The notes under the pieces: model-generated
The model's input: only the letters and a program-made list of their open reading frames with translations
The model's database searches: none
What the model was told of the DNA's origin: nothing
Shown here: positions 1 through 61,708 of the stretch, in pieces
Layout of the letters: every line of letters starts with the position of its first letter
How positions within the stretch are numbered: position 1 is the stretch's first letter
Origin: Patescibacteria group bacterium
GTDB lineage: Bacteria; Patescibacteriota; WWE3; UBA101185; UBA10185
Length of the DNA stretch: 61,708 bases
Direction of reading: 5' to 3'
NCBI GenBank assembly: GCA_041658075.1
Contig: JBBAAW010000003.1
Coordinates: forward strand, 1-61,708
Program-made: the position numbers and the translations under genes

Positions 1-36
1 AATTTTATTATAGGATATTTCCTTTTTTCAAAAATA

Positions 37-45
37 TGATATAAT
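37..45 (+). promoter_or_regulatory. possible extended -10 promoter (TGATATAAT) upstream of cassette A
   Basis: TGaTATAAT at 37-45. No good -35 element. It would give a leader of about 190 nt to ATG 240. Confidence 0.3.
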
Positions 46-239
46 CCGGCCAAGTTTTGCACCCATAGTTTTGCAGAGCTGGCACTTTGACAAGCAGGCA
101 ACTCAAAAGAAAATAATAATACAAAAATAAGCGCGCTGTCAACTGCTTTTTGCAGATCATCTTTTTGGTTTGTAAGGAGCAGTTGATAGTGGCGTCTTGA
201 TCAATTCACGAATAAATCTAGACTGAGGAGGTTGGTACC

Positions 240-1193
240 ATGAAAGCGCAGAGGGTCGTTTTGTCGGTTGTGTTGGTCATGGCGATTCTGTTGGTCGCGG
301 TGCCGGCAGTGTTCGCCCAGGAATTCATTAGCGGCTATCGCGTCGAGGTGAAGAGCGACATAGCGGCAACGCCCGTCCAGTTTTATACGGTCGCGCGGGG
401 TGACAACACTATCTGGGTAACGCCGAACGCGTTGGCCCAAAAACTTGAGGCGGCTACCAACGGCAATCCCATCAAGTATGCGGAAGTACTGGCCGCTCTC
501 CACGCGGGCAAGACTCTCGAGGTTGAGAGAATGGGCGTTGAGTTGGGTGCCATGGTCGCGTTGGTAGACAATTGGGTGGAAATCAACACTCGCAGCACCC
601 GGATACTGTACCCAGGAGGTACGATCACCGAAACGGTGCGGGCAGGCCCGGGGGAGGAACTTCGGTATAATTGGCGAGAAGCTGGAATTCGCAGTGTGCA
701 AGTTCACGTACGAATGTCGGACGGTCGAGAGTTCGACGTAGCGTCGACCCTTGGTATGTACGAAGTACTTGAAACGCAAACCCAGGGTGTCTACCTGAAC
801 TTTCTCGCTCCGTCCAAGTCATGGAGTGCAGTGGACCTTGAAGTTCCGGAAGGTGGCAGGATCAAATCGGTCCAAGCGACCAACACTTGGCTTTGCCGAT
901 ATTCTGCATATGGATCCGTCAACGTTTCGGTCAACGGGGTGGGGATCGCGAACCTTCACATGGATGCCGGGTCGGGGGTCCAGGCGCTTGGTAGCACCTT
1001 CGAGTTTCTCGTGCTACACGCGGATATTGACTCGCTGAGGCTGGACTTTCAGTCGGTGAAGGCGGATCAGGCCTTTTTCCAGGCGACAGGTTTGCAGATT
1101 TTCTATCTCCGCGCCGCCGCCGGGCCGACGGAGGATAGAGAGGTACCCAGGAGGTTCACAAAGAACCCCCACATAGTATGGCCCCAGAACTGA
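240..1193 (+). CDS. GC-rich hypothetical secreted protein (cassette A)
   Basis: 317-aa ORF with GAGGAGG 8 nt upstream of the ATG. Signal peptide MKAQRVVLSVVLVMAILLVAVPAVFA/QE. A GC-rich hairpin follows. No protein family recognised. Confidence 0.6.
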   Translation: MKAQRVVLSVVLVMAILLVAVPAVFAQEFISGYRVEVKSDIAATPVQFYTVARGDNTIWVTPNALAQKLEAATNGNPIKYAEVLAALHAGKTLEVERMGVELGAMVALVDNWVEINTRSTRILYPGGTITETVRAGPGEELRYNWREAGIRSVQVHVRMSDGREFDVASTLGMYEVLETQTQGVYLNFLAPSKSWSAVDLEVPEGGRIKSVQATNTWLCRYSAYGSVNVSVNGVGIANLHMDAGSGVQALGSTFEFLVLHADIDSLRLDFQSVKADQAFFQATGLQIFYLRAAAGPTEDREVPRRFTKNPHIVWPQN

Positions 1194-1213
1194 TCTCTCG
1201 CAGGGCGCATGGT

Positions 1214-1264
1214 GCGGCCCGATCTTTCAAGACGAGAATTTTGCCGTCTTAAGGTCGGGCCCGC
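1214..1264 (+). terminator. GC-rich nested hairpin after cassette A ORF
   Basis: GCGGCCCGA (1214-1222) pairs with TCGGGCCCGC (1255-1264). Inner stem is AAGACG/CGTCTT. There is no clear T-run. Confidence 0.45.
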
Positions 1265-1394
1265 GAACCTTACAGGTAATTAACCTGTTAAATTGCGAGT
1301 TGCCTGCTGTCTACAAACGCTACAAACGTTTTACTTCCTCTTGACATAATATTCAAAATATGTGCTACACTTTAGTTGTGGTGGTTCATCTGTT

Positions 1395-2426
1395 ATGCCC
1401 AAAGTAAAGCCCATTACGTTTTTTATAAAAATTGGAATCATTACTCTATGTGGTTTTTGCTCAGTTGTCGTCTTTTCTCCTAGAAGTTTTGCCGCGCTAA
1501 CAATTTCTAATGCAACGGTTTGTTACAACGGCGCTTTAGCGACCAGTGCAACTGCTTTCGGCACCTTATATACTGCAAACTGGCGATTCCGTGTGCAAGT
1601 TAGTAGTACAGATGCTGCAGTAGCCTCAGGCGATATCTGTTATAGCGACTCTAAATCTTTATCAAGTAGTATTTGTTATGCAAGGTCGATTTTTACCGTA
1701 CAGCCAAATTCCACCGTGGATATTAACTACACTTTTACGCAAGGTTTTATCGCAGATATGATGCTCGGACTCCATCGTAGCACTGAGCCGGATCCCTATA
1801 CCTTCGTGACTTCACGAAGTTTGCTTCCTCCCTATAGCGCGTGTCCAACACCTACTCCAACACGCACACCTACGCCTACGCCGACTCGTACTCCAACACC
1901 TACTCCAACACGCACACCTACGCCTACGCCGACTCGTACTCCAACACCTACTCCTACTCCAACACCAAGCCCCAGCTGTGCCAGCACAGGTACGTGTATA
2001 TGTAACTGGTCGATTTGTGTAGGAAACTCTGAATGTGCATCTAACTACTGTTATTTTGGTAGCTGTAGAAATTCATTATGTGCAACATCCACATTAGGTG
2101 CAGGATTATTGCCAATTTGTTCCTGTCCAACACCCACTCCCACTCCCACGCCAACGCCTGTTCTTACATCCACTCCAACACCAACCCCAACCCCGACACC
2201 TATTTTTACACCAACACCAACTCCCACACCTACTCCTATTCTCACGTCTACACCAACTCCCACCCCAACCCCCACATCTACACCTACACCGACTCCCACT
2301 CCTATTACTCCATCTTGTGATGTAACGATCGGTTTTGGCAGTGCATCAGGTTTAAAATGCCAATCTATAAAGATAAATTCACAAGGTTTAATATATGGTA
2401 ATAAACGGGTGATTTGTCCAAATTAG
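1395..2426 (+). CDS. secreted Cys-rich protein with Pro-Thr repeat linkers
   Basis: The ORF track starts at 1362 (GTG); ATG 1395 ([10 protein letters not shown]) is more plausible. Hydrophobic N-terminal anchor or signal. Two TPTPTPTR / TPTPTP linker blocks flank a Cys-rich module. Confidence 0.6.
1845..1954 (+). repeat. perfect 48-bp tandem repeat (2.3 copies) encoding [16 protein letters not shown]
   Basis: Unit CCAACACCTACTCCAACACGCACACCTACGCCTACGCCGACTCGTACT lies at 1845-1892 and 1893-1940. A partial third copy runs to about 1954. Confidence 0.9.
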
Positions 2427-2447
2427 TGATTTTTAGAAAGACGTCTT

Positions 2448-2858
2448 ATGAAATTAAATAACAGTAATACAAATAATACAAAAGGGTTTGCTGGTATAGT
2501 AATGCTTCTTGTGGTGGTTGTACTCGTCGTTGCGGGAGTTATGTACGCCACAAAAACAGGATTAATAAAATTAAATCCCAAAGACGTGAATTATGGTAGT
2601 ACTACAATGTCAAAGCAAAATGCGGCGCAAAAGGTCGACTTTGCATACAAAGTAAAATCAATCACAAACGAGATGATTGTACTCAGTGGTCAAAAGGGAG
2701 ACTTTACCTTACCAAACGATCCTTCAGTCGTAATAATACACAAAGGTTCTACCAAAGAATCTCCAAAGATGGAACTAAGTCAGCTAAAAGTGGGTGATAC
2801 GTTAAATATGGAATTTATACCCGGCAAATCCGCTACTCTTTTTGTGTCAACAACGTAA
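2448..2858 (+). CDS. small membrane-anchored protein (pilin-like N-terminus?)
   Basis: 136 aa. The N-terminus NNTKGFAGIVMLLVVVVLVVAG resembles a prepilin-type signal but lacks Glu at +5. No family recognised. Confidence 0.45.
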   Translation: MKLNNSNTNNTKGFAGIVMLLVVVVLVVAGVMYATKTGLIKLNPKDVNYGSTTMSKQNAAQKVDFAYKVKSITNEMIVLSGQKGDFTLPNDPSVVIIHKGSTKESPKMELSQLKVGDTLNMEFIPGKSATLFVSTT

Positions 2859-2945
2859 CTTATGAGTCTGCTATCAGCGGTTGGTTGCTAACGCACCAGC
2901 CCTTGCTATACTGCAAACCTTTGAACATCTTTGTAGTATAATCAG

Positions 2946-3944
2946 TTGGTGAAGAAAATATTAACAGGTGACAATACAACCGGTCGACTTCATCTGGGTC
3001 ATTATGTTGGTTCCCTTGAAAACAGAGTAAACTTACAAGACGAGTACAAAACTTATATTATTTTAGCCGACATTCATAGCCTTGCCTATCCCAAGTACGT
3101 AAACGATCCCGACACAATTTCCGCCTCAATCTACCAGGTGCTCATGGATAATCTGGCGGTGGGTTTAGATCCACAAAAAGTAACTTTTTTTCAAGAGTCA
3201 GCAGTACCGCAAATTTATCAATTGGGAGCAATTTTTAGCATGTTGGTTACACATAACAGGGCCTTACGAAATCCCACTATAAAAGAAGAAATTCGCGATA
3301 AAAGTTTAGGTGACAATTTTTCATTAGGTTTTGTCTTTTTCCCCATACTTCAGGCGGCCGATATCTTATGTGTGAATGCCGATCTGGTACCCGTTGGTGA
3401 GGATCAGCTTGCGCATATTGAGCAAACAAACGAGATTGTGCGTAAGTTTAACTCGCTTTATGGAGAAACCTTTAAGGAGGTGGAGGGAAAGGTTGGACGA
3501 GTACGAAGATTGGTCGGAACTGATGGCAATGCCAAGATGACAAAGTCGCTCAATAGCGCCATTTATTTGAGCGACGACGAGAGCGAACTTAAGAGAAAGG
3601 TTATGGGCATGTACACGGATCCCAAGCGACTTCACGCCACAGATCCCGGAACGGTGGAAGGAAACCCCGTTTTCATTTATCATGATGCGTTTAACCCTAA
3701 CAAATCAGAGGTAGATGACTTAAAAGATCGATACCGTGCGGGTAAAGTGGGAGATGTGGAAGTAAAAACTAAGCTTTTTAACACCTTGAACACATTCTTG
3801 ACTCCTATTAGGGAAAAGCGCCGTTACTACGAGCAAAACATGGATGAGGTTAAGGAAATTTTGCACGCAGGTAATAACATCGTAAGACAGGAAGCTCAAG
3901 AAACTTTAGATAAAGTTCTATCGACCCTAAAACTTGTTAAATAG
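2946..3944 (+). CDS. trpS: tryptophanyl-tRNA synthetase
   Basis: 332 aa. HIGH-type motif GRLHLGHYVG, KMSKS-type KMTKS, and the TrpRS hallmark PILQAADIL...VPVGEDQLAHIE. Confidence 0.9.
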   Translation: MVKKILTGDNTTGRLHLGHYVGSLENRVNLQDEYKTYIILADIHSLAYPKYVNDPDTISASIYQVLMDNLAVGLDPQKVTFFQESAVPQIYQLGAIFSMLVTHNRALRNPTIKEEIRDKSLGDNFSLGFVFFPILQAADILCVNADLVPVGEDQLAHIEQTNEIVRKFNSLYGETFKEVEGKVGRVRRLVGTDGNAKMTKSLNSAIYLSDDESELKRKVMGMYTDPKRLHATDPGTVEGNPVFIYHDAFNPNKSEVDDLKDRYRAGKVGDVEVKTKLFNTLNTFLTPIREKRRYYEQNMDEVKEILHAGNNIVRQEAQETLDKVLSTLKLVK

Positions 3945-3960
3945 GTCGTTCTTGTCATAT

Positions 3961-3989
3961 TGACAAAGTCTTTAACCGGTGGTAACTTA
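3961..3989 (+). promoter_or_regulatory. candidate rRNA-unit promoter
   Basis: TTGACA, a 17-nt spacer, then TAACTT. It lies about 180 nt upstream of tRNA-Ala. Confidence 0.3.
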
Positions 3990-4168
3990 CACTCCACGGA
4001 ATGGAAAGGTTCACCCTTCTTCTTGCTATCTCGGAATAACGGGACAGCGGGATTGAACACGAAGCTCTGAACCCTTTTACTTAATTACAGTATAGTCATT
4101 GCAGCACATCACCTCTGATGGCTGACTATTAGCTCTAAAGAGCGCATAATATATGGACCTGGCCCTTT

Positions 4169-4244
4169 GGGCCTGTAGCTTAGTTGGTAGAGCGCCGCGT
4201 TTGCATCGCGGAGGTCACGGGTTCGAATCCCGTCGGGTCCACCA
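4169..4244 (+). tRNA. tRNA-Ala(TGC)
   Basis: 76-nt cloverleaf folded by hand. Anticodon loop TTTGCAT, G3:U70 pair, TTCGAAT T-loop, encoded CCA. Confidence 0.95.
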
Positions 4245-4271
4245 AATTGACAAGCGCATAAGATGCGCAAG

Positions 4272-4296
4272 AACCTTGAAAACCAGATAGAAAACA
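4272..4296 (+). other. 5' strand of 23S precursor processing stem
   Basis: AACCTTGAAAACCAGATAGAAAACA is nearly perfectly complementary to TGTTTTCTATTTGGTTTTAAAGGTT at 8027-8051, which flanks the 23S 3' end. Confidence 0.7.
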
Positions 4297-4889
4297 GAAC
4301 TAAAAAATTTCATGTAAATCGTCTAGGTACATCCGCTGCAAGGCGGATGCTATCTGTAGAACAAAAAGAACTTAATGTACACGGAGGATGCCTTGGGTTT
4401 TTGCGGCGAAGAAGGACGCGCCAGGCTGCGTTAAGCTTCGGGAAGCTGTCAAGAAGCGTTATACCCGGAGATGTCCGAATGGGGAAACCCTACCTACAGC
4501 AATGTAAGGTAACCATCTGCTAAAGTTTCTTGTCGCAAGACAAGGGAAATAGGCATTTTGGAGCATACCAGGTGAACTGAACCAACTTAGTAACCTGAGG
4601 AAAATAAACAATATTGTATTTCGTTAGTAGCGGCGAGCGAAAGCGAAGAAGCCCAAACCTAAGATCAAATCGATCTATAGGTGTGCGGACAACCCTACGC
4701 CACTTTAAGTGGCTGGAAGTTACAAAGCATTTTCATAGGAGAATATTTCTGGAAAGTTAGGCCACAGAGAGTAATAGCCTCGTATCCAAAATGAAGATGC
4801 CTTCTTGGGTTGATCCAGAGTAGCATGGGACACGAGAAATCCTGTGTGAAGCAGGCTTGACCATAAGCCAAGGCTAAATACGCAAAAAC

Positions 4890-4934
<45 letters not shown>

Positions 4935-6108
4935 TGTTAGGGGAGTGAAATAGAAACTGAAACCGTGTACAGACAAGCTGACAAAGGGGGGCGCAAGCTT
5001 CCTAATGTCGTGCCTATTGAAGAATGAGCCAACGAGTTAATTTTGCGCGCATGCTTAAGTCGCTTATAAACGACGCAAGCTTAGGGAAACCGAGTCTTAA
5101 AAGGGCGCTCGTGCGTAGAATTAGACCCGAAGCCAGGTGAGCCAATCATGAGCAGGTTGAAGTCCGCCGAAAGGTGGATGGAGGACCGAACCGGTGTATG
5201 TTGAAAAATGCTCGGATGACTTGTGATTAGTGGTGAAACGTCAAACGAACCTGGTGATAGCTGGCTCTCCCCGAAATATATTTAGGTATAGCCCTATGTG
5301 TCCGCCTTAGGCGGAACGATCTAACGGGAGGTAAAGATACTGGAAAGAATTGGGGCTCGCAAGGGTACCCATTCTTACCAAACTCAGAATGCTCGTTAGT
5401 GGTGTAGGAGTCAGCAATGGGGGGCAATCTCCTGTTGCAAAAGGGAAACAGCCCAGACCATCGAATAAGGTCCCTAATTTCTGCTAAGTGGGCAAGGTAG
5501 TGAAACCGTTTAAACAGCTAGGAGGTTGGCTTAGAAGCAGCCATCCTTTAAAGAAAGCGTAACAGCTCACTAGTTTAACGATTTTGCGCCGACAATTTAA
5601 CGGGGCTAAGCAGAAAACCGACTTCGTGGTTCCATCCGCATTAGTGGATGGAAGGTAGGGGAGCTTTGATGTCGTCTGCCGAAAGGCGGACAAAGCAGTG
5701 AAGGTGTGCTGTAAGGCATGCTGGAGCGTCATCAAGTGAGTATGTTGGCTTGAGTAACGAGAGCCGCCTGAAAACGGCGGCCGCCGTAAGTCTAAGGTTT
5801 CCTCCGCTATGTCAGTCATCGGAGGGTTAGTCGGTCCTAAGGTAAGGCCAAAAGGCGTAGCCGATGGACAGCAGGTTAATATTCCTGCACTGGTGTAGAA
5901 CCGTTTTACCAATGGAGTAACGGCGCGCGGTAGGTTAAGCCGGTTAAAGATTCCGGTCCAAAAAGTAAGCTAGTTCCCGTAGGCAAATCCGCGGGAATGT
6001 TGGAGAGATCCTGAACGTGAGCTTATGGGGAGGCTCTTAAGTGAGCTAACTTAATTGAGTCGTGCGTCCAAGAAAAACTTCTAGGGAGGTTTTATACCAT
6101 CCGTACCA

Positions 6109-6145
<37 letters not shown>

Positions 6146-6428
6146 CGATCGAGTGAACTGTGATTGAGGAACTAGGCAAATTACATCCGTAACTTAGGGA
6201 AAAGGATGCCCGTCCGCGCGCAAGCAAAGGCGGGGGCACAAAAATGGTTCAAGCGACTGTTTAACAAAAACACAGGTCTCTGCTTAACTCGTAAGAGGAA
6301 GTATAGGGGCCGACGCGTGCCCAGTGCCCGTAAGTTAAAGCCTGAGGTGAAGGTTTGTCGCAAGATAGACAACAGCTTTGGGTCTAAGCTCGGGTGAACG
6401 GCGGTCTTAACTATAAGGATCCTATGGT

Positions 6429-6726
6429 AAGTTAACGCGCTGCCATAGTTAAATTTGGCTATATGCTGGAAACTCCGGGAATCTTGTACTACTAATCACA
6501 CTGATATATAATATTGGTGTGCCAGATGACTAATAATTAGTAAAAAAGTATCAAGTGCGGACAATCAGCAGGAAAGACCGGGAACGAAGGTTTCCGGAAT
6601 CCTCACAGACTATACGCCAAACTCCGATTATGTCGGAGAAGATATAGTCGCATCTGCATGGCGACATGCAGGAGCTAATCGTTGATTAGCTCATAATCCG
6701 AGAAATATAATCGGACGAAGTGAATA
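6429..6726 (+). mobile_element. group I intron in 23S rRNA, near E. coli position 1931
   Basis: About 300 nt interrupt the conserved CCTAAGGT/AGCGAAATTCC block. The insert carries GACTAT (P7 5'), a CTCCGA/TCGGAG hairpin (P8) and GAAGATATAGTC at 6638-6649 (J8/7-P7 signature). No ORF is present. Boundaries are accurate to about 3 nt. Confidence 0.75.
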
Positions 6727-6735
6727 AGCGTAATC

Positions 6736-6766
<31 letters not shown>

Positions 6767-7287
6767 CGCGTAACGACTTGAGCACTCTCTTAATCACAGG
6801 CTCGGTGAAATAGAACTACCGGTGAAGATGCCGGTTACTTGCTGTTGGACAAAAAGACCCCATGGAGCTTTACTGTAACCTGACATTGGTTAGTTGTTTT
6901 AATTGTGTAGTGTAGGAGGGAGATTTTTCTACGAAAGTTGAAAGGTCGACAATGAAACACCTCTCTGTTAAGGCGGCAAGCCTAACTATTTGGCCTTATC
7001 GGTCAAGAGGACAATGTTTGGTGGGCAGTTTAACTGGGGCGGTTTCCTGCTAAAAGGTAACGCAGGAGCACAAAGGTTCCCTTATCCCGGATGGAAATCG
7101 GGATGTAAGCGTAAAGGTATATGGGAGCTTAACTGCAAGACATACAAGTCGCGCAGTTGCGAAAGCAGGTCTTAGTGATCTTCCGAGTGCCATATGGATG
7201 GCCCGGAACTTATCGGATAAAAGTTACCCTGGGGATAACAGGCTGATCCCACCCGAGCGTTCACAGCGGCGGTGGGGTTTGGCACCT

Positions 7288-7597
7288 TGAAGTACATTGG
7301 GGTGCTTCCAAAGTAATTTGGAACCAAAAATTTGGCTAATAACGGTGAACTCCAGTTGATATAATGTATCAATGGACAATACCGTGGGAAGTCTTTCTTT
7401 TTATCGACAAGATAAATTTAGATTGACCCCGTATCGACTGAGTCCGCCAAAGGCGGACGAGATAGGAGTCATTCTGATAAAAAATCAGAAAAACACAACT
7501 TCTATAACACGCCAACTCCTACTCTTCGAAAATACAAATTATCGAAGGAATGAGGATGAAGATATAGTCAGCGCAACTAGAGATAGTTGAATGTTTG
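7288..7597 (+). mobile_element. group I intron in 23S rRNA, after the E. coli U2500 equivalent
   Basis: 310 nt split GGCACCT|CGATGTCG. The 5' exon ends in T and the intron ends in G. GAAGATATAGTC lies at 7558-7569, preceded by a CTTCGA/TCGAAG hairpin. No ORF encoding a recognisable endonuclease. Confidence 0.8.
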
Positions 7598-7630
7598 CGA
7601 TGTCGTCTCGTCGTATCCTGGGGCTGGAGT

Positions 7631-7663
<33 letters not shown>

Positions 7664-8057
7664 ACGGCGCGTTGATGGGTTCAGAGCGTTGTAAGACAGC
7701 TCGGTCTCTTTCCACAGCAAGCGCATGAGTTCTGAGGGGGGTTGGTGATAGTACGAGAGGACCTCACTGAACGAACCTCTGGTGTACCAGTTGTCGTGCT
7801 AACGGCATCGCTGGGTAGCTATGTTCGGTTGAGATAAGCGCTGAAAGCATCTAAGCACGAAACTCGCCCCAAGATTAGAACTCTTCCTCGCAAGGGGACG
7901 CAGATCGTAGGAGACTACTACGTTGATAGGCCGCAGGTGTAAGCACAGCAATGTGTTGAGCTAAGCGGTACTAATTTTTGCGACTCTTTTTGTTGATGAT
8001 TAACAATGAAATTTTTCTAGTCCACATGTTTTCTATTTGGTTTTAAAGGTTTTTGCG

Positions 8058-8187
8058 CCCAAGGTCTCGGTGATGATAGCGGTAGGGACCCACCTCTTTC
8101 CATTCCGAACAGAGAAGTTAAACCTACCAGCGCCAAAAATACTAGAGTATGATTTCTGGGAAGATAGGTCGTCGCCGGGACTTTGGG
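8058..8187 (+). rRNA. rrf: 5S rRNA
   Basis: CCACCTCTTTCCATTCCGAACAGAGAAGTTAAAC core. A 13-bp helix I forms between CCCAAGGTCTCGG and CCGGGACTTTGGG. The mature ends may be a few nt inside these coordinates. Confidence 0.9.
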
Positions 8188-8244
8188 TGTAAAATATTCG
8201 CAAAGCGAGCGTTTGATGTCCATAAGAAATCACTTGCGTAGCGC

Positions 8245-9399
8245 GTGATTTCGTTGGACTCAACACGAGCATTGCTATATTTTCTATATATGAAAGCAAA
8301 AAAAGTTCTAAAAAAAGAATCGTCAATGTCAAAATTAATGAGCAATTCTCCCATGCTTAGAAAATTTACGGTGGGGGATGTGGTAGAAGGCTTTGTGGTA
8401 GCCGTTCGTGATGATGAAATCTTGCTTGACGTAGGTGCTAAGTCGGAAGGCGTTATAACCCGCGAGGAATTTGGTGAATTTAAATCCAGCCTCGCCGATC
8501 TCAAACCGGGAGATACTTTAATGGCGCAGGTAATTCAGTCGGAAAGTGATCAAGGTTACACCGTTTTGTCGTTAAAGAGAGCAGAAAGAGAAAGAAAATG
8601 GCGCGACATTGAAAAAATGTACAGCGAGTCCATAGACGGAGAAGCACGAGTAATAGAATACAACAAAGGGGGACTTTTAGTTGACTTTATGGGAATGCGT
8701 GGGTTTGTTCCTCTGTCGCACTTAGACCGAGTACATTTTACCGACGATGTTGCCAAATTTGCCCATGGTAGTGAGGTGGAGATTCGCGAGTCGCTCAAAG
8801 TTCTGTCCGGCAAAGTTTTAAAGATTAGGGTTATTGAGTATGACAAAGAAAAAAATCGACTTATTTTGTCGGAAAAGAAGGCTTTGGAGCACTATAGCGA
8901 GGAAGCGCGCACAAAAAGGCTAGGTCAGGTAAAAGAAGGCGACACTGCCGAGGGTGTGGTCACCGGGGTTATGCCCTTTGGAGTTTTTGTGGATTTGGAT
9001 GGTATAGAAGGTTTGGTCCACATTTCTGAAATCGCTTGGGAAAAAGTGTCAAACCCTTCGGTTTATTACAGTGTGGGTTCTAAAGTGTTGGTTAAAGTTA
9101 TGGGTGTGGATGAAAGCTCTAAGCGTTTGGCTTTAAGCATTAAAAGACTTACCAACAATCCTTGGGAGGGAATTGAGGAGCGTTTTAAAGTAGGTCAAAA
9201 AGTTAAGGGTGTGGTTAGTAAAATTGTTCCGTTTGGCGCATTTATTAATGTGGAAAAGGGACTGGACGGACTTTTGCATATAAGTCAGGCAAACGGACCT
9301 TTGCAGGTGGGCAACGAGGTGGAAGCTAGAGTTATTGGAATTGAGCCGGAAAACCAAAAACTTTCTCTAAGTCTTAAAGAACAACAACAAGAACAATGA
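8245..9399 (+). CDS. rpsA: 30S ribosomal protein S1 (four S1 domains)
   Basis: Four repeats of the S1 OB motif, for example [11 protein letters not shown]..., [20 protein letters not shown]...GLVHISE and [20 protein letters not shown]...GLLHISQ. The true start is probably ATG 8290 or 8326. Confidence 0.85.
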
Positions 9400-11744
9400 G
9401 CACCTTTCTTACTCGAATAGATAAAAGGGCTAAGGAGATTTTAAGCTCTTTTGGAGAAGTTTCTGAAATTAGCCTTACTGATTTAATTAAAAAGATAAAC
9501 AATGCCGGAGGTATGGGAACGCGCATAATAGAGTCGCGCCAATTTTTATTAAACTTAAAACAGGATAGTAATTTAGTCCTTAGCCAGTTGGTGGAAGAGG
9601 CTTTTTTTACCGCTATTAGCATGGGTCATACTTACGTGGGGACGGAGCATTTGTTGTTGGCGGGGTTAGCTAAGGCCGGGTTTGCCGGGGTGGAAGATAT
9701 GAGTATGGAGGTGGAGAGACTAAATTCTTTGCCATTACTACTTAAAAATGTGAGCGGTGTGGTAAAACCAAATATTCTAAATAATTATGCGGTTGACTTA
9801 ACAAAAAGGTACATGTTTTACCCCAAGTTGCACTTGGTAGAGCGGGAAGAGGTCAACAAAATGTTCAAAATATTACTTCAAAGAAGTAATTCCAATGTTT
9901 TGCTAACCGGTCCTCGGGGTGTAGGTAAAAGGTCACTCGTGGAAATTATGGCCAGAAAAGTGAGTTTAATGGACACGCCGGCCCTTTTTGCTGGGACTTA
10001 TATTTTGGACTTTAATATGCAGGCTTTTGTTACCAACCTTCCAGCAACCGCCGAAGCCTTTGATGTCGCCATAAAAAATTTATCGTCAGAGGCAAAGATG
10101 TTGGGAAGAAGTATTATGATAATAAAAAATTTACCCGGAATGTTTTTAAATCTTACAGCTACTTCAAGTGCGGGAGCCTTATTTAAGAACCTTGTGGAAA
10201 GCTTAAATATGGTGAATTCAAAGCTTATCATTTGTCTGGACGACGAATCTTACGGGCTTGTCCGCTCGTCCAGCGGGGATTTTGGCCTACAGGAGGAATT
10301 ATTTTGGGGTTTTACCGCCTTGGATGTTAAAGAACCGGCCCAAAAAATCACTATGAAAATTTTAAGGATGGAGGCTCACAAGCTGGAAGGTTATTTCTTG
10401 CTTAAAATTCCTAAAGATGTGGTGAACTACGCCTACAAAAAGGCCAAAACTGAGATGAAGGAGGAAGTTTTTCCTCAAAAGGCGGTGGAGCTTTTAGATA
10501 GAGCTTGTTCCTTAGCGTCGTACGAGGAAAATAAAGTTCCAGCGAACCTGCGGGATTTAGTGGCAAAACATGTTAAGGTAGGTTTGGGTATTGAGGGGGC
10601 GTTTTTGGAAAAGAATTATGATAAGGCTGCGCGTTTGGCAAAGTCGCTTCATAAACTGGAAAAAAAGCTAGACGGGGCAACTTTGATTTCTTCTAAAGAC
10701 CTGCGTTCTTTGACTACTAAAGATGTAGATAAGGTGCTTGAGGAATACAAGGAGGAAGAGCAAAAAGAGTATAAAATTGGAACAAAGATCTTAGCAGAAC
10801 TGGAAAAACGCATTAAGCAAAAAATCGTGGGACAGGATAGGGCAGTGGAGGTTGTAACACGGGCGCTAGTACGATTCCAAATGGGTTTGCGCCCCAAAAA
10901 TAAACCCGTGGGAAACTTTTTGTTCTTAGGTCCCACAGGTGTTGGAAAAACGGAGCTTGCCAAGGTTTTGGCGCAAGAAGCTTTTGGTGATGACGCTTTA
11001 ATAAGGTTAGACATGAGCGACTTTGGGGAAAAACACACGGTGGCGCGTTTGGTGGGGGCACCTCCCGGATATCTTGGATATAACGACGGTGGGGAGTTAA
11101 CTTCTAAAATAAGCAGAAAGCCTCAAAGTGTGGTTTTGTTTGACGAGGTAGAAAAAGCCCACCCCGATGTTTTAAATATCCTTTTGCAGATTACGGAGGA
11201 GGGAGAGCTCCGTGATATGAGGGGTGATACTTATAGCTTTTCTAACGCGGTGGTGATCTTAACCAGTAATTTGGGTACAGAAGCTATTCATAAAAGAGAC
11301 ATAGGCTACGGCGGCTCTACAAAGTCGCAAAAGGAAATTGAAGCACGAGTGCAACAGACTGTTAAAACATTTTTAAAGCCGGAACTTTTAAATAGATTTG
11401 ACGAGATAATTACTTTTAGACAGTTGGAGAAAAAAGATTCACAGCGGATTTTGGATATCTTATTGGGTGAGGTTAAAAAAAGCCTAGCAGAAAAGGATTT
11501 AAAGCTTGAGTTGGGGAAGGGGGTTAGGGAGTATATGTTGGAAAAAGGATTTTCTATGGAATTTGGGGCTAGATCTTTGCGTAGAACAGTGGAAAAAGAG
11601 CTTCTGGACAGGATAGCGGGTTTTTTGATAAGTAAACGTGAAGATGAGACAGGCGGCAAGAAAAGAGGGGCAAAAAGTGGGGTTAAAAGTAAGGTGATTA
11701 GGGTGAAAATGTCGCCAGAGGGAACATTGGAGGTATGGCAATGA
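9396..11744 (+). CDS. clpC: Clp/Hsp100 AAA+ chaperone, ClpC-like
   Basis: Clp_N-like [16 protein letters not shown]1 P-loop GPRGVGKR, D2 P-loop GPTGVGKT with [14 protein letters not shown], and an IGYG loop. Conserved clpC-radA synteny. ATGA overlap with rpsA. Confidence 0.85.
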
Positions 11745-13090
11745 AAGGATTGAAAACAGTTTTTGTTTGTCAGAGCTGTTCTGCTCAAGTAACTAATTGG
11801 GCGGGGCAGTGTCCTCAGTGCGGAGAGTGGAATACCCTAGTTGAGACTTTAGACAGATCAGGTGGTGGTAAAGCTAGTGGGAAAAAAGCTGCCGACGGTA
11901 TTAGTGCAGGCTTTATAGCGTTGACCAAGTTAGAAACTTTGGATAAGGTTAAGGTTAGAGATACGGAAAGATTTTTAACTGGAGTAGGGGAATTTGATAG
12001 AGTTTTAGGCGGAGGATTCGTTCTTGGTCAAGCAGTTCTTTTAGCTGGGGAGCCGGGAATAGGAAAGAGTACTTTAATTACCCAAGTATGTAAAAGTCTT
12101 GATACTAAAAGTATCTTGTACATGTGTGGTGAGGAAAGTCCTGCTCAAATTAAGCTTAGAGCGGCAAGGATGGGCTATAGGGGCGCCAACCTGAGTATGC
12201 TTCAAGAAACTGACGTAGATATTATTGAACAAATAGTGTACTCCAACTCCGAAAACGCTAAAAACGGTCAAAAATTTGATTTGTTAGTAATTGACTCGAT
12301 ACAAACTTTGTACACAAAAGACCTAATGTCGTCTGCCGGATCGGTCGCTCAGATTAAGGAATGTTCTCAAAGGTTGGTTAGGGCAGCAAAGAACATGAAT
12401 ATATGTGTCATATTGGTTGGGCACGTTACAAAAGAAGGTGAAATTGCCGGTCCTAAGGTTTTGGAGCATGTGGTGGATACAGTTTTATATATGGAGGGTG
12501 ACTCGCAGCACTTGTACAGAATTTTGCGGACTACTAAAAATAGATTTGGTGCGGTTTCAGAGGTGGGGATGTTTGAAATGGTAGAAAACGGGATTAAGGA
12601 AGTTACTAACCCCAGCGAATTGTTTGTTAGCAAAGCTGATGCTAGTATGCTAGGTTCATGTGTTGCGGTTGCTATGGAGGGATTTAGACCAATTTTGTAT
12701 GAAATTCAAGCGCTTTCGGTAAAAACCAATTTTGGTTATCCAAAGCGTACAGCAAGTGGTTTTAATATCAACAGACTTCAGGTTTTATTGGCGGTACTAG
12801 AGAAGCGTTGCAAAATTCCATGCTATCAGTACGACATTTACCTAAATATTGCCGGTGGCTTTAAAATAAATGATAGTGCTTCTGATCTTGCTGTTTGCCT
12901 TGCGGTAGCGTCGTCTATTTTAGAAAAGCCTTTAAAACAAGGTACGGCCGTTTTTGGAGAGGTTGGACTTATGGGAGAAGTGCGGGTGGTTCCGCACGCG
13001 CAGAAGCGCGCACAAGAAGCTAAGCGACTTGGCTATAAGGCCGACTTTTCCCACAAATTCGTGAGCGAGTACATTAAATCCCTTCTATAG
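11735..13090 (+). CDS. radA: DNA repair protein RadA/Sms
   Basis: Zn-finger CQSCSAQVTNWAGQCPQCGEWNT, Walker A GEPGIGKST, KNRFG motif, and a Lon-like C-terminal domain. Confidence 0.9.
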   Translation: MAMKGLKTVFVCQSCSAQVTNWAGQCPQCGEWNTLVETLDRSGGGKASGKKAADGISAGFIALTKLETLDKVKVRDTERFLTGVGEFDRVLGGGFVLGQAVLLAGEPGIGKSTLITQVCKSLDTKSILYMCGEESPAQIKLRAARMGYRGANLSMLQETDVDIIEQIVYSNSENAKNGQKFDLLVIDSIQTLYTKDLMSSAGSVAQIKECSQRLVRAAKNMNICVILVGHVTKEGEIAGPKVLEHVVDTVLYMEGDSQHLYRILRTTKNRFGAVSEVGMFEMVENGIKEVTNPSELFVSKADASMLGSCVAVAMEGFRPILYEIQALSVKTNFGYPKRTASGFNINRLQVLLAVLEKRCKIPCYQYDIYLNIAGGFKINDSASDLAVCLAVASSILEKPLKQGTAVFGEVGLMGEVRVVPHAQKRAQEAKRLGYKADFSHKFVSEYIKSLL

Positions 13091-13091
13091 A

Positions 13092-13116
13092 CAAAAAAAC
13101 GCCCCCGCGTGGGGCG
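13092..13116 (-). terminator. intrinsic terminator (minus strand), also a hairpin after radA
   Basis: CGCCCC/GGGGCG stem with a 5-nt loop. An A8 run on the plus strand gives a T-run on the minus strand. It lies about 150 nt downstream of the rel stop codon. Confidence 0.6.
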
Positions 13117-13268
13117 AATAACCGACACCTGGCAGGGGACAAAAGCCCTTAACTTCTTAGCAGAAGAGAGAGGGCAATCTTGTTAAGAATCTATACACTA
13201 GTGTGTAACAATGCAAGCTATGTAGATTGCTAATTATGACTGTTCTGGTTGTATTGGGGCCACAAGAT

Positions 13269-14642
13269 CTACTTTCTAAGTTCCTTTAGAATCTCCCATC
13301 TGGCCTTTTTGGTTCCCACCAGCTGCAACCAGTCCTTGCTGGGTTTTTGCTTGTTTTTATCAACTAAGATCTCCACCACGTTCCCGTCTTTTATTAGAGT
13401 GTCGATTTTTGCAATTCTTCCGTTTATTTTAGCTCCTGCACACATGTTTCCAATGTCAGTATGCACGTAATAAGCAAAATCTAATGCCTTGGCGCCCTTT
13501 GGCAGCTCAACAATGTCGCCTTTAGGGGTGAACACATACACACTGTTGGCAAAATGCCCAATCTTGGCTTTGTCGTACGACTCAAAATAGTTTAAATCTT
13601 TTACCCAGTTGGGGTTGTTGGCAAGCTCTTTTTTAAACTTCTCCCCGATCTTATAAAACAAATGGCTACATAATCCGTATTCAGCTTCCTGATGCATTTC
13701 CTGAGTTCTAATTTGCACCTCAATGTTTAAATCCGCATCAACTTTAAAGATGTTATGCAGAGACCTGTATCCTGTAGGACGCGGTTTTTGAATATAATCA
13801 TCCCGCAGGTGGGGGATTTGATCCCACAAAGACTTTAAAATATCTTCAACAACGTAAACTTCCTCAATACTTTGGGTAATTATTCTCATGGCTCCGATGT
13901 CGTACAACAATACTTTTTCACCATCACTTTTGGATACATAATAACCCAATTTTTTAAAAGTGCTGTATACAGCCTTAATTCTGTACGAGGTTTCTGTTTT
14001 TATCCCATTTTCCAACAATAATTCTTTAATTACGGGTATTGCTTGATTAAAGAAATCTCTTATCTTGGGTGACGCCTTATCAATTATATTTTTAACTCTA
14101 ATGTATTCTGCCGGGTTAATAATCTTAAACGCTTCATCTTCTAATGTTCTAGTAAAAACTCCTATACCCAACATTTTTGCAATAGGAGCGTAGATAAAGA
14201 GGGTCTGTTCTGCCACCGCCTGTCTTTCCTCTTGGGGTAGGGCAAAGGCAGTTTCAACGTTGTGGCACTGATTCGCAAGCGCAATTACCAAAACCCGCAT
14301 ATCCTCGGCCAAATTCATGTAGGTTTGTACTATATAGTTGTGGTTAAAGTTCTTTGGCGACCCCTTCTTTATGTCCTTTTGCGACAAATTATGAAGCAGC
14401 GCTACTAGCCTTGCCACCTCCGGGTCTATTTCTCGCCTAACAGTCTCCAAAGCCCCAGCCAACATCTTTGGTAAATGATGTAGTAGAGCGCTAGCTAGCA
14501 CCTTTTCGTCCTCGATCCCGGCATCAACAAGCTTCTGACACACTTTGTCAAGGTGCTGATATGTAGTTTCACCCGACGCCCGTACCTCACCGCTGTGGTG
14601 TTTTTTGGCCAACTCCCGTGCCTTTTCTACCATATTGCTCAT
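13269..14642 (-). CDS. short RelA/SpoT-homologue (HD-like + synthetase + TGS)
   Basis: Synthetase motifs GYRSLHNIF and EVQIRTQEMHQEAEYG. TGS domain VYVFTPKGDIVELPKGAKALDFAY. The N-terminal HD-like region reads ALLHH where ALLHD is expected. Confidence 0.85.
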   Translation of the reverse strand: MSNMVEKARELAKKHHSGEVRASGETTYQHLDKVCQKLVDAGIEDEKVLASALLHHLPKMLAGALETVRREIDPEVARLVALLHNLSQKDIKKGSPKNFNHNYIVQTYMNLAEDMRVLVIALANQCHNVETAFALPQEERQAVAEQTLFIYAPIAKMLGIGVFTRTLEDEAFKIINPAEYIRVKNIIDKASPKIRDFFNQAIPVIKELLLENGIKTETSYRIKAVYSTFKKLGYYVSKSDGEKVLLYDIGAMRIITQSIEEVYVVEDILKSLWDQIPHLRDDYIQKPRPTGYRSLHNIFKVDADLNIEVQIRTQEMHQEAEYGLCSHLFYKIGEKFKKELANNPNWVKDLNYFESYDKAKIGHFANSVYVFTPKGDIVELPKGAKALDFAYYVHTDIGNMCAGAKINGRIAKIDTLIKDGNVVEILVDKNKQKPSKDWLQLVGTKKARWEILKELRK

Positions 14643-14710
14643 ATCTGCAATACTACCATATCTCGATTTGTAATAGATATGTACTTATTCGTAACATCTG
14701 ATGTAATAAA

Positions 14711-16072
14711 ATGGTACTTGTTTATTACATTAAATGTGTTAAAATGGTACCCATGTTTAATCGGGATTTTGAAAAATATCTAATTAGTTGGAAGAATAGC
14801 TCAAATAGGAAGCCTCTCGTTGTTAGAGGAGCCCGTCAGGTGGGCAAAACTGTGGCAGTTAAGGAGTTTGGTGAAAAGTTTTATACCAACTTTATCTACA
14901 TAAATTTGGAGAATAAAGAAACCCTAAAACTCTTTGAGTCGGTAGACACCATTGGTATATTTGCTTCCACAGTTAATTTAGCTTTTCAACAGAATGTCGA
15001 GAAAGACAACACATTAATATTTATTGATGAGATACAAAATTCGCCCAATCTAATTAGTCTGTTAAGATTTTTCTATGAGGAAATGCCCGCTCTTCATATA
15101 ATCTGTGCGGGTTCCTTACTCGAGGCAAAAATAGAGAAAGAAGGATTTTCCATGCCTGTTGGGAGGGTAGAGTATGGGTATATGTATCCTCTAACTTTTT
15201 TTGAATTTCTTGGTGTGATTGGTAAGGATAATCTTAGAGACCATATTATTAATCTAAACTTAACGGAGCCAAAACCACTTCCAGCAGGCATTCACAACTT
15301 GGCGATAAGTTTGTTTAGGCAATATACACTTTTAGGTGGGATGCCCGAGGTGTTAAAAATATACTCTGCCACGCAAGACCTTGAAGAATGTAAAAAAGTC
15401 TTACGAAACATTTCCACGGCTTATTCAGAAGATGTGTACAAATATGCCGGCACAGAAACATCTAAGTATTTAAATTTCATTATTACTGTGGGTTCAGCGT
15501 ATGCAGGGTCGCTCTATAGATACGAAAATTTTGCCGAGTCTGGTTTTAGAAGTAGGGAAATGGGCAACGCCTTTGATCTTCTTGAAAAAGTCATGTTATT
15601 GCGACAAATTAGGTCAACCAATTCTAACTCACTGCCTTTAATGGCGAAGGAAAGGCGGTCAAAAAAACTTGTATGGCTTGATGTTGGTTTTGTTAATATG
15701 ACATCTAACGCTTATGAAAGCTTTATAAATCTAAAAGATTTAAATGGACTTTATAGGGGTAGAATCGCGGAGCAGGTGGTTGGACAAAATATTTTAGCCT
15801 CCGGTAACTTTTATGAAACCATGGACTTGTATTACTGGTCAAAAGATCAAAATGAAGGTATTGCGGAAGTCGACTTTTGTTTACAGGTAAAGGGCAGGGC
15901 AGTTGCGGTGGAAGTAAAATCAGGAAGTACCGGTAAGGCAAGATCGCTTAAAAGTTTTGGTGATATTTTTAAAGATGCGTTGCTGGTAAAGGTATCGGAA
16001 GCCAACTTTGGTAAACAAGATGGGATTTTGTTACTTCCTTTTTATTTGGTGAACAGAATATCTGCGCTTTAG
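14711..16072 (+). CDS. AAA ATPase of the COG1373 / DUF4143 type
   Basis: P-loop VVRGARQVGKT, Walker B LIFIDEIQ, and length and architecture typical of AAA_14+DUF4143 proteins. The start is likely ATG 14744 or 14753. Confidence 0.7.
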   Translation: MVLVYYIKCVKMVPMFNRDFEKYLISWKNSSNRKPLVVRGARQVGKTVAVKEFGEKFYTNFIYINLENKETLKLFESVDTIGIFASTVNLAFQQNVEKDNTLIFIDEIQNSPNLISLLRFFYEEMPALHIICAGSLLEAKIEKEGFSMPVGRVEYGYMYPLTFFEFLGVIGKDNLRDHIINLNLTEPKPLPAGIHNLAISLFRQYTLLGGMPEVLKIYSATQDLEECKKVLRNISTAYSEDVYKYAGTETSKYLNFIITVGSAYAGSLYRYENFAESGFRSREMGNAFDLLEKVMLLRQIRSTNSNSLPLMAKERRSKKLVWLDVGFVNMTSNAYESFINLKDLNGLYRGRIAEQVVGQNILASGNFYETMDLYYWSKDQNEGIAEVDFCLQVKGRAVAVEVKSGSTGKARSLKSFGDIFKDALLVKVSEANFGKQDGILLLPFYLVNRISAL

Positions 16073-16094
16073 CTCAACCAACCCATACAATTAG

Positions 16095-16123
16095 TTGACA
16101 AATACTACAGCTTCATATAGTAT
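16095..16123 (+). promoter_or_regulatory. sigma70-type promoter of AbiE operon
   Basis: TTGACA (16095-16100), a 17-nt spacer, then TAGTAT (16118-16123). Preceded by CAACCAACCCATA. Confidence 0.65.
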
Positions 16124-16166
16124 ATCTGGATACTCAAATGTCACTATTATTGGTGATGAACATGTT

Positions 16167-16946
16167 ATGGAATATACTGGATTAAGTCAAAAAGATACCC
16201 AAATGCTTGAGGAGCTTATTCTAAAATATGGCAATGTTTTGGACTATGAAGACGTTGCATCAATTTTTAAGAACTATTATTCGGACGAAGGATCTATAAG
16301 AAACCGGGTGAGCGTTTTACAAAAAGCCGGATGGTTTAAAAGAATAAAAAAAGGTGTCTACTTTATAAATGAAAACCTCGGTACCAGGGGACAGCTGGTT
16401 GAGTCGGTTTTAGTAATCTCGAGCATTCTTGAATCAAACGCCTATATTTCATTGTCGCACGCCCTTAATTATCATCAAATGTACGACCAGTACAGTACAA
16501 AAGTTACAGCTATTGGAAAAGAGAGAGGAAAATCGTACAAAGTAGGTCTGTATAGTTTTAAATTCGTGAAGGTGGAAGAAGAGATGTATTTTGGGTTTAG
16601 TGATACGCTTGTAGACGGAAGGTTAGTAAAGATTGCGGATGCGGAGAAAGCCTTAATCGACTTCCTTTACTTGGATAAAAGCTTCATCAGCGCAAACTTA
16701 GTTTTTGAAAAATTAACACTATATAAAGAGTCGTTTTTAGACTGTTCAAAACTAACTACTTATGTATTAAAATGCGGGGTGACTGTAAGAAGAAAGATGG
16801 GTTTTTTAATGGAGTCGGCGGGATTAAATACCTTGGATATAGTAAAGAGCTTGGAGGGCAACAGAACCGCGGTAAAGTTCTATTCGGATTGTAAGGAATT
16901 TAATTCAAAGTGGCGGGTATATTATGACAGCAGAATTATTAAGTAA
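16167..16946 (+). CDS. AbiEi-family type IV antitoxin / transcriptional regulator
   Basis: The track ORF starts at 16095 inside the -35 box; the first ATG is 16167. Carries the AGWFKRIKKGVYF motif typical of AbiEi. Overlaps the downstream AbiEii gene. Confidence 0.65.
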   Translation: MEYTGLSQKDTQMLEELILKYGNVLDYEDVASIFKNYYSDEGSIRNRVSVLQKAGWFKRIKKGVYFINENLGTRGQLVESVLVISSILESNAYISLSHALNYHQMYDQYSTKVTAIGKERGKSYKVGLYSFKFVKVEEEMYFGFSDTLVDGRLVKIADAEKALIDFLYLDKSFISANLVFEKLTLYKESFLDCSKLTTYVLKCGVTVRRKMGFLMESAGLNTLDIVKSLEGNRTAVKFYSDCKEFNSKWRVYYDSRIIK

Positions 16947-17700
16947 AGCGCAACTTGGTTTATTAAACAGAAGTTTAGGATATCCGCTAGCTGTAGCCGA
17001 AAAAGACTATTTTTTGGCTCTCGCCTCAAAGGTTATCTATGATAGCGAATTAAAGGATAAGTTGATTTTTAAGGGCGATACGGCTTTATATCACACATAC
17101 TTACCACAACTTAGATTTTCTGAAGACTTGGATTACTCTACACACGGAACTAAGATAGTTTCCAACGATTTAAGGTCCGCGTTTGAGAAATTCTCGTTTT
17201 TCGAGGTCAAGAAGCAGTACGATTCTCCTTTTGGTGCAAAACTTGAGAGACTTTCTTATAACGGTCCTTTGGGTCAGCCTGGTTTTATAAAACTAGAGGT
17301 TGATACAACTCAAAATGTTGTTCTCCCGGCAAGAAATCTTGGGTATAGAAATAATTACGGGTTAGTCTTTAATGTTAAGGTTATGGATATCAGGGAAATC
17401 ATGGCGGAAAAGCTTAGGGCTATGAGCGAGAGGGTAAGATACAGGGATTTTTATGACTTTTGCACGATTAACAAAAACTTTGATATTAGTATGGACGGGG
17501 TCTTAGATTTAGCTGCTAAAAAAGAGATAAGAAGCGAGATAAGTGTAAGTACCATAAATTCAAATTGGGAGCTCGCTCTTAAGCAGAAGGACGACGATAT
17601 ATTTTCTATTCACATTTCCCAAGAGTTGAATAATGACTATGTTTATAAAATAATTAGCGGGTTTAACTTTAAGCCCTTGCAACCAACCCATAGTATTTGA
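16924..17700 (+). CDS. AbiEii/AbiGii-family nucleotidyltransferase toxin
   Basis: FKGDTALYHTYLPQLRFSEDLDYS matches the FKGGTAL...RFSEDLDF signature. 258 aa. Confidence 0.75.
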   Translation: MTAELLSKAQLGLLNRSLGYPLAVAEKDYFLALASKVIYDSELKDKLIFKGDTALYHTYLPQLRFSEDLDYSTHGTKIVSNDLRSAFEKFSFFEVKKQYDSPFGAKLERLSYNGPLGQPGFIKLEVDTTQNVVLPARNLGYRNNYGLVFNVKVMDIREIMAEKLRAMSERVRYRDFYDFCTINKNFDISMDGVLDLAAKKEIRSEISVSTINSNWELALKQKDDDIFSIHISQELNNDYVYKIISGFNFKPLQPTHSI

Positions 17701-17725
17701 CAGAAACGGGCAAATCTGTTAGTAT
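17697..17725 (+). promoter_or_regulatory. sigma70-type promoter P1
   Basis: TTGACA, a 17-nt spacer, then TAGTAT. The -35 box overlaps the AbiEii stop codon. Preceded by CCCATAGTAT. Confidence 0.6.
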
Positions 17726-17781
17726 TTGTCTTGTTCATCTTCTGCCAAAACCTACCGTTTAGCCTTTTAAATACGTTTAGT

Positions 17782-17810
17782 TTGACAAAACTAGTGACCT
17801 ATAGTATACT
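17782..17810 (+). promoter_or_regulatory. sigma70-type promoter P2
   Basis: TTGACA (17782-17787), a 17-nt spacer, then TATACT (17805-17810). Confidence 0.6.
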
Positions 17811-18048
17811 GAAACTTGTTAGTTGATTGAAGGGCTGCTACACACAATTACAACCTTTTAATCAGCCAATAATTTATTGGTTGAAGCACATTAAAAAAAC
17901 GCACATTGTCTAGGTATTGTGGGTAAGGCTTGTTTGAGCATAATTAGGTTGTAAATTCATTTTTGCGACTTGGTTAAGCTCAAACAGAGCCTACGGAAGA
18001 AGTTTTGTCCGTTTTTCGACAATTCAACATTACATCAGGAGGGTCACC

Positions 18049-18585
18049 ATGGAAACGCCGAAATTCTTGAAGAAAGCTCTCATCGCGCTGAGGATGAGAG
18101 AGGACAGCCTGGCTGTTCTGGAGTCCGGTCTCGGTGAGGCTGGACTGTCGGATGCCGATATGGCGTCCCTGGATCCGAAGCAACTCGAGAAGTTGCGCAC
18201 TGTGGTTCTCAAGACCGAGGTGGGCGATGCGATCGCAGTGTTCTCGGACCGCGTCGGTACCGAATTCACTCCGGACGAGCGCAAGATCTTGATCCGCATC
18301 GCGGAGATTGCTGTGAAGCGCTCCGGGCGGTTGCCTGAGTTGGTCGCCACCCTCCGCAAGGAAGGTGAGAACAAGCAGGCTGCGGAGATCGCGGGATTGA
18401 AGGGTCAGTTGTCGGGGCAGAGCCACACCATGGCTGAGATGCAGGCGACGCTGCAGGATATGCAGGCGTTCATGGTCGCCCAAGCGAAGTTGCAGATGCA
18501 GGCTAATGCGCCCGTCGCACCCCCGCCCGCTCAGGCTCCTGCCGTCCCGCCCGCGCCCGTCGCACCCCCGCCCCCCGGCGCCTAA
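18049..18585 (+). CDS. GC-rich hypothetical protein with Pro/Ala-rich tail (cassette B)
   Basis: 178 aa. AGGAGG lies 7 nt upstream of the ATG. No signal peptide. Helical or coiled middle region and a C-terminal APVAPPPAQAPAVPPAPVAPPPPGA tail. The line 18241-18300 has 35/60 G+C. Confidence 0.6.
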   Translation: METPKFLKKALIALRMREDSLAVLESGLGEAGLSDADMASLDPKQLEKLRTVVLKTEVGDAIAVFSDRVGTEFTPDERKILIRIAEIAVKRSGRLPELVATLRKEGENKQAAEIAGLKGQLSGQSHTMAEMQATLQDMQAFMVAQAKLQMQANAPVAPPPAQAPAVPPAPVAPPPPGA

Positions 18586-18595
18586 GATGTGCGTA

Positions 18596-18645
18596 CCCGC
18601 AACGAAGATTTGATTTACATAATCACTTCTTTTCTTCGTTGCGGG
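18596..18645 (+). terminator. 12-bp GC-rich long-loop hairpin after cassette B ORF
   Basis: CCCGCAACGAAG (18596-18607) pairs with CTTCGTTGCGGG (18634-18645). The loop is 26 nt. Confidence 0.5.
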
Positions 18646-18719
18646 ACCACTTAAGTTTTTAAAGGTTTATGCCTTTGAAGATTTAAGTAGTCGTATAAGG
18701 TTAGTCAATATTTTGTTTT

Positions 18720-18745
18720 GCCCCATATTTTCTTGGGGCTTTTTT
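18720..18745 (+). terminator. canonical intrinsic terminator
   Basis: GCCCCA/TGGGGC stem, 8-nt loop, then TTTTTT. Confidence 0.75.
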
Positions 18746-18757
18746 GTTACCCATCTA

Positions 18758-18786
18758 TTGCTTAACTTTCTTTTAGTCTCTATATT
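18758..18786 (+). promoter_or_regulatory. promoter of kinase-like operon
   Basis: TTGCTT, a 17-nt spacer, then TATATT. Preceded by ACCCATCTAT. The predicted TSS is about 6 nt before ATG 18799. Confidence 0.5.
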
Positions 18787-18798
18787 TAATACAAGACT

Positions 18799-20112
18799 AT
18801 GGCAAATAATGCACAATTTCCAACTATGACCTCTGCAATGGGGAGCTTTGATGAGTCGCATATGCGGTTATTACAGGTGGACGCAGGTATGGAAGTAAAA
18901 CTTACTTCCTTGGAACTTTCTAATCCAACAACTCCATATTCAGCAAGTTTTGAACGAGTGGGTAAGTTTTTGGGCGCGGGTGGTGAAAAAACCGCTTTTG
19001 AATACACAGATAGCAGGGGAAATCCCATGGTTTTGGCGCTAATGAATGCCTCAAGAAATCAAAGGGTAGGTTGTGCAAGTCTACCTGCAAATGTAGCTAT
19101 GAATGCTCGTATGGCAAACTATGTTAGCAGACCAGAGGATATGTTAAGAATGGTGGAAGACGCCAATGTGTTGCAACGGCAGTACGAAATAAAAGAATAT
19201 CACTACTTACAAATGCGAGACAGGTTTCCGGGCAAAGAAGCTATCGGAGATTTACAATTAACCCAGTTTAACGGGTTGGTTACGGCATTAAATGGGGGAA
19301 GACCTTTACACCCCGATACTTTTACTTATGCTCGTCCGGCTGAGTTTCAAGGTGGGGTTGTTGGTTATATAAATTACCTTACTGCTCATGTTAAAGGTCT
19401 AAACCCTAATTTGTTAATTGGAGAGCAGGTTTTTCCACAGATCTACTTGTATGGTGTTTTTAATGAAGCTGATGTAATGCCACAAGCCGTTGCTGCCCGT
19501 GCAGCTTTGCAAGCTAAGGAAAAGGGCAGGGATTTTAGCCCTAATCTAGCAAGGCGACCCTGGATGACCATGGAAAAATATTCTGCTACTTTAGACCAGA
19601 TTATCGACGATAGTCTGGATTATATTATGGCAGGTAGAAATCAAACAGATAGGTTTACGCGCATGCGCCAGGTGGTGGGGGAAAGGTTTCCGCTTGAGGC
19701 CATTCAGCAAATTATCGTAAATATGAACGTAGTTCATTCCTTAGGTTATTGCTTTGGAGACTTAAAATTGCCTAATATTGCGTTTAAGAGAAACGGCGAC
19801 GGTAAAACCCTAGGACTTATTGCTGATCCTGGACTGGTTAAAGAGGGCAAAAGGGTTCTGTATGCGTCAGAAGCCTACTTACCTCAAGGAAATTTTGATG
19901 TTCACACCCCGGAAGGACGAGTTGAGGTTAGGCATCCTGTAAGCGAGTTGCAGATAGGTAAATTAAGAGCTGCGCGGGATTTGGATAATTATGCTATGAG
20001 CGTTATAAGAGGAGCAATATTTGAAGGTATGAGTGATCCTTACGCGTTTGACGCGTTTTTAAAGAAATATCGTGAAATGAAACTAGCAAGTGCTAGAGGG
20101 AGTGAATTTTAA
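18799..20112 (+). CDS. hypothetical protein with protein-kinase-like catalytic-loop motifs
   Basis: 437 aa. G-rich loop FLGAGGEKTAFEY, HRD-like CFGDLKLPNIAF, DFG-like LIADPGL 22 aa later, and APE-like YASEAY. There is a large insert between the lobes and the VAIK lysine is unclear. Confidence 0.4.
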   Translation: MANNAQFPTMTSAMGSFDESHMRLLQVDAGMEVKLTSLELSNPTTPYSASFERVGKFLGAGGEKTAFEYTDSRGNPMVLALMNASRNQRVGCASLPANVAMNARMANYVSRPEDMLRMVEDANVLQRQYEIKEYHYLQMRDRFPGKEAIGDLQLTQFNGLVTALNGGRPLHPDTFTYARPAEFQGGVVGYINYLTAHVKGLNPNLLIGEQVFPQIYLYGVFNEADVMPQAVAARAALQAKEKGRDFSPNLARRPWMTMEKYSATLDQIIDDSLDYIMAGRNQTDRFTRMRQVVGERFPLEAIQQIIVNMNVVHSLGYCFGDLKLPNIAFKRNGDGKTLGLIADPGLVKEGKRVLYASEAYLPQGNFDVHTPEGRVEVRHPVSELQIGKLRAARDLDNYAMSVIRGAIFEGMSDPYAFDAFLKKYREMKLASARGSEF

Positions 20113-20128
20113 AAGGAGGTAAATCAAT

Positions 20129-21988
20129 ATGCCGTTTAAAATACTGGGATTGTCAAAAGGTGATGAAGGCCAAGGTAAGAAAAGTCAATTAGAAACAGAA
20201 ATTGAGAAAAGAGGACGAGCCGAACTGTCCCCCAGAAGGGATGTGGTTTCCGGTTCCGAGGTTAAAACATATAGAGACGAACGCGGCATCTTAGAATATC
20301 GCGAAGTTGACGCTGTAATTACAAGAAATTGCGAAATGGATCTAGTAAACGGGGCTTATATTATTGCGCCTAAAGAAGGTCGCAAATATTTAGAGGGTGG
20401 TGAGGCCAAAGTTTCGGTAATAGATACACCGGACGCTCGTATTGTGATGGTTTTTAGACCTTCAGATGAGCATTTTTCTCAAGATGGGATTGGTGTAAGT
20501 GTTGTTAAAGATATTGAGGGAGGGTTAAGAGTTGGTACAGCATTGTGCGACGGGAAAACCAGAGTTAAAGTATCTGCTGCACTGCCGAGTTATGTATCTT
20601 ATGGGGAAGATAGAGTGTATTACTCAAGAGCCGAACAGTATGCGGCATTTGCCTCAGGTTATTTTCCAAGAGCCTTAGCATTAGGTTTGAAACAAAATGC
20701 TCAAACTGGTCAATATGAAGGGAATTCGGCTAAAGTTGTTGCCGGAGCTTTAGGGGAGATAGACAAATTAAATTCTGACAGAACCATGCAGACCCCATAC
20801 GGTATGGAAAGAGAGGTAGGTGGGATGCCCTGGGGTACTACCACCGTTCAAATGAGTGCTATTAGAGTTCTGGGTGGTCAGATGGCGATAGAAGTTATGA
20901 ATATGGGCAAGGGGGATGATTTGGGTGAGAATGCTTTGTTACAATCCCCTGGAGCCGTTAGTAAAATGGGTAATACAGTTGGGGATAGGCCCTTAGAACT
21001 CGGCAGATTTGGAACACCGCAGGGTTTTAAGGCAGAAAGGCTTTTAGCAGCTTCCCGTGCTGGTACAAGAAGCGGTGTAGCAGTTGTTCCAGCGCAGGTC
21101 TTTGTGCAGGTTTCCGATGGTTTTAAGGTTCCTAAAGGTGGTATCAGAACAAACGGCGGGTTCGTTAGTTTAGAGCAGCTTCTGAGTCTACCTTCTGAAG
21201 ACGTTGTGGCCTTTTTGCAGCAAAACGCCACTTTAGCTTTTGGTAATGAAAAAGCTTCTCACGACGATGGAACTGTAATTGCTGTTGTTCCCAGAAGTGT
21301 TTTACAAAGGAACGGGTTTGATTATGTCAAGGCTTATGGACAAGTGAAGTTTTCTCAAGCCTCACCTGTTAAGGAGGGGATACCGTCTATTGTTCCAACA
21401 GCCTCAGCACAAGCTGCAGCTGAGAAAGCTAATGTTGTAGAGATTGCCCGATCTGAGGTTCTAAGTAATCTATCTCAAACCGCCGCGGGTGTGTTAGAAG
21501 AGGTTATAAGAGAAGCAGAGGCGGCTACCCCTGTAGAGATAGAGAATGCAGTGATGCAGAGCAATGGGATAGTGGCGGCTGCTTCTGGACCGTCTCCCGA
21601 AGAGGTTGCAGTTTCCGAGGTTCCTGAAGAAATACTAGTTAATCAGGATGTAGCAAAAGCTGCCACTCTGATTGCCCAAAGGCTAGGTGTGGCTATAGAA
21701 AGTCATCAATTAACTGGGGAATCTGGAGAAGTTTTTGTGCAGGTTGCTCAGTATTTGGAAGCAAAGATGTCTGAGCTTAAAGCCCTGATGGAGGCCGGAA
21801 TGGTTAAAGGTGTAGCCCCATTAGAACAGATGGCAAAACTTTTTGAAATCGAAATTGACTACAGAGCTGTCCAGACGGCTAAAAAGCTATTGAGAGTAAG
21901 GGGAAGACCGGGGTTTAAGGATAAGGTGGGTTCAAAACCGAACACGCAAAGTCCTTCTGCAGTCAAAGAGTCCGATCCTAAAGTGTAA
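20129..21988 (+). CDS. hypothetical protein, possible divergent PP2C-like N-terminal domain with acidic helical C-terminal half
   Basis: 619 aa. AAGGAGG SD; starts 16 nt after the kinase-like gene. Weak PP2C-like strings in the right order and spacing: RPSDEHF..QDGIG, VQVSDGF, HDDGTVIAVV. Confidence 0.3.
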   Translation: MPFKILGLSKGDEGQGKKSQLETEIEKRGRAELSPRRDVVSGSEVKTYRDERGILEYREVDAVITRNCEMDLVNGAYIIAPKEGRKYLEGGEAKVSVIDTPDARIVMVFRPSDEHFSQDGIGVSVVKDIEGGLRVGTALCDGKTRVKVSAALPSYVSYGEDRVYYSRAEQYAAFASGYFPRALALGLKQNAQTGQYEGNSAKVVAGALGEIDKLNSDRTMQTPYGMEREVGGMPWGTTTVQMSAIRVLGGQMAIEVMNMGKGDDLGENALLQSPGAVSKMGNTVGDRPLELGRFGTPQGFKAERLLAASRAGTRSGVAVVPAQVFVQVSDGFKVPKGGIRTNGGFVSLEQLLSLPSEDVVAFLQQNATLAFGNEKASHDDGTVIAVVPRSVLQRNGFDYVKAYGQVKFSQASPVKEGIPSIVPTASAQAAAEKANVVEIARSEVLSNLSQTAAGVLEEVIREAEAATPVEIENAVMQSNGIVAAASGPSPEEVAVSEVPEEILVNQDVAKAATLIAQRLGVAIESHQLTGESGEVFVQVAQYLEAKMSELKALMEAGMVKGVAPLEQMAKLFEIEIDYRAVQTAKKLLRVRGRPGFKDKVGSKPNTQSPSAVKESDPKV

Positions 21989-22007
21989 CGGTGTAAGCCC
22001 ATAGTAT

Positions 22008-22036
22008 TTGACATTAGGACGGTTTTACCCTATAAT
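22008..22036 (+). promoter_or_regulatory. perfect consensus promoter TTGACA-17-TATAAT
   Basis: TTGACA at 22008-22013 and TATAAT at 22031-22036. Preceded by CCCATAGTAT, identical to the 17686 copy. Confidence 0.7.
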
Positions 22037-22324
22037 TGTCGCATTATCCCTTATTGGTCTTTATTCCTGCCGGTTGATGTAAAGGCATAAATCTTGTGCT
22101 TTTAAATCAGCCTAATTTGGCTGTTTTGACAATTAAATGTTTTAGTCTACTTGGACCATTTTTCTCCTGTTGACGAGTTTGGATGCGGCTGTTCGCAAGT
22201 TGAGTATAAGCAGTTGTTTTATACGACTTTGCTTGTACCTGTCTTGCGAACAATCGCCGGTTGAAAAAAAAACCGAATTCTGAATCAGTAGATCAGTCAA
22301 ATGTCCAACAAGAGGGAGGACGAA

Positions 22325-23455
22325 ATGGTACTCACGAATCGGAGTACAATCTGGGCGATCGTAGTGGCTGTATTGTTTGGGGTAGTGGCTTTGGTGGCAG
22401 TTGCCGCCTTAGCTGGGTGGATCCAGCTGGGTTTACCTGCCACTGTTCCGACTCCCACCTATTTGATGGAGTCCAGCGCTTTAGCGGCAACGCCGACGCC
22501 CACATTCACGCCGGTGCCGCCGACAACGGTATTGCCCACGGTCGCGTTTACATTCACCCCGACGCCGACCTCGACGTTCACGCCGACGCCGACGAAGGTG
22601 GCGACGAAGGCTAACACGGCTACGGTTGAGTTTACGCCGACGCCGACGAAGGTGGCGACGACCGTCACCACGGTTATGTCCGACACGTTGCGTCCTGCGC
22701 TTTGGTTAGCGACCAACGGCCAGAAGTGTGAGTGGGGTGTGCCGTTGGGGACGATCTTAAGCGGGGAAAACGCTTCGTACGTCTTTACCAATTGCACCTC
22801 CTTCAACCTGAAGCCAGGAAAAACAGTCAGCTTCGACTGGACCTACAGTCGGGCAGATTATGAGTTCCTGCTCGAGGGAGAGGCAGGTGCGGAAGGAATC
22901 GCGTGGTGGGGACCCATGTCGGGAAGTACGGTGAGCGTTCGGTACAATGATGGACCGGTCTGCATAGGCAGATCCTTTGAGGTCCTGCCGGACGTGAGGA
23001 TCACTGGGGTGTTCACAAACGCTGCTGGCGTCACAAACGCAACCTGGTCGCAAGGCGATTGGGGAGTGAGCCTTAACAAGCTTTATCCGCCCGAATGCAG
23101 GCCCGGCAAGGTGACGACTGTCACGGTGAGCGCTCAGCCCACACCTAACTCGGCCGTCGTGCCAACGCCCAAGCCCGCGAGCCAGCCAACCGCTTCTGTC
23201 GTCCCGGTGGCTCCTGCCGCCGAATCTGCGATGCGCAAATTGACGCAGGCGACCTACGGGCCGATCAGCTTCAAAAGTGCCGAGCAGTTCGGAGTGCAGC
23301 ACATGGGAAACTGGGTGTTTCACGTCCGGGGGTGGACAATCGACATGGTGGCGAAAGATTTCGTCTGCACGTGGGTCGACTGGACCACCAGCGTCAAGGC
23401 TCCGCCGTGGAACGGTGATTACAAGATCACTTGCATGTGGAGCCCCACGAAGTAG
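22325..23455 (+). CDS. GC-rich membrane-anchored protein with PT linker (cassette C)
   Basis: The track ORF starts at 22301, but GAGGGAGGA SD favours ATG 22325. TM anchor IWAIVVAVLFGVVALVAVAALAGW, then a TPTPTFTP.../FTPTPTKVAT x2 linker, then a Cys/Trp-containing extracytoplasmic domain. The line 22561-22620 has 41/60 G+C. Confidence 0.6.
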   Translation: MVLTNRSTIWAIVVAVLFGVVALVAVAALAGWIQLGLPATVPTPTYLMESSALAATPTPTFTPVPPTTVLPTVAFTFTPTPTSTFTPTPTKVATKANTATVEFTPTPTKVATTVTTVMSDTLRPALWLATNGQKCEWGVPLGTILSGENASYVFTNCTSFNLKPGKTVSFDWTYSRADYEFLLEGEAGAEGIAWWGPMSGSTVSVRYNDGPVCIGRSFEVLPDVRITGVFTNAAGVTNATWSQGDWGVSLNKLYPPECRPGKVTTVTVSAQPTPNSAVVPTPKPASQPTASVVPVAPAAESAMRKLTQATYGPISFKSAEQFGVQHMGNWVFHVRGWTIDMVAKDFVCTWVDWTTSVKAPPWNGDYKITCMWSPTK

Positions 23456-23515
23456 ACATCATCACCCCGCCCTGGGAGGTCTTGACGCGAATCATGCGTA
23501 CGGCCAATGGGTTAG

Positions 23516-23573
23516 AATCCCTCACCAAGCTAAGTTTGTGGCAACAGCCATGGACATAGTAAGGTGAGGGATT
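23516..23573. terminator. 11-bp long-loop hairpin between convergent genes
   Basis: AATCCCTCACC (23516-23526) pairs with GGTGAGGGATT (23563-23573). Confidence 0.5.
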
Positions 23574-23590
23574 TTCGTATCTAATCTAGT

Positions 23591-25237
23591 CTAGTTTCCA
23601 AACAAATTCGGTTTCTTATTCCTAAACAAATAAACTTCTTCCCCGTTAGGTAATCTATACGATGCTTTTGACTCAAAATATGTGTCTCCTTGTTGCTGCA
23701 TAAATCGATTAATTTGCACCATCTTGTCGTAATGTCTTAAGTTCATATCCCCGGGGTTATAGGCTGTTACCACGTAATCGTAGGGATACAAGGCCCTCCT
23801 CATGCCCTCAGATCCATTCCCCAGGTCTAGGTAGTAAATGTCATAGCCGGCAGTGGTTTTGTAGTAGGTGCCTTTATTGATTTGCAGGGAATCAAAGTTA
23901 ATAGAGTTAAAGTAAGGGTAATCAACCACGAACATTATTTTTCCCGTTTTTGTCTTGTACTTATCTAAGTCGTTCACTAAATAATTAAACATGTTTGAGA
24001 TCTGCCAATCCTGAGCTTTAAAAGAGAGTTCGTTGGTAGCACCGTTTAGCCATTGGTATTTGTTAGTGGGGAAGGCATAGGCGTAGCCAATAAATCTTAG
24101 GTTTCTTGGTAACTGAGGTATTTGATTGAATGAGATGAACAGGAAGAGTATGCCAAGATATGTTATTAGTACAGGCTTCAGGATTTTTGAGATGAGACTG
24201 CCTTTGAGCGACATTAAGAAGAGAGTGAGAGAAGCCATAAAAAAGGGCAAAACCGGCATAATGTAACGCACGTCCTTGTTTTTAAGTAAGGTAAAACATA
24301 GCCATGGAAACAAAACAGAGAAGGCGAGGGTTTTAGCATAAGGAATTTTTTTGGCTATCGTAACGACTATGGATGCAAGAATAAGGATGAAGAATGGAAA
24401 AGATGTCTGGAAAGCAAAGGAAAGATAAAAATACTCCAAGACACCGGTAAGAGAAAATACATTCTGAGGGTCGTTGAGTTCACCTAAAGACGCCACTGAG
24501 CTGAAGAAGTTGAATATTGAGCTTTGGTTTATGGCGTACCAGGGAACAACGAGAAAAACGCTCAAGATTAATCCCTTTAATACATTTACAAGAGCGTATT
24601 GTTTGGTTTCGGTTTTGAACATGATAACGGTTTGTCCAAAGAAGGGAATTAAAAGGTACAAAAAGGCATACCATTTGGTAAGTTGTGCAAAAGAGGCCAG
24701 AAGGAAAAAAAGTATAGTGTGTTTCTTGCTTACAAAACCGTTTGATTTAAAAAGATAATACAATGATGCGATAATAAGAGCCGTTAGAGGTAGGTCCAGT
24801 TGGAAGAGCCTTGTTTCCGTAAAAACCTGCGGTGTTAATGCAAAAACTAAGCAGGAAAAAAGAGCAATGGTTTTGTCTTGAGTCAAGAGATGTGTCAGTT
24901 TAAACAGATAAACGAGTCCAAATATTAGAAACAAGAAAGTTAGGATAAGAGGGGAATTTAGTATTGGTATTAGTAAGTAAATTAAAGAGCCTGCTAAGTG
25001 CACAAACGGGGGATAGTAGCCGGAAAGAGTGGGGATTTCTGCTATTCGCAGCTCTTTAAACTTGTTGGCGTAAAGCATGGAGAGGTTAATGTGGGCGGCG
25101 CTATCCCATTTTTGTGGGGCGGTGTTTAAAATTTGGTACAGAATGCTCAGAGAGATAGTAAACCCAATCAATACCAGATAGACTGTTTGTTCCTTAGTAA
25201 ATTTAGTTAAAAAGTTGCGCATTGGTTTGAACCTCAA
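23591..25237 (-). CDS. polytopic membrane protein, GT-C (ArnT/PMT-like) glycosyltransferase candidate
   Basis: 548 aa. About 12 predicted TM helices followed by a soluble C-terminal domain of about 150 aa. Sits in a glycosyltransferase neighbourhood. Confidence 0.45.
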   Translation of the reverse strand: MRFKPMRNFLTKFTKEQTVYLVLIGFTISLSILYQILNTAPQKWDSAAHINLSMLYANKFKELRIAEIPTLSGYYPPFVHLAGSLIYLLIPILNSPLILTFLFLIFGLVYLFKLTHLLTQDKTIALFSCLVFALTPQVFTETRLFQLDLPLTALIIASLYYLFKSNGFVSKKHTILFFLLASFAQLTKWYAFLYLLIPFFGQTVIMFKTETKQYALVNVLKGLILSVFLVVPWYAINQSSIFNFFSSVASLGELNDPQNVFSLTGVLEYFYLSFAFQTSFPFFILILASIVVTIAKKIPYAKTLAFSVLFPWLCFTLLKNKDVRYIMPVLPFFMASLTLFLMSLKGSLISKILKPVLITYLGILFLFISFNQIPQLPRNLRFIGYAYAFPTNKYQWLNGATNELSFKAQDWQISNMFNYLVNDLDKYKTKTGKIMFVVDYPYFNSINFDSLQINKGTYYKTTAGYDIYYLDLGNGSEGMRRALYPYDYVVTAYNPGDMNLRHYDKMVQINRFMQQQGDTYFESKASYRLPNGEEVYLFRNKKPNLFGN

Positions 25238-27074
25238 AAATCACTATTCCGGAGTTTCTGTAAACCTCCTTAAATTTACTATATTTGTGTATAAAATCAA
25301 TAAAATCGTAGCCTTCCCAGTCAGATGGCTTAAGGTCATAAGGTTCCCAAACATTCCAATGTATACCCATTTTATTCTCATCGCTAGCCTTTTGCCATTC
25401 GGCAAACCTACCTCCAACCGCCAAAAGATACTTTTGAGGTGTTTCCTTGTTAAGTCCGTCTTTTATGGCCATGATTTTTAGAGCCATAGTTCTAGGGTCT
25501 CTGGTGTAATAGATATCGCTAAGTATTGCTCGAGTTTTTTCATCTGTATAAGCTCCACCGGGGGTGTTCACGCCGGACAATGCTTCTAGAATGTGCATAG
25601 TTACAGGATCGCTAATAAGTAAAACGTCTTTGTTGGCATAATTGTTGGCAAGGAATCGGGAGGCTCTAACTTCACTTGGCGATACATGAGTGGAAATATC
25701 TCTGTAAAACGGAACCTGTTTATAGGTAATGATGTTTACAATATAAATGGCGGCAAATGTGAGTATGAGCGTTATTAAACTTACGGCTTTAACAACTTTG
25801 CCGGATCTTTTTATTAATAGCCAGACCCCTAAAGCCATTAGAGTGTGAATAAAATATCTTGATACAGCGTATAACTTTGTGGAGTAGGGAATCGAGGCAA
25901 ACAGCAAGGAGAGACCCACAGCACAGAATAGAAGTAAGGCCTTATGGTTGTTTTTTCGGGTCAAAAGAACTACTAACATTCCCAGAGGCACAAGAATGTA
26001 AAAAGAAAGTCCATAAAAGCTCTTAGTATAAGCGTCCTTTTGCTCCAGGGTAAAATTAAAAAACTGCGCTTCGCCTCTGTTAAGCCAACTTAGATCAAGT
26101 TGGGAGGAGACGAGTGGCACGGCAAGCAGTACTAGGAGCGCAAATACAAAAAACCAGTCCTGCAGTTTTCTAGTTCTGTTAAAATTATTAAGTAGTAGAT
26201 AGACTGCAAGCATAAGGTACAAGGCTACTACGAAGGCTCCAATAATGAAGTGGTTTAGTACTATGAACGCAAGCAGAAGTAAATAATTAACTTTAAATAT
26301 TTTTTTGTCATTTTGATGTTGGGTGAATACCTTACTCAAAAAAACTGCTCCCAATGTTGCCGAGAGGTTTTGGGGAATTAAAAAGAGGGAAGTGTATGCT
26401 CCGTTTGCCTCAAAGACAAAAGCGCCTAGTAGAGCTGCAATTAAACCGCAGGTTTTGCTTTTGGTAAAAGAGTAGCCGACTATAAAAGAGACAAACACCG
26501 TAAAGGCTAAATGGAAGAACTCAACGAACCACCAATAGCTTAAAATATCAGACTGCACCAGTCTTTGTGATGTGACAAGTAGCGTGTGGAATATGGTGGT
26601 GTACCCTGCAAATTGAAAAGTGTCGGAAAGTCCTGTAGTAAGCACGGTGAAATTACCTCTTCCGATGATGTTCGCTAGGGTTTGGTGGTGATATAGATCC
26701 CAGTTTAAGGTCGCGTTTGTTGGAGAGTCTAGTTTCCAGAGTCCGTACGAGATTATTGCGAGGATAAACAGGAACAAGGTAATTAATAAGCGGTTCTTTG
26801 TTAACAAGTTCTTACTGAAAGTTCCACGCGTTATCCCCAAAACAATAAAGACAAAGAATGACAATAGTGCCGAGACGGCTATAAACATTGTTGTTGGCTT
26901 AATAAAATTAAGGGCAAAAATGGCGTATATAATTAAACTCCCAAAAGCAAAAGACTCGAAGACAAAGTACAAATTTAGGTGCTTTTTGTTAAACAAAAGA
27001 GTAAAAGATGTACCTAATAATATAGGAAGCAAGTAAAAGAGTGAACTAGATGTTAGAGCAAATAATGTGTTCAT
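25203..27074 (-). CDS. polytopic membrane protein, GT-C-like candidate
   Basis: 623 aa. Many TM helices plus a soluble C-terminal domain. Translationally coupled to its neighbours by overlaps. Confidence 0.4.
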   Translation of the reverse strand: MNTLFALTSSSLFYLLPILLGTSFTLLFNKKHLNLYFVFESFAFGSLIIYAIFALNFIKPTTMFIAVSALLSFFVFIVLGITRGTFSKNLLTKNRLLITLFLFILAIISYGLWKLDSPTNATLNWDLYHHQTLANIIGRGNFTVLTTGLSDTFQFAGYTTIFHTLLVTSQRLVQSDILSYWWFVEFFHLAFTVFVSFIVGYSFTKSKTCGLIAALLGAFVFEANGAYTSLFLIPQNLSATLGAVFLSKVFTQHQNDKKIFKVNYLLLLAFIVLNHFIIGAFVVALYLMLAVYLLLNNFNRTRKLQDWFFVFALLVLLAVPLVSSQLDLSWLNRGEAQFFNFTLEQKDAYTKSFYGLSFYILVPLGMLVVLLTRKNNHKALLLFCAVGLSLLFASIPYSTKLYAVSRYFIHTLMALGVWLLIKRSGKVVKAVSLITLILTFAAIYIVNIITYKQVPFYRDISTHVSPSEVRASRFLANNYANKDVLLISDPVTMHILEALSGVNTPGGAYTDEKTRAILSDIYYTRDPRTMALKIMAIKDGLNKETPQKYLLAVGGRFAEWQKASDENKMGIHWNVWEPYDLKPSDWEGYDFIDFIHKYSKFKEVYRNSGIVIFEVQTNAQLFN

Positions 27075-27904
27075 ATTTTAAGACCAAAATTATCAGCAAC
27101 CTCTATCTCTATGTAGGGTTTTTCTAAACCCCTACTAAGCACTTTGAATTCAATTAGGTTCTCCTCGAGGTTAAGTTTTGCAATCTCTTGATTATTGTTT
27201 TTTGCCTCAAATTTGAGGATTCCGTTTAAATCTCGATTAAAAACATATAAAGTCTTGCTATCTAGATATTCTCCGGGATTTTGGGCTGGCTTTAAATTTA
27301 AGCCTAAAGCATTATTAATGTCGTTTAGGGTGTCTGCGTCCGCACTCTGTGTGTAGACGAACCCATTCTCGTCAAAAATTATGTCGTCTTGACTAAAACT
27401 TAAAGTCATAAAAAGCGTTCTGGAATTAGAAAGGGTAAAGGTGTTTTTGCTTATAACAAAGGCAATTTTATTACCTTCGACTCTGCTACCCAAAACCAAT
27501 TCATTTTTATTGAAAGTAAAAGTGGCACTGGGATTTTGCAGTTTTAGATAGCTTAAAACGGTATGCAAAATAGTTTGGTATTTTTTTGATTGATCAAAAA
27601 TTAATTGCGACTCTTTGCTGTATATGGGAGTTTCCCATTTAATAAGGTTTTCCTTGTTTCCTTGTCCGTCCAAATAGTAAGCTTGGTAGGGTGACACATT
27701 ATAAAAGATTTTGGAATTTTGCTGAGTTAGGTACAGCCCGTAGTGATAAGGTCTAATAACAAAAAATCCTACTTTTTTGTAGATATCAAAATCTTTGGGG
27801 ATAACCACACCATACAAAAAGATTACGCAAAGAATGGGTATTGTTATAAGAGGGGAGTATTTTTGAATTGGTGATGATATTTTTTTTGGTATCTTAAATT
27901 TCAC
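27071..27904 (-). CDS. membrane-anchored hypothetical protein
   Basis: 277 aa with a single N-terminal TM helix. First gene of the minus-strand three-gene operon. Confidence 0.5.
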   Translation of the reverse strand: MKFKIPKKISSPIQKYSPLITIPILCVIFLYGVVIPKDFDIYKKVGFFVIRPYHYGLYLTQQNSKIFYNVSPYQAYYLDGQGNKENLIKWETPIYSKESQLIFDQSKKYQTILHTVLSYLKLQNPSATFTFNKNELVLGSRVEGNKIAFVISKNTFTLSNSRTLFMTLSFSQDDIIFDENGFVYTQSADADTLNDINNALGLNLKPAQNPGEYLDSKTLYVFNRDLNGILKFEAKNNNQEIAKLNLEENLIEFKVLSRGLEKPYIEIEVADNFGLKI

Positions 27905-28065
27905 AAGTAGATTATAGCTTTAACTGCCTCAAAGCTAAAGAAGTCATCAACGCTCGGTTGATACATTGAAAACTGAATATCAGTATGAAGCCGCATCTAT
28001 CTGTCCCGCAGTCTTTTTGTCGTAATAACAATATTGCGACTAGAAGCTTGCGTAGAGCCTTAGGA

Positions 28066-28094
28066 TTGACATATGACCTATAGTAATGTATAAT
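28066..28094 (+). promoter_or_regulatory. perfect consensus promoter TTGACA-17-TATAAT
   Basis: -35 at 28066-28071 and -10 at 28089-28094. The predicted TSS coincides with ATG 28101. Confidence 0.7.
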
Positions 28095-28100
28095 ACGCCT

Positions 28101-28883
28101 ATGTTAAACCGTAAAAAGATTTCCTTAGTTATACCTTGTAAAAACGAGGAAAGAATCATTGCCAATACCATTAAAAACGTTCCATCTTATGTGGACGAGA
28201 TAGTTGTGGTTGACAACGGTTCTTCAGATAATTCTGCTTTAGTCGCCCAAGAAGCAGGGGCTATTGTGGTAAAAGAGCCTAGAAAACTAAACGGAATAGG
28301 ATATGGTTATGCTCACTTAAGCGGTATCCAAAAAGCCACCGGCGATTACATTTTTGGTATGGACGCTGATGATACCTATCCTTCCTATGAAATTAAAAAC
28401 ATCGTGGACTGCATGGAAAATGGGGGATTTGATGTAGTTTCTTGTAACAGACTTCCTTTAAGAAATCCTAAAGCTATTTCTAAACTAAGAAGGTTGGGTA
28501 TTTATGTATTAAATGTGGAAATATTTATGCTTTATGGTTACCCAATTAAGGATAGCTTAACAGGCATGTGGGGTATTAAAAGAGACTGTTTGTCTAAGCT
28601 TAACTTAAGAATGGGCGACTGGAACCTTTCTCCAGAGGTTAAAATATCCGCTATCATGAATAAAGATATAAAGTTTGATGAGTATCATATTGACCACTTT
28701 GTAAGGGAGAAGGAGCCCAGCAAGCAGGCTATATGGAAGACCGGTTGGAGCCACTTTAAATATATTGCCTCTAAAAGGTTTACAGAGGATAGCTTTTTGG
28801 GCAGTTTATTCTACAAGGTCTTTGTAAATAGGGAGTGGACGCAACCAGCTTTTACCGGCAAAAAGTTCATGTTTACTCTTTAA
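28101..28883 (+). CDS. family 2 glycosyltransferase (polyprenol-phosphate sugar transferase-like)
   Basis: ISLVIPCKNEE, VVVDNGSSDNS and MDADDTYP motifs. The track start at 28086 lies inside the -10 box. Confidence 0.8.
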   Translation: MLNRKKISLVIPCKNEERIIANTIKNVPSYVDEIVVVDNGSSDNSALVAQEAGAIVVKEPRKLNGIGYGYAHLSGIQKATGDYIFGMDADDTYPSYEIKNIVDCMENGGFDVVSCNRLPLRNPKAISKLRRLGIYVLNVEIFMLYGYPIKDSLTGMWGIKRDCLSKLNLRMGDWNLSPEVKISAIMNKDIKFDEYHIDHFVREKEPSKQAIWKTGWSHFKYIASKRFTEDSFLGSLFYKVFVNREWTQPAFTGKKFMFTL

Positions 28884-30078
28884 TTATCAAACCTTGCTTA
28901 AGCAGGGTGTACAGTTGTTCCGATATTACTTTCCAGTCAAAGCCTATTATAAGTTCTTGTCTAAAGTTGTCCGCGATTTTTTGCCGTTCCTCTTTGTGGG
29001 TTAATGCCCATGTTATAGCTTCTTCAAAAGCTTTGCTGTTTTTTTGTGGCACTAAAGTTCCGGTTTCTCCGTTTCTTAGTACTTCCCTCGTTCCGGCGTT
29101 GTCTGTGGCTATCACATAGCATCCTGCGGACCCCGCCTCTAAAACTGTGTTGGGAAATCCTTCATTGTGGTGCGAGGGGTTAATGAAAATATCGCTAATG
29201 CCTAAAAGCTCTTTTACTTGGTCGTATTTTAAGTCACCGGTTAACAGTACTTTATTCTCCAGTCCATCTTGTTGTATGAGATTTTTCATTTCTGTTTCAA
29301 GCTCTCCCGGTCCTCCCAGTACAAAGAGTGTGTTCTTTGCCTCTTGAACCTTTAGCACTTCCTTAATAGCATCGTAAAGATAGGTGATTCCTTTTGTCCA
29401 GATAAGGCGGCCTACATAAGTGACAAGCACAACATCGTCAGCGATTGGTATGTTAAGTTTTGACAGGACACGATTAGTTTTATTTGACGGTGTAAAGTAA
29501 TTTGTATCAACCCCACCGTAAACTATATACGACTCTTTTCTAAGTCGTAACTTTTCTCTAAAGAACTTTTGGACGGCTTTATTTGTAAAAGTAATGTAGT
29601 CGTAGAAACTAAGTGAAAAGGAGGCGATTGTAAGGTCCACAAACTTAGAGATATTTTCAACGATTTTGTTTTGATAGACGGGGTGGGTAGCTACATGGCC
29701 GGTAAAGATACTTTTTGCCCCAATTATCTTTGCATATATCCAAAGCCACCAAGTGGGATCAAAGAATCTTATATGGGTATTTACAAAATGATAATGGTTT
29801 CTTGAAAGCTTAACTAAAGCCGGGATAAGGTAAAGAGGATTTGGTAGGAGAAATCTAGCCGGAATAAAAGTTATGCACGGTACACGATAAATTCTAAAGC
29901 CTCGATACTCCTCATATCCTACTGTTCTGTCGCTATTGTAACAAAGTACATCCACCTTTAGATTTGGGTGATTTTTAATCATGGTGGCGTAAATTTCCTC
30001 GGCATATTTCTGGCTTCCGCCTCGGTGGGGGTAGAAAAAAGGAAGAACCAGCAAAAGTCTAATTTCGTTGTTTTTCAT
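28873..30078 (-). CDS. family 4 (GT-B) glycosyltransferase
   Basis: 401 aa with the C-terminal EGFPNTVLEAGSAGCYVIATD motif. Confidence 0.8.
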   Translation of the reverse strand: MKNNEIRLLLVLPFFYPHRGGSQKYAEEIYATMIKNHPNLKVDVLCYNSDRTVGYEEYRGFRIYRVPCITFIPARFLLPNPLYLIPALVKLSRNHYHFVNTHIRFFDPTWWLWIYAKIIGAKSIFTGHVATHPVYQNKIVENISKFVDLTIASFSLSFYDYITFTNKAVQKFFREKLRLRKESYIVYGGVDTNYFTPSNKTNRVLSKLNIPIADDVVLVTYVGRLIWTKGITYLYDAIKEVLKVQEAKNTLFVLGGPGELETEMKNLIQQDGLENKVLLTGDLKYDQVKELLGISDIFINPSHHNEGFPNTVLEAGSAGCYVIATDNAGTREVLRNGETGTLVPQKNSKAFEEAITWALTHKEERQKIADNFRQELIIGFDWKVISEQLYTLLKQGLIIKE

Positions 30079-30137
30079 AAGGCACTATATATGGTACAAA
30101 AAGCCGTCCTATAATACAAGCAAGACTATCGCAGAAG

Positions 30138-30875
30138 CTAGCCCAGCTTCGCAAGCTCGTCGTTTAGCATAAAGATTAGCTCCGTTTTTAAATGTTTTGA
30201 GATGATGTTCAGTTCTTTTTTGTCCAAAATCGTGTTTAAGTCCTCATTTATAGTTTGTTCGGAGACCTCTTTCTCCACAAACTTTACTAAGTCGCCTAAA
30301 TAATTTTTGTATGACATTTTAGTTAAGTCTTTCACTACAACTGTGTTTACCCCAAAACCCTGCTCAAAAAACTTATGGAGGTCGTAAAAATCCCGTCCAC
30401 TTACTTTTCCTTTTTTATCAAAACGCGCCTTTGCGGCCACAAGTTTATTGGCAAACATAGTTTCTACAGTATGGCCGTTGCAGAACATGTTTAATTCCAA
30501 TAAATTTACTTTCTCGTATTTATTAAATTGACTTGGAACGTCATTTATTTCCAATTTTAAAGTATTTCTTTCCGTGGGTAGCGTAACAGGGTATTTTAGA
30601 AAGAATTGCAGGTAATTTTTGCTTTGATTTTTTATTTCCAGTCCCAAATCTTTAAATATGTCATACAACCGGTTTTCAATCTTTGATTTTGCGTCTTTGT
30701 TTGGTAAGTCAAAGTCTAGGTCTACGGAAAATCTATTAAGAACACCCCTTAACGCTGCGTAAGTACCTCCTTTAAACATTAGCTCGTTTGCCAGCATATT
30801 ATTTTTAAGGATCTCGGATAAAAGTCGCAAAAGTTGGACTTTATGTTTCATATTTTGTGATGATGTGGTGAGCAT
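30138..30875 (-). CDS. AbiEii/AbiGii-family nucleotidyltransferase toxin
   Basis: FKGGTYAALRGVLNRFSVDLDFD signature. 245 aa. Abuts the upstream AbiEi-like gene. Confidence 0.7.
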   Translation of the reverse strand: MLTTSSQNMKHKVQLLRLLSEILKNNMLANELMFKGGTYAALRGVLNRFSVDLDFDLPNKDAKSKIENRLYDIFKDLGLEIKNQSKNYLQFFLKYPVTLPTERNTLKLEINDVPSQFNKYEKVNLLELNMFCNGHTVETMFANKLVAAKARFDKKGKVSGRDFYDLHKFFEQGFGVNTVVVKDLTKMSYKNYLGDLVKFVEKEVSEQTINEDLNTILDKKELNIISKHLKTELIFMLNDELAKLG

Positions 30876-31433
30876 TCAATAACCCACCTCCTTTTGCAAC
30901 TCCAGAGTCTTTTCTTGATTCACCGCCAAAGGATTGTCTAAATAGTACTTTGGTTTGTAGTATAGTAAATCCGCCAGGGCTCTTTCAGGCGTAGCTTGTG
31001 AAAATGTTTTCGTATCATCTATGTCTGTTCTATTTACAAGGTATTCGGGTTTCATCTGCTTACATTGGAGTGTTTTATTCCCAAAATTTATAGTTTGACT
31101 TTTTTGTCCTGCCAAAGTAATGGGCCTAATATTTTGAAGTATTGCCCCCGCCTTGCTAAGCACCGTTTCTAGAGTAATGTAGGACAGGGGACCGCATAAA
31201 ACGCAGGCTACCTCGTAGTCATTAAGCTTGTTAAGCGGGAGTTTTGAATATACACCTTTTTTTATTCTGTATAATTTGCCACTTGCCACATACCTTTTAA
31301 TAGTAGTCCAAAGAGTATTTTTATCTTGAATAGCCCATAACACCGCCAAGTCTCGGGTATTAAAGACATTTTTGTTCGTTTCTATTAGCGTTTGTAGTTT
31401 CTTATTCCTGTACATTATTGTACAGGATAACAT
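30876..31433 (-). CDS. AbiEi-family antitoxin
   Basis: SGKLYRIKKGVYS motif. 185 aa; an alternative start is Met7 at 31415. A palindrome covers the 5' end. Confidence 0.6.
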   Translation of the reverse strand: MLSCTIMYRNKKLQTLIETNKNVFNTRDLAVLWAIQDKNTLWTTIKRYVASGKLYRIKKGVYSKLPLNKLNDYEVACVLCGPLSYITLETVLSKAGAILQNIRPITLAGQKSQTINFGNKTLQCKQMKPEYLVNRTDIDDTKTFSQATPERALADLLYYKPKYYLDNPLAVNQEKTLELQKEVGY

Positions 31434-31488
31434 AACTCGTATTTGATGTCAAGTAAAAGGGGAATTACCCAAAGTCGAACCTATAGTA

Positions 31489-31517
31489 TTGACAAAGCCT
31501 AAAATATAGGTTACAAT
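31489..31517 (+). promoter_or_regulatory. near-consensus promoter TTGACA-17-TACAAT
   Basis: -35 at 31489-31494 and -10 at 31512-31517. Preceded by CCTATAGTA. Confidence 0.65.
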
Positions 31518-31564
31518 GAACATTGTTAAGCGTTAAATTTCCTGCCAAATAAAGGTCAATATAT

Positions 31565-32176
31565 ATGAGAAAAATTGTTAACTATAAGTTAATAGGTACT
31601 TTGTTGGTAGCTGGGGTAGCCAGTGTTTTGGGAGTAAATAAGGCTTATGCCGGATGTACTGCCAACTACGGTGGAGGAGAAACCTGTATCTACAACAAAA
31701 ACTTTGATCTTGAGAAAAAGGTAAGAAAAGAAGGGGACAACTCCTGGAAAGATAAAGTGACTAATGTTAAGGAGAACGGGGTTGTAGAATTTAAGATAAA
31801 GGTTAAAAACACCGGAGAAGTAAAAGTAAACGACATGGAAATGATCGATAAGTTGCCTAAAGAAATGGAAAGAGTTGGCGGAGATGGTTTAACTGAATAT
31901 TGGGGTGACTTTGAACCTGGAGAGACCAAAACCTTTACTATAAAGGCGGTGGTTAAAGATAGCGAGTACGATAGAAAGAACTTTGAGAAGTGTGTAGTAA
32001 ACAAGGCCGAGGTTGAGTATAAGGGTGACGAAGAGGCTTCCGATACTGCTACCGTTTGTTACAGTGACAAAAAGGTTACCGAGTTGCCTAAAACCGGTGG
32101 AAGTTCCATGTTGTATGGGGCTTTAGGATTAGGACTTGCGACCTTAGGCGTGGTATCAAAAAAGATTAGAGGGTAA
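31565..32176 (+). CDS. LPXTG-anchored surface protein
   Basis: Signal peptide. C-terminal sorting signal LPKTGG, hydrophobic stretch and KKIRG tail. DUF11-like beta domain. Confidence 0.85.
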   Translation: MRKIVNYKLIGTLLVAGVASVLGVNKAYAGCTANYGGGETCIYNKNFDLEKKVRKEGDNSWKDKVTNVKENGVVEFKIKVKNTGEVKVNDMEMIDKLPKEMERVGGDGLTEYWGDFEPGETKTFTIKAVVKDSEYDRKNFEKCVVNKAEVEYKGDEEASDTATVCYSDKKVTELPKTGGSSMLYGALGLGLATLGVVSKKIRG

Positions 32177-32180
32177 AACA

Positions 32181-32248
32181 CTTAGACCTAGGGTGGAGGG
32201 GAGTGGTTCGCCGTACAGCTTACTGGCCCCTTCCATCCTAGGTCTAAG
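32181..32248 (+). other. long imperfect hairpin (stem about 20 bp) between surface protein and sortase genes
   Basis: CTTAGACCTAGGGTGGAGGGG pairs with CCCCTTCCATCCTAGGTCTAAG. There is no T-run after it. Confidence 0.6.
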
Positions 32249-32315
32249 TCCACTCGCGTTTAGAATGTTTGGCAATATTTAAACACACTTTTTCTCTTTT
32301 GCAATATGTGAAAAT

Positions 32316-32999
32316 ATGACAAAAATATCTTTAAAATCAAGAAAAGTAATTTTGATGGTGTTAGTCCTATTTATGTTGTTCCCATTTGGTGCGATAGTTT
32401 TAAACGGGCGCGGATTTAACCTTATCGATGCAATTCCTTTTGGTTTAGGTAGGAACATGGGTGGGGGAAATAGTATCGTGAGGGACAACGATAGGGCCGA
32501 TGTTAAAAAGTCTTCAGTGTTTAAAGAAGTTATCAAGCCAGTATATTTGTCGCCCATAAAAATACAATTCAAAGAAAAAATTCTACAAGTAGAAGAAATT
32601 AATGTGGAAGAAGGTGGCTTTTTAGGTGTACCCTCAAGTTGGCAAACAGCCGGATGGTATAAAGAGGGTGCTAAGCCTGGGGAAGAGGGCAATGTGATAA
32701 TTGACGGGCACTATGATACCAATACCGGCGCACCCGGAGCCTTTTGGGAGTTGAAAGATTTACAAGTTGGTGATAAAGTGCTTCTGACAGATAAGTTAGG
32801 TAGAGTTTTTACGTACTCTGTTAACGGCAAATCGTTTATTAGTATTGCCGACCCCGAGAGGTCAAAGGTTTTTGCTAGCGGTAAAGATAAAGAATTGACG
32901 TTAATTACCTGCGGAGGCGTTTGGGATTATACTAGCGGAACTTATAACAAACGACTTGTAATTGCTGCGGTATTTGATAAGATGGAAAAAAGTTGGTAA
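32316..32999 (+). CDS. sortase
   Basis: N-terminal TM helix, IIDGHYD His motif, TLITCGG catalytic Cys, and a downstream Arg (NKRLV). Confidence 0.85.
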   Translation: MTKISLKSRKVILMVLVLFMLFPFGAIVLNGRGFNLIDAIPFGLGRNMGGGNSIVRDNDRADVKKSSVFKEVIKPVYLSPIKIQFKEKILQVEEINVEEGGFLGVPSSWQTAGWYKEGAKPGEEGNVIIDGHYDTNTGAPGAFWELKDLQVGDKVLLTDKLGRVFTYSVNGKSFISIADPERSKVFASGKDKELTLITCGGVWDYTSGTYNKRLVIAAVFDKMEKSW

Positions 33000-33130
33000 T
33001 TTTTCCTTTTTAATCGGGGAGACGGCATGGGGCAGTGGTCGTCTCTCCGGTTAAGACTCATGTTTTCATTTATGTCCACAATTTCAACAAATGTAATTTG
33101 AATACAAATATTTGAAAGGAGAATATTAAA

Positions 33131-34387
33131 ATGAATGGAAGAAGAACAAATGGTCAGGTAGCGTCCAATGTAAATTATTATCAACAGTCTCAAAATCAGT
33201 CATCCTCAACGCCATACCAAGATTATTTAGAGATGTATCAGGGCGAAATGGTTCCGGTAGAAGGTGTTTTAGAAATGTTGCCAGATTATGGTATTTTGCG
33301 ACAAGACGAGAGCGTTGTGAGCGGAGATGCTACGTCGGTGCAGTCAGGCATGCCAAGAGATGTCTACATTAGTTTGTCGCAAATAAAAAGATTCTCACTA
33401 AGAGTAGGCGACAAAGTAAAAGGTCAAGCCAGGCCTCCTAAAGAAGGCGAGAGATATCTTTCCATGCTAAAGGTGGAAAATGTTGAGGGTATGGATCCGG
33501 AAGAGGCTAAAAAAAGACCCAGTTTTACAAAGTTAACACCCATTTTTCCTTACGAATGGATGAAGTTGGAAACCGACTCTGAGACAATCGCCACCCGACT
33601 TATTGACATAATTTCGCCCATCGGTAAGGGTCAACGGGCCATGATTGTGGCACCTCCTAAAGCCGGTAAAACCTTTTTGTTAAAGGACATCGCTAACGGA
33701 ATTACAGAAAATTATCCCGATGTAATTTTAATGGTAGCTTTAATAGGGGAGCGACCCGAGGAAGTAACCGACATGAGAAGAAGTGTAAAAGGTGAGGTTT
33801 ATTCCAGTAACTTTGACGAAAAGGCGGAAGACCAAACTGCGGTGGCAGAGGTATGCTTGGAACGAGCCAAGCGTTTGGCAGAAAAGGGCAACGATGTGGT
33901 AATTTTAATGGACTCGTTGACTCGTCTTGCCCGCGCCTATAACATGGTGGTTCCGCCTTCAGGTCGTACATTATCCGGTGGGTTTGACCCTTCCGCGCTC
34001 TACCCACCCAAGCACTTTTTTGGTGCCGCCCGTAAGTTTGAAGAGGGGGGATCGCTCACTATTGTGGCCACTGCGCTTGTGGACACCGGTTCCAAAATGG
34101 ACGATGTTATTTTTGAAGAGTTTAAGGGCACAGGCAATATGGAGCTAAGGTTGGACCGCTCGCTTTCTGAAAGACGTATCTTTCCGGCTATTGATATTAA
34201 GGCCAGTTCTACTCGTCATGAAGAAAAGCTGTACGACGCCAAAACGCTGGAAGCGGTTTACAGGCTTAGAAGGATGGTAGATCTTTTGGACGACAGACAA
34301 GCCACTGAACTTGTAATTCAACGACTTAAAAAGTCCAAAAACAACAAGGAATTCTTGGAAACTTTGCACCAAGCACAAAGCGCTTGA
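33131..34387 (+). CDS. rho: transcription termination factor Rho
   Basis: Walker [16 protein letters not shown], Rho RNA-binding and ATPase layout, and the [16 protein letters not shown] motif. Confidence 0.9.
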
Positions 34388-34429
34388 GTTTGATAGAATA
34401 GGTCAACGGGCTTACTACGCCCGCATAAT

Positions 34430-35629
34430 ATGCTATTCACTATTGGTCGTCCCATGTCAAAAAGGTTCATTGAAGTGCGCTTTGATACTGTTATTCCTTA
34501 TGGGCGCAACAAGTTAATGTACTTTGCTAAGTCCCTTAGTCAATTTTTTGGGTGGGTAGCGGTGTATTTTGTTATAAAGATCAAAAAAACTTTTCTTCTG
34601 CTGGGTCGACTTCTTTACTTGTCAATAAAAGGTATTCGCGACTTAAAGTCCTTCTTTGTAGCCAAGCTTATTTGGTCGCGTGGTCGACTAGGAAGACCTG
34701 TGGCCAATTTTATTGTTATGACCCTAGCCTTGGGGATTTTCTTTTTTGGGGAAATTTTGAGCGGTTCAAAGCTGGTGGTTAGCAAAGAGTTGGATGATGA
34801 TTATTTAAAAACTTCTACCGATATTATTCCGGAAAGAAACACCGCTTTGACCACCTTACCGGAAAACCGCCAACGAACCGAATATCTTGCCTATAAGGTA
34901 GAGTCGGGCGACTCGCTTTACAGTATTGGAAATAAGTTTAAGGTTTCCACTGACGCCTTAAAATATGTAAACATATTATACGACGGGTCGGTTTTGCAGG
35001 TAGGTCAGGACATTGTTATTCCGCCTATCTCTGGTTTAATTCATAAGGTGGAAGCAGGGGATACCTTAGCTTTGATTGCTAGAAAGTATTCCGTGCCTTC
35101 CCAAGCCATTGCAGATTTTAACTATCTTTTGGAACCAAACAAACTGGCTTTAGGAACAGAACTAGTGATTCCGGATGCCAAAATTCCTTTGCCAGTGGTA
35201 ACGAATCTTCCCATAATTCCGTCGATCATAACTGGAGGGGTAACCGATGGCAATGCCAAAAAAGGTTGGTGTATGTGGCCAACCAGTACTAGTGTAATTA
35301 CCCAAAACTTTTCTTGGTATCATAATGGTTTGGATATTGGTTCTTCCTGGGGTTCGGCTATGCCTTCCATTTACGCCTGTGCGGGCGGGGTAGTGGTAAG
35401 AGCGGGTTGGGATCCTTGGGGGCTCGGTCTTCATATCAGAGTCGACCATGGAAACGGATACGAAACAGTTTATGGGCATATGAGCAGGCTGGATGTAAGT
35501 TATGGCGATAAAATCAAAAAAGGCGAGGTTATGGGTTTTATGGGTAGTACCGGGCGTTCCACAGGTCCACACGTCCATTTTATGATAAAATATCAAGGTT
35601 CACCACAAAACCCGCTCAAATATATATGA
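34430..35629 (+). CDS. LysM-domain M23 peptidase
   Basis: TM anchor and two LysM repeats (YKVESGDSLYSIG..., HKVEAGDTLALIA...). M23 motifs HNGLDIG and GSTGRSTGPHVHF. Confidence 0.85.
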   Translation: MLFTIGRPMSKRFIEVRFDTVIPYGRNKLMYFAKSLSQFFGWVAVYFVIKIKKTFLLLGRLLYLSIKGIRDLKSFFVAKLIWSRGRLGRPVANFIVMTLALGIFFFGEILSGSKLVVSKELDDDYLKTSTDIIPERNTALTTLPENRQRTEYLAYKVESGDSLYSIGNKFKVSTDALKYVNILYDGSVLQVGQDIVIPPISGLIHKVEAGDTLALIARKYSVPSQAIADFNYLLEPNKLALGTELVIPDAKIPLPVVTNLPIIPSIITGGVTDGNAKKGWCMWPTSTSVITQNFSWYHNGLDIGSSWGSAMPSIYACAGGVVVRAGWDPWGLGLHIRVDHGNGYETVYGHMSRLDVSYGDKIKKGEVMGFMGSTGRSTGPHVHFMIKYQGSPQNPLKYI

Positions 35630-36846
35630 TCGACATGGTAAAAATCACAATTAAAGCAGGCGATGGGGGAGACGGGGCGGTTTCTTTTCACCGCGAAAAA
35701 TTTGTTACGCGTGGCGGTCCTGACGGTGGCGATGGTGGAAAAGGTGGCTCAGTTTACTTTGTGGCCAACAATAACACCTCTACCTTGGACGACTTTAGAT
35801 CAAAAAAAGTTTTTGGCGCGCAAAATGGGGAAGCGGGGAAAAAGCTTAAGATGTATGGCAAAAACGGCGAGGACGCTTTTATTAAGGTTCCTGTGGGCAC
35901 GCTGATTTTTGAAGTTGATCCGTCGTGGCAGATTCCACAGCACTCTCGTCGCGGGACCCCCCGGATTTCACCGCCCACTCCTCGAGTCGCTGTGGAACCC
36001 GCTTCACACCTGGTTGCCGATCTCAATCAACTAGGTGCAGAGTTTTTAATAGCTAAAGGAGGGCGCGGGGGAAAGGGTAATTACAAATTTAAGTCGTCCA
36101 CTAACCAAACACCCACACAGTATATTCCCGGTGAGGATGGTGAGCAAAAAGAGGTAGTTTTAGAGCTTAAACTGATTGCGGACGTTGGACTTATTGGCCT
36201 TCCCAGCGCGGGTAAAAGCACTCTAATTAACGCTCTAACGCATATAAACGCCAAGGTGGCCGAGTATCACTTTACTACTTTAACGCCAAATTTAGGGGTC
36301 TGGGAGATCGACAGAGGGAAAAAGGTGGTGGTGGCGGACATTCCGGGTTTAATTGAAGGTGCGTCAAGTGGTAAAGGTTTGGGCGATGAGTTTTTGCGAC
36401 ACATAGAACGCACTAAAGTTCTAGTTCATCTGGTTGACCCAACCGTCATAACGAGTGAGTCCGTCATGGTGACGATTGACAGCGCCAAAGTGTATCAAAG
36501 TTACCAAGTCATACTAAAGGAACTGCAGCAGTACAAAGTAGGCCTATGGGATATTACCAAAAAGCCCCAAGTAGTGGTAATTAATAAAGTCGACATAACG
36601 GAAGTTAAAGAAAGTTTGGGAGAAATTATCGATTATTTTAACAATCGGGGCGTGGATGTTTTGCCTATTTCTGCGGCTACGGGGGAGGGTCTGGACGACT
36701 TGAGAAAAAAGGTTTTGGAATTGTTGTCACACAGCGTAGAGCCACAAATTGAAATTGAGCCAGTGGTTAAAAAGTACAACATATACAATTTACCGGGATT
36801 AAATAGGCGGCCCGTTTTGACTAAAGAGGTAAAAGGTTTGACGTAA
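35626..36846 (+). CDS. obg: GTPase Obg (with internal insertion)
   Basis: Gly-rich Obg fold GDGGDGAVSFHREKF..GGPDGGDGGKGG. G1 motif GLPSAGKST and G3 motif DIPGLIEGA. Confidence 0.9.
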   Translation: MIDMVKITIKAGDGGDGAVSFHREKFVTRGGPDGGDGGKGGSVYFVANNNTSTLDDFRSKKVFGAQNGEAGKKLKMYGKNGEDAFIKVPVGTLIFEVDPSWQIPQHSRRGTPRISPPTPRVAVEPASHLVADLNQLGAEFLIAKGGRGGKGNYKFKSSTNQTPTQYIPGEDGEQKEVVLELKLIADVGLIGLPSAGKSTLINALTHINAKVAEYHFTTLTPNLGVWEIDRGKKVVVADIPGLIEGASSGKGLGDEFLRHIERTKVLVHLVDPTVITSESVMVTIDSAKVYQSYQVILKELQQYKVGLWDITKKPQVVVINKVDITEVKESLGEIIDYFNNRGVDVLPISAATGEGLDDLRKKVLELLSHSVEPQIEIEPVVKKYNIYNLPGLNRRPVLTKEVKGLT

Positions 36847-36848
36847 GC

Positions 36849-37814
36849 ATGAAGAAGTTTCTTAAACTATTATTGTTTGCCGTATTTATTTTCTCGGTTG
36901 TTTGGTATCTAGTCCCGATTTTAGAGCCTTATTTGTATTATTCCTACTGCGACAAACCTGTAGCCTATAAAATCGGTCAGGTTGATCCGGCCTTTAATGT
37001 AGCTCATAAAAAACTTGCACAAGAATTACAGGCTGCTAGTTCTCTATGGAATTTAGCTTACAGCAAGCCTTTAATAGTTTTCGATCCCCAAAGTTCCCTA
37101 AGTGTCAACCTAATTTATGACGAAAGGCAAAGAAACCTCACCAAACTTTATCAGGCAAAGGAAAAGGTAAAAAAAGAGTTAACTGTAGTTGAGGCAGGTT
37201 TGAGAAAGTACGAAACAGACGCAGCAAGTTTGAATACTAAGGTAAATCAATTAAACAAAGAAATCTCAGATTGGAACAATGAGCGCCGGGATAATAAAGG
37301 CAGCGCGTCGGAAAAAGAATATAAAAGACTTACACAAGAGATAGAGAAGGTTAATTCCGAGATTGCCCAGCTCGCAAAACAAAGGCAGGAAGCGAATAAA
37401 AAGGTGTCGTACTATAATGATTTAATTAACCAGTATAACTTGCAGGTGGCCCAGTATGCTGATATTTTGAAGAACTTGCCAGAAGAGGGGCTTTACGATC
37501 CGCTTGGAGATAAGATTGATATATATTTTTACGACTCTGCGGAGCAGTTTTTACACACTGCCGCACACGAATTTGGTCATGCTATAGGTTTTGGTCATGC
37601 TCAAGACGAGAATTCGATAATGTATCCCATCTCGAATGCCTCAAATCAACTTTCGGAAGAAGATTTGGACCTGATGAACGATTATTGTCAGCGCAGAAGC
37701 GTGATAGAAGAATTAATCGAGCGGGGCCGTGTTATAATCACCAGATTAAATATAATTCATAACGTCATTGCGAGTCCCGCCTTGGCGGGACGAAGCAATC
37801 CCGAGGGCCGTTAG
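36849..37814 (+). CDS. membrane-anchored matrixin-like zinc metalloprotease
   Basis: HEFGHAIGFGH (HExxHxxGxxH) plus a Met-turn SIMYP. N-terminal TM helix and a coiled-coil middle. The last 10 nt overlap tRNA-Ala, so the C-terminus is uncertain. Confidence 0.75.
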   Translation: MKKFLKLLLFAVFIFSVVWYLVPILEPYLYYSYCDKPVAYKIGQVDPAFNVAHKKLAQELQAASSLWNLAYSKPLIVFDPQSSLSVNLIYDERQRNLTKLYQAKEKVKKELTVVEAGLRKYETDAASLNTKVNQLNKEISDWNNERRDNKGSASEKEYKRLTQEIEKVNSEIAQLAKQRQEANKKVSYYNDLINQYNLQVAQYADILKNLPEEGLYDPLGDKIDIYFYDSAEQFLHTAAHEFGHAIGFGHAQDENSIMYPISNASNQLSEEDLDLMNDYCQRRSVIEELIERGRVIITRLNIIHNVIASPALAGRSNPEGR

Positions 37815-37880
37815 CTTAGTTGGTAGAGCGCTTCCATGGCATGGAAGAGGTCAGCGGTTCGAATCCGCTACGGTCCACCA
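37805..37880 (+). tRNA. tRNA-Ala(GGC)
   Basis: 76-nt cloverleaf. Anticodon loop ATGGCAT, G3:U70 pair, encoded CCA. Confidence 0.9.
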
Positions 37881-37951
37881 ATTACGAAAATCTGCATTTA
37901 TAACTATCGCAATAAGTTCCATTCCTAGCCTATATAACTTATACTTAATTT

Positions 37952-38512
37952 ATGTTGGGGCAATCAGTGCAAATTAAAAAGGGGAAAGAGCTTTCAAATA
38001 TTGAGCTTACCTTAATTAATAATGCAAGAGTTGCACATTTTAACTCTAAAAATACTATCCGGCCCTCTCCTGAAAATGAAGATTGGGAGAAGCTCTATTT
38101 TTTGAAGTATACCGAATCCGGAGAATTAGGAGTTTTTGCAAGATATCACAATGTTTTAATCGAGTTTAACGGGAAAAATTATGAGGTTTTAGGTTCAGCA
38201 ACCCTAATCGCTCTTATCCCCGGAAAAGGTTACGGTGCTGAGGTGAAAAAAGAGATGATTAGATACACAATGGAACAAGGGAAAACTTCTATTGGTTTCT
38301 GTAATCCAAAATTGAGTAAATACTACAAATCTCTAGGTTGTGGAATTATTATAGATGGAGCTAGAAGATTCTATCAACGGGAACAGGATGGTAACCTCAA
38401 GCAGTTCTTAATTGGAAATGATGTTCTTTATATTGAAGGTAAAGATCAGTTAATCCAGGAGATACTTAAAAGCCCCGATTTACCTGTTATTTGTGGTAGA
38501 TATCACTGGTAA
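37952..38512 (+). CDS. possible GNAT-family acetyltransferase
   Basis: 186 aa. The GKGYGAEVKKEMIRY string resembles the acetyl-CoA binding motif A. Otherwise unassigned. Confidence 0.4.
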   Translation: MLGQSVQIKKGKELSNIELTLINNARVAHFNSKNTIRPSPENEDWEKLYFLKYTESGELGVFARYHNVLIEFNGKNYEVLGSATLIALIPGKGYGAEVKKEMIRYTMEQGKTSIGFCNPKLSKYYKSLGCGIIIDGARRFYQREQDGNLKQFLIGNDVLYIEGKDQLIQEILKSPDLPVICGRYHW

Positions 38513-38597
38513 AACCAAAGATTAGTTCCAACATAGTCCCAGATGGTCCACGCCAAGCGGCGAGGTTTTTAGTGCTGATCTATCTTAAGGTCAGATC

Positions 38598-40838
38598 TTA
38601 CGGATTGACGGTTTGGTTCTCCGCAGGTTCAACATTTCCGGGTTTTGTTAATGGTTCCTGAACAACCGGGGTTTTTGGTTCGGTAGTAGCCCCAGCCTTT
38701 TCAATAGATTCTACGCTTGGTTTAGCTTGCGTGTTAGCTCCGGCAACTTGTGCAATTAATTTATCAATTTCCACCAAATCAGCGGCCACTCTTTTATAGT
38801 CTGGACCGTCTTTTTCCACCAAACTTTGAGCTGCCTCGAACTCTGTTTTAGCGTCATTATAAGCTTTAAGCTTAAACAGGGAATAAGCTAAATTGTATCG
38901 CGCGTTAGCGTAGTCGCTTTTGAGATTAACCGCTTGCTTAAACAAATTACCTGCGGATAGATAATCTTCCTTGGCAAAGTAAATTCCACCTAGCTCCACC
39001 CGCAAAACAGGATTGGTTGGATCCAATTGAATGGCGGTGTTGTAAGATTGTATAGCAAATTGATCCGCGTCTTTTGCAATAGGTATAAGGAATTGGTAGA
39101 TCTGACCTCGTGCCACCCAGTTTGCCGAGTCAAGCGGATTTAAGTTCTCGGAGGCAAATTTAATATTTCTTAACGCCTGCGCTAACAAATTTTGTGCAGC
39201 AGTCTTTTCTTGGTCGCTTAAGTCCTGCTTTTGAGCCAAAGCCTGTGCCAAAGCTAAGTTCGTATTGGCGTAAATTCTGTGGTACTCACTTCTTTGTGCG
39301 TTTATAGATATGGCTTTAACCTGATAGTCGTAGGATTTAGAAGCATCCTGCTTAGACGCAGAAGTTATCGCCTTTCTCATATAATACTCAGGCGCATATT
39401 GTAGATAGGACTGGTATATGCCAAAACCTGCCAATGCTACAATAGGAAGAGCTATAACGTACTGCAATACTTCCTTTTTGGCTAAGACTGGGCTTTCTAT
39501 AATGCTTGCACCCTCCGTGTCGGTTCTTGACTCCAAAGAAAGAGTCCACAATTTAGCCCATGATTTATTAGTATTTGTTGCTGACTCTGCGGTCAAGAGT
39601 CCCATTAAAGTGAAAGTCAAAAAGGCTAATTGAAAGCTTGTGTAACCCAAGAACAGGGCAGCTAGCGACGATACAAGCCCAGCGGAAATTATCACGGAAA
39701 GTCCTTTGTACGCGTCGTTAACTTTAATGGACCTCATTACTAGTCGAATAAGAGTTCCGACTAAAGCAATGTATGCTAAAAGTCCAAAAATACCTAAGCT
39801 GGAGATTATGTTAAAGAATTCGTTGTGCGGTTTGTCAAAATTAACATTCCATGTTGGCATGTAGTTTTGACTAAGGGTTTTGTATCTGGGGTAATTTAAG
39901 TTAAAGGTGCTAACACCCGATCCAAAAATAGGGAAGTCGCGCAAAGTAGTGGACGACACGATCCACGATTCTTTAACAGATGGCAAGATTTCCCTTGGGT
40001 AATCTCTTTGCATAACAGACTTTGTTTGCGGGACCATAAAAAATAACGCCATAAAGGCTACTAATGCTCCAATGGCAGGGAAAAGGTACATTTTACTTTT
40101 GTTTATGTTTTCACTGGGCGACTTTAAAATGGCAAGTCCGGTTAATAGCACCGCCACTACTAAAAAAGCGATATTACCGAAGATCGCTAAGGCTACAAAA
40201 TCCAATATAAAGATAGCCAAAGTCAAACCTTTTTTAACCGACGATTTAAGATTTACCATTAACGAGACACTAACTACCAAGCCTACCAGCAAAGATGTGG
40301 CAAGGCTTGTGGTCGACCCGGAAAGAAGAAAGCCCTTTTGATTGAATAGATTCAAAAAGGGGATGGTGAGCCCAAAATAATTTATTACGGAAAATAGCGC
40401 CGGAATGGCTGTTCCTGCTGAAACGCTCCAAAGGAGCACTCTTATTTTTCTAGCCGAGTCTACATTTGTTGAGATTGCGTAGTAATAAAAGTACAAGGCA
40501 ACGAAACCTAATAGGCTTGGAAACCATCGCCCGTAGGAACCAAACAAGCTGGATGTTTTATCTAAGGACGATAAAGTGGATAGGATGAAGCTAACTAAAA
40601 CAAGAAGTAGTGCAAAATCCACCGGCGACTTAGCAAAGTAAACTTTTTTTTCAACCACCATCTTTGCGCACCAAAGTAGCGCCATTACCGTAGTTACCAC
40701 TATAAAAAAGTAGAGTTTATTGAACTCAAAGTATTCGTAGGTGACCGGTAAAAAGAATACGGGTGTTAAAAATGACACCAAAACAATTAGCCCAAATATT
40801 AAATTGTTAATTTTGTCTAGGACAGTATTTTTGTTCAT
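38598..40838 (-). CDS. O-antigen ligase/polymerase-like (Wzy_C) membrane protein with C-terminal TPR repeats
   Basis: More than 10 TM helices and a PHNEFFNIISSLGIFGLLAY motif. The C-terminal part, about 250 aa, has TPR-like repeats. Confidence 0.7.
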   Translation of the reverse strand: MNKNTVLDKINNLIFGLIVLVSFLTPVFFLPVTYEYFEFNKLYFFIVVTTVMALLWCAKMVVEKKVYFAKSPVDFALLLVLVSFILSTLSSLDKTSSLFGSYGRWFPSLLGFVALYFYYYAISTNVDSARKIRVLLWSVSAGTAIPALFSVINYFGLTIPFLNLFNQKGFLLSGSTTSLATSLLVGLVVSVSLMVNLKSSVKKGLTLAIFILDFVALAIFGNIAFLVVAVLLTGLAILKSPSENINKSKMYLFPAIGALVAFMALFFMVPQTKSVMQRDYPREILPSVKESWIVSSTTLRDFPIFGSGVSTFNLNYPRYKTLSQNYMPTWNVNFDKPHNEFFNIISSLGIFGLLAYIALVGTLIRLVMRSIKVNDAYKGLSVIISAGLVSSLAALFLGYTSFQLAFLTFTLMGLLTAESATNTNKSWAKLWTLSLESRTDTEGASIIESPVLAKKEVLQYVIALPIVALAGFGIYQSYLQYAPEYYMRKAITSASKQDASKSYDYQVKAISINAQRSEYHRIYANTNLALAQALAQKQDLSDQEKTAAQNLLAQALRNIKFASENLNPLDSANWVARGQIYQFLIPIAKDADQFAIQSYNTAIQLDPTNPVLRVELGGIYFAKEDYLSAGNLFKQAVNLKSDYANARYNLAYSLFKLKAYNDAKTEFEAAQSLVEKDGPDYKRVAADLVEIDKLIAQVAGANTQAKPSVESIEKAGATTEPKTPVVQEPLTKPGNVEPAENQTVNP

Positions 40839-40931
40839 GTCTTTAACAATTACATACTACAAAAAGTTTGTCAAGAGGTAACTTCCCGTGACGGGAGCAA
40901 GGCATAAAAGCCGCAACAAAGGGACCCAAGA

Positions 40932-41597
40932 TTAATTGGAGATCCACCAGCTAAATTCTGCGTCGGAGGAAGTTGGGGCATCGAGCTCTAGATAAAATCC
41001 TTCAAAGGGAACTTTTTGAGAAACCCAATATCTTACGGCAGGTGAATAATTTTGACTAAAAGAGATGTTTATTTTGGAGTTTAGTTTTACGCTTTGACTT
41101 TTAATATATACTTTACTTTGATCTCTTGGAACATAGGCGGTGTCACTGTCGGTAATGTATTTCTTGTCGAGCTCCAAAGTTCTTTGTATTAAATCCGTTT
41201 TTGACTTTCCAATGGGTAAAAAGCCGAAACCCGCAAAAACCATAAGGCAAAAAAGAGAAAAGAGGGTAATTTTTATTATTTTGGGTGACGGAGTTAGGAC
41301 CCTTGCTAGCTTTATAGCGCTGGATCCCGTGTTAGTGGAAAGGCTATTTATTTTTTTGGCAATATCCTGATTACTTAAACCCAAACCTTTAAGTTTCTCG
41401 ACTTCCAAAAGGATATCCAAGGCAGAGGAAGGGTAGTGTCCAACTACATCTCCACCCTCAACCTTTCTTTGCATATGGGGCAAAAGTCCTATTTTGGTGT
41501 AGTATCTTAGGCGGTTGTAGGGGTCGCCTTTACCAAAGTCCACACCCTTTTTTACCGCCAGCTCAATAAATTTTTCTATCGATATAAAATCTCCCAT
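40932..41597 (-). CDS. membrane-tethered MerR-like HTH protein
   Basis: N-terminal LRYYTKIGLLP HTH-like segment, a central TM helix (ITLFSLFCLMVFAGFGFLPI), and an extracytoplasmic domain of about 95 aa. Confidence 0.5.
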   Translation of the reverse strand: MGDFISIEKFIELAVKKGVDFGKGDPYNRLRYYTKIGLLPHMQRKVEGGDVVGHYPSSALDILLEVEKLKGLGLSNQDIAKKINSLSTNTGSSAIKLARVLTPSPKIIKITLFSLFCLMVFAGFGFLPIGKSKTDLIQRTLELDKKYITDSDTAYVPRDQSKVYIKSQSVKLNSKINISFSQNYSPAVRYWVSQKVPFEGFYLELDAPTSSDAEFSWWISN

Positions 41598-41682
41598 AGT
41601 TTTACGCCTCTATTATACTAAATTCTATTCAAACTAGAGAATACCACCTTTACAAAGTCCCTCAAGAGAATACATTTGGAAC

Positions 41683-42684
41683 ATGCATGACGACGGTAAA
41701 GAATTTGGCGGTAGGGAAGTGGGGACTATAAGTCGTGCGTCTTTAGAGTACCCGCCATTGTTAAATGAGGTGCCGGACGCACCGGACCCCCTGCATTTTT
41801 TGGGTGATTATAAGGAGTCACTCTTTAAAAACACTTTAGGTGTGGTAGGGAGTCGCGCGGTTACGATGTATGGAGAGTGGGTGGTTAAAAACATTGTTAA
41901 AGAAGTGGCACGCTACGGTGTAACAATAGTGTCTGGATTTATGTATGGGGTGGACGCCCTAGCGCATAAGGCAGCTTTAGAAGTGGAAGGGTCAACCATT
42001 GCGGTCATGGCCGGGGGCGTTGACCAGATTCTTCCTAAATATCAGGAGCAACTTTACCTGGACATTGTAGAAAGGGGCTTGGTGGTTTCCGAGTTTTACA
42101 AAAATCCCGAGTTTGGGGGATGGATGTTTGCCAAGAGAAACCGCATTGTGGCGGGGCTTTCTTACGCCGTTTTGGTGGTGGAGGCGGCGGAGGAGAGTGG
42201 TTCTCTAATTACTGCCAGTTATGCTAAGCAGTATGGCCGACAATTATTGTCAGTGCCTGCCAATCTAAATTCCAAAAACGCTGTTGGTACCACGCAACTG
42301 CTTAAAGATGGGGCAAAAATGGTTACCTGTGCGAACGACATCCTGCAGTTATATTTTGGTACTCCGAATAACCCTTTTGGCGACTCTAATAATTACCGCT
42401 ACGATGTATCTAGTGCGGTAAATAAGCGGTTATCGTTAGATAAAAACGACGACAGTAATGACGAAGATAGCTGTCATAACGATAACCCCAGTCATGACGA
42501 GAGTCCTCGTTACGATACCAACAGTCCGCAAAATATTTTAGACCTGCTTTATTTAGAACCCCTAAGCGCGGATGAGGTTTCGTCCAAACTGCATATATCG
42601 TCGGCGAATGTCCTAAAATGTCTTACTGGCTTAAGTGTAATAGGGCAGGTTTGTGAGAAAGACGGGAGATACTATGCTGGTTAA
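41683..42684 (+). CDS. dprA: DNA processing protein DprA
   Basis: GVVGSRAVTMYG and SGFMYGVDALAHKAAL Rossmann motifs. Low-complexity acidic insert before the C-terminal winged-helix-like end. Confidence 0.85.
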   Translation: MHDDGKEFGGREVGTISRASLEYPPLLNEVPDAPDPLHFLGDYKESLFKNTLGVVGSRAVTMYGEWVVKNIVKEVARYGVTIVSGFMYGVDALAHKAALEVEGSTIAVMAGGVDQILPKYQEQLYLDIVERGLVVSEFYKNPEFGGWMFAKRNRIVAGLSYAVLVVEAAEESGSLITASYAKQYGRQLLSVPANLNSKNAVGTTQLLKDGAKMVTCANDILQLYFGTPNNPFGDSNNYRYDVSSAVNKRLSLDKNDDSNDEDSCHNDNPSHDESPRYDTNSPQNILDLLYLEPLSADEVSSKLHISSANVLKCLTGLSVIGQVCEKDGRYYAG

Positions 42685-44197
42685 GGTTAAGTCGGCGTAT
42701 TTTTTTGGGATTGAGGCTTTTGATGTTGATGTGGAGGTAAATTTTCTAGATCGTAGCATGCCCGGATTTGAAATTGTGGGCTTGGCGGGCAGGGAAGTGG
42801 CGGAAAGTAGAGAAAGGGTAAAAAACGCCATTATTAATGCGTTTAACGAGTTCCCGCATGGAAAAAAGATTGTTATAAACTTGGCGCCTGCTGATGTACC
42901 AAAAGAGGGATCCTACTATGATTTACCTATTGCGGCATCGATTGTTAGCTACATGAAGGATTTTAAATTCCCAGTGGATAGCGCCTTTTTTGGAGAAGTT
43001 TCCATGGATGGGAATGTGCGAAAAACTAGGGGAGTATTTTTGTTTACCACCTTTGCTAAAGAAAACGGATTAAATAATGTGTTCATTCCGAGTTCTTGTT
43101 ACGACGAAGTAAGGAATATTAAAGATGTAAATATTTACCCGATAAATAATTTATGTGACTTGGTAAATTATCGTGACATTCGTCGTAATGATAATTATAT
43201 TCGTCACGATGAAAACGGCGTTTGTGGCAACGGCAATGATGTGGACTTTAGTGACGTAATAGGGCAGGATGTGGCAAAGCGCGCTTTAGAAATTTCCGCC
43301 TGTGGCGGACATAATATTTTAATGACAGGCAGTCCTGGGAGCGGAAAATCTATGTTAGCCAAAGCGCTTTGCCACATCCTGCCAAATCTTCTGCCAGAAG
43401 AGGAAATAGAGGTCGCTAAGGTGTATTCCGCCTGTGGGCTTTTTGATCAGAATATTTTTACCAAAAAGTTGCGACCATACAGAAGTCCGCATCACACTAT
43501 AAGTTACTCAGGTATGGTGGGTGGGGGACTTATTCCTCGTCCAGGCGAGATAAGCCTTGCTCATAAAGGCGTGTTGTTTTTAGATGAATTTTCCGAATTT
43601 CAGTCGCCTATAATTGAATGTTTGCGTCAACCTATGGAAAATGGCTCTATAACAATCTCCCGTAGCAGAGGAAGCATTAAATTACCGTGCGACTTTACGC
43701 TGGTTGCGTGTTCTAACCCATGTCCGTGTGGTTTTTTGGGCGACAGGAAAGTTATTTGTACCTGTAAACCCCCGCAAATAGATAGATATAGAAAAAAACT
43801 TTCAGGTCCAATCTTGGATCGAATTGATCTTTTTGTGCGGGTTTGGAGCCCAAGTTTAGAGCAAATTACCGGGTCGCGTGTGTTTTTAAAGTCGCAAGAA
43901 AAAATGTCGCCCAAAATAAAAGAGAAAGTAGAAGCTGTGCGACGCGTTCAGGAGCAAAGGTTTAAGGGCGATGGTATAACTTTAAACGCCAGAATGAGTA
44001 ATAGTTTGGTTAAAAAATATTGCGCATTAAATGTATCTTGTGAGGATCTTTTAGACAAAGCAATACAAAGATTTAACTTATCGCCCAGAAGTGTTTACAA
44101 AATTATCAAGGTGGCTAGAACTATTGCCGACATGGAGGTTGTACCCGCAATAACCGTTGCGCATCTAGCCGAATCTATACAATATAAAAACATATGA
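42674..44197 (+). CDS. comM: YifB/ComM Mg-chelatase-family ATPase
   Basis: Lon-like N-terminal domain, Walker A GSPGSGKSMLA, and Walker B VLFLDEFSEF. The track start is 42653; ATG 42674 is preferred. Confidence 0.85.
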   Translation: MLVKVKSAYFFGIEAFDVDVEVNFLDRSMPGFEIVGLAGREVAESRERVKNAIINAFNEFPHGKKIVINLAPADVPKEGSYYDLPIAASIVSYMKDFKFPVDSAFFGEVSMDGNVRKTRGVFLFTTFAKENGLNNVFIPSSCYDEVRNIKDVNIYPINNLCDLVNYRDIRRNDNYIRHDENGVCGNGNDVDFSDVIGQDVAKRALEISACGGHNILMTGSPGSGKSMLAKALCHILPNLLPEEEIEVAKVYSACGLFDQNIFTKKLRPYRSPHHTISYSGMVGGGLIPRPGEISLAHKGVLFLDEFSEFQSPIIECLRQPMENGSITISRSRGSIKLPCDFTLVACSNPCPCGFLGDRKVICTCKPPQIDRYRKKLSGPILDRIDLFVRVWSPSLEQITGSRVFLKSQEKMSPKIKEKVEAVRRVQEQRFKGDGITLNARMSNSLVKKYCALNVSCEDLLDKAIQRFNLSPRSVYKIIKVARTIADMEVVPAITVAHLAESIQYKNI

Positions 44198-44268
44198 CCT
44201 AATATTTTATTTAATACAAATAAATACGAATGAATGTCCAAATATTACCCATAATCAATTAATGGGTA

Positions 44269-44296
44269 TTGACATTTATGTTATAAGCAGTATTAT
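44269..44296 (+). promoter_or_regulatory. promoter TTGACA-16-TATTAT
   Basis: -35 at 44269-44274 and -10 at 44291-44296. The predicted TSS is at about 44303-44304, which is an in-frame ATG. Confidence 0.55.
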
Positions 44297-44303
44297 GCTT
44301 GGT

Positions 44304-44606
44304 ATGATGAATTTTGTAAAAATTTCCAAAGCAATGTCCGACAAGAACAGGCTTAAAATCTTGGAGATGCTCTCCGAGAGCGAGCAAAAAGTTGGAGTTG
44401 TGTCCGAAAAGCTTGGAGTAGAGGAGAATCTTGCCTCTCACCATCTTAGAGTCCTTTCTGGACTTGGCTTTTTAAAGAGCGATAAGAGGGGGAGGGAAGT
44501 GTACTACAGGCTTAATACACCAAAGATAGTATCTTTGCTGGTGGACCTCCAAAAGAACAAAGCCTTTAAGGCGATCTTGCAAGAGGCTGTTGCTGAGGCA
44601 AAATAA
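44304..44606 (+). CDS. ArsR/SmtB-family transcriptional regulator
   Basis: RLKILEML...ASHHLRVLSGLGFLKSDKRGREVYYRL winged-helix signature. The track start at 44262 lies upstream of the promoter. Confidence 0.8.
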   Translation: MMNFVKISKAMSDKNRLKILEMLSESEQKVGVVSEKLGVEENLASHHLRVLSGLGFLKSDKRGREVYYRLNTPKIVSLLVDLQKNKAFKAILQEAVAEAK

Positions 44607-44676
44607 CTCTGCGCTAACGCGTAGTAAAGCTAGCCGGTTCAGATGTGTCTTTTGACATTTCTGTTCGACGCCTAAA

Positions 44677-44699
44677 TCCCGCCGTAGGGCGGGGTTTTT
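44677..44699 (+). terminator. intrinsic terminator
   Basis: TCCCGCC, loop GTAG, GGCGGGG, followed by TTTTT. Confidence 0.8.
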
Positions 44700-44755
44700 G
44701 TTACCCAGGAGCAAGTTTCATCGACCGAAGCTGTTGAAAAAATCAAACGACTTAG

Positions 44756-45142
44756 TTAATCATCAACTTTATCCGTGGGGATGCTGGGGGAATGAATTGC
44801 AAAAAACTTCGTTGGTGCTAGGAACTCACCTGAAATTACATTGTTGACGTCTACAAAAAGAAAATCCCCGCTGTTTAAAACGATTTTGGTGTCGTTGACC
44901 CTGTACTCTGCCTGCCCCTCGAGGAATATCAGTAATTCAACCTTTTTTTCGTGGTGATGGGCCGGTTGAACGTCGCCCTTTCTGTGTTCTGTGTAAAACA
45001 TCTCTATCTGACCGGTCTTACGGGCATCTCCTTCGGGGAAAAAGGACCCAACAAACCAGCCTTTGGTTGTTTCTGCGTCTGCATACTTGCCGCTATAGTA
45101 TTTCCCGTTGCCTACCTTCTTTGTGCTCATAATTGTAAACAC
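44756..45142 (-). CDS. cupin-domain protein
   Basis: 128 aa. HHHEKKVELLIFLEGQAEYRV is a cupin-like His-containing motif. Confidence 0.55.
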   Translation of the reverse strand: MFTIMSTKKVGNGKYYSGKYADAETTKGWFVGSFFPEGDARKTGQIEMFYTEHRKGDVQPAHHHEKKVELLIFLEGQAEYRVNDTKIVLNSGDFLFVDVNNVISGEFLAPTKFFAIHSPSIPTDKVDD

Positions 45143-45150
45143 CTTTCTTG

Positions 45151-47622
45151 TTAAATTTGAATGCTGACTATCTTGCCCGTCACGAAAACTAATTTCTTAA
45201 TTTCCTTGTCCTGAAGGTACGTTCTGAGTTTTCCGTCTTCGGCTATTTTTACTCGGATCGTTTCTTCAGTGTCGATGGGGGTAGTCGTCATTTGTCCGCG
45301 AATCTTACCATTTATCATGATGGGCAAGCTTGTCGCCACGTTTTGAATTTGCGTTTTGTCAAACTTAGGCCACGATTGCCAGTGAATACTGTTGTTCTTA
45401 TCCCACGTAGTGAAGTTGTTTATTTCTTGCCACAACTCTTCTGCCACAAAGGGCATAAAGGGCGCAATTACTTTTATAAAACCCTTCCAGGTTTCAACAT
45501 CGACCGTTTTTGTCCTTTTAAGGTCGTTCACAAAAATCATAATCTCACTTATTGCCGTGTTCATTTTTAAAGCGTTGCACATTTCTGTAACATTTTTCAC
45601 CAGTTTGTTGTACGACTTTTTAATTGCTTCTGATTCGTCGTCCTGTTTCACGTCCCCCAACACCACTTTTTCTTTAAGATCGTAAATGTTTTTAACCAGT
45701 CGCCACATAGCCTTTATAGTATTTTCGTTCCAGGGGTAAGTATCGGAGTAGGGACCAATGAAAGCGAGCGCAATTCTTGTAGCATCGGCACCGTAATTTT
45801 CTATTAAAACTCCCGGTTCTACAATATTACCTAGCCTTTTTGACATCTTTTTTCCGTCAGGTCCCAGCATCAAACCACCATTCATACGCCATTGATAGGG
45901 TTCGGGGCAGGGGACAAGTCCCAAGTCATATAAAAATCTGTGCCAAAAACGGGAATAAAGTAAATGCACCGTGGTGTGTTCTGCGCCACCAAAGTATTTA
46001 TCAACGGGAAGCCAGTATTTCATTTTTTTAAAGTCGGCAAAGGCTTTATCATTATGCGGGTCAATGTATCTTAAAAAATACCAACTCGACCCTGCCCACG
46101 TTGGCATGGTCTGAGACTCTCTTTCTGCAGGCTGACCGTTTTTGTCCTGTGTTTTTATCCAAGCTTTTAATTTTCCAAGTGGCGCCGTTCCAAAAGAATC
46201 TGCTGTGTAATCGTTGGAATAGGGGAGTTCCAAAGGCAAAAGTCTATCTGCTAGAGCTTGGGTTTTTCCATCTTGTGTGTGAATTACGGGTATAGGTTCG
46301 CCCCAGTACCGTTGTCTGGAGAAAATCCAGTCTCGAATCTTGTAGGTGGTAGACCTTTCTCCCATCCCTTTTTCTACCATAAAATCCATAATTTTTTGGG
46401 TAGCTTTGTGGATATCCATGCCATCCAAAAAGGAGGAATTTATCATTGTTCCCTCATCCTCCTGTACCTGTTCTATCTTGGTAATGTCGGAAGTGTCTCC
46501 ATCTCCACCAACCACAACTCTTACAACAGGTAAATTAAAAAGCCCGGCAAATTCAAAATCCCGCCTGTCATGTCCCGGAACCCCTACTACCACCCCCGTA
46601 CCAAAACCCATTAATACATAGTCAGCAACGTAGATGGGCATCTCGTACCCGTTTAGTCCATTTATTGCGTAACTTCCAGTGAACTCTCCGCTTTTATTTT
46701 TACCTCCTTCCATCCTTTCCAGCTCACTTTTGTTCTTAGATTTTCTAGCATACTCCATTACTTTGGTTTTAAATTCAGGCTTGATGATTCGTTCCACTAA
46801 CGGATGTTCCGGTGCGATTACCACAAAAGTCGCGCCAAAATTTGTGTCGGGTCTAGTAGTAAAAACCGTTACTGTCTCCTTGGAGTCCTTTATTTTGTAG
46901 GTAATGTTTATCCCTTCTTTTTTTCCGATCCAGTTTATTTGAGCGCTTTTAATTGACTCTGGAAAATCTACTTGGTTTAGCCCCTCCAGCAGTTTTTCCG
47001 TATAGGCAGGGATTTTTAAGACCCATTGTTTAAACATTTTTCTTTCTACCTTACTGCCATCTCTTTCTGCTATCTTTTCTCCATTTTCTCCGTTTATTAC
47101 TTCTTCGTCAGCCAATATTCCGGCAGTTTGCGAGTACCAGACGGGCATGTCTTTGTATTCCGCTAATCCGTTTTCATAAAACTTTAGGAATAGCCACTGC
47201 GTCCACTTGTAGTATTCTGGGTCTGTAGTGTTAATTTCTCGGTTCCAATCCACCCCGTAGCCAATGTCCATAAAAGCTTTTTTGTAATCTATAGCAAGTT
47301 TTTTTGTTGCGTCTTGTGGACTTACGCCATTTTTAATGGCGTACATTTCTGTTGGCAGTCCAAAAGCGTCCCATCCCATAGGAAACATTACATTGTAGCC
47401 CTTCATTCTTAAAAATCGCGAATACATCTCTGGAACTGTATAGCGCATGGCGTGACCTACATGAAGAGATTTTCCGGAAGGGTAGGGGAGCTCGGCTAGG
47501 ATGTATTTTTTTGGTTTGGGGGAAAAGTCCACTGCCTCGTAAATGTTGTCCGCGTACCATTTTTCTTTCCAAAGCTGCTCAATTTTTTTGTGATCGTACT
47601 TAGTAATTTTTTCTTGCGACAT
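45151..47622 (-). CDS. leuS: leucyl-tRNA synthetase
   Basis: 823 aa. PYPSGKSLHVGHAMRYT (HIGH), KMSKRLGN (KMSKS), and a CP1 editing-domain layout. Confidence 0.95.
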   Translation of the reverse strand: MSQEKITKYDHKKIEQLWKEKWYADNIYEAVDFSPKPKKYILAELPYPSGKSLHVGHAMRYTVPEMYSRFLRMKGYNVMFPMGWDAFGLPTEMYAIKNGVSPQDATKKLAIDYKKAFMDIGYGVDWNREINTTDPEYYKWTQWLFLKFYENGLAEYKDMPVWYSQTAGILADEEVINGENGEKIAERDGSKVERKMFKQWVLKIPAYTEKLLEGLNQVDFPESIKSAQINWIGKKEGINITYKIKDSKETVTVFTTRPDTNFGATFVVIAPEHPLVERIIKPEFKTKVMEYARKSKNKSELERMEGGKNKSGEFTGSYAINGLNGYEMPIYVADYVLMGFGTGVVVGVPGHDRRDFEFAGLFNLPVVRVVVGGDGDTSDITKIEQVQEDEGTMINSSFLDGMDIHKATQKIMDFMVEKGMGERSTTYKIRDWIFSRQRYWGEPIPVIHTQDGKTQALADRLLPLELPYSNDYTADSFGTAPLGKLKAWIKTQDKNGQPAERESQTMPTWAGSSWYFLRYIDPHNDKAFADFKKMKYWLPVDKYFGGAEHTTVHLLYSRFWHRFLYDLGLVPCPEPYQWRMNGGLMLGPDGKKMSKRLGNIVEPGVLIENYGADATRIALAFIGPYSDTYPWNENTIKAMWRLVKNIYDLKEKVVLGDVKQDDESEAIKKSYNKLVKNVTEMCNALKMNTAISEIMIFVNDLKRTKTVDVETWKGFIKVIAPFMPFVAEELWQEINNFTTWDKNNSIHWQSWPKFDKTQIQNVATSLPIMINGKIRGQMTTTPIDTEETIRVKIAEDGKLRTYLQDKEIKKLVFVTGKIVSIQI

Positions 47623-47658
47623 GGGGGGATTTTATATCTTTTTAGCGACACAGACAAC

Positions 47659-47772
47659 TGTGTTAAATACGCGCCATATATGTGTTAGATATTCACGCGT
47701 AATTAACGATAAACACTTTCATGTGCGTTAAATAGCAGGTTTATCTTGCTAAGTATTCACGAACTATTAACG
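47659..47772. repeat. imperfect direct repeat of about 50 nt (two copies, period about 63 nt) in the leuS/comEA divergent region
   Basis: Copy 1 is TGTGTTAAATA..TGTTAGATATTCACGCGTAATTAACG at 47659-47708. Copy 2 is TGTGCGTTAAATA..TGCTAAGTATTCACGAACTATTAACG at 47722-47772. Confidence 0.7.
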
Positions 47773-47897
47773 CGCCTACCTGTGACCTATCGTCAGATAT
47801 GCGGGAAACGTGCCCCAGAAGCTGTCGTTGAAGTGAATTCTAGTCAAACTAGAACATACCATCTTGTATTTACTTTAACCTGTGTTATTTATGAGTT

Positions 47898-48659
47898 GTG
47901 TTTGAAGATCAACCACAAAAACTTTATGAAACCCTTGTTGACAAGGTTAACAGTATATTTGTTAAAAAGCCTTTTGTGTCGACTATTGCAGTAAGCGTAG
48001 TAGTAAGTTTGGCGGTTTTGTTTATAACTTTGGACTACAAAAAAGGGGCGGCTAAGGTTGAGATATCGCAAGACAATTCGGTTGTAGTAGCTACCGAGTC
48101 GAGTAATAAGGAAATAAAAGTGGACTTATGCGGGGCGGTGAAAAAGCCCGGGGTTTACACACTTAACGCAAAATCCCGTCTAATTGACTTACTCGCTTTA
48201 GGCGGGGGGTTTACAAGCGATGTTAGTTCTTTGTGGGTTAGTAAAAACCTTAATTTATCGCAAAGTTTGGTAGACGGGGAAAAGGTTTATATTCCATTTG
48301 AGTGGGATGTTAACGGAGTTAACGGGGGTGATGTCGATTTGAAACCCTTGAGCTTGGGTATTGTTAAAGATTCCAAACAGGCAAGTTTAGTGGCGGGAGC
48401 GCTTAAAAACATGGGAGTAAGTGCGATTTTGGAGTCATCGGGTTCGGCTTTAACCGGTTCGGAAACTTTATCCGGTCAAAGTAAAGTAAATGTGAATACC
48501 GCGTCAGCATCCGATATGGATTTATTACCAGGTATTGGTCCGGCTTTTGCGGGAAGAATTGTGGAAAATCGTTCTTACGTGTCGTTTGAAGAATTTAAAG
48601 AAAAAAGCGGGCTATCTGCCAGCTTAGCAGACAGTCTTAAAGATCTTATATCTTTTTAG
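47898..48659 (+). CDS. comEA: ComEA-like DNA receptor
   Basis: TM anchor, SLBB-like region, and a C-terminal helix-hairpin-helix VNVNTASASDMDLLPGIGPAFAGRIVENR. GTG start. Confidence 0.8.
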   Translation: MFEDQPQKLYETLVDKVNSIFVKKPFVSTIAVSVVVSLAVLFITLDYKKGAAKVEISQDNSVVVATESSNKEIKVDLCGAVKKPGVYTLNAKSRLIDLLALGGGFTSDVSSLWVSKNLNLSQSLVDGEKVYIPFEWDVNGVNGGDVDLKPLSLGIVKDSKQASLVAGALKNMGVSAILESSGSALTGSETLSGQSKVNVNTASASDMDLLPGIGPAFAGRIVENRSYVSFEEFKEKSGLSASLADSLKDLISF

Positions 48660-48666
48660 GCAAATT

Positions 48667-49815
48667 ATGAAGACCAAGGCGTTTATTTTGTTGACTTTGC
48701 TGACACTTTGGCGAATTGGAGAGTTTGTTGATTGGCATAGTAAGGCATTTATTGACAAGTTTAGTAATGACTTCGAATCCACTTATCAAGCGCCTGTGGA
48801 TGAGTGTGCGCAGGCTAATAATATCCGGGATAATAAAACCGGTGTTGGTTTTTTGGGTTTAAAATCCCTAGGGCAGGGGATTTATTGTGGCTTTAAATTG
48901 GCATCGGAAAAGTTTAGGTTAAAGGCGTCGGACAAAATACAAGAAGTTTTACCCAGCCCACATAGCGAACTTGTTATGGGTATGGTTTTGGGAGAAAATC
49001 GTTTTAAACTCATTCCTACATATAACGACATCTTGAAGACTGTAGGGTTGGTGCATGTGGTTGTGGTTTCCGGTTACAATATAAGTCTTGTATTTACTTT
49101 ATTAATGCGCGTATTAGGTTCACAATATAAAGCTAAAAACTTAATTGTGGGGTTATTTTGTACCTTTATTTATTCGGGAATTTCGGGATTTGGCGTGCCT
49201 GCGGTTAGAGCTTGGATAATGGGTTCTATAGCGGTAATTTTTAAGTTTTACGGTCGCCCTACGCAAGGTATAAAAGTTCTTATATCTTCAGCCTTAGTCA
49301 TACTATGTATAACTCCAAACCAGTTGTTTTCCGTAAGCTTTTTATTAAGTTTTTTGGCTACACTGGGTGTGATGGTTGTTCCGGAAGCCTTAAAGGAAGT
49401 GTGGCGCTTACTAGGTGTTAAGAGTAAAACGTCTCTTTTTGAGGACTTTAACACCAGTTTAAGTGCACAGTTGATGGTAAATCCTATTATTTCTTATTAT
49501 TTTGGTACCATAAGTTTGGTGGCTTTAGTGGCAAACCCGTTGGTTTTATGGGTAGTACCTCTGTGTACAGTTTTAGGCGGTGCTTTGGTGTTTTTGGCTT
49601 TTGTAAGTCCCCTGTTGACAAAAATTTTAGCTTTACTGCTATATCCCTTTTTGGATTTTTTTGTGTCGTTTTCAGAATTATTTTCTGGTTTCAAATCAGC
49701 GTCTTTGCAAGTTAGATTCAGTTTTTACGGGATGGTGATTTACTACCTTTTACTATTATTGGGAATAAAATTATTGAGTCGGTCTAATAAGGGCAACAGG
49801 AGAGGCAAATCGTGA
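48667..49815 (+). CDS. comEC: ComEC/Rec2 competence-channel domain protein
   Basis: 382 aa polytopic protein with a Competence-domain-like TM core. The stop overlaps the next ORF (GTGA). Confidence 0.7.
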   Translation: MKTKAFILLTLLTLWRIGEFVDWHSKAFIDKFSNDFESTYQAPVDECAQANNIRDNKTGVGFLGLKSLGQGIYCGFKLASEKFRLKASDKIQEVLPSPHSELVMGMVLGENRFKLIPTYNDILKTVGLVHVVVVSGYNISLVFTLLMRVLGSQYKAKNLIVGLFCTFIYSGISGFGVPAVRAWIMGSIAVIFKFYGRPTQGIKVLISSALVILCITPNQLFSVSFLLSFLATLGVMVVPEALKEVWRLLGVKSKTSLFEDFNTSLSAQLMVNPIISYYFGTISLVALVANPLVLWVVPLCTVLGGALVFLAFVSPLLTKILALLLYPFLDFFVSFSELFSGFKSASLQVRFSFYGMVIYYLLLLLGIKLLSRSNKGNRRGKS

Positions 49816-50576
49816 AATTATTTCCGTACGTAGTTTTTATAGTGGGCTATTATTTACTGCGGATACTGCTTTGTTTACCCCAAAGCGATAGGTTTTTTAT
49901 ATCCTTTTTGGATGTTGGACAGGGAGACTCTTTTGTCATAAATATTCCTAATTACGGACGAGCCCTGATTGATGTTGGGATAGACTATCAGTCTAATTAT
50001 CTATCTGCTAGACAGTCAGCTTTTCCCGTTTGTAATATAAAATCAGTGTTTATTACACATTATGACAGTGATCACGCCGGGGGCTTGGAGAGGTTTAGTA
50101 AATTTTGTCGTAATATTACTATTTATGACAATTTGTCGTACGAGGATGTTGTAGATTTTGGTGTTGTAAAACTGTATGTTTTAAGTCCGCCAATAAAAAA
50201 TTCTACTCATCAGGAAAACGATGATTCTCTTGTAATGCTGTTAAAATACCAGGACTTTGAGGCACTACTTACCGGAGATGCGGGTTTAAATGCGCTAGAG
50301 CCAGTGGGTAAAATTATCAGCGATTACAAACGCAAAGGTATAATTTCAGGTGGTTTGGATGTGTATAAAGTCTCTCATCACGGATCCCCACATAACAACA
50401 GTAAAGGTTTGATCGACGCATTAAAGCCCACGCGTTGCATAATTTCAGTAGGTAAGAATAATTACGGGCATCCTAGTAAAGAGGTTATTCGTGACTTAGC
50501 TGATGCGGGATGTTTAGTGCAAAGAACCGATAAGGACGGCACAATTACCCTTTACAGTGTTGGGGTGATATACTAA
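49812..50576 (+). CDS. ComEC-type metallo-beta-lactamase domain protein (separate ORF)
   Basis: LDVGQGDS and HYDSDHAGG (HxHxDH-like) motifs, KVSHHGS, and an N-terminal TM helix. Confidence 0.75.
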   Translation: MKLFPYVVFIVGYYLLRILLCLPQSDRFFISFLDVGQGDSFVINIPNYGRALIDVGIDYQSNYLSARQSAFPVCNIKSVFITHYDSDHAGGLERFSKFCRNITIYDNLSYEDVVDFGVVKLYVLSPPIKNSTHQENDDSLVMLLKYQDFEALLTGDAGLNALEPVGKIISDYKRKGIISGGLDVYKVSHHGSPHNNSKGLIDALKPTRCIISVGKNNYGHPSKEVIRDLADAGCLVQRTDKDGTITLYSVGVIY

Positions 50577-50580
50577 ATTT

Positions 50581-52509
50581 ATGTTTATTGACGAGGTAAT
50601 TTCTGACAATATTAAAAAAGCTTTTAACGACCTTTACGGTCGCAATTTATCACAAGTTGGCGTTGAACATCCCCAAAACCCTTTGTGGGGTGATTACTCT
50701 ACTAATGTAGCTTTAGTGACCGCAAAAAATTTTGATAAACAACCGTTTACTCTAGCTAAGGAAGTTTTACTGTGGCTTCAAAATGCGGATTTGCAAGATT
50801 ATTTTGAAGATATTTCTGTAGCCGGACCCGGATTTATTAATTTTACTTTATCCAATAACTACCTGTTATCTCAGCTTTTGCTAGTTCTTAAGGAGGCACA
50901 AGATTTTGGTGCAGGTAATATTGGAAGTGGTAAAAAAATTGCTTTGGAACACTCAAATGTCAATCCAAATAAAGCTGCGCATATCGGTCATTTAAGGAAC
51001 GCGGTGATTGGGCAGTTTCTGGAGCGTGCCTATGAATTTGTAGGTTATGATGTTAAGGTTCAATACTATTCAAACGATTTGGGGGTGCAGGTATCTACCT
51101 TACTTTTGGGTATGGAGGAGCTGAATCTGGGGTTTGATTCTGCACAATATAAAAAATTTGACCATTATGCTTGGGATATTTACGCGAAAATCTCACAAAT
51201 GATAGACAATGACACACATCTTAAGAAAAAGTTAGCAGATTTAATCGTAAAACTGGACAACAGAGATAATGAAATCTCGCAAAAACAATCTGAGTTGTCT
51301 AAAAAGATACTAAAGGATAATCTGGCTACATTTTCGTCCTTAGGGATAGATTACGATTTAATAGTATACGAATCAAGCATCAAGGACATGCTCATGTGGG
51401 AGGAAACATTCGAAATACTAAAGAAGAATGAAAGAGTATATTTAGCAACGGAAGGTGATTCAAAAGGATGTTGGTTGGTGAAAATGAGTGATAGTAGCCG
51501 CGCAACACTTAATAGTGAAGAAAGCGTCAATAGGATAGAAGAAGATAAAATAATCGTCCGTTCTAACGGAGTACCTACCTATACAGGCAAAGACATCGCA
51601 TATCATATGTGGAAATTTGGTTTGTTAAATAAAGATTTTAAATATAATAAAGTTATTTCGACATCCCAAGGCAAGGATCTATATGAAACAGTTGTTGTGG
51701 GGTACGATAAAAAAGATTTTAGCGCCTCTGACATTGTAATGGACGTAATAGATGTTAAACAGACATATGCTATAGACGCAGTTAAGAAAACGTTGGGGTA
51801 TTTAGGGTATAAAGAACAGTCATGTAACCTTATTCATATTAATTACGGACATGTGTACCTTTCTAATAACACAGCAGTTAAGTTGGGTTATAGTCTAGAA
51901 GAAGACGATAGAGGCCAAATAGCAATGAGTGGGCGGAAGGGAGTGGGTGTTAAAATTGATGATTTCATTGAAATGGTTGAAGAGTCATTAAAAAGCAGGT
52001 TTGGTGATTTTCCAAATATTAAGGATGTAAGAAATGCCGTTATTAAATTTGACATGCTAAGGTATGATACTTTTCAAGATATCGTTTTTGATGTGGACGA
52101 CGCCCTCAGTGTTAAAGGGTTTACTGGACCTTATATTCAATATACCCACGCTCGTACCAATTCTTTATTGGAAAAAGCAAGATATATAATCGACGATGAA
52201 AGCTTAGATTACGCGGTTAAGAGATTTAAAAAGCTGGAGATTAACTCTTCTGCCCAGGATGTGCTAAAAGTTGTATACAAATTTCCGGAAGTCGTTATGC
52301 AGTCGGCTAAACAATATGCGCCCAATCTAATGTGCGTTTACCTTTATGATCTGTGTCAAAAATTCAATTCTTTTTACAACGACTCCCCTATTTTGAATGC
52401 GGAGACGCCAGACATTAAAGATTTTAGGCTTTTTCTTACCGCGTCAGTTAAACAAGTCATAAAAAATGGTTTATATTTACTTGGAGTAAATGCTGTTGAT
52501 AGAATGTAG
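50581..52509 (+). CDS. argS: arginyl-tRNA synthetase
   Basis: 642 aa. SNVNPNKAAHIGHLRN (HIGH), an anticodon-binding C-terminal domain, and a C-terminus ending ...DRM. Confidence 0.9.
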   Translation: MFIDEVISDNIKKAFNDLYGRNLSQVGVEHPQNPLWGDYSTNVALVTAKNFDKQPFTLAKEVLLWLQNADLQDYFEDISVAGPGFINFTLSNNYLLSQLLLVLKEAQDFGAGNIGSGKKIALEHSNVNPNKAAHIGHLRNAVIGQFLERAYEFVGYDVKVQYYSNDLGVQVSTLLLGMEELNLGFDSAQYKKFDHYAWDIYAKISQMIDNDTHLKKKLADLIVKLDNRDNEISQKQSELSKKILKDNLATFSSLGIDYDLIVYESSIKDMLMWEETFEILKKNERVYLATEGDSKGCWLVKMSDSSRATLNSEESVNRIEEDKIIVRSNGVPTYTGKDIAYHMWKFGLLNKDFKYNKVISTSQGKDLYETVVVGYDKKDFSASDIVMDVIDVKQTYAIDAVKKTLGYLGYKEQSCNLIHINYGHVYLSNNTAVKLGYSLEEDDRGQIAMSGRKGVGVKIDDFIEMVEESLKSRFGDFPNIKDVRNAVIKFDMLRYDTFQDIVFDVDDALSVKGFTGPYIQYTHARTNSLLEKARYIIDDESLDYAVKRFKKLEINSSAQDVLKVVYKFPEVVMQSAKQYAPNLMCVYLYDLCQKFNSFYNDSPILNAETPDIKDFRLFLTASVKQVIKNGLYLLGVNAVDRM

Positions 52510-52547
52510 GCATTGTTGGGCAATGTAGGCATTGATTGGAGTGTCAC

Positions 52548-53552
52548 ATGGGTTTGTTTAAAAATACTAGGTCAAAAAAGAGTGTTAGTATAGTTAGGAT
52601 AATATCTGCCGTCTTAGTCCTAGGAGTTTTGGTTTTGATCGTGGCGGAATCGGCGAGATATCTCTATATTGCCAGAGTTCCCAAAAGCGTAAGCTCTAAA
52701 ATTGACCCATCCATGGAGAAGTTGGCATCTGTTTTAGGTATGGCAAAAACCTCTCTAGATTCCCTTGAGAATATTGGGAACATTTTTACTAAGGACGACA
52801 CTAGTGGGGCGACAGAAAGAGTTACCGAGGGTAAAACCAGCAGAAAGGTAGTTTCAAAAATTGCCATACTCTCCGACTCCCATAATGATTTAGAAAGCTT
52901 GAAAAAGGCTTTGGAGAAGGCTAAAAACTTAGAAGTAGAAAAGATAGTTTTTCTTGGAGATTATACCGACTACGGGAAAGAGACAGACCTCGCAAAATCA
53001 AAGGAGATAATGGATCAGGCTGGGATTGATTATGTTTCCCTACCCGGCGATCATGATATTGCTGAAACGCGCGATGAATCTAATTTTGCTAAAGTTTTTG
53101 GAAAGACTTACGGAGTGTGGGAACAAGATGACCTTGAATTTATGTATTTTGACAATAGCAAGAACTATACTGCTATTAGTCCTAAAAATATCGAATGGTT
53201 TAAAAATAACATAAATAGCATTGATTTTCTCTTTCTTTCACAACCTTTAATGACATATGATGTGTCAAGAGTTATGGGAATTATTGATGATGTTAAAGAT
53301 GAGGTGGTCTATGCTCAAAACAAAGAGCTTTTAGACCTAGTTCGCAACAGCAAAGTTAGAGTGATAATCGCGGGAGATTTGCATGAGTTTTCACACCTTG
53401 TCGATCCAGTTAAAAAAGATTTGCAGCATTACATTATCGGTGCTGTTGTGTCTCAAAGTTTGGAAAACCGGAATATTTACCCGTCCAGATTTGCTGTGTT
53501 AGACATTTTTAGTGATGACTCTTACAATATAGACGATATACCTATTGATTAG
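52548..53552 (+). CDS. membrane-anchored metallophosphoesterase
   Basis: ILSDSHND, GDYTDYG, GDHD and GDLHEF motifs. GGAG SD lies before ATG 52548. The track start is 52536. Confidence 0.75.
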   Translation: MGLFKNTRSKKSVSIVRIISAVLVLGVLVLIVAESARYLYIARVPKSVSSKIDPSMEKLASVLGMAKTSLDSLENIGNIFTKDDTSGATERVTEGKTSRKVVSKIAILSDSHNDLESLKKALEKAKNLEVEKIVFLGDYTDYGKETDLAKSKEIMDQAGIDYVSLPGDHDIAETRDESNFAKVFGKTYGVWEQDDLEFMYFDNSKNYTAISPKNIEWFKNNINSIDFLFLSQPLMTYDVSRVMGIIDDVKDEVVYAQNKELLDLVRNSKVRVIIAGDLHEFSHLVDPVKKDLQHYIIGAVVSQSLENRNIYPSRFAVLDIFSDDSYNIDDIPID

Positions 53553-53571
53553 CCTCTAGCTGAGTGTTAAC

Positions 53572-54162
53572 ATGTTGCTTATGATACAAAGATCGCTAGT
53601 ATTGATGAAGCCCGATGCCGTTAAACGAGGTATTGTTGGCGAGATCTTACATAGGTTTGAGAGAGCGGGGTTAAAGATTGTGGCCATGAAGATGGTTTTA
53701 GTTGACGACCGCTTAGCAGAAGGTCACTACACCACTTCCGATGAACAGATTATTGGTATGGGGAACAAAACGCTTGCAGATTGTGCAAAATTTGGTCTCA
53801 GTCCTGTTGAGAAGTTGGGAACAGGTGATCCTAGAAAGGTTGGAGAGATGATCTGGAAATGGAATTTAGCCTTCTTAAAGTCCGGTCCTGTATTGGCGGT
53901 TGTTTTTCAGGGTGCTCATGCAGTTGAGAATATTAGAATGCTTGTTGGGCCTACTTTACCCTCTGTTGCTCCCGCTGGGACAATCAGGGGCGATTTTGCT
54001 TTAGATTCTGCAGTTGCCGCAAATGAACGTGGTAGGGCAATTTACAATTTAGTGCATGCATCTGGATCTGTAGAAGAGGCTGAAAGGGAGATTAAGCTAT
54101 GGTTTAAACCCCAGGAAATAATGGATTACAAGCGTATTCACGAGGACCTTTACAACTACTAG
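53572..54162 (+). CDS. ndk: nucleoside diphosphate kinase (long form with an insert of about 35 aa)
   Basis: ERSLVLMKPDAV, RGDFA and NLVHASGS (catalytic His) motifs. 196 aa. Confidence 0.85.
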   Translation: MLLMIQRSLVLMKPDAVKRGIVGEILHRFERAGLKIVAMKMVLVDDRLAEGHYTTSDEQIIGMGNKTLADCAKFGLSPVEKLGTGDPRKVGEMIWKWNLAFLKSGPVLAVVFQGAHAVENIRMLVGPTLPSVAPAGTIRGDFALDSAVAANERGRAIYNLVHASGSVEEAEREIKLWFKPQEIMDYKRIHEDLYNY

Positions 54163-54198
54163 ATTTTCCAATAAAGTCAACATTACAATAATGAGTAT

Positions 54199-54288
54199 GG
54201 AGGGGTCGCATAGTGGTCTAGTGCGATGGTCCTGAAAACCATTTTCGTCGCAAGGCGAACGAGGGTTCGAATCCCTCCCCCTCCGCCA
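54199..54288 (+). tRNA. tRNA-Ser(TGA), class II with long variable arm
   Basis: 90 nt. Acceptor GGAGGGG/CCCCTCC, discriminator G, encoded CCA, long variable stem-loop. The anticodon loop is CCTGAAA. Confidence 0.8.
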
Positions 54289-54298
54289 TATTTATGTA

Positions 54299-54373
54299 TG
54301 GTACTCCCGGCGGGAATTGAACCCGCACCTTTGGCTTCGGAAGCCAAAATTCTATCCGTTGAACTACGGGAGC
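54299..54373 (-). tRNA. tRNA-Arg(CCG)
   Basis: The reverse complement folds as a 75-nt cloverleaf. Anticodon loop TTCCGAA, encoded CCA, G1-U72 wobble pair. Confidence 0.85.
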
Positions 54374-54428
54374 TTATTACAATCCGTTACCCTGACAATT
54401 TTAACACGATGGTGTATTATTGATTGTT

Positions 54429-56267
54429 ATGAAAGATCAGTACGACCATAAAAAGGTGAGTCTAAACGAGTTTTGGGACATCTCCAAGTGGATTTTTGTT
54501 TATTTGATCACTATGAACAGAAAGCTGACTTTGGGTTTTTTAATCTCGGCTTTGCTGGACGCTTTGTGGGGAATTGCCAACGCTTATGTACTTTCCGGGA
54601 TATTAAACAAGGTTATAGACTTGGCGCAAAAAGGTGGAACGCAGTTAAACGATCTGTACCCTTACTTTGGAGTTCTCCTAGGGTTAAATTTAGTTTTTAC
54701 TGGCTTTAGTTTTATTAGAATGTATTGCCGCCGAGGTCTAGACATTGTCACCTCGTCGGAGGTTTGGCGTAGCTACTATAAAAGATTAGAGTTTTTGGGT
54801 ATTCAGATTTTAGAGGGTCCTGAAATGAACAACAAGCTCCAACGAGCGCAAGACGGCATTAACAATATTTCGGATTATTTTCAACAGACAGTTGAGTTTT
54901 TAAAAAGTCTTTTTACTTTAATAATTTCTATTATAATTGTTGTTAAAATAGCGCCCTTAGTTATGCTTGTAATGTTTATCCTTTCCATACCGAGGTTTTT
55001 AGTGGACAGAAGGTTTAGATCTCTTGTTTGGTCGTGGGGCTATACAAATACGGAAGGTAGGAGGAAGGCCAGTTCCAATGCCAACATTCTTTCTAATTCG
55101 GTAAATCTTTTGGAGATCTCTGTGATAAAGGCACAGGGCTTTTTGGACAATAAATTTAGGACTTTTTATGATTTTTTTAATTCCAAGGCGTTAAAGATTC
55201 GTAAGTCGTGGTTATCCTCGTCTTTTATCTTTTCTGTAGTAGCCGACACCGCGTCGTATTTTGGCTACCTTTATCTTTTTGCTAAATACCTTGCTAAAGC
55301 GATAAACATTGGTCAGGTTTTCTTTTACATCAGGATGATTGATATGTTTCAGCGCTCTTTAACACAAACATTCGATTGGATGAACAATCTTTTTGAGTTC
55401 TCCATTCGTTTTAGGGAGCTGTATATGGTTTTTGTTACCAAACCTGCTTTTGAAGACGGGCATGTTGTTTTGCCAAAACTATTCAAGGGGCCGGAAATCG
55501 AGGTTAAAGATATGTCGTTTAAATATCCCAATTCGGAAAAATTGATCTTCAATAATCTGTCGTTAAAAATAAGAAGTGGTGAAAAGATTGCCATTGTAGG
55601 ACATAATGGTGCAGGGAAAACAACACTCGTAAAACTACTATGTCGTATATATTTGCCAATATCCGGGGAAATCTTGGTAAACGACGCTAAACTGATAGAT
55701 GTAAAGATAGAGTCGTGGTACCAAAACATGGGGGTGCTTTTTCAGGAATTTAATAGCTATCCGCATCTAACAGTTCAAGAGAATATTGCTATAGGCAATC
55801 CCAACGAACCTGTTGATGGTGTTGCTGTTCGGCTAGCAGCCCAAGGCGCAGACGCCATGGAATTTATTGAAGAATTTCCCAATAAGTTTGATCAAATTCT
55901 AAGTGAAAAATTTAAGGGCGGTATTCGCCCGTCTACCGGTCAGTGGCAAAAGTTAGCAATCGCTCGCTTTTTCTACAGAAACGCCCCCTTAGTAATTTTT
56001 GATGAGCCTACCGCATCTATTGACGCGGTGTCGGAATACAATATTTTTAATAAAATTTACGACTTTTTTAAGGAGAAAACCGTGATTATAATTTCCCATA
56101 GATTTTCCACAGTACGAAATGCTGATAGAATTATCGTTTTAGATCACGGGGAGATTATAGAGCAGGGCACGCACAACTTTCTAATGGGTAATAACGGTTA
56201 TTACGCCAAGGCCTTTAACTTGCAGGCCAAAGGTTATAACACTAATGGATTTGGCGAAGACTATTGA
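54429..56267 (+). CDS. ABC transporter, fused permease/ATPase (exporter type)
   Basis: Six-TM N-terminal half. Walker A GHNGAGKTT, signature STGQWQKLAIAR, and Walker B LVIFDEPTASID. The track start is 54420 (TTG). Confidence 0.85.
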   Translation: MKDQYDHKKVSLNEFWDISKWIFVYLITMNRKLTLGFLISALLDALWGIANAYVLSGILNKVIDLAQKGGTQLNDLYPYFGVLLGLNLVFTGFSFIRMYCRRGLDIVTSSEVWRSYYKRLEFLGIQILEGPEMNNKLQRAQDGINNISDYFQQTVEFLKSLFTLIISIIIVVKIAPLVMLVMFILSIPRFLVDRRFRSLVWSWGYTNTEGRRKASSNANILSNSVNLLEISVIKAQGFLDNKFRTFYDFFNSKALKIRKSWLSSSFIFSVVADTASYFGYLYLFAKYLAKAINIGQVFFYIRMIDMFQRSLTQTFDWMNNLFEFSIRFRELYMVFVTKPAFEDGHVVLPKLFKGPEIEVKDMSFKYPNSEKLIFNNLSLKIRSGEKIAIVGHNGAGKTTLVKLLCRIYLPISGEILVNDAKLIDVKIESWYQNMGVLFQEFNSYPHLTVQENIAIGNPNEPVDGVAVRLAAQGADAMEFIEEFPNKFDQILSEKFKGGIRPSTGQWQKLAIARFFYRNAPLVIFDEPTASIDAVSEYNIFNKIYDFFKEKTVIIISHRFSTVRNADRIIVLDHGEIIEQGTHNFLMGNNGYYAKAFNLQAKGYNTNGFGEDY

Positions 56268-56282
56268 AATCTGCCGCCGATT

Positions 56283-56663
56283 ATGCTAAAATCCCGCGCT
56301 ATGATGTCAAATGGACCATTTACTGTTAAAGAAATGTCCAAGATGTTGGGGAAATCCGACAAGACAGTATATAGAATGTTGGAGTTAGGAAAACTCAAAG
56401 GTTATAAAGAGTTGGACACATGGCAGATATTTTTACCAAGCCACGATAACAATATACTTAATATATTGGACACGTACAACCCACACCATACGCATGTCCA
56501 AGATACAAGTCCTCACACAATAGACAATAGGGTTTCATATAATGGACAGGCGATTAGCCAATCCAGACATTTTGTTAAAGGTTTATTTGTAGGTTTGGTT
56601 TTAGCAATATCACTTGCGTATTTGTTAATAATACTGGGGATCTTAAATATTAGGTGGAATTAG
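56283..56663 (+). CDS. excisionase/MerR-like HTH protein with C-terminal TM helix
   Basis: FTVKEMSKMLGKSDKTVYRMLELGKLKGYK HTH. C-terminal helix GLFVGLVLAISLAYLLIILGIL. Confidence 0.5.
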   Translation: MLKSRAMMSNGPFTVKEMSKMLGKSDKTVYRMLELGKLKGYKELDTWQIFLPSHDNNILNILDTYNPHHTHVQDTSPHTIDNRVSYNGQAISQSRHFVKGLFVGLVLAISLAYLLIILGILNIRWN

Positions 56664-56697
56664 TTAATCTTTGCTATTATACCTATGTCAATTTCTA

Positions 56698-56772
56698 GCC
56701 CCCGTAGTTCAACGGACAGAATAGGCCCGTCCTAAGGGTTAGATGGGGGTTCAATTCCCTCCGGGGGCACCA
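56698..56772 (+). tRNA. tRNA-Arg(CCT)
   Basis: 75-nt cloverleaf. Anticodon loop GTCCTAA, encoded CCA. Confidence 0.85.
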
Positions 56773-56793
56773 CTTTGAAAATGAGGAGAATAA

Positions 56794-56870
56794 CGGGGAC
56801 TGGCGCAATTGGCTAGCGCGCTGCTTTCGGGTAGCAGAGGTTCGCGGTTCAAGTCCGCGGTCCCCGACCA
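56794..56870 (+). tRNA. tRNA-Pro(CGG)
   Basis: 77 nt. C1:G72 pair, anticodon loop TTCGGGT with G37, encoded CCA. Confidence 0.85.
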
Positions 56871-56888
56871 AATGTAGATCAAGAAAAT

Positions 56889-57482
56889 TTAACCCTCAAT
56901 TTCAAAAGGCTTTTTGTGCCGTTCTAACATTTGCTTTATAAAGTCCAAATGATCTTCAACCTTCATGGTTTTGGCAAAAAATTCTTTAACCACGTCCTCA
57001 ATTACCGCTAAGGATTTTTGGTCCATCTCCTTGAGTCGCTTTTCCTTGTATGACTTTAGATCTGCCTCTACCGACAGATATTCGTTAGCAATTTTGTCGC
57101 GCAACTCCTGTTCCGTCCGTAGCGCGTCTTTATGCAGTTCGACTTTAAATTCCTCCGCTTCTTTTAATACATCGTCCTTAAACTCCGTGGCAGCGGCTTT
57201 TAATTGTTTCTGCACAAATTCTTTTGACTCGTCAACCGCCAAATCCGTTTCTTTTATCATTCTTTTGGCGCGTTCGTTGGACTCTTTAATGATGTTTAGT
57301 GACTTATTTTTTGCTTCTTCCAAAAGCACTAAAGCGCTTCTGTAAGCTTGATCGCGGACATTTTGGTCGTCTTTCTTTTTTCTGTCGTACATTGATGCCA
57401 AAGCCACAAGAAGAAAGCCAAAGAAGGCAAAAATTGTGAGCAGAATTAAAAGAAGGGCAATTATTGGCAGGTTAGAGTTCAT
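56889..57482 (-). CDS. membrane-anchored coiled-coil protein (ATP synthase b-subunit-like architecture)
   Basis: 197 aa. One N-terminal TM helix followed by a continuous charged helix (LLEEAKNKSLNIIKESNERAKRMIKE...). Confidence 0.35.
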   Translation of the reverse strand: MNSNLPIIALLLILLTIFAFFGFLLVALASMYDRKKKDDQNVRDQAYRSALVLLEEAKNKSLNIIKESNERAKRMIKETDLAVDESKEFVQKQLKAAATEFKDDVLKEAEEFKVELHKDALRTEQELRDKIANEYLSVEADLKSYKEKRLKEMDQKSLAVIEDVVKEFFAKTMKVEDHLDFIKQMLERHKKPFEIEG

Positions 57483-57514
57483 GATGTTAATTTATCACAC
57501 GGAATGACGCTTGT

Positions 57515-58339
57515 CTAAAGCACCAGTATCAAGTAAGCCAGAGCCAGTCCAATTAGCATAACGCCAAAGGAAAGTATCATATTAAAGATCATGGCGGTTC
57601 TAATGCTACCTTGCGCCAGAGGGTTTCTGCCCATAGCTTCAATGCTCCGTCCCGAGCTTTTTCCAAAAGTGGAAAATCCTATGATAAATGTGGCAGCCAC
57701 AATTAACGCGGCTAAAATATATCTTAGCGACTCCACGGGGTTTAAGAGGGGAGACAGCGCTCCTGATCTTATGGCATCAAGCAGATTAGTTTTGACATTG
57801 TTATTTATGTAGGCGGTTTTGGGCTCAATAATGGACCAAACAAGCCCGGGTACATTTGGGTCGGCGGGATTATAGTCATCCAAAGCCTTACCAATAACAA
57901 AGCCTGTTTTGTCAGCTTTTTGACCTATCCCAGCAACACCGGATGATGTTATATAATCGCCCTTTTTAACGTCGCCATTTGAATTTGATACCAAAACCTG
58001 CGCTTCGCCTGCCTGCATAATGAGTCGACTTTTTGTATCTTCATTGTTGTCAACCAAACTTAGGGACGAGCTTTCCACCACCACGCCAAAAATTTCGGTG
58101 TCAAAGGGCTCTTTGGTTAGCGTAAATTCGCCGTTTTTATGGGCTACAATTTGACCAGGTTTTGCGTCCTCGTTTATTACCTGCAAACTAGTGGAGGTGC
58201 CTCTAGCCATTCCAGGCGTTTCCGCTAAGACTTTTTGATTGGGTAAAAAGATCGACAAGGAAAAGATAAGCAATGTCAATAATGTTAAAGTTGCTTTGAT
58301 TTTGGGCACAGTTTGAGTATACAATAGGTACAGCATCAT
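57515..58339 (-). CDS. secreted-domain protein fused to a c-subunit-like two-helix hairpin
   Basis: 274 aa. Signal or anchor sequence and a beta-rich ectodomain of about 170 aa. Two C-terminal TM helices are joined by the loop GRSIEAMGRNPLAQGSIR, which resembles the R-Q/N-P loop of F-type c subunits. Confidence 0.4.
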   Translation of the reverse strand: MMLYLLYTQTVPKIKATLTLLTLLIFSLSIFLPNQKVLAETPGMARGTSTSLQVINEDAKPGQIVAHKNGEFTLTKEPFDTEIFGVVVESSSLSLVDNNEDTKSRLIMQAGEAQVLVSNSNGDVKKGDYITSSGVAGIGQKADKTGFVIGKALDDYNPADPNVPGLVWSIIEPKTAYINNNVKTNLLDAIRSGALSPLLNPVESLRYILAALIVAATFIIGFSTFGKSSGRSIEAMGRNPLAQGSIRTAMIFNMILSFGVMLIGLALAYLILVL

Positions 58340-58346
58340 TGCGAAT

Positions 58347-59033
58347 ATGAGTCTTACACATTTTAAAAAAAAGTTTTGGACTGTTTTCCCTAATACACTG
58401 ATTTTTTTGGGTGTTGGGTTGGTTTTATTAGCAGTAGTGCCTTATTTGCGCGACGAGATTTGGTACTTTTTAAAGCAAAAAAAGGGACAGGAATTTGTAC
58501 TTGGCGGAAGTGGCCAAAGGGATAGTGTGTTCGCACGATATTTATCATCTAAACCAATCTTAGTAGAGCCTGTTGATAGGCAGTTTGGTATCGTTATAGA
58601 AAAAATTGGGGTAAATGCACCCGTAGTGGCGGATGTAGCGGTGTCGGACGAAGTTGCTTATCGAGAATCTCTCAAGTACGGGGTGGCTCATGCATCAAGT
58701 TCCTCCTACCCATCAAAAGAACCGGGAAATGTTTATCTGTTTGCTCATTCGTCACTAAACTTTTGGGAACTAGGCAAGTATGCACAGGTTTTTAACTTGC
58801 TACGAAAGCTTGAAGCAGGGGATAGGGTGCATATTTTTTATGAGGAGAGCGATTTTGAATATCGCGTGGTAAATAAAGAAGTTTACAAAGGTTTTAACAC
58901 TTACGCTTTAACACGCCCGGTTATAGAGCCTCTGCTGACTATGCAAACTTGCGACCCTCCCGGGACCACACTAAACAGGTTAGTGGTTATTGCTAAGTTA
59001 GTGAATGTAAAAAGTAATCAACGTGTTATCTGA
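58347..59033 (+). CDS. sortase
   Basis: TM anchor, NVYLFAHSS His motif, LLTMQTCDPPGT catalytic Cys, and an NRLVV Arg. Confidence 0.8.
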   Translation: MSLTHFKKKFWTVFPNTLIFLGVGLVLLAVVPYLRDEIWYFLKQKKGQEFVLGGSGQRDSVFARYLSSKPILVEPVDRQFGIVIEKIGVNAPVVADVAVSDEVAYRESLKYGVAHASSSSYPSKEPGNVYLFAHSSLNFWELGKYAQVFNLLRKLEAGDRVHIFYEESDFEYRVVNKEVYKGFNTYALTRPVIEPLLTMQTCDPPGTTLNRLVVIAKLVNVKSNQRVI

Positions 59034-60237
59034 TCCCAATAGTATAAAGATCGGTTTGACCGGAAGACTTAAAAGAGGTTGAAACCACCAACTTGTCGCC
59101 TCCCGGAGCTACAAACACCTTGTTGGAGTAAAGAGTATTATTATAGATTTCCGTTTTATTAGTGCCGTCAATCCTAATTATGTAAATGGTGCCCCGTTTG
59201 TTGGCGTCGACATCACCTTCTGTGAGAATTAGATGAAAACTATCCGAATACCAGCTTATTTGAGGTTGCGGGTCGGTTGTGTTAGTGGTAAAAACTACTG
59301 CATCGATTTGCTCGCCCACCGGCAAGGGTTTTTCCGAATTGTAGACTCGGTATTCAATTTGATTCCCGTTTAGCTTTTTATAGAGAAACTTTTTTTCATC
59401 CGGTGCCCAAATAGAGTCTTTGGACACTGCTTGTTCCTGAAGTTCCTGCGGGATATCCAGTTTTTCTATAAAGGCTTTGCGTTTTTCCAATATGTCGGTG
59501 TCCCAGCCCGTTCTTACAACTTCGACCTGTGTTTCTAGCAAGATGTTTTGCACGGTTTTATCGACCAGATTAAAAAGCTGATATTTCTTGTTGTTCAGTT
59601 GAATTAGTAGAGTTTTTTCATCCGGCGACCATTCAAGCGATTTACTCTGTGAGTACTTAATTAATGATGTATCTTTTAGTACAACGCTGGGAGTTGATTT
59701 AAAAAGGCTAAGGGTACCTTCGGACAAAGAAACTACCCAAATCCCTGGGGTTTCCGCATCATCAGAAAGAAAAGTAAGTTTGGTTAAAGTGGGAGAGATA
59801 GTAGGATTTTTTGCTCCTGTATTGGTTAAGGGCTCTAGCCTGGGGGTTTGGGAAATTAAGACAGCAGTAATGTCAGTGGCAAGTTCGGGAAATACCTCAA
59901 TTTCTTTGGTCCATACGGCGAATCCGTTTTTTACTACCTTTAATAGGTGTTTTCCCGGTTCCACGCCGGGTATAGTGTTATTAGTTGCAGTGGCTAGGAC
60001 TCCATTTATATAGACATTGGCACCCTGCGGAATGGATTTTACGCTTACCATGCCAGTGGACCTTATTTGAACAATGCTGGTGTCCTTGTCTTTTTTGAGT
60101 CGGTATCCTCCAGCATACAAGAAAATGGCTGTGGTGAGAGCTAACAGGCATACGGCTGTAACCGCCATTTGAAAAATTTCTTTGCTGGGTTTAGGTATTT
60201 TTATTGATTTTACATTTGCTATGAACTGGTCTGTCAT
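59026..60237 (-). CDS. PEGA-domain / TolB-like beta-propeller repeat protein
   Basis: TM anchor. PEGA-like SVKSIPQGANVYINGV...GKHLLKVVKNGF. Repeated SPDEK/APDEK/APGGDK propeller-blade starts. Confidence 0.6.
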   Translation of the reverse strand: MTDQFIANVKSIKIPKPSKEIFQMAVTAVCLLALTTAIFLYAGGYRLKKDKDTSIVQIRSTGMVSVKSIPQGANVYINGVLATATNNTIPGVEPGKHLLKVVKNGFAVWTKEIEVFPELATDITAVLISQTPRLEPLTNTGAKNPTISPTLTKLTFLSDDAETPGIWVVSLSEGTLSLFKSTPSVVLKDTSLIKYSQSKSLEWSPDEKTLLIQLNNKKYQLFNLVDKTVQNILLETQVEVVRTGWDTDILEKRKAFIEKLDIPQELQEQAVSKDSIWAPDEKKFLYKKLNGNQIEYRVYNSEKPLPVGEQIDAVVFTTNTTDPQPQISWYSDSFHLILTEGDVDANKRGTIYIIRIDGTNKTEIYNNTLYSNKVFVAPGGDKLVVSTSFKSSGQTDLYTIGIR

Positions 60238-60277
60238 CTAAGAGATTATACATCAAAAAGAGGTATATAATTGACAC

Positions 60278-61366
60278 ATGCTTATCGGAGTAGATTGTTC
60301 CCATCTTACAGAGGAAGGTCGGACCGGAACGGAAAATTATTTGTACAGTGTGCTTAAAAATCTTGCGGTTACAGATGCAGAAAATGAGTACCTTTTATAT
60401 TTTAGAGTTGAGCCCTCCAAATTATTTTGGGATGATATTTGCGGACAAAAGAGAAAATGGAGGTATAAGGTAATTGACTCCAAGGTTTCCTGGGTACAAG
60501 TTGGCTTAGCTAGAGCGACATTTTTGGACAAGCCAGATAGACTTTTATGTACTTGGCATACCCTGCCGATTCTTCACCGTCGACAAACAAAAATAATCTC
60601 TGTTATTCATGATTTTTCATGCAGTGTAATGAGAAGTTACCCGCTTTACGCTAGTTTGTTACTCTCTTACAGGCTGATTGGAGTTTCTGAATATACCTAT
60701 AAGGGGATATTGACACGCGTTCCCTGGAGAAGGGAGAGCGTGTATAAACAGCATGAAGGGGTAGATTTGTCGAAGTATAAAAAAACTGACGCCGAGGGCA
60801 TTAATGCAACTAAAAAAAAGTATTTGCTGGATAGACCCTATTTTCTTTCCGTGGGAACTTTAAACAAAAGGAAAAATTTGGAAAACATGATTACAGCATT
60901 TTCATTGTTGCTAGAGGAGAGTCAGAATCGAGATATCGATTATGTAATAGTAGGAAAATGTATTAAAGGTTACGAATCTATCTACGATTTTGTGAAGAAA
61001 GTTAGATTTGGAGGTAGAATAAAGTTTCTTGGCCGTTTGAATGACGATGATGTTGTTAACTTATACTCAGGTGCTTTATCGTTACTGTATATTTCTAAAG
61101 ATGAGGGTTTTGGTTTGCCCGTTTTAGAGGCTATGGCGTGCGGATGTAATGTTGTAACATCCAGTATTGCGCCTATGAAAGAGGTGGGTGGAAACACCGT
61201 CATTTTTGCCGACCCAAATAATGTCGAGTCAATAAAAAAAGCCCTTTATTATGTTATTAATCCAAAGAATAAAATGAGTCTTACGGATAAAAAGCTGGCG
61301 GGTTTGGCAAGAGCAAAAACATTTAGTTGGAAGAACTGCGCAAATTTCTTGAAGAATATTTATTAA
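60278..61366 (+). CDS. family 4 (GT-B) glycosyltransferase
   Basis: EGFGLPVLEAMACGCNVVTS motif. 362 aa. Confidence 0.8.
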   Translation: MLIGVDCSHLTEEGRTGTENYLYSVLKNLAVTDAENEYLLYFRVEPSKLFWDDICGQKRKWRYKVIDSKVSWVQVGLARATFLDKPDRLLCTWHTLPILHRRQTKIISVIHDFSCSVMRSYPLYASLLLSYRLIGVSEYTYKGILTRVPWRRESVYKQHEGVDLSKYKKTDAEGINATKKKYLLDRPYFLSVGTLNKRKNLENMITAFSLLLEESQNRDIDYVIVGKCIKGYESIYDFVKKVRFGGRIKFLGRLNDDDVVNLYSGALSLLYISKDEGFGLPVLEAMACGCNVVTSSIAPMKEVGGNTVIFADPNNVESIKKALYYVINPKNKMSLTDKKLAGLARAKTFSWKNCANFLKNIY

Positions 61367-61431
61367 ATCTTCTCACTTTCATATTCTGTCATATTGACAG
61401 GATATTTTTATCATGTAAAGTGTATTAAGTT

Positions 61432-61708
61432 ATGCAAGAAACAGCTTTTAACGAAAAACTATACACTTCAACAGAGGTCGCCCAAATACTAGGAGTTAGT
61501 TTAAGAAGCATTTACAGGTATTTAGATGAAAACAAAATTCAAGCCGCAGTAAAAACAGCCACAGGGAGACATAGATTCACTAAAGAAAATATAAATGACT
61601 TTCTTCATCCATCGGTTCAGAGGCCGGTTCAGCCTGTTGAGGTTAAGGAACCCTCTTACCATGAAATAAGTAAACAGGTTGAGCATAAGTATGACAAAGA
61701 AGAAGAGA
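61432..61708 (+). CDS. excisionase-type HTH protein (partial, runs off the window)
   Basis: Own translation: MQETAFNEKLYTSTEVAQILGVSLRSIYRYLDENKIQAAV..GRHRFTKENINDFL with no stop to the window end. TTGACA at 61394-61399 lies upstream. Confidence 0.55.
   Translation, partial: MQETAFNEKLYTSTEVAQILGVSLRSIYRYLDENKIQAAVKTATGRHRFTKENINDFLHPSVQRPVQPVEVKEPSYHEISKQVEHKYDKEEE

Follow-up and report, generated by a model that had tools for sequence, protein, structure and literature searches.

A candidate hypervariable envelope-protein island with GC-rich genes in conserved untranslated frames of a WWE3 chromosome

Replacement-type flexible islands, such as those for O-antigen, S-layer and glycosylation, usually lie at or below the GC content of their genome. 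Stabilised messages of abundant proteins are known from S-layer gene leaders, the cryIIIA STAB-SD 5' stabiliser and the cry1Aa 3' retroregulator hairpin, and in these systems the ORF is not known to be recoded to a different base composition. In Borrelia the vls cassettes have 49% GC in a genome of 28.6% GC, which the authors attribute to selection linked to gene conversion (PMC11499132). The window analysed here, a 61.7-kb stretch of a WWE3 (Katanobacteria, CPR) chromosome, resembles vls in having a surface-protein gene about 20 points above an AT-rich genome with a codon choice opposite to the rest (PMC11499132), and in its variable coding sequence between conserved ends. Unlike vls, it lacks a silent cassette array and a pronounced GC skew (0.05-0.12 in the GC-rich ORFs as compared to ~0.5 in vls), it affects several unrelated gene families, the trait is conserved across the candidate phylum, and whole ORFs appear to be replaced between strains rather than segments converted within a cell. 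With replacement-type islands it shares a hypervariable block in a conserved backbone beside glycosyltransferases, very old alleles common to lineages with recombination in conserved flanks, and surface-exposed products. It differs from them in that the GC-rich genes are far above genome GC, that the bias goes gene by gene with two genes inside the block (op1 and op2) being native, and that it is the UTRs of single genes that form the conserved flanks. No prior description of GC-rich genes in such frames was found in the literature. On balance, and with a little more belief than doubt, we lean towards a hypervariable envelope-protein island in which GC-rich ORFs are maintained in exchangeable frames and have a role at the mRNA level.

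Base composition of three GC-rich genes

Three genes of the plus strand, A (240-1193), B (18049-18585) and C (22325-23455), have GC3 values of 0.66, 0.77 and 0.72, against 0.30-0.51 (mean 0.396, sd 0.046) for the 46 remaining ORFs of the window. The resulting z-scores of 5.8, 8.2 and 7.1 confirm the odd composition that an earlier, sequence-only reading of this DNA had noticed. In the GC-rich set TTC accounts for 66% (15% in native genes), ATC for 68% (18%), AAG for 75% (35%), ACG for 44% (13%) and CCG for 48% (18%); CCG and CGG are both common in A, B and C and rare in native genes. As a class, these genes have about 60% GC in coding sequence and GC3 of 0.66-0.84 in host genomes of ~38-45% GC. 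The shift extends beyond synonymous sites to first and second codon positions and to amino-acid usage, and all three positions resemble those of an ordinary ~60% GC genome. Such codon positions would equally suit an origin by mutation or from foreign DNA. In the mean profile of 14 cassettes, GC runs at 0.31-0.41 ahead of the ORF, reaches 0.55-0.68 some 20 nt into it and is back to 0.40 within about 60-80 nt of the stop. The jump falls at the ATG, and the variable 35-65 nt preceding it have ~40-45% GC.

Sharp GC transitions and long ORFs on the opposite strand could be taken to mean that the GC-rich segments are assembly chimeras or non-coding. We find this hardly credible. The same junctions are seen in independent assemblies (Logan, ENA, JGI and NCBI), which excludes the chimerism that the sequence-only reading had considered, and ORF C must be coding since its alleles differ about twice as often at third positions as at first and second ones, within a conserved family that has invariant Trp, Cys, Gly and Asn residues.

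Transcription units and their conserved frames

A, B and C each come with a sigma-70-type promoter, a 5' UTR with a hairpin of 25-30 bp, a consensus SD (GAGGAGG, AGGAGGG and GGGAGGA, respectively) and a long 3' hairpin, and each is predicted to be its own transcription unit with a promoter of the lineage's usual kind. The host-style promoters and strong SDs proposed before were thus found, with promoter scores of 10/12 for A, 10/12 and 11/12 for B and 12/12 for C. The 16-mer shared between promoters is a general promoter type of the lineage and no cassette mark. The leader stems described earlier also exist but turned out to be the bases of longer hairpins at 131-200 in A (28 bp; z -9.9), 17921-17996 in B (z -8.3) and 22180-22262 in C (z -5.8), none of which was equalled in 200 shuffles; an apical CGACTT motif is common to the leader hairpins. 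A leader of 190-280 nt does not hold for all three, that of A being shorter (~125 nt), and the supposedly long loops of the B and C 3' hairpins fold into inner stems. The similarity of the B and C leaders exceeds that of shuffles (z 5.2 with the promoter; z 3.0, or 3/300, without it) and their common motifs recur in the close relative L001. The A leader has no significant sequence similarity to either (z < 1.5), and the CAATTCA shared by A and B, lying where the B leader is not conserved with L001, is probably due to chance.

The promoter and leader of A span 87-239 (promoter 87-114). ORF A encodes a secreted protein of 317 aa with a signal peptide (GC 0.56) for which Pfam, phage and viral searches gave no match, and is followed by a nested, GC-rich hairpin (1196-1272; z -2.9, 1/200 shuffles).

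Slot B begins with promoter P1 (17687-17725), consisting of the CCCATAGTA element, TTGACA, a 17-nt spacer and a TG-extended TAGTAT, of which 17697-17725 scores 10/12. It overlaps the stop codon of AbiEii and also heads the slot in the relatives L002 and L014. The second promoter P2 (17782-17810; TTGACA, 17 nt, TATACT), with CCTATAGTA within its spacer, is kept in L001. The conserved part of the 5' UTR (17811-18013) contains GTTGATTGAAGGGC, a small hairpin (17862-17884) and the long hairpin. Over 300 nt the B leader is 94% identical to that of L001, compared with 58-80% at four-fold sites of neighbouring genes, and both substitutions in the long hairpin are in unpaired bases. From 18014 on, the variable end (18014-18048) with the SD cannot be aligned with L001. 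ORF B (178 aa, GC 0.63) has a helical N-terminal part and a Pro/Ala-rich tail; since no signal peptide was found in it, B is not established as an envelope protein. Its 3' hairpin (18592-18650; z -8.0) has a 13-bp outer stem and an inner stem; identity to L001 is 92% over the 3' region, and all substitutions in the hairpin are in unpaired bases. A conventional intrinsic terminator (GCCCCA...TGGGGC then a T run) follows at 18720-18749.

In slot C, the promoter (21998-22036) has the same CCCATAGTA element, TTGACA, 17 nt and TATAAT, with 22008-22036 being full consensus. The conserved 5' UTR (22037-22262) comprises GTTGATGTAAAGGC, a small hairpin CAGCC..GGCTG (22109-22124), a second TTGACA box and the long hairpin. 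Its core (22099-22262) is 95% identical to L001, the leader significantly resembles the L002 C leader (z 13), and the L014 leader can be aligned with its 5' part as well. The variable end with the SD (22263-22324) departs from L001 after CGCCGGTTGAA. ORF C (376 aa, GC 0.59) has an N-terminal membrane anchor, a Thr/Pro-rich disordered linker and two beta-rich domains, and members of its family carry either a membrane anchor or a lipobox. The 3' hairpin (23508-23575; 13-bp outer stem plus inner stems; z -7.8) lies between the convergent C and PMT-like genes in a 3' region 92% identical to L001; most L001 and L002 substitutions in it preserve pairs, and the stem of its L003 homologue is changed.

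The leader and 3'-hairpin frames have thus changed less than the synonymous sites of genes nearby, with substitutions in hairpins avoiding or preserving pairs, and they are under purifying selection. The proposal of conserved expression slots stands, as the frames are 92-95% identical to L001 while the ORFs inside them are replaced.

Exchanged contents and the age of the GC-rich state

Sampling was thin, with four genomes from the window's own clade and a single contig for each deeper lineage. Inside the B and C frames, the ORFs are only 30-50% identical to those of L001. Positional counterparts of ORF B that share its architecture, in L001 (206 aa, GC3 0.69) and in the distant WWE3 lineage L010 (177 aa, GC3 0.84), are only 18-27% identical to it, and in L002 a B-type leader precedes an unrelated GC-rich ORF, X. 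Within the clade, identity is 84-94% for the PMT-like protein but 48-56% for the C domain, which is not nearer to its counterparts in the clade than to that of L003, where identity of the PMT-like protein is 55%. The ORFs are very old allelic lineages, or unrelated genes, exchanged between strains. L014 lacks B, op1 and op2 and has a hybrid leader fused from B and C types, which points to recombination between paralogous leaders as a way to remove or fuse units. One slot occurs in three states: L001 has it full, L003 has a 5'-truncated version, and in the window it has been emptied, with only part of the leader and the right-hand half of the 3' hairpin (27945-28020, plus strand) left of a GC-rich gene that is intact in L001. 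In relatives, another slot holds a further gene of the GC-rich class, and the slot-D 3' hairpin shows three fully compensatory pairs between L001 and L003.

Between B and C lie op1 (18799-20112, plus strand; 437 aa, GC3 0.35) and op2 (20129-21988, plus strand; 619 aa, GC3 0.34). The kinase-like reading of op1 has consistent though weak support from profile matches to the catalytic loops of Ser/Thr kinases (E 0.016-0.06), with D-L-K-x-x-N and DPG conserved; the divergent protein is 35-38% identical to L001 and 25% to L010. For op2, with homologues in L001, L010 and L005/6, neither Pfam nor PDB gave a match. The PP2C-like reading has no support from any tool. Of the neighbours named before, the ATPase (AAA_14 and DUF4143) and AbiEii are clear in Pfam and AbiEi is weak. 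L010 carries a B-like gene (GC3 0.84), op1 (0.32), op2 (0.24) and C (0.78) in the same order: B, op1, op2 and C are a module that recurs in WWE3.

Clear recombination and allele turnover at the frames, together with the vls precedent of GC-rich cassettes in an AT-rich genome (PMC11499132), raise the prospect that GC-biased gene conversion, or a need for high GC in conversion as proposed for Borrelia vls, made the genes GC-rich. We think this doubtful: op1 and op2 are in the same hypervariable block and as divergent as the GC-rich ORFs, yet of native GC; the frames, which are the necessary crossover sites, are AT-rich; GC climbs at the start codon and not around breakpoints; the skew is far from that of vls; and neither silent cassette copies nor further GC-rich segments were found elsewhere in the window. 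Integron cassettes share some features with these units: each carries a single ORF of unusual composition, can be exchanged and has an imperfect inverted repeat at its 3' end. Unlike them, the units here have their own promoters and fixed, syntenic positions; Pfam scans of most window ORFs found no tyrosine-recombinase (integrase) domain, and by eye the B 3' hairpin lacks R''/R' core sites (RYYYAAC / GTTRRRY).

The GC-rich ORFs had been called foreign, which did not survive comparison. A C-family gene lies beside the PMT-like gene in all seven WWE3 lineages sampled, always GC-rich (GC3 0.71-0.80), even though the PMT-like proteins of these lineages are 39-94% identical to that of the window and the backbone has GC3 of 0.24-0.46. 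Orthologues at native GC, which the sequence-only reading had named as refuting it, were thus not what the relatives showed. C alleles differ in the third position of 52-67% of aligned codons, which is taken to be at or near saturation, so that a GC3 of about 0.75 is an equilibrium and not a leftover. As the family is GC-rich at the same position across seven lineages, the coding bias is actively maintained and old rather than a residue of recent import, and strong GC-richness is here no mark of recent foreign DNA.

Recurrent import, the view of the sequence-only reading, in which a GC-rich donor pool (a host organism, GC-rich CPR relatives or an unsampled mobile element) keeps replacing ORFs through the frames, would suit the way in which all three codon positions and the choice of amino acids match ordinary genes of a ~60% GC genome, allele relationships that do not track the backbone, the unrelated ORF in the L002 slot and the absence of a Pfam family for any GC-rich ORF. 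We still consider it unlikely, although the least so of the alternatives. The C family has just 16 matches among 1.84 billion representative proteins and every placeable member sits on a WWE3-like contig; no homologue outside such contigs was found in GTDB species genomes or JGI metagenomes (pattern scan), nor any in phage and viral collections including IMG/VR. In seven lineages the position is occupied by the same family, a donor would need identical AT-rich frames for homologous replacement, and the variable stretch directly before the ATG is not GC-rich. A, B and C belong to a class of lineage-restricted, fast-evolving genes.

A candidate role at the mRNA level

Most products of the GC-rich class are secreted or membrane-anchored and rich in Thr, Pro and Ala. 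Secretion alone cannot explain the bias because other surface proteins of the window, a DUF11 protein (31565-32176) and a Thr/Pro-repeat protein (1362-2426), are of native GC. Translational selection or codon regulation, with GC-ending codons being optimal or forming a rare set read by C34 tRNAs to tune translation, would agree with a bias that tracks ORF boundaries, with CCG and CGG being natively rare and common in A, B and C, and with tRNA-Pro(CGG), tRNA-Arg(CCG) and tRNA-Ala(GGC) being retained in the window. It is nevertheless quite improbable, as the gene for ribosomal protein S1 (8245-9399), normally highly expressed, has a GC3 of 0.39, and codon positions 1 and 2 as well as amino-acid usage are shifted too.

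We favour selection on mRNA as the cause of GC-rich coding. Predicted folding energies are -0.38 to -0.43 kcal/mol per nt for A, B and C and -0.25 to -0.28 for native genes. Against synonymous-codon shuffles C folds better (z -3.0), while A and B do not go beyond their composition (z -0.7 and -1.2). In architecture the units are like the stabilised messages named above, in that a single gene is framed by strong promoters in tandem, a 5' UTR that is long and structured, a consensus SD and a large 3' stem-loop, and their messages may be stabilised in a similar manner. GC-rich coding, hairpin-capped UTRs and strong SDs could act jointly on the mRNA, so that abundant surface proteins would have messages that are stable, strongly folded and resistant to RNases, a stability rationale that we infer. 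Long leaders are specific to the window's clade (5' UTRs of 120-320 nt with a 25-30 bp hairpin) and those of L010 measure 25-40 nt, so the GC-rich state is independent of them. The frames may have a double function, acting in expression and stability on the one hand and providing homology arms for the replacement of alleles on the other, and hypervariability could result from diversifying selection by hosts or phages.

The backbone beside C (23591-30078), with synteny kept in all relatives, encodes two PMT_2-type glycosyltransferases, an unknown gene, a GT2 and a GT4, and is probably the glycosylation machinery for Thr/Pro-rich proteins. C and the slot-D protein might then be substrates of the adjacent PMT-type enzymes.

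Composition and codon use of the GC-rich genes

Three ORFs of the window, A (240-1193), B (18049-18585) and C (22325-23455), had been singled out by a sequence-only reading as compositionally atypical, and they are indeed so. Their GC contents are 0.56, 0.63 and 0.59 and their GC3 values 0.66, 0.77 and 0.72, compared with 0.30-0.51 (mean 0.396, sd 0.046) for the other 46 ORFs of the window, a difference of 0.66-0.77 versus 0.40 ± 0.05 with z = 5.8 to 8.2. For many amino acids the GC-rich set and the native genes have opposite codon preferences (TTC 66 versus 15%, ATC 68 versus 18%), with further shifts for AAG (75 versus 35%), CAG (79 versus 36%), ACG (44 versus 13%) and CCG (48 versus 18%). 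The codons CCG and CGG are common in A, B and C and rare among native genes, and the keeping of tRNA-Arg(CCG) (54299-54373), tRNA-Pro(CGG) (56794-56870) and tRNA-Ala(GGC) (37805-37880) may be linked to the GC-rich genes. Directly after A, a Thr/Pro-repeat protein (1362-2426) with TPTPT repeats of the same kind as C is of native composition (GC3 0.30) and uses A/T-ending codons.

The surrounding DNA is chromosomal CPR sequence of 41.7% GC. It carries a 23S rRNA gene (4361-7995) with a group I intron (6396-6671), a 5S rRNA gene, six tRNA genes and housekeeping genes for ribosomal protein S1, a ClpB-like protein, RadA, RelA/SpoT, Rho, Obg, DprA, LeuRS, ArgRS and ComEC. The nearest named relatives of the window proteins come from candidate division WWE3, a phylum of which, to our knowledge, no member has been cultured.

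Conserved frames and replaced contents

Each GC-rich ORF has its own promoter, a perfect TTGACA-17-TATAAT for C, two near-consensus promoters for B and a 10/12 match for A. The long-range leader stems proposed earlier turned out to be the bases of 5' hairpins of 25-30 bp that fold much better than shuffled sequences (z -9.9 for A, -8.3 for B and -5.8 for C; 0/200 shuffles as good). Hairpins were also confirmed on the 3' side (z -8.0 for B, -7.8 for C and -2.9 for A), but what had been described as unusually long loops are long hairpins with inner stems. Likewise the proposed resemblance of the leaders holds for B and C (z 5.2 against shuffles with the promoter included and 3.0 without it), whereas A has the layout in common and its sequence similarity is not significant. 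The leader hairpins have stems of different sequence, yet their apices have in common a U-rich stretch and, after it, CGACUU (CUACUU in L014, a homologous contig of a relative), located at 17961-17971 and 22222-22232 of the window, at 247-257 of the related contig L001 and at 239-249 and 895-905 of L002. This apical region may be a protein- or RNA-binding site. RNAalifold gave no consensus structure for the MAFFT-aligned leader hairpins because their stems cannot be aligned by sequence, and Rfam covariance models run against 17600-23650 gave no match even at E up to 5, save one chance snoRNA match. Leader peptides were rejected, there being no credible upstream ORFs in the leaders. The shared 16-mer CCCATAGTATTTGACA was rejected as a cassette mark since it represents a general promoter type of the lineage. 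In this lineage-typical architecture, CCYATAGTAT(T)TGACA, an upstream element is fused to the -35 box, and it is found at native and GC-rich genes: the window copy at 31481-31493 lies upstream of a native-GC gene, as is the case in relatives, with copies at L003 1734-1746, L005 3842-3854 and L007 3064-3076, all on the minus strand. In L003 a non-coding element of roughly 100 nt occurs twice in tandem between the C gene and its 3' hairpin (about 11750-11950, minus strand).

Comparison with L001, a contig of an independent assembly that was reached via C homologues, separates these frames of leader and 3' hairpin from what they enclose. Backbone proteins are 83-95% identical between L001 and the window, but the counterparts of B, C and the two genes between them (op1 and op2) are only about 30-50% identical. 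Identity reaches 94% over 300 nt in the B leader, 95% in the core of the C leader and 92% in the 3' hairpin regions, compared with only 58-80% at four-fold degenerate sites of neighbouring genes. The untranslated regions are thus more conserved than four-fold sites while the ORFs diverge, which shows that the frames are under purifying selection and that the ORFs between them have been replaced. The divergence begins 35-65 nt 5' of the start codon, so that the Shine-Dalgarno sequence (SD) lies within the divergent part, and in B it stops within a few bases of the stop codon.

Other relatives show further rearrangements of the same parts. L002 has a B-type promoter and leader (z 8 by comparison with the window B leader) ahead of an unrelated 122-aa GC-rich membrane protein; a C-type leader and a C allele come directly after it, and op1 and op2 are absent. 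L014 lacks B, op1, op2 and the AbiE pair, and its B-type promoter is fused to a C-type leader with a third C allele. A further slot, D, lies between two conserved genes of L001 and holds a promoter, an SD, a 240-aa GC-rich secreted protein (10719-11441) and a 3' hairpin; L003 carries a 5'-truncated copy, and in the window the unit is reduced to a piece of the leader and the right half of its 3' hairpin (27945-28020). The notion of expression slots put forward from the sequence is therefore supported, the frames being conserved and their contents replaced, emptied or fused among these genomes. As expected of a surface-structure replacement island, close relatives carry, between the conserved flanks of one locus, alleles so divergent that they cannot be aligned. 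Within one clade the conserved structured frames would act as recombination arms. Flanking variable ORFs as they do, they also offer primer sites for surveys of allele diversity in metagenomes.

The exchanged alleles are old. Within the window's clade the PMT-like protein, a glycosyltransferase encoded next to C, is 84-94% identical but the C domains are only 48-56% identical (75% for one pair), and they are no closer to one another than to that of L003, whose PMT-like protein is 55% identical. The divergence of the C domains is thus out of step with that of the PMT-like protein, so that the alleles must far predate the genomes in which they are found.

The GC-rich state in WWE3 lineages

Atypical GC is a standard signal for horizontally acquired genes and, in metagenome-assembled genomes, a flag for contamination or chimeric assembly. 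An assembly chimera was ruled out by the presence of the same junctions in many independent assemblies. The proposal that the slots had been loaded with foreign ORFs was not supported. Recently transferred genes would be expected to be missing from the orthologous loci of relatives or to have native GC there, but the orthologues are GC-rich and found at the same position in seven WWE3 lineages. A C-family gene stands beside a PMT-like gene in all of them (the window's clade, L003/4, L005/6, L010 with L007/8, L015 and L016), with PMT-like proteins down to 39% identical to that of the window. In every lineage the C family has a GC of 0.59-0.64 and a GC3 of 0.71-0.80, compared with a backbone GC3 of 0.24-0.46. 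The suggestion that these genes form a module is also upheld, as the distant L010, which matches a WWE3 genome from Rifle groundwater, keeps the whole order, with a GC3 of 0.84 for a B-like gene, then 0.32 for op1, 0.24 for op2 and 0.78 for C. When C alleles are aligned, 52-67% of the codons differ at the third position, about twice the value for first and second positions, and this excess indicates that the GC-rich C genes are coding. Judging from these alignments we take their synonymous sites to be at or near saturation, in which case a GC3 of about 0.75 would represent an equilibrium, and we judge the sequence divergence through which the high GC persists to be saturating.

Searches for a source outside this group point in the same direction within their reach. 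When 1.84 billion representative proteins were searched exhaustively with HMMER, the C domain had no more than 16 relatives; all that could be placed lay on WWE3-like contigs, and the sensitivity of the search is limited. Within that sensitivity no donor taxon or mobile element of similar base composition yielded a closest homologue. No matches came from GTDB species genomes scanned with the C-family alignment or the PMT-like protein, from JGI metagenomes, from IMG/VR searched with the promoter motif and with proteins, or from phages by tblastn of A and of the C domain. A search with full-length C yielded just three proteins, without L003, L005 and L010, which were found by other routes; we suspect that the Thr/Pro-rich linker filled the candidate list. 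A profile search recovered only the L010 lineage. What remains is that GC-rich coding is a phylum-wide and gene-class-specific state in a hypervariable, probable envelope island. The literature searched contained no account of a GC-rich gene class in CPR bacteria.

Certain genes at fixed positions remain 20-25 GC points richer than the remainder of the genome, or 30-40 points at third codon positions. Calls of transfer or contamination that are based on composition would misfile these genes, and some force must act on the base composition of particular genes in a genome-reduced symbiont.

Encoded proteins, the force on composition and related systems

None of the GC-rich ORFs matched Pfam or PHROGs. 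A has a signal peptide, and in C a membrane anchor, which in some alleles has a lipobox, is joined by a disordered Thr/Pro linker to two beta-rich domains. The structure model of C (pLDDT 55) gave no significant fold match, the best, non-significant ones being CBM-like (carbohydrate-binding) beta-sandwich domains. B, a helical protein with a Pro/Ala tail, lacks an export signal. The GC-rich genes are candidate host- or phage-facing surface proteins. Among the conserved neighbours are genes for two PMT_2-type glycosyltransferases, a GT2 and a GT4, which make O-glycosylation of the Thr/Pro-rich proteins by these enzymes a reasonable guess from gene content. For op1, previously called kinase-like, a D-L-K-x-x-N motif and a DPG are kept in three homologues and a profile search against the PDB gave weak but consistent matches to kinase catalytic loops (E 0.016-0.06), but the Pfam Pkinase match (E 0.15) is below threshold. 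The PP2C-like assignment of op2 was not substantiated: its likeness consists of DGK and HDDGT motifs seen by eye, four homologues gave no Pfam match at E up to 10, and there was no sequence match in the PDB, so that these searches detected no relative of known function. A single-sequence structure model of op2 (pLDDT 35) was unusable.

Where the GC bias begins and ends bears on its cause. The rise starts at the start codon, where the first 20 nt of the ORF still have a GC of 0.44, a value in keeping with an open initiation region, and the 3' hairpin marks the end of the high GC. The variable stretch directly 5' of the ATG is not GC-rich, and native GC is also seen in op1 and op2, which lie within this block and have diverged just as much. 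These observations argue for a force acting on the translated message and against a regional one, for instance biased gene conversion. Nor does the bias look like ordinary selection for optimal codons, since the S1 gene has a GC3 of only 0.39 and since first and second codon positions and amino-acid usage are shifted in the GC-rich ORFs beyond synonymous sites. By composition alone, folding of the A, B and C mRNAs is predicted to be about 50% stronger per nucleotide than that of native mRNAs; only C folds beyond its synonymous-codon shuffles. The most likely cause, we infer, is selection for stable, structured, RNase-resistant messages, which we favour because of the hairpin-capped untranslated regions and consensus SDs.

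We tentatively propose, as a possibility to be taken seriously and not as a settled expectation, that WWE3/Katanobacteria use two coding dialects in one small genome. Hypervariable envelope genes would be held at about 60% GC by message-level selection (for stability, folding or decoding by C34 tRNAs) within hairpin-capped frames that double as arms for whole-ORF swaps between strains. If this were correct, atypical composition would mark a functional gene class and not horizontal transfer, and the CGACUU-tipped leader hairpin would represent a new RNA element acting in cis.

Borrelia vls offers the nearest precedent, a surface gene whose high GC is maintained by selection in an AT-rich genome (PMC11499132). 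The high G+C within an AT-rich genome is common to both systems. The pronounced GC skew of vls is not matched by A, B and C, which have a skew of 0.05-0.12 and similar numbers of G3+ and C3+ runs, unlike the strong skew and G runs of the vls coding strand. An array of silent donor cassettes homologous to the expressed gene, as in vls, was not seen in the 61.7-kb window or in the loci compared from relatives. An integron was rejected: integron cassettes are promoterless whereas each unit here has its own promoter, the 3' hairpin of B, as read from its sequence, misfits the attC core consensus with R''/R' sites, and Pfam scans of 39 of the 49 listed window ORFs detected no tyrosine-recombinase (integrase) domain.

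The AbiEi/AbiEii pair at 16095-17700 is flanked by direct copies of CAACCAACCCATA at 16076-16088 and 17681-17693, each followed by a TTGACA box, and L014, where the AbiE genes are absent, has a single copy. This toxin-antitoxin pair thus looks like an insertion that duplicated the promoter. A second AbiEi/AbiEii pair (30138-31433, minus strand) adjoins genes for a DUF11 surface protein and a sortase, both of native GC.
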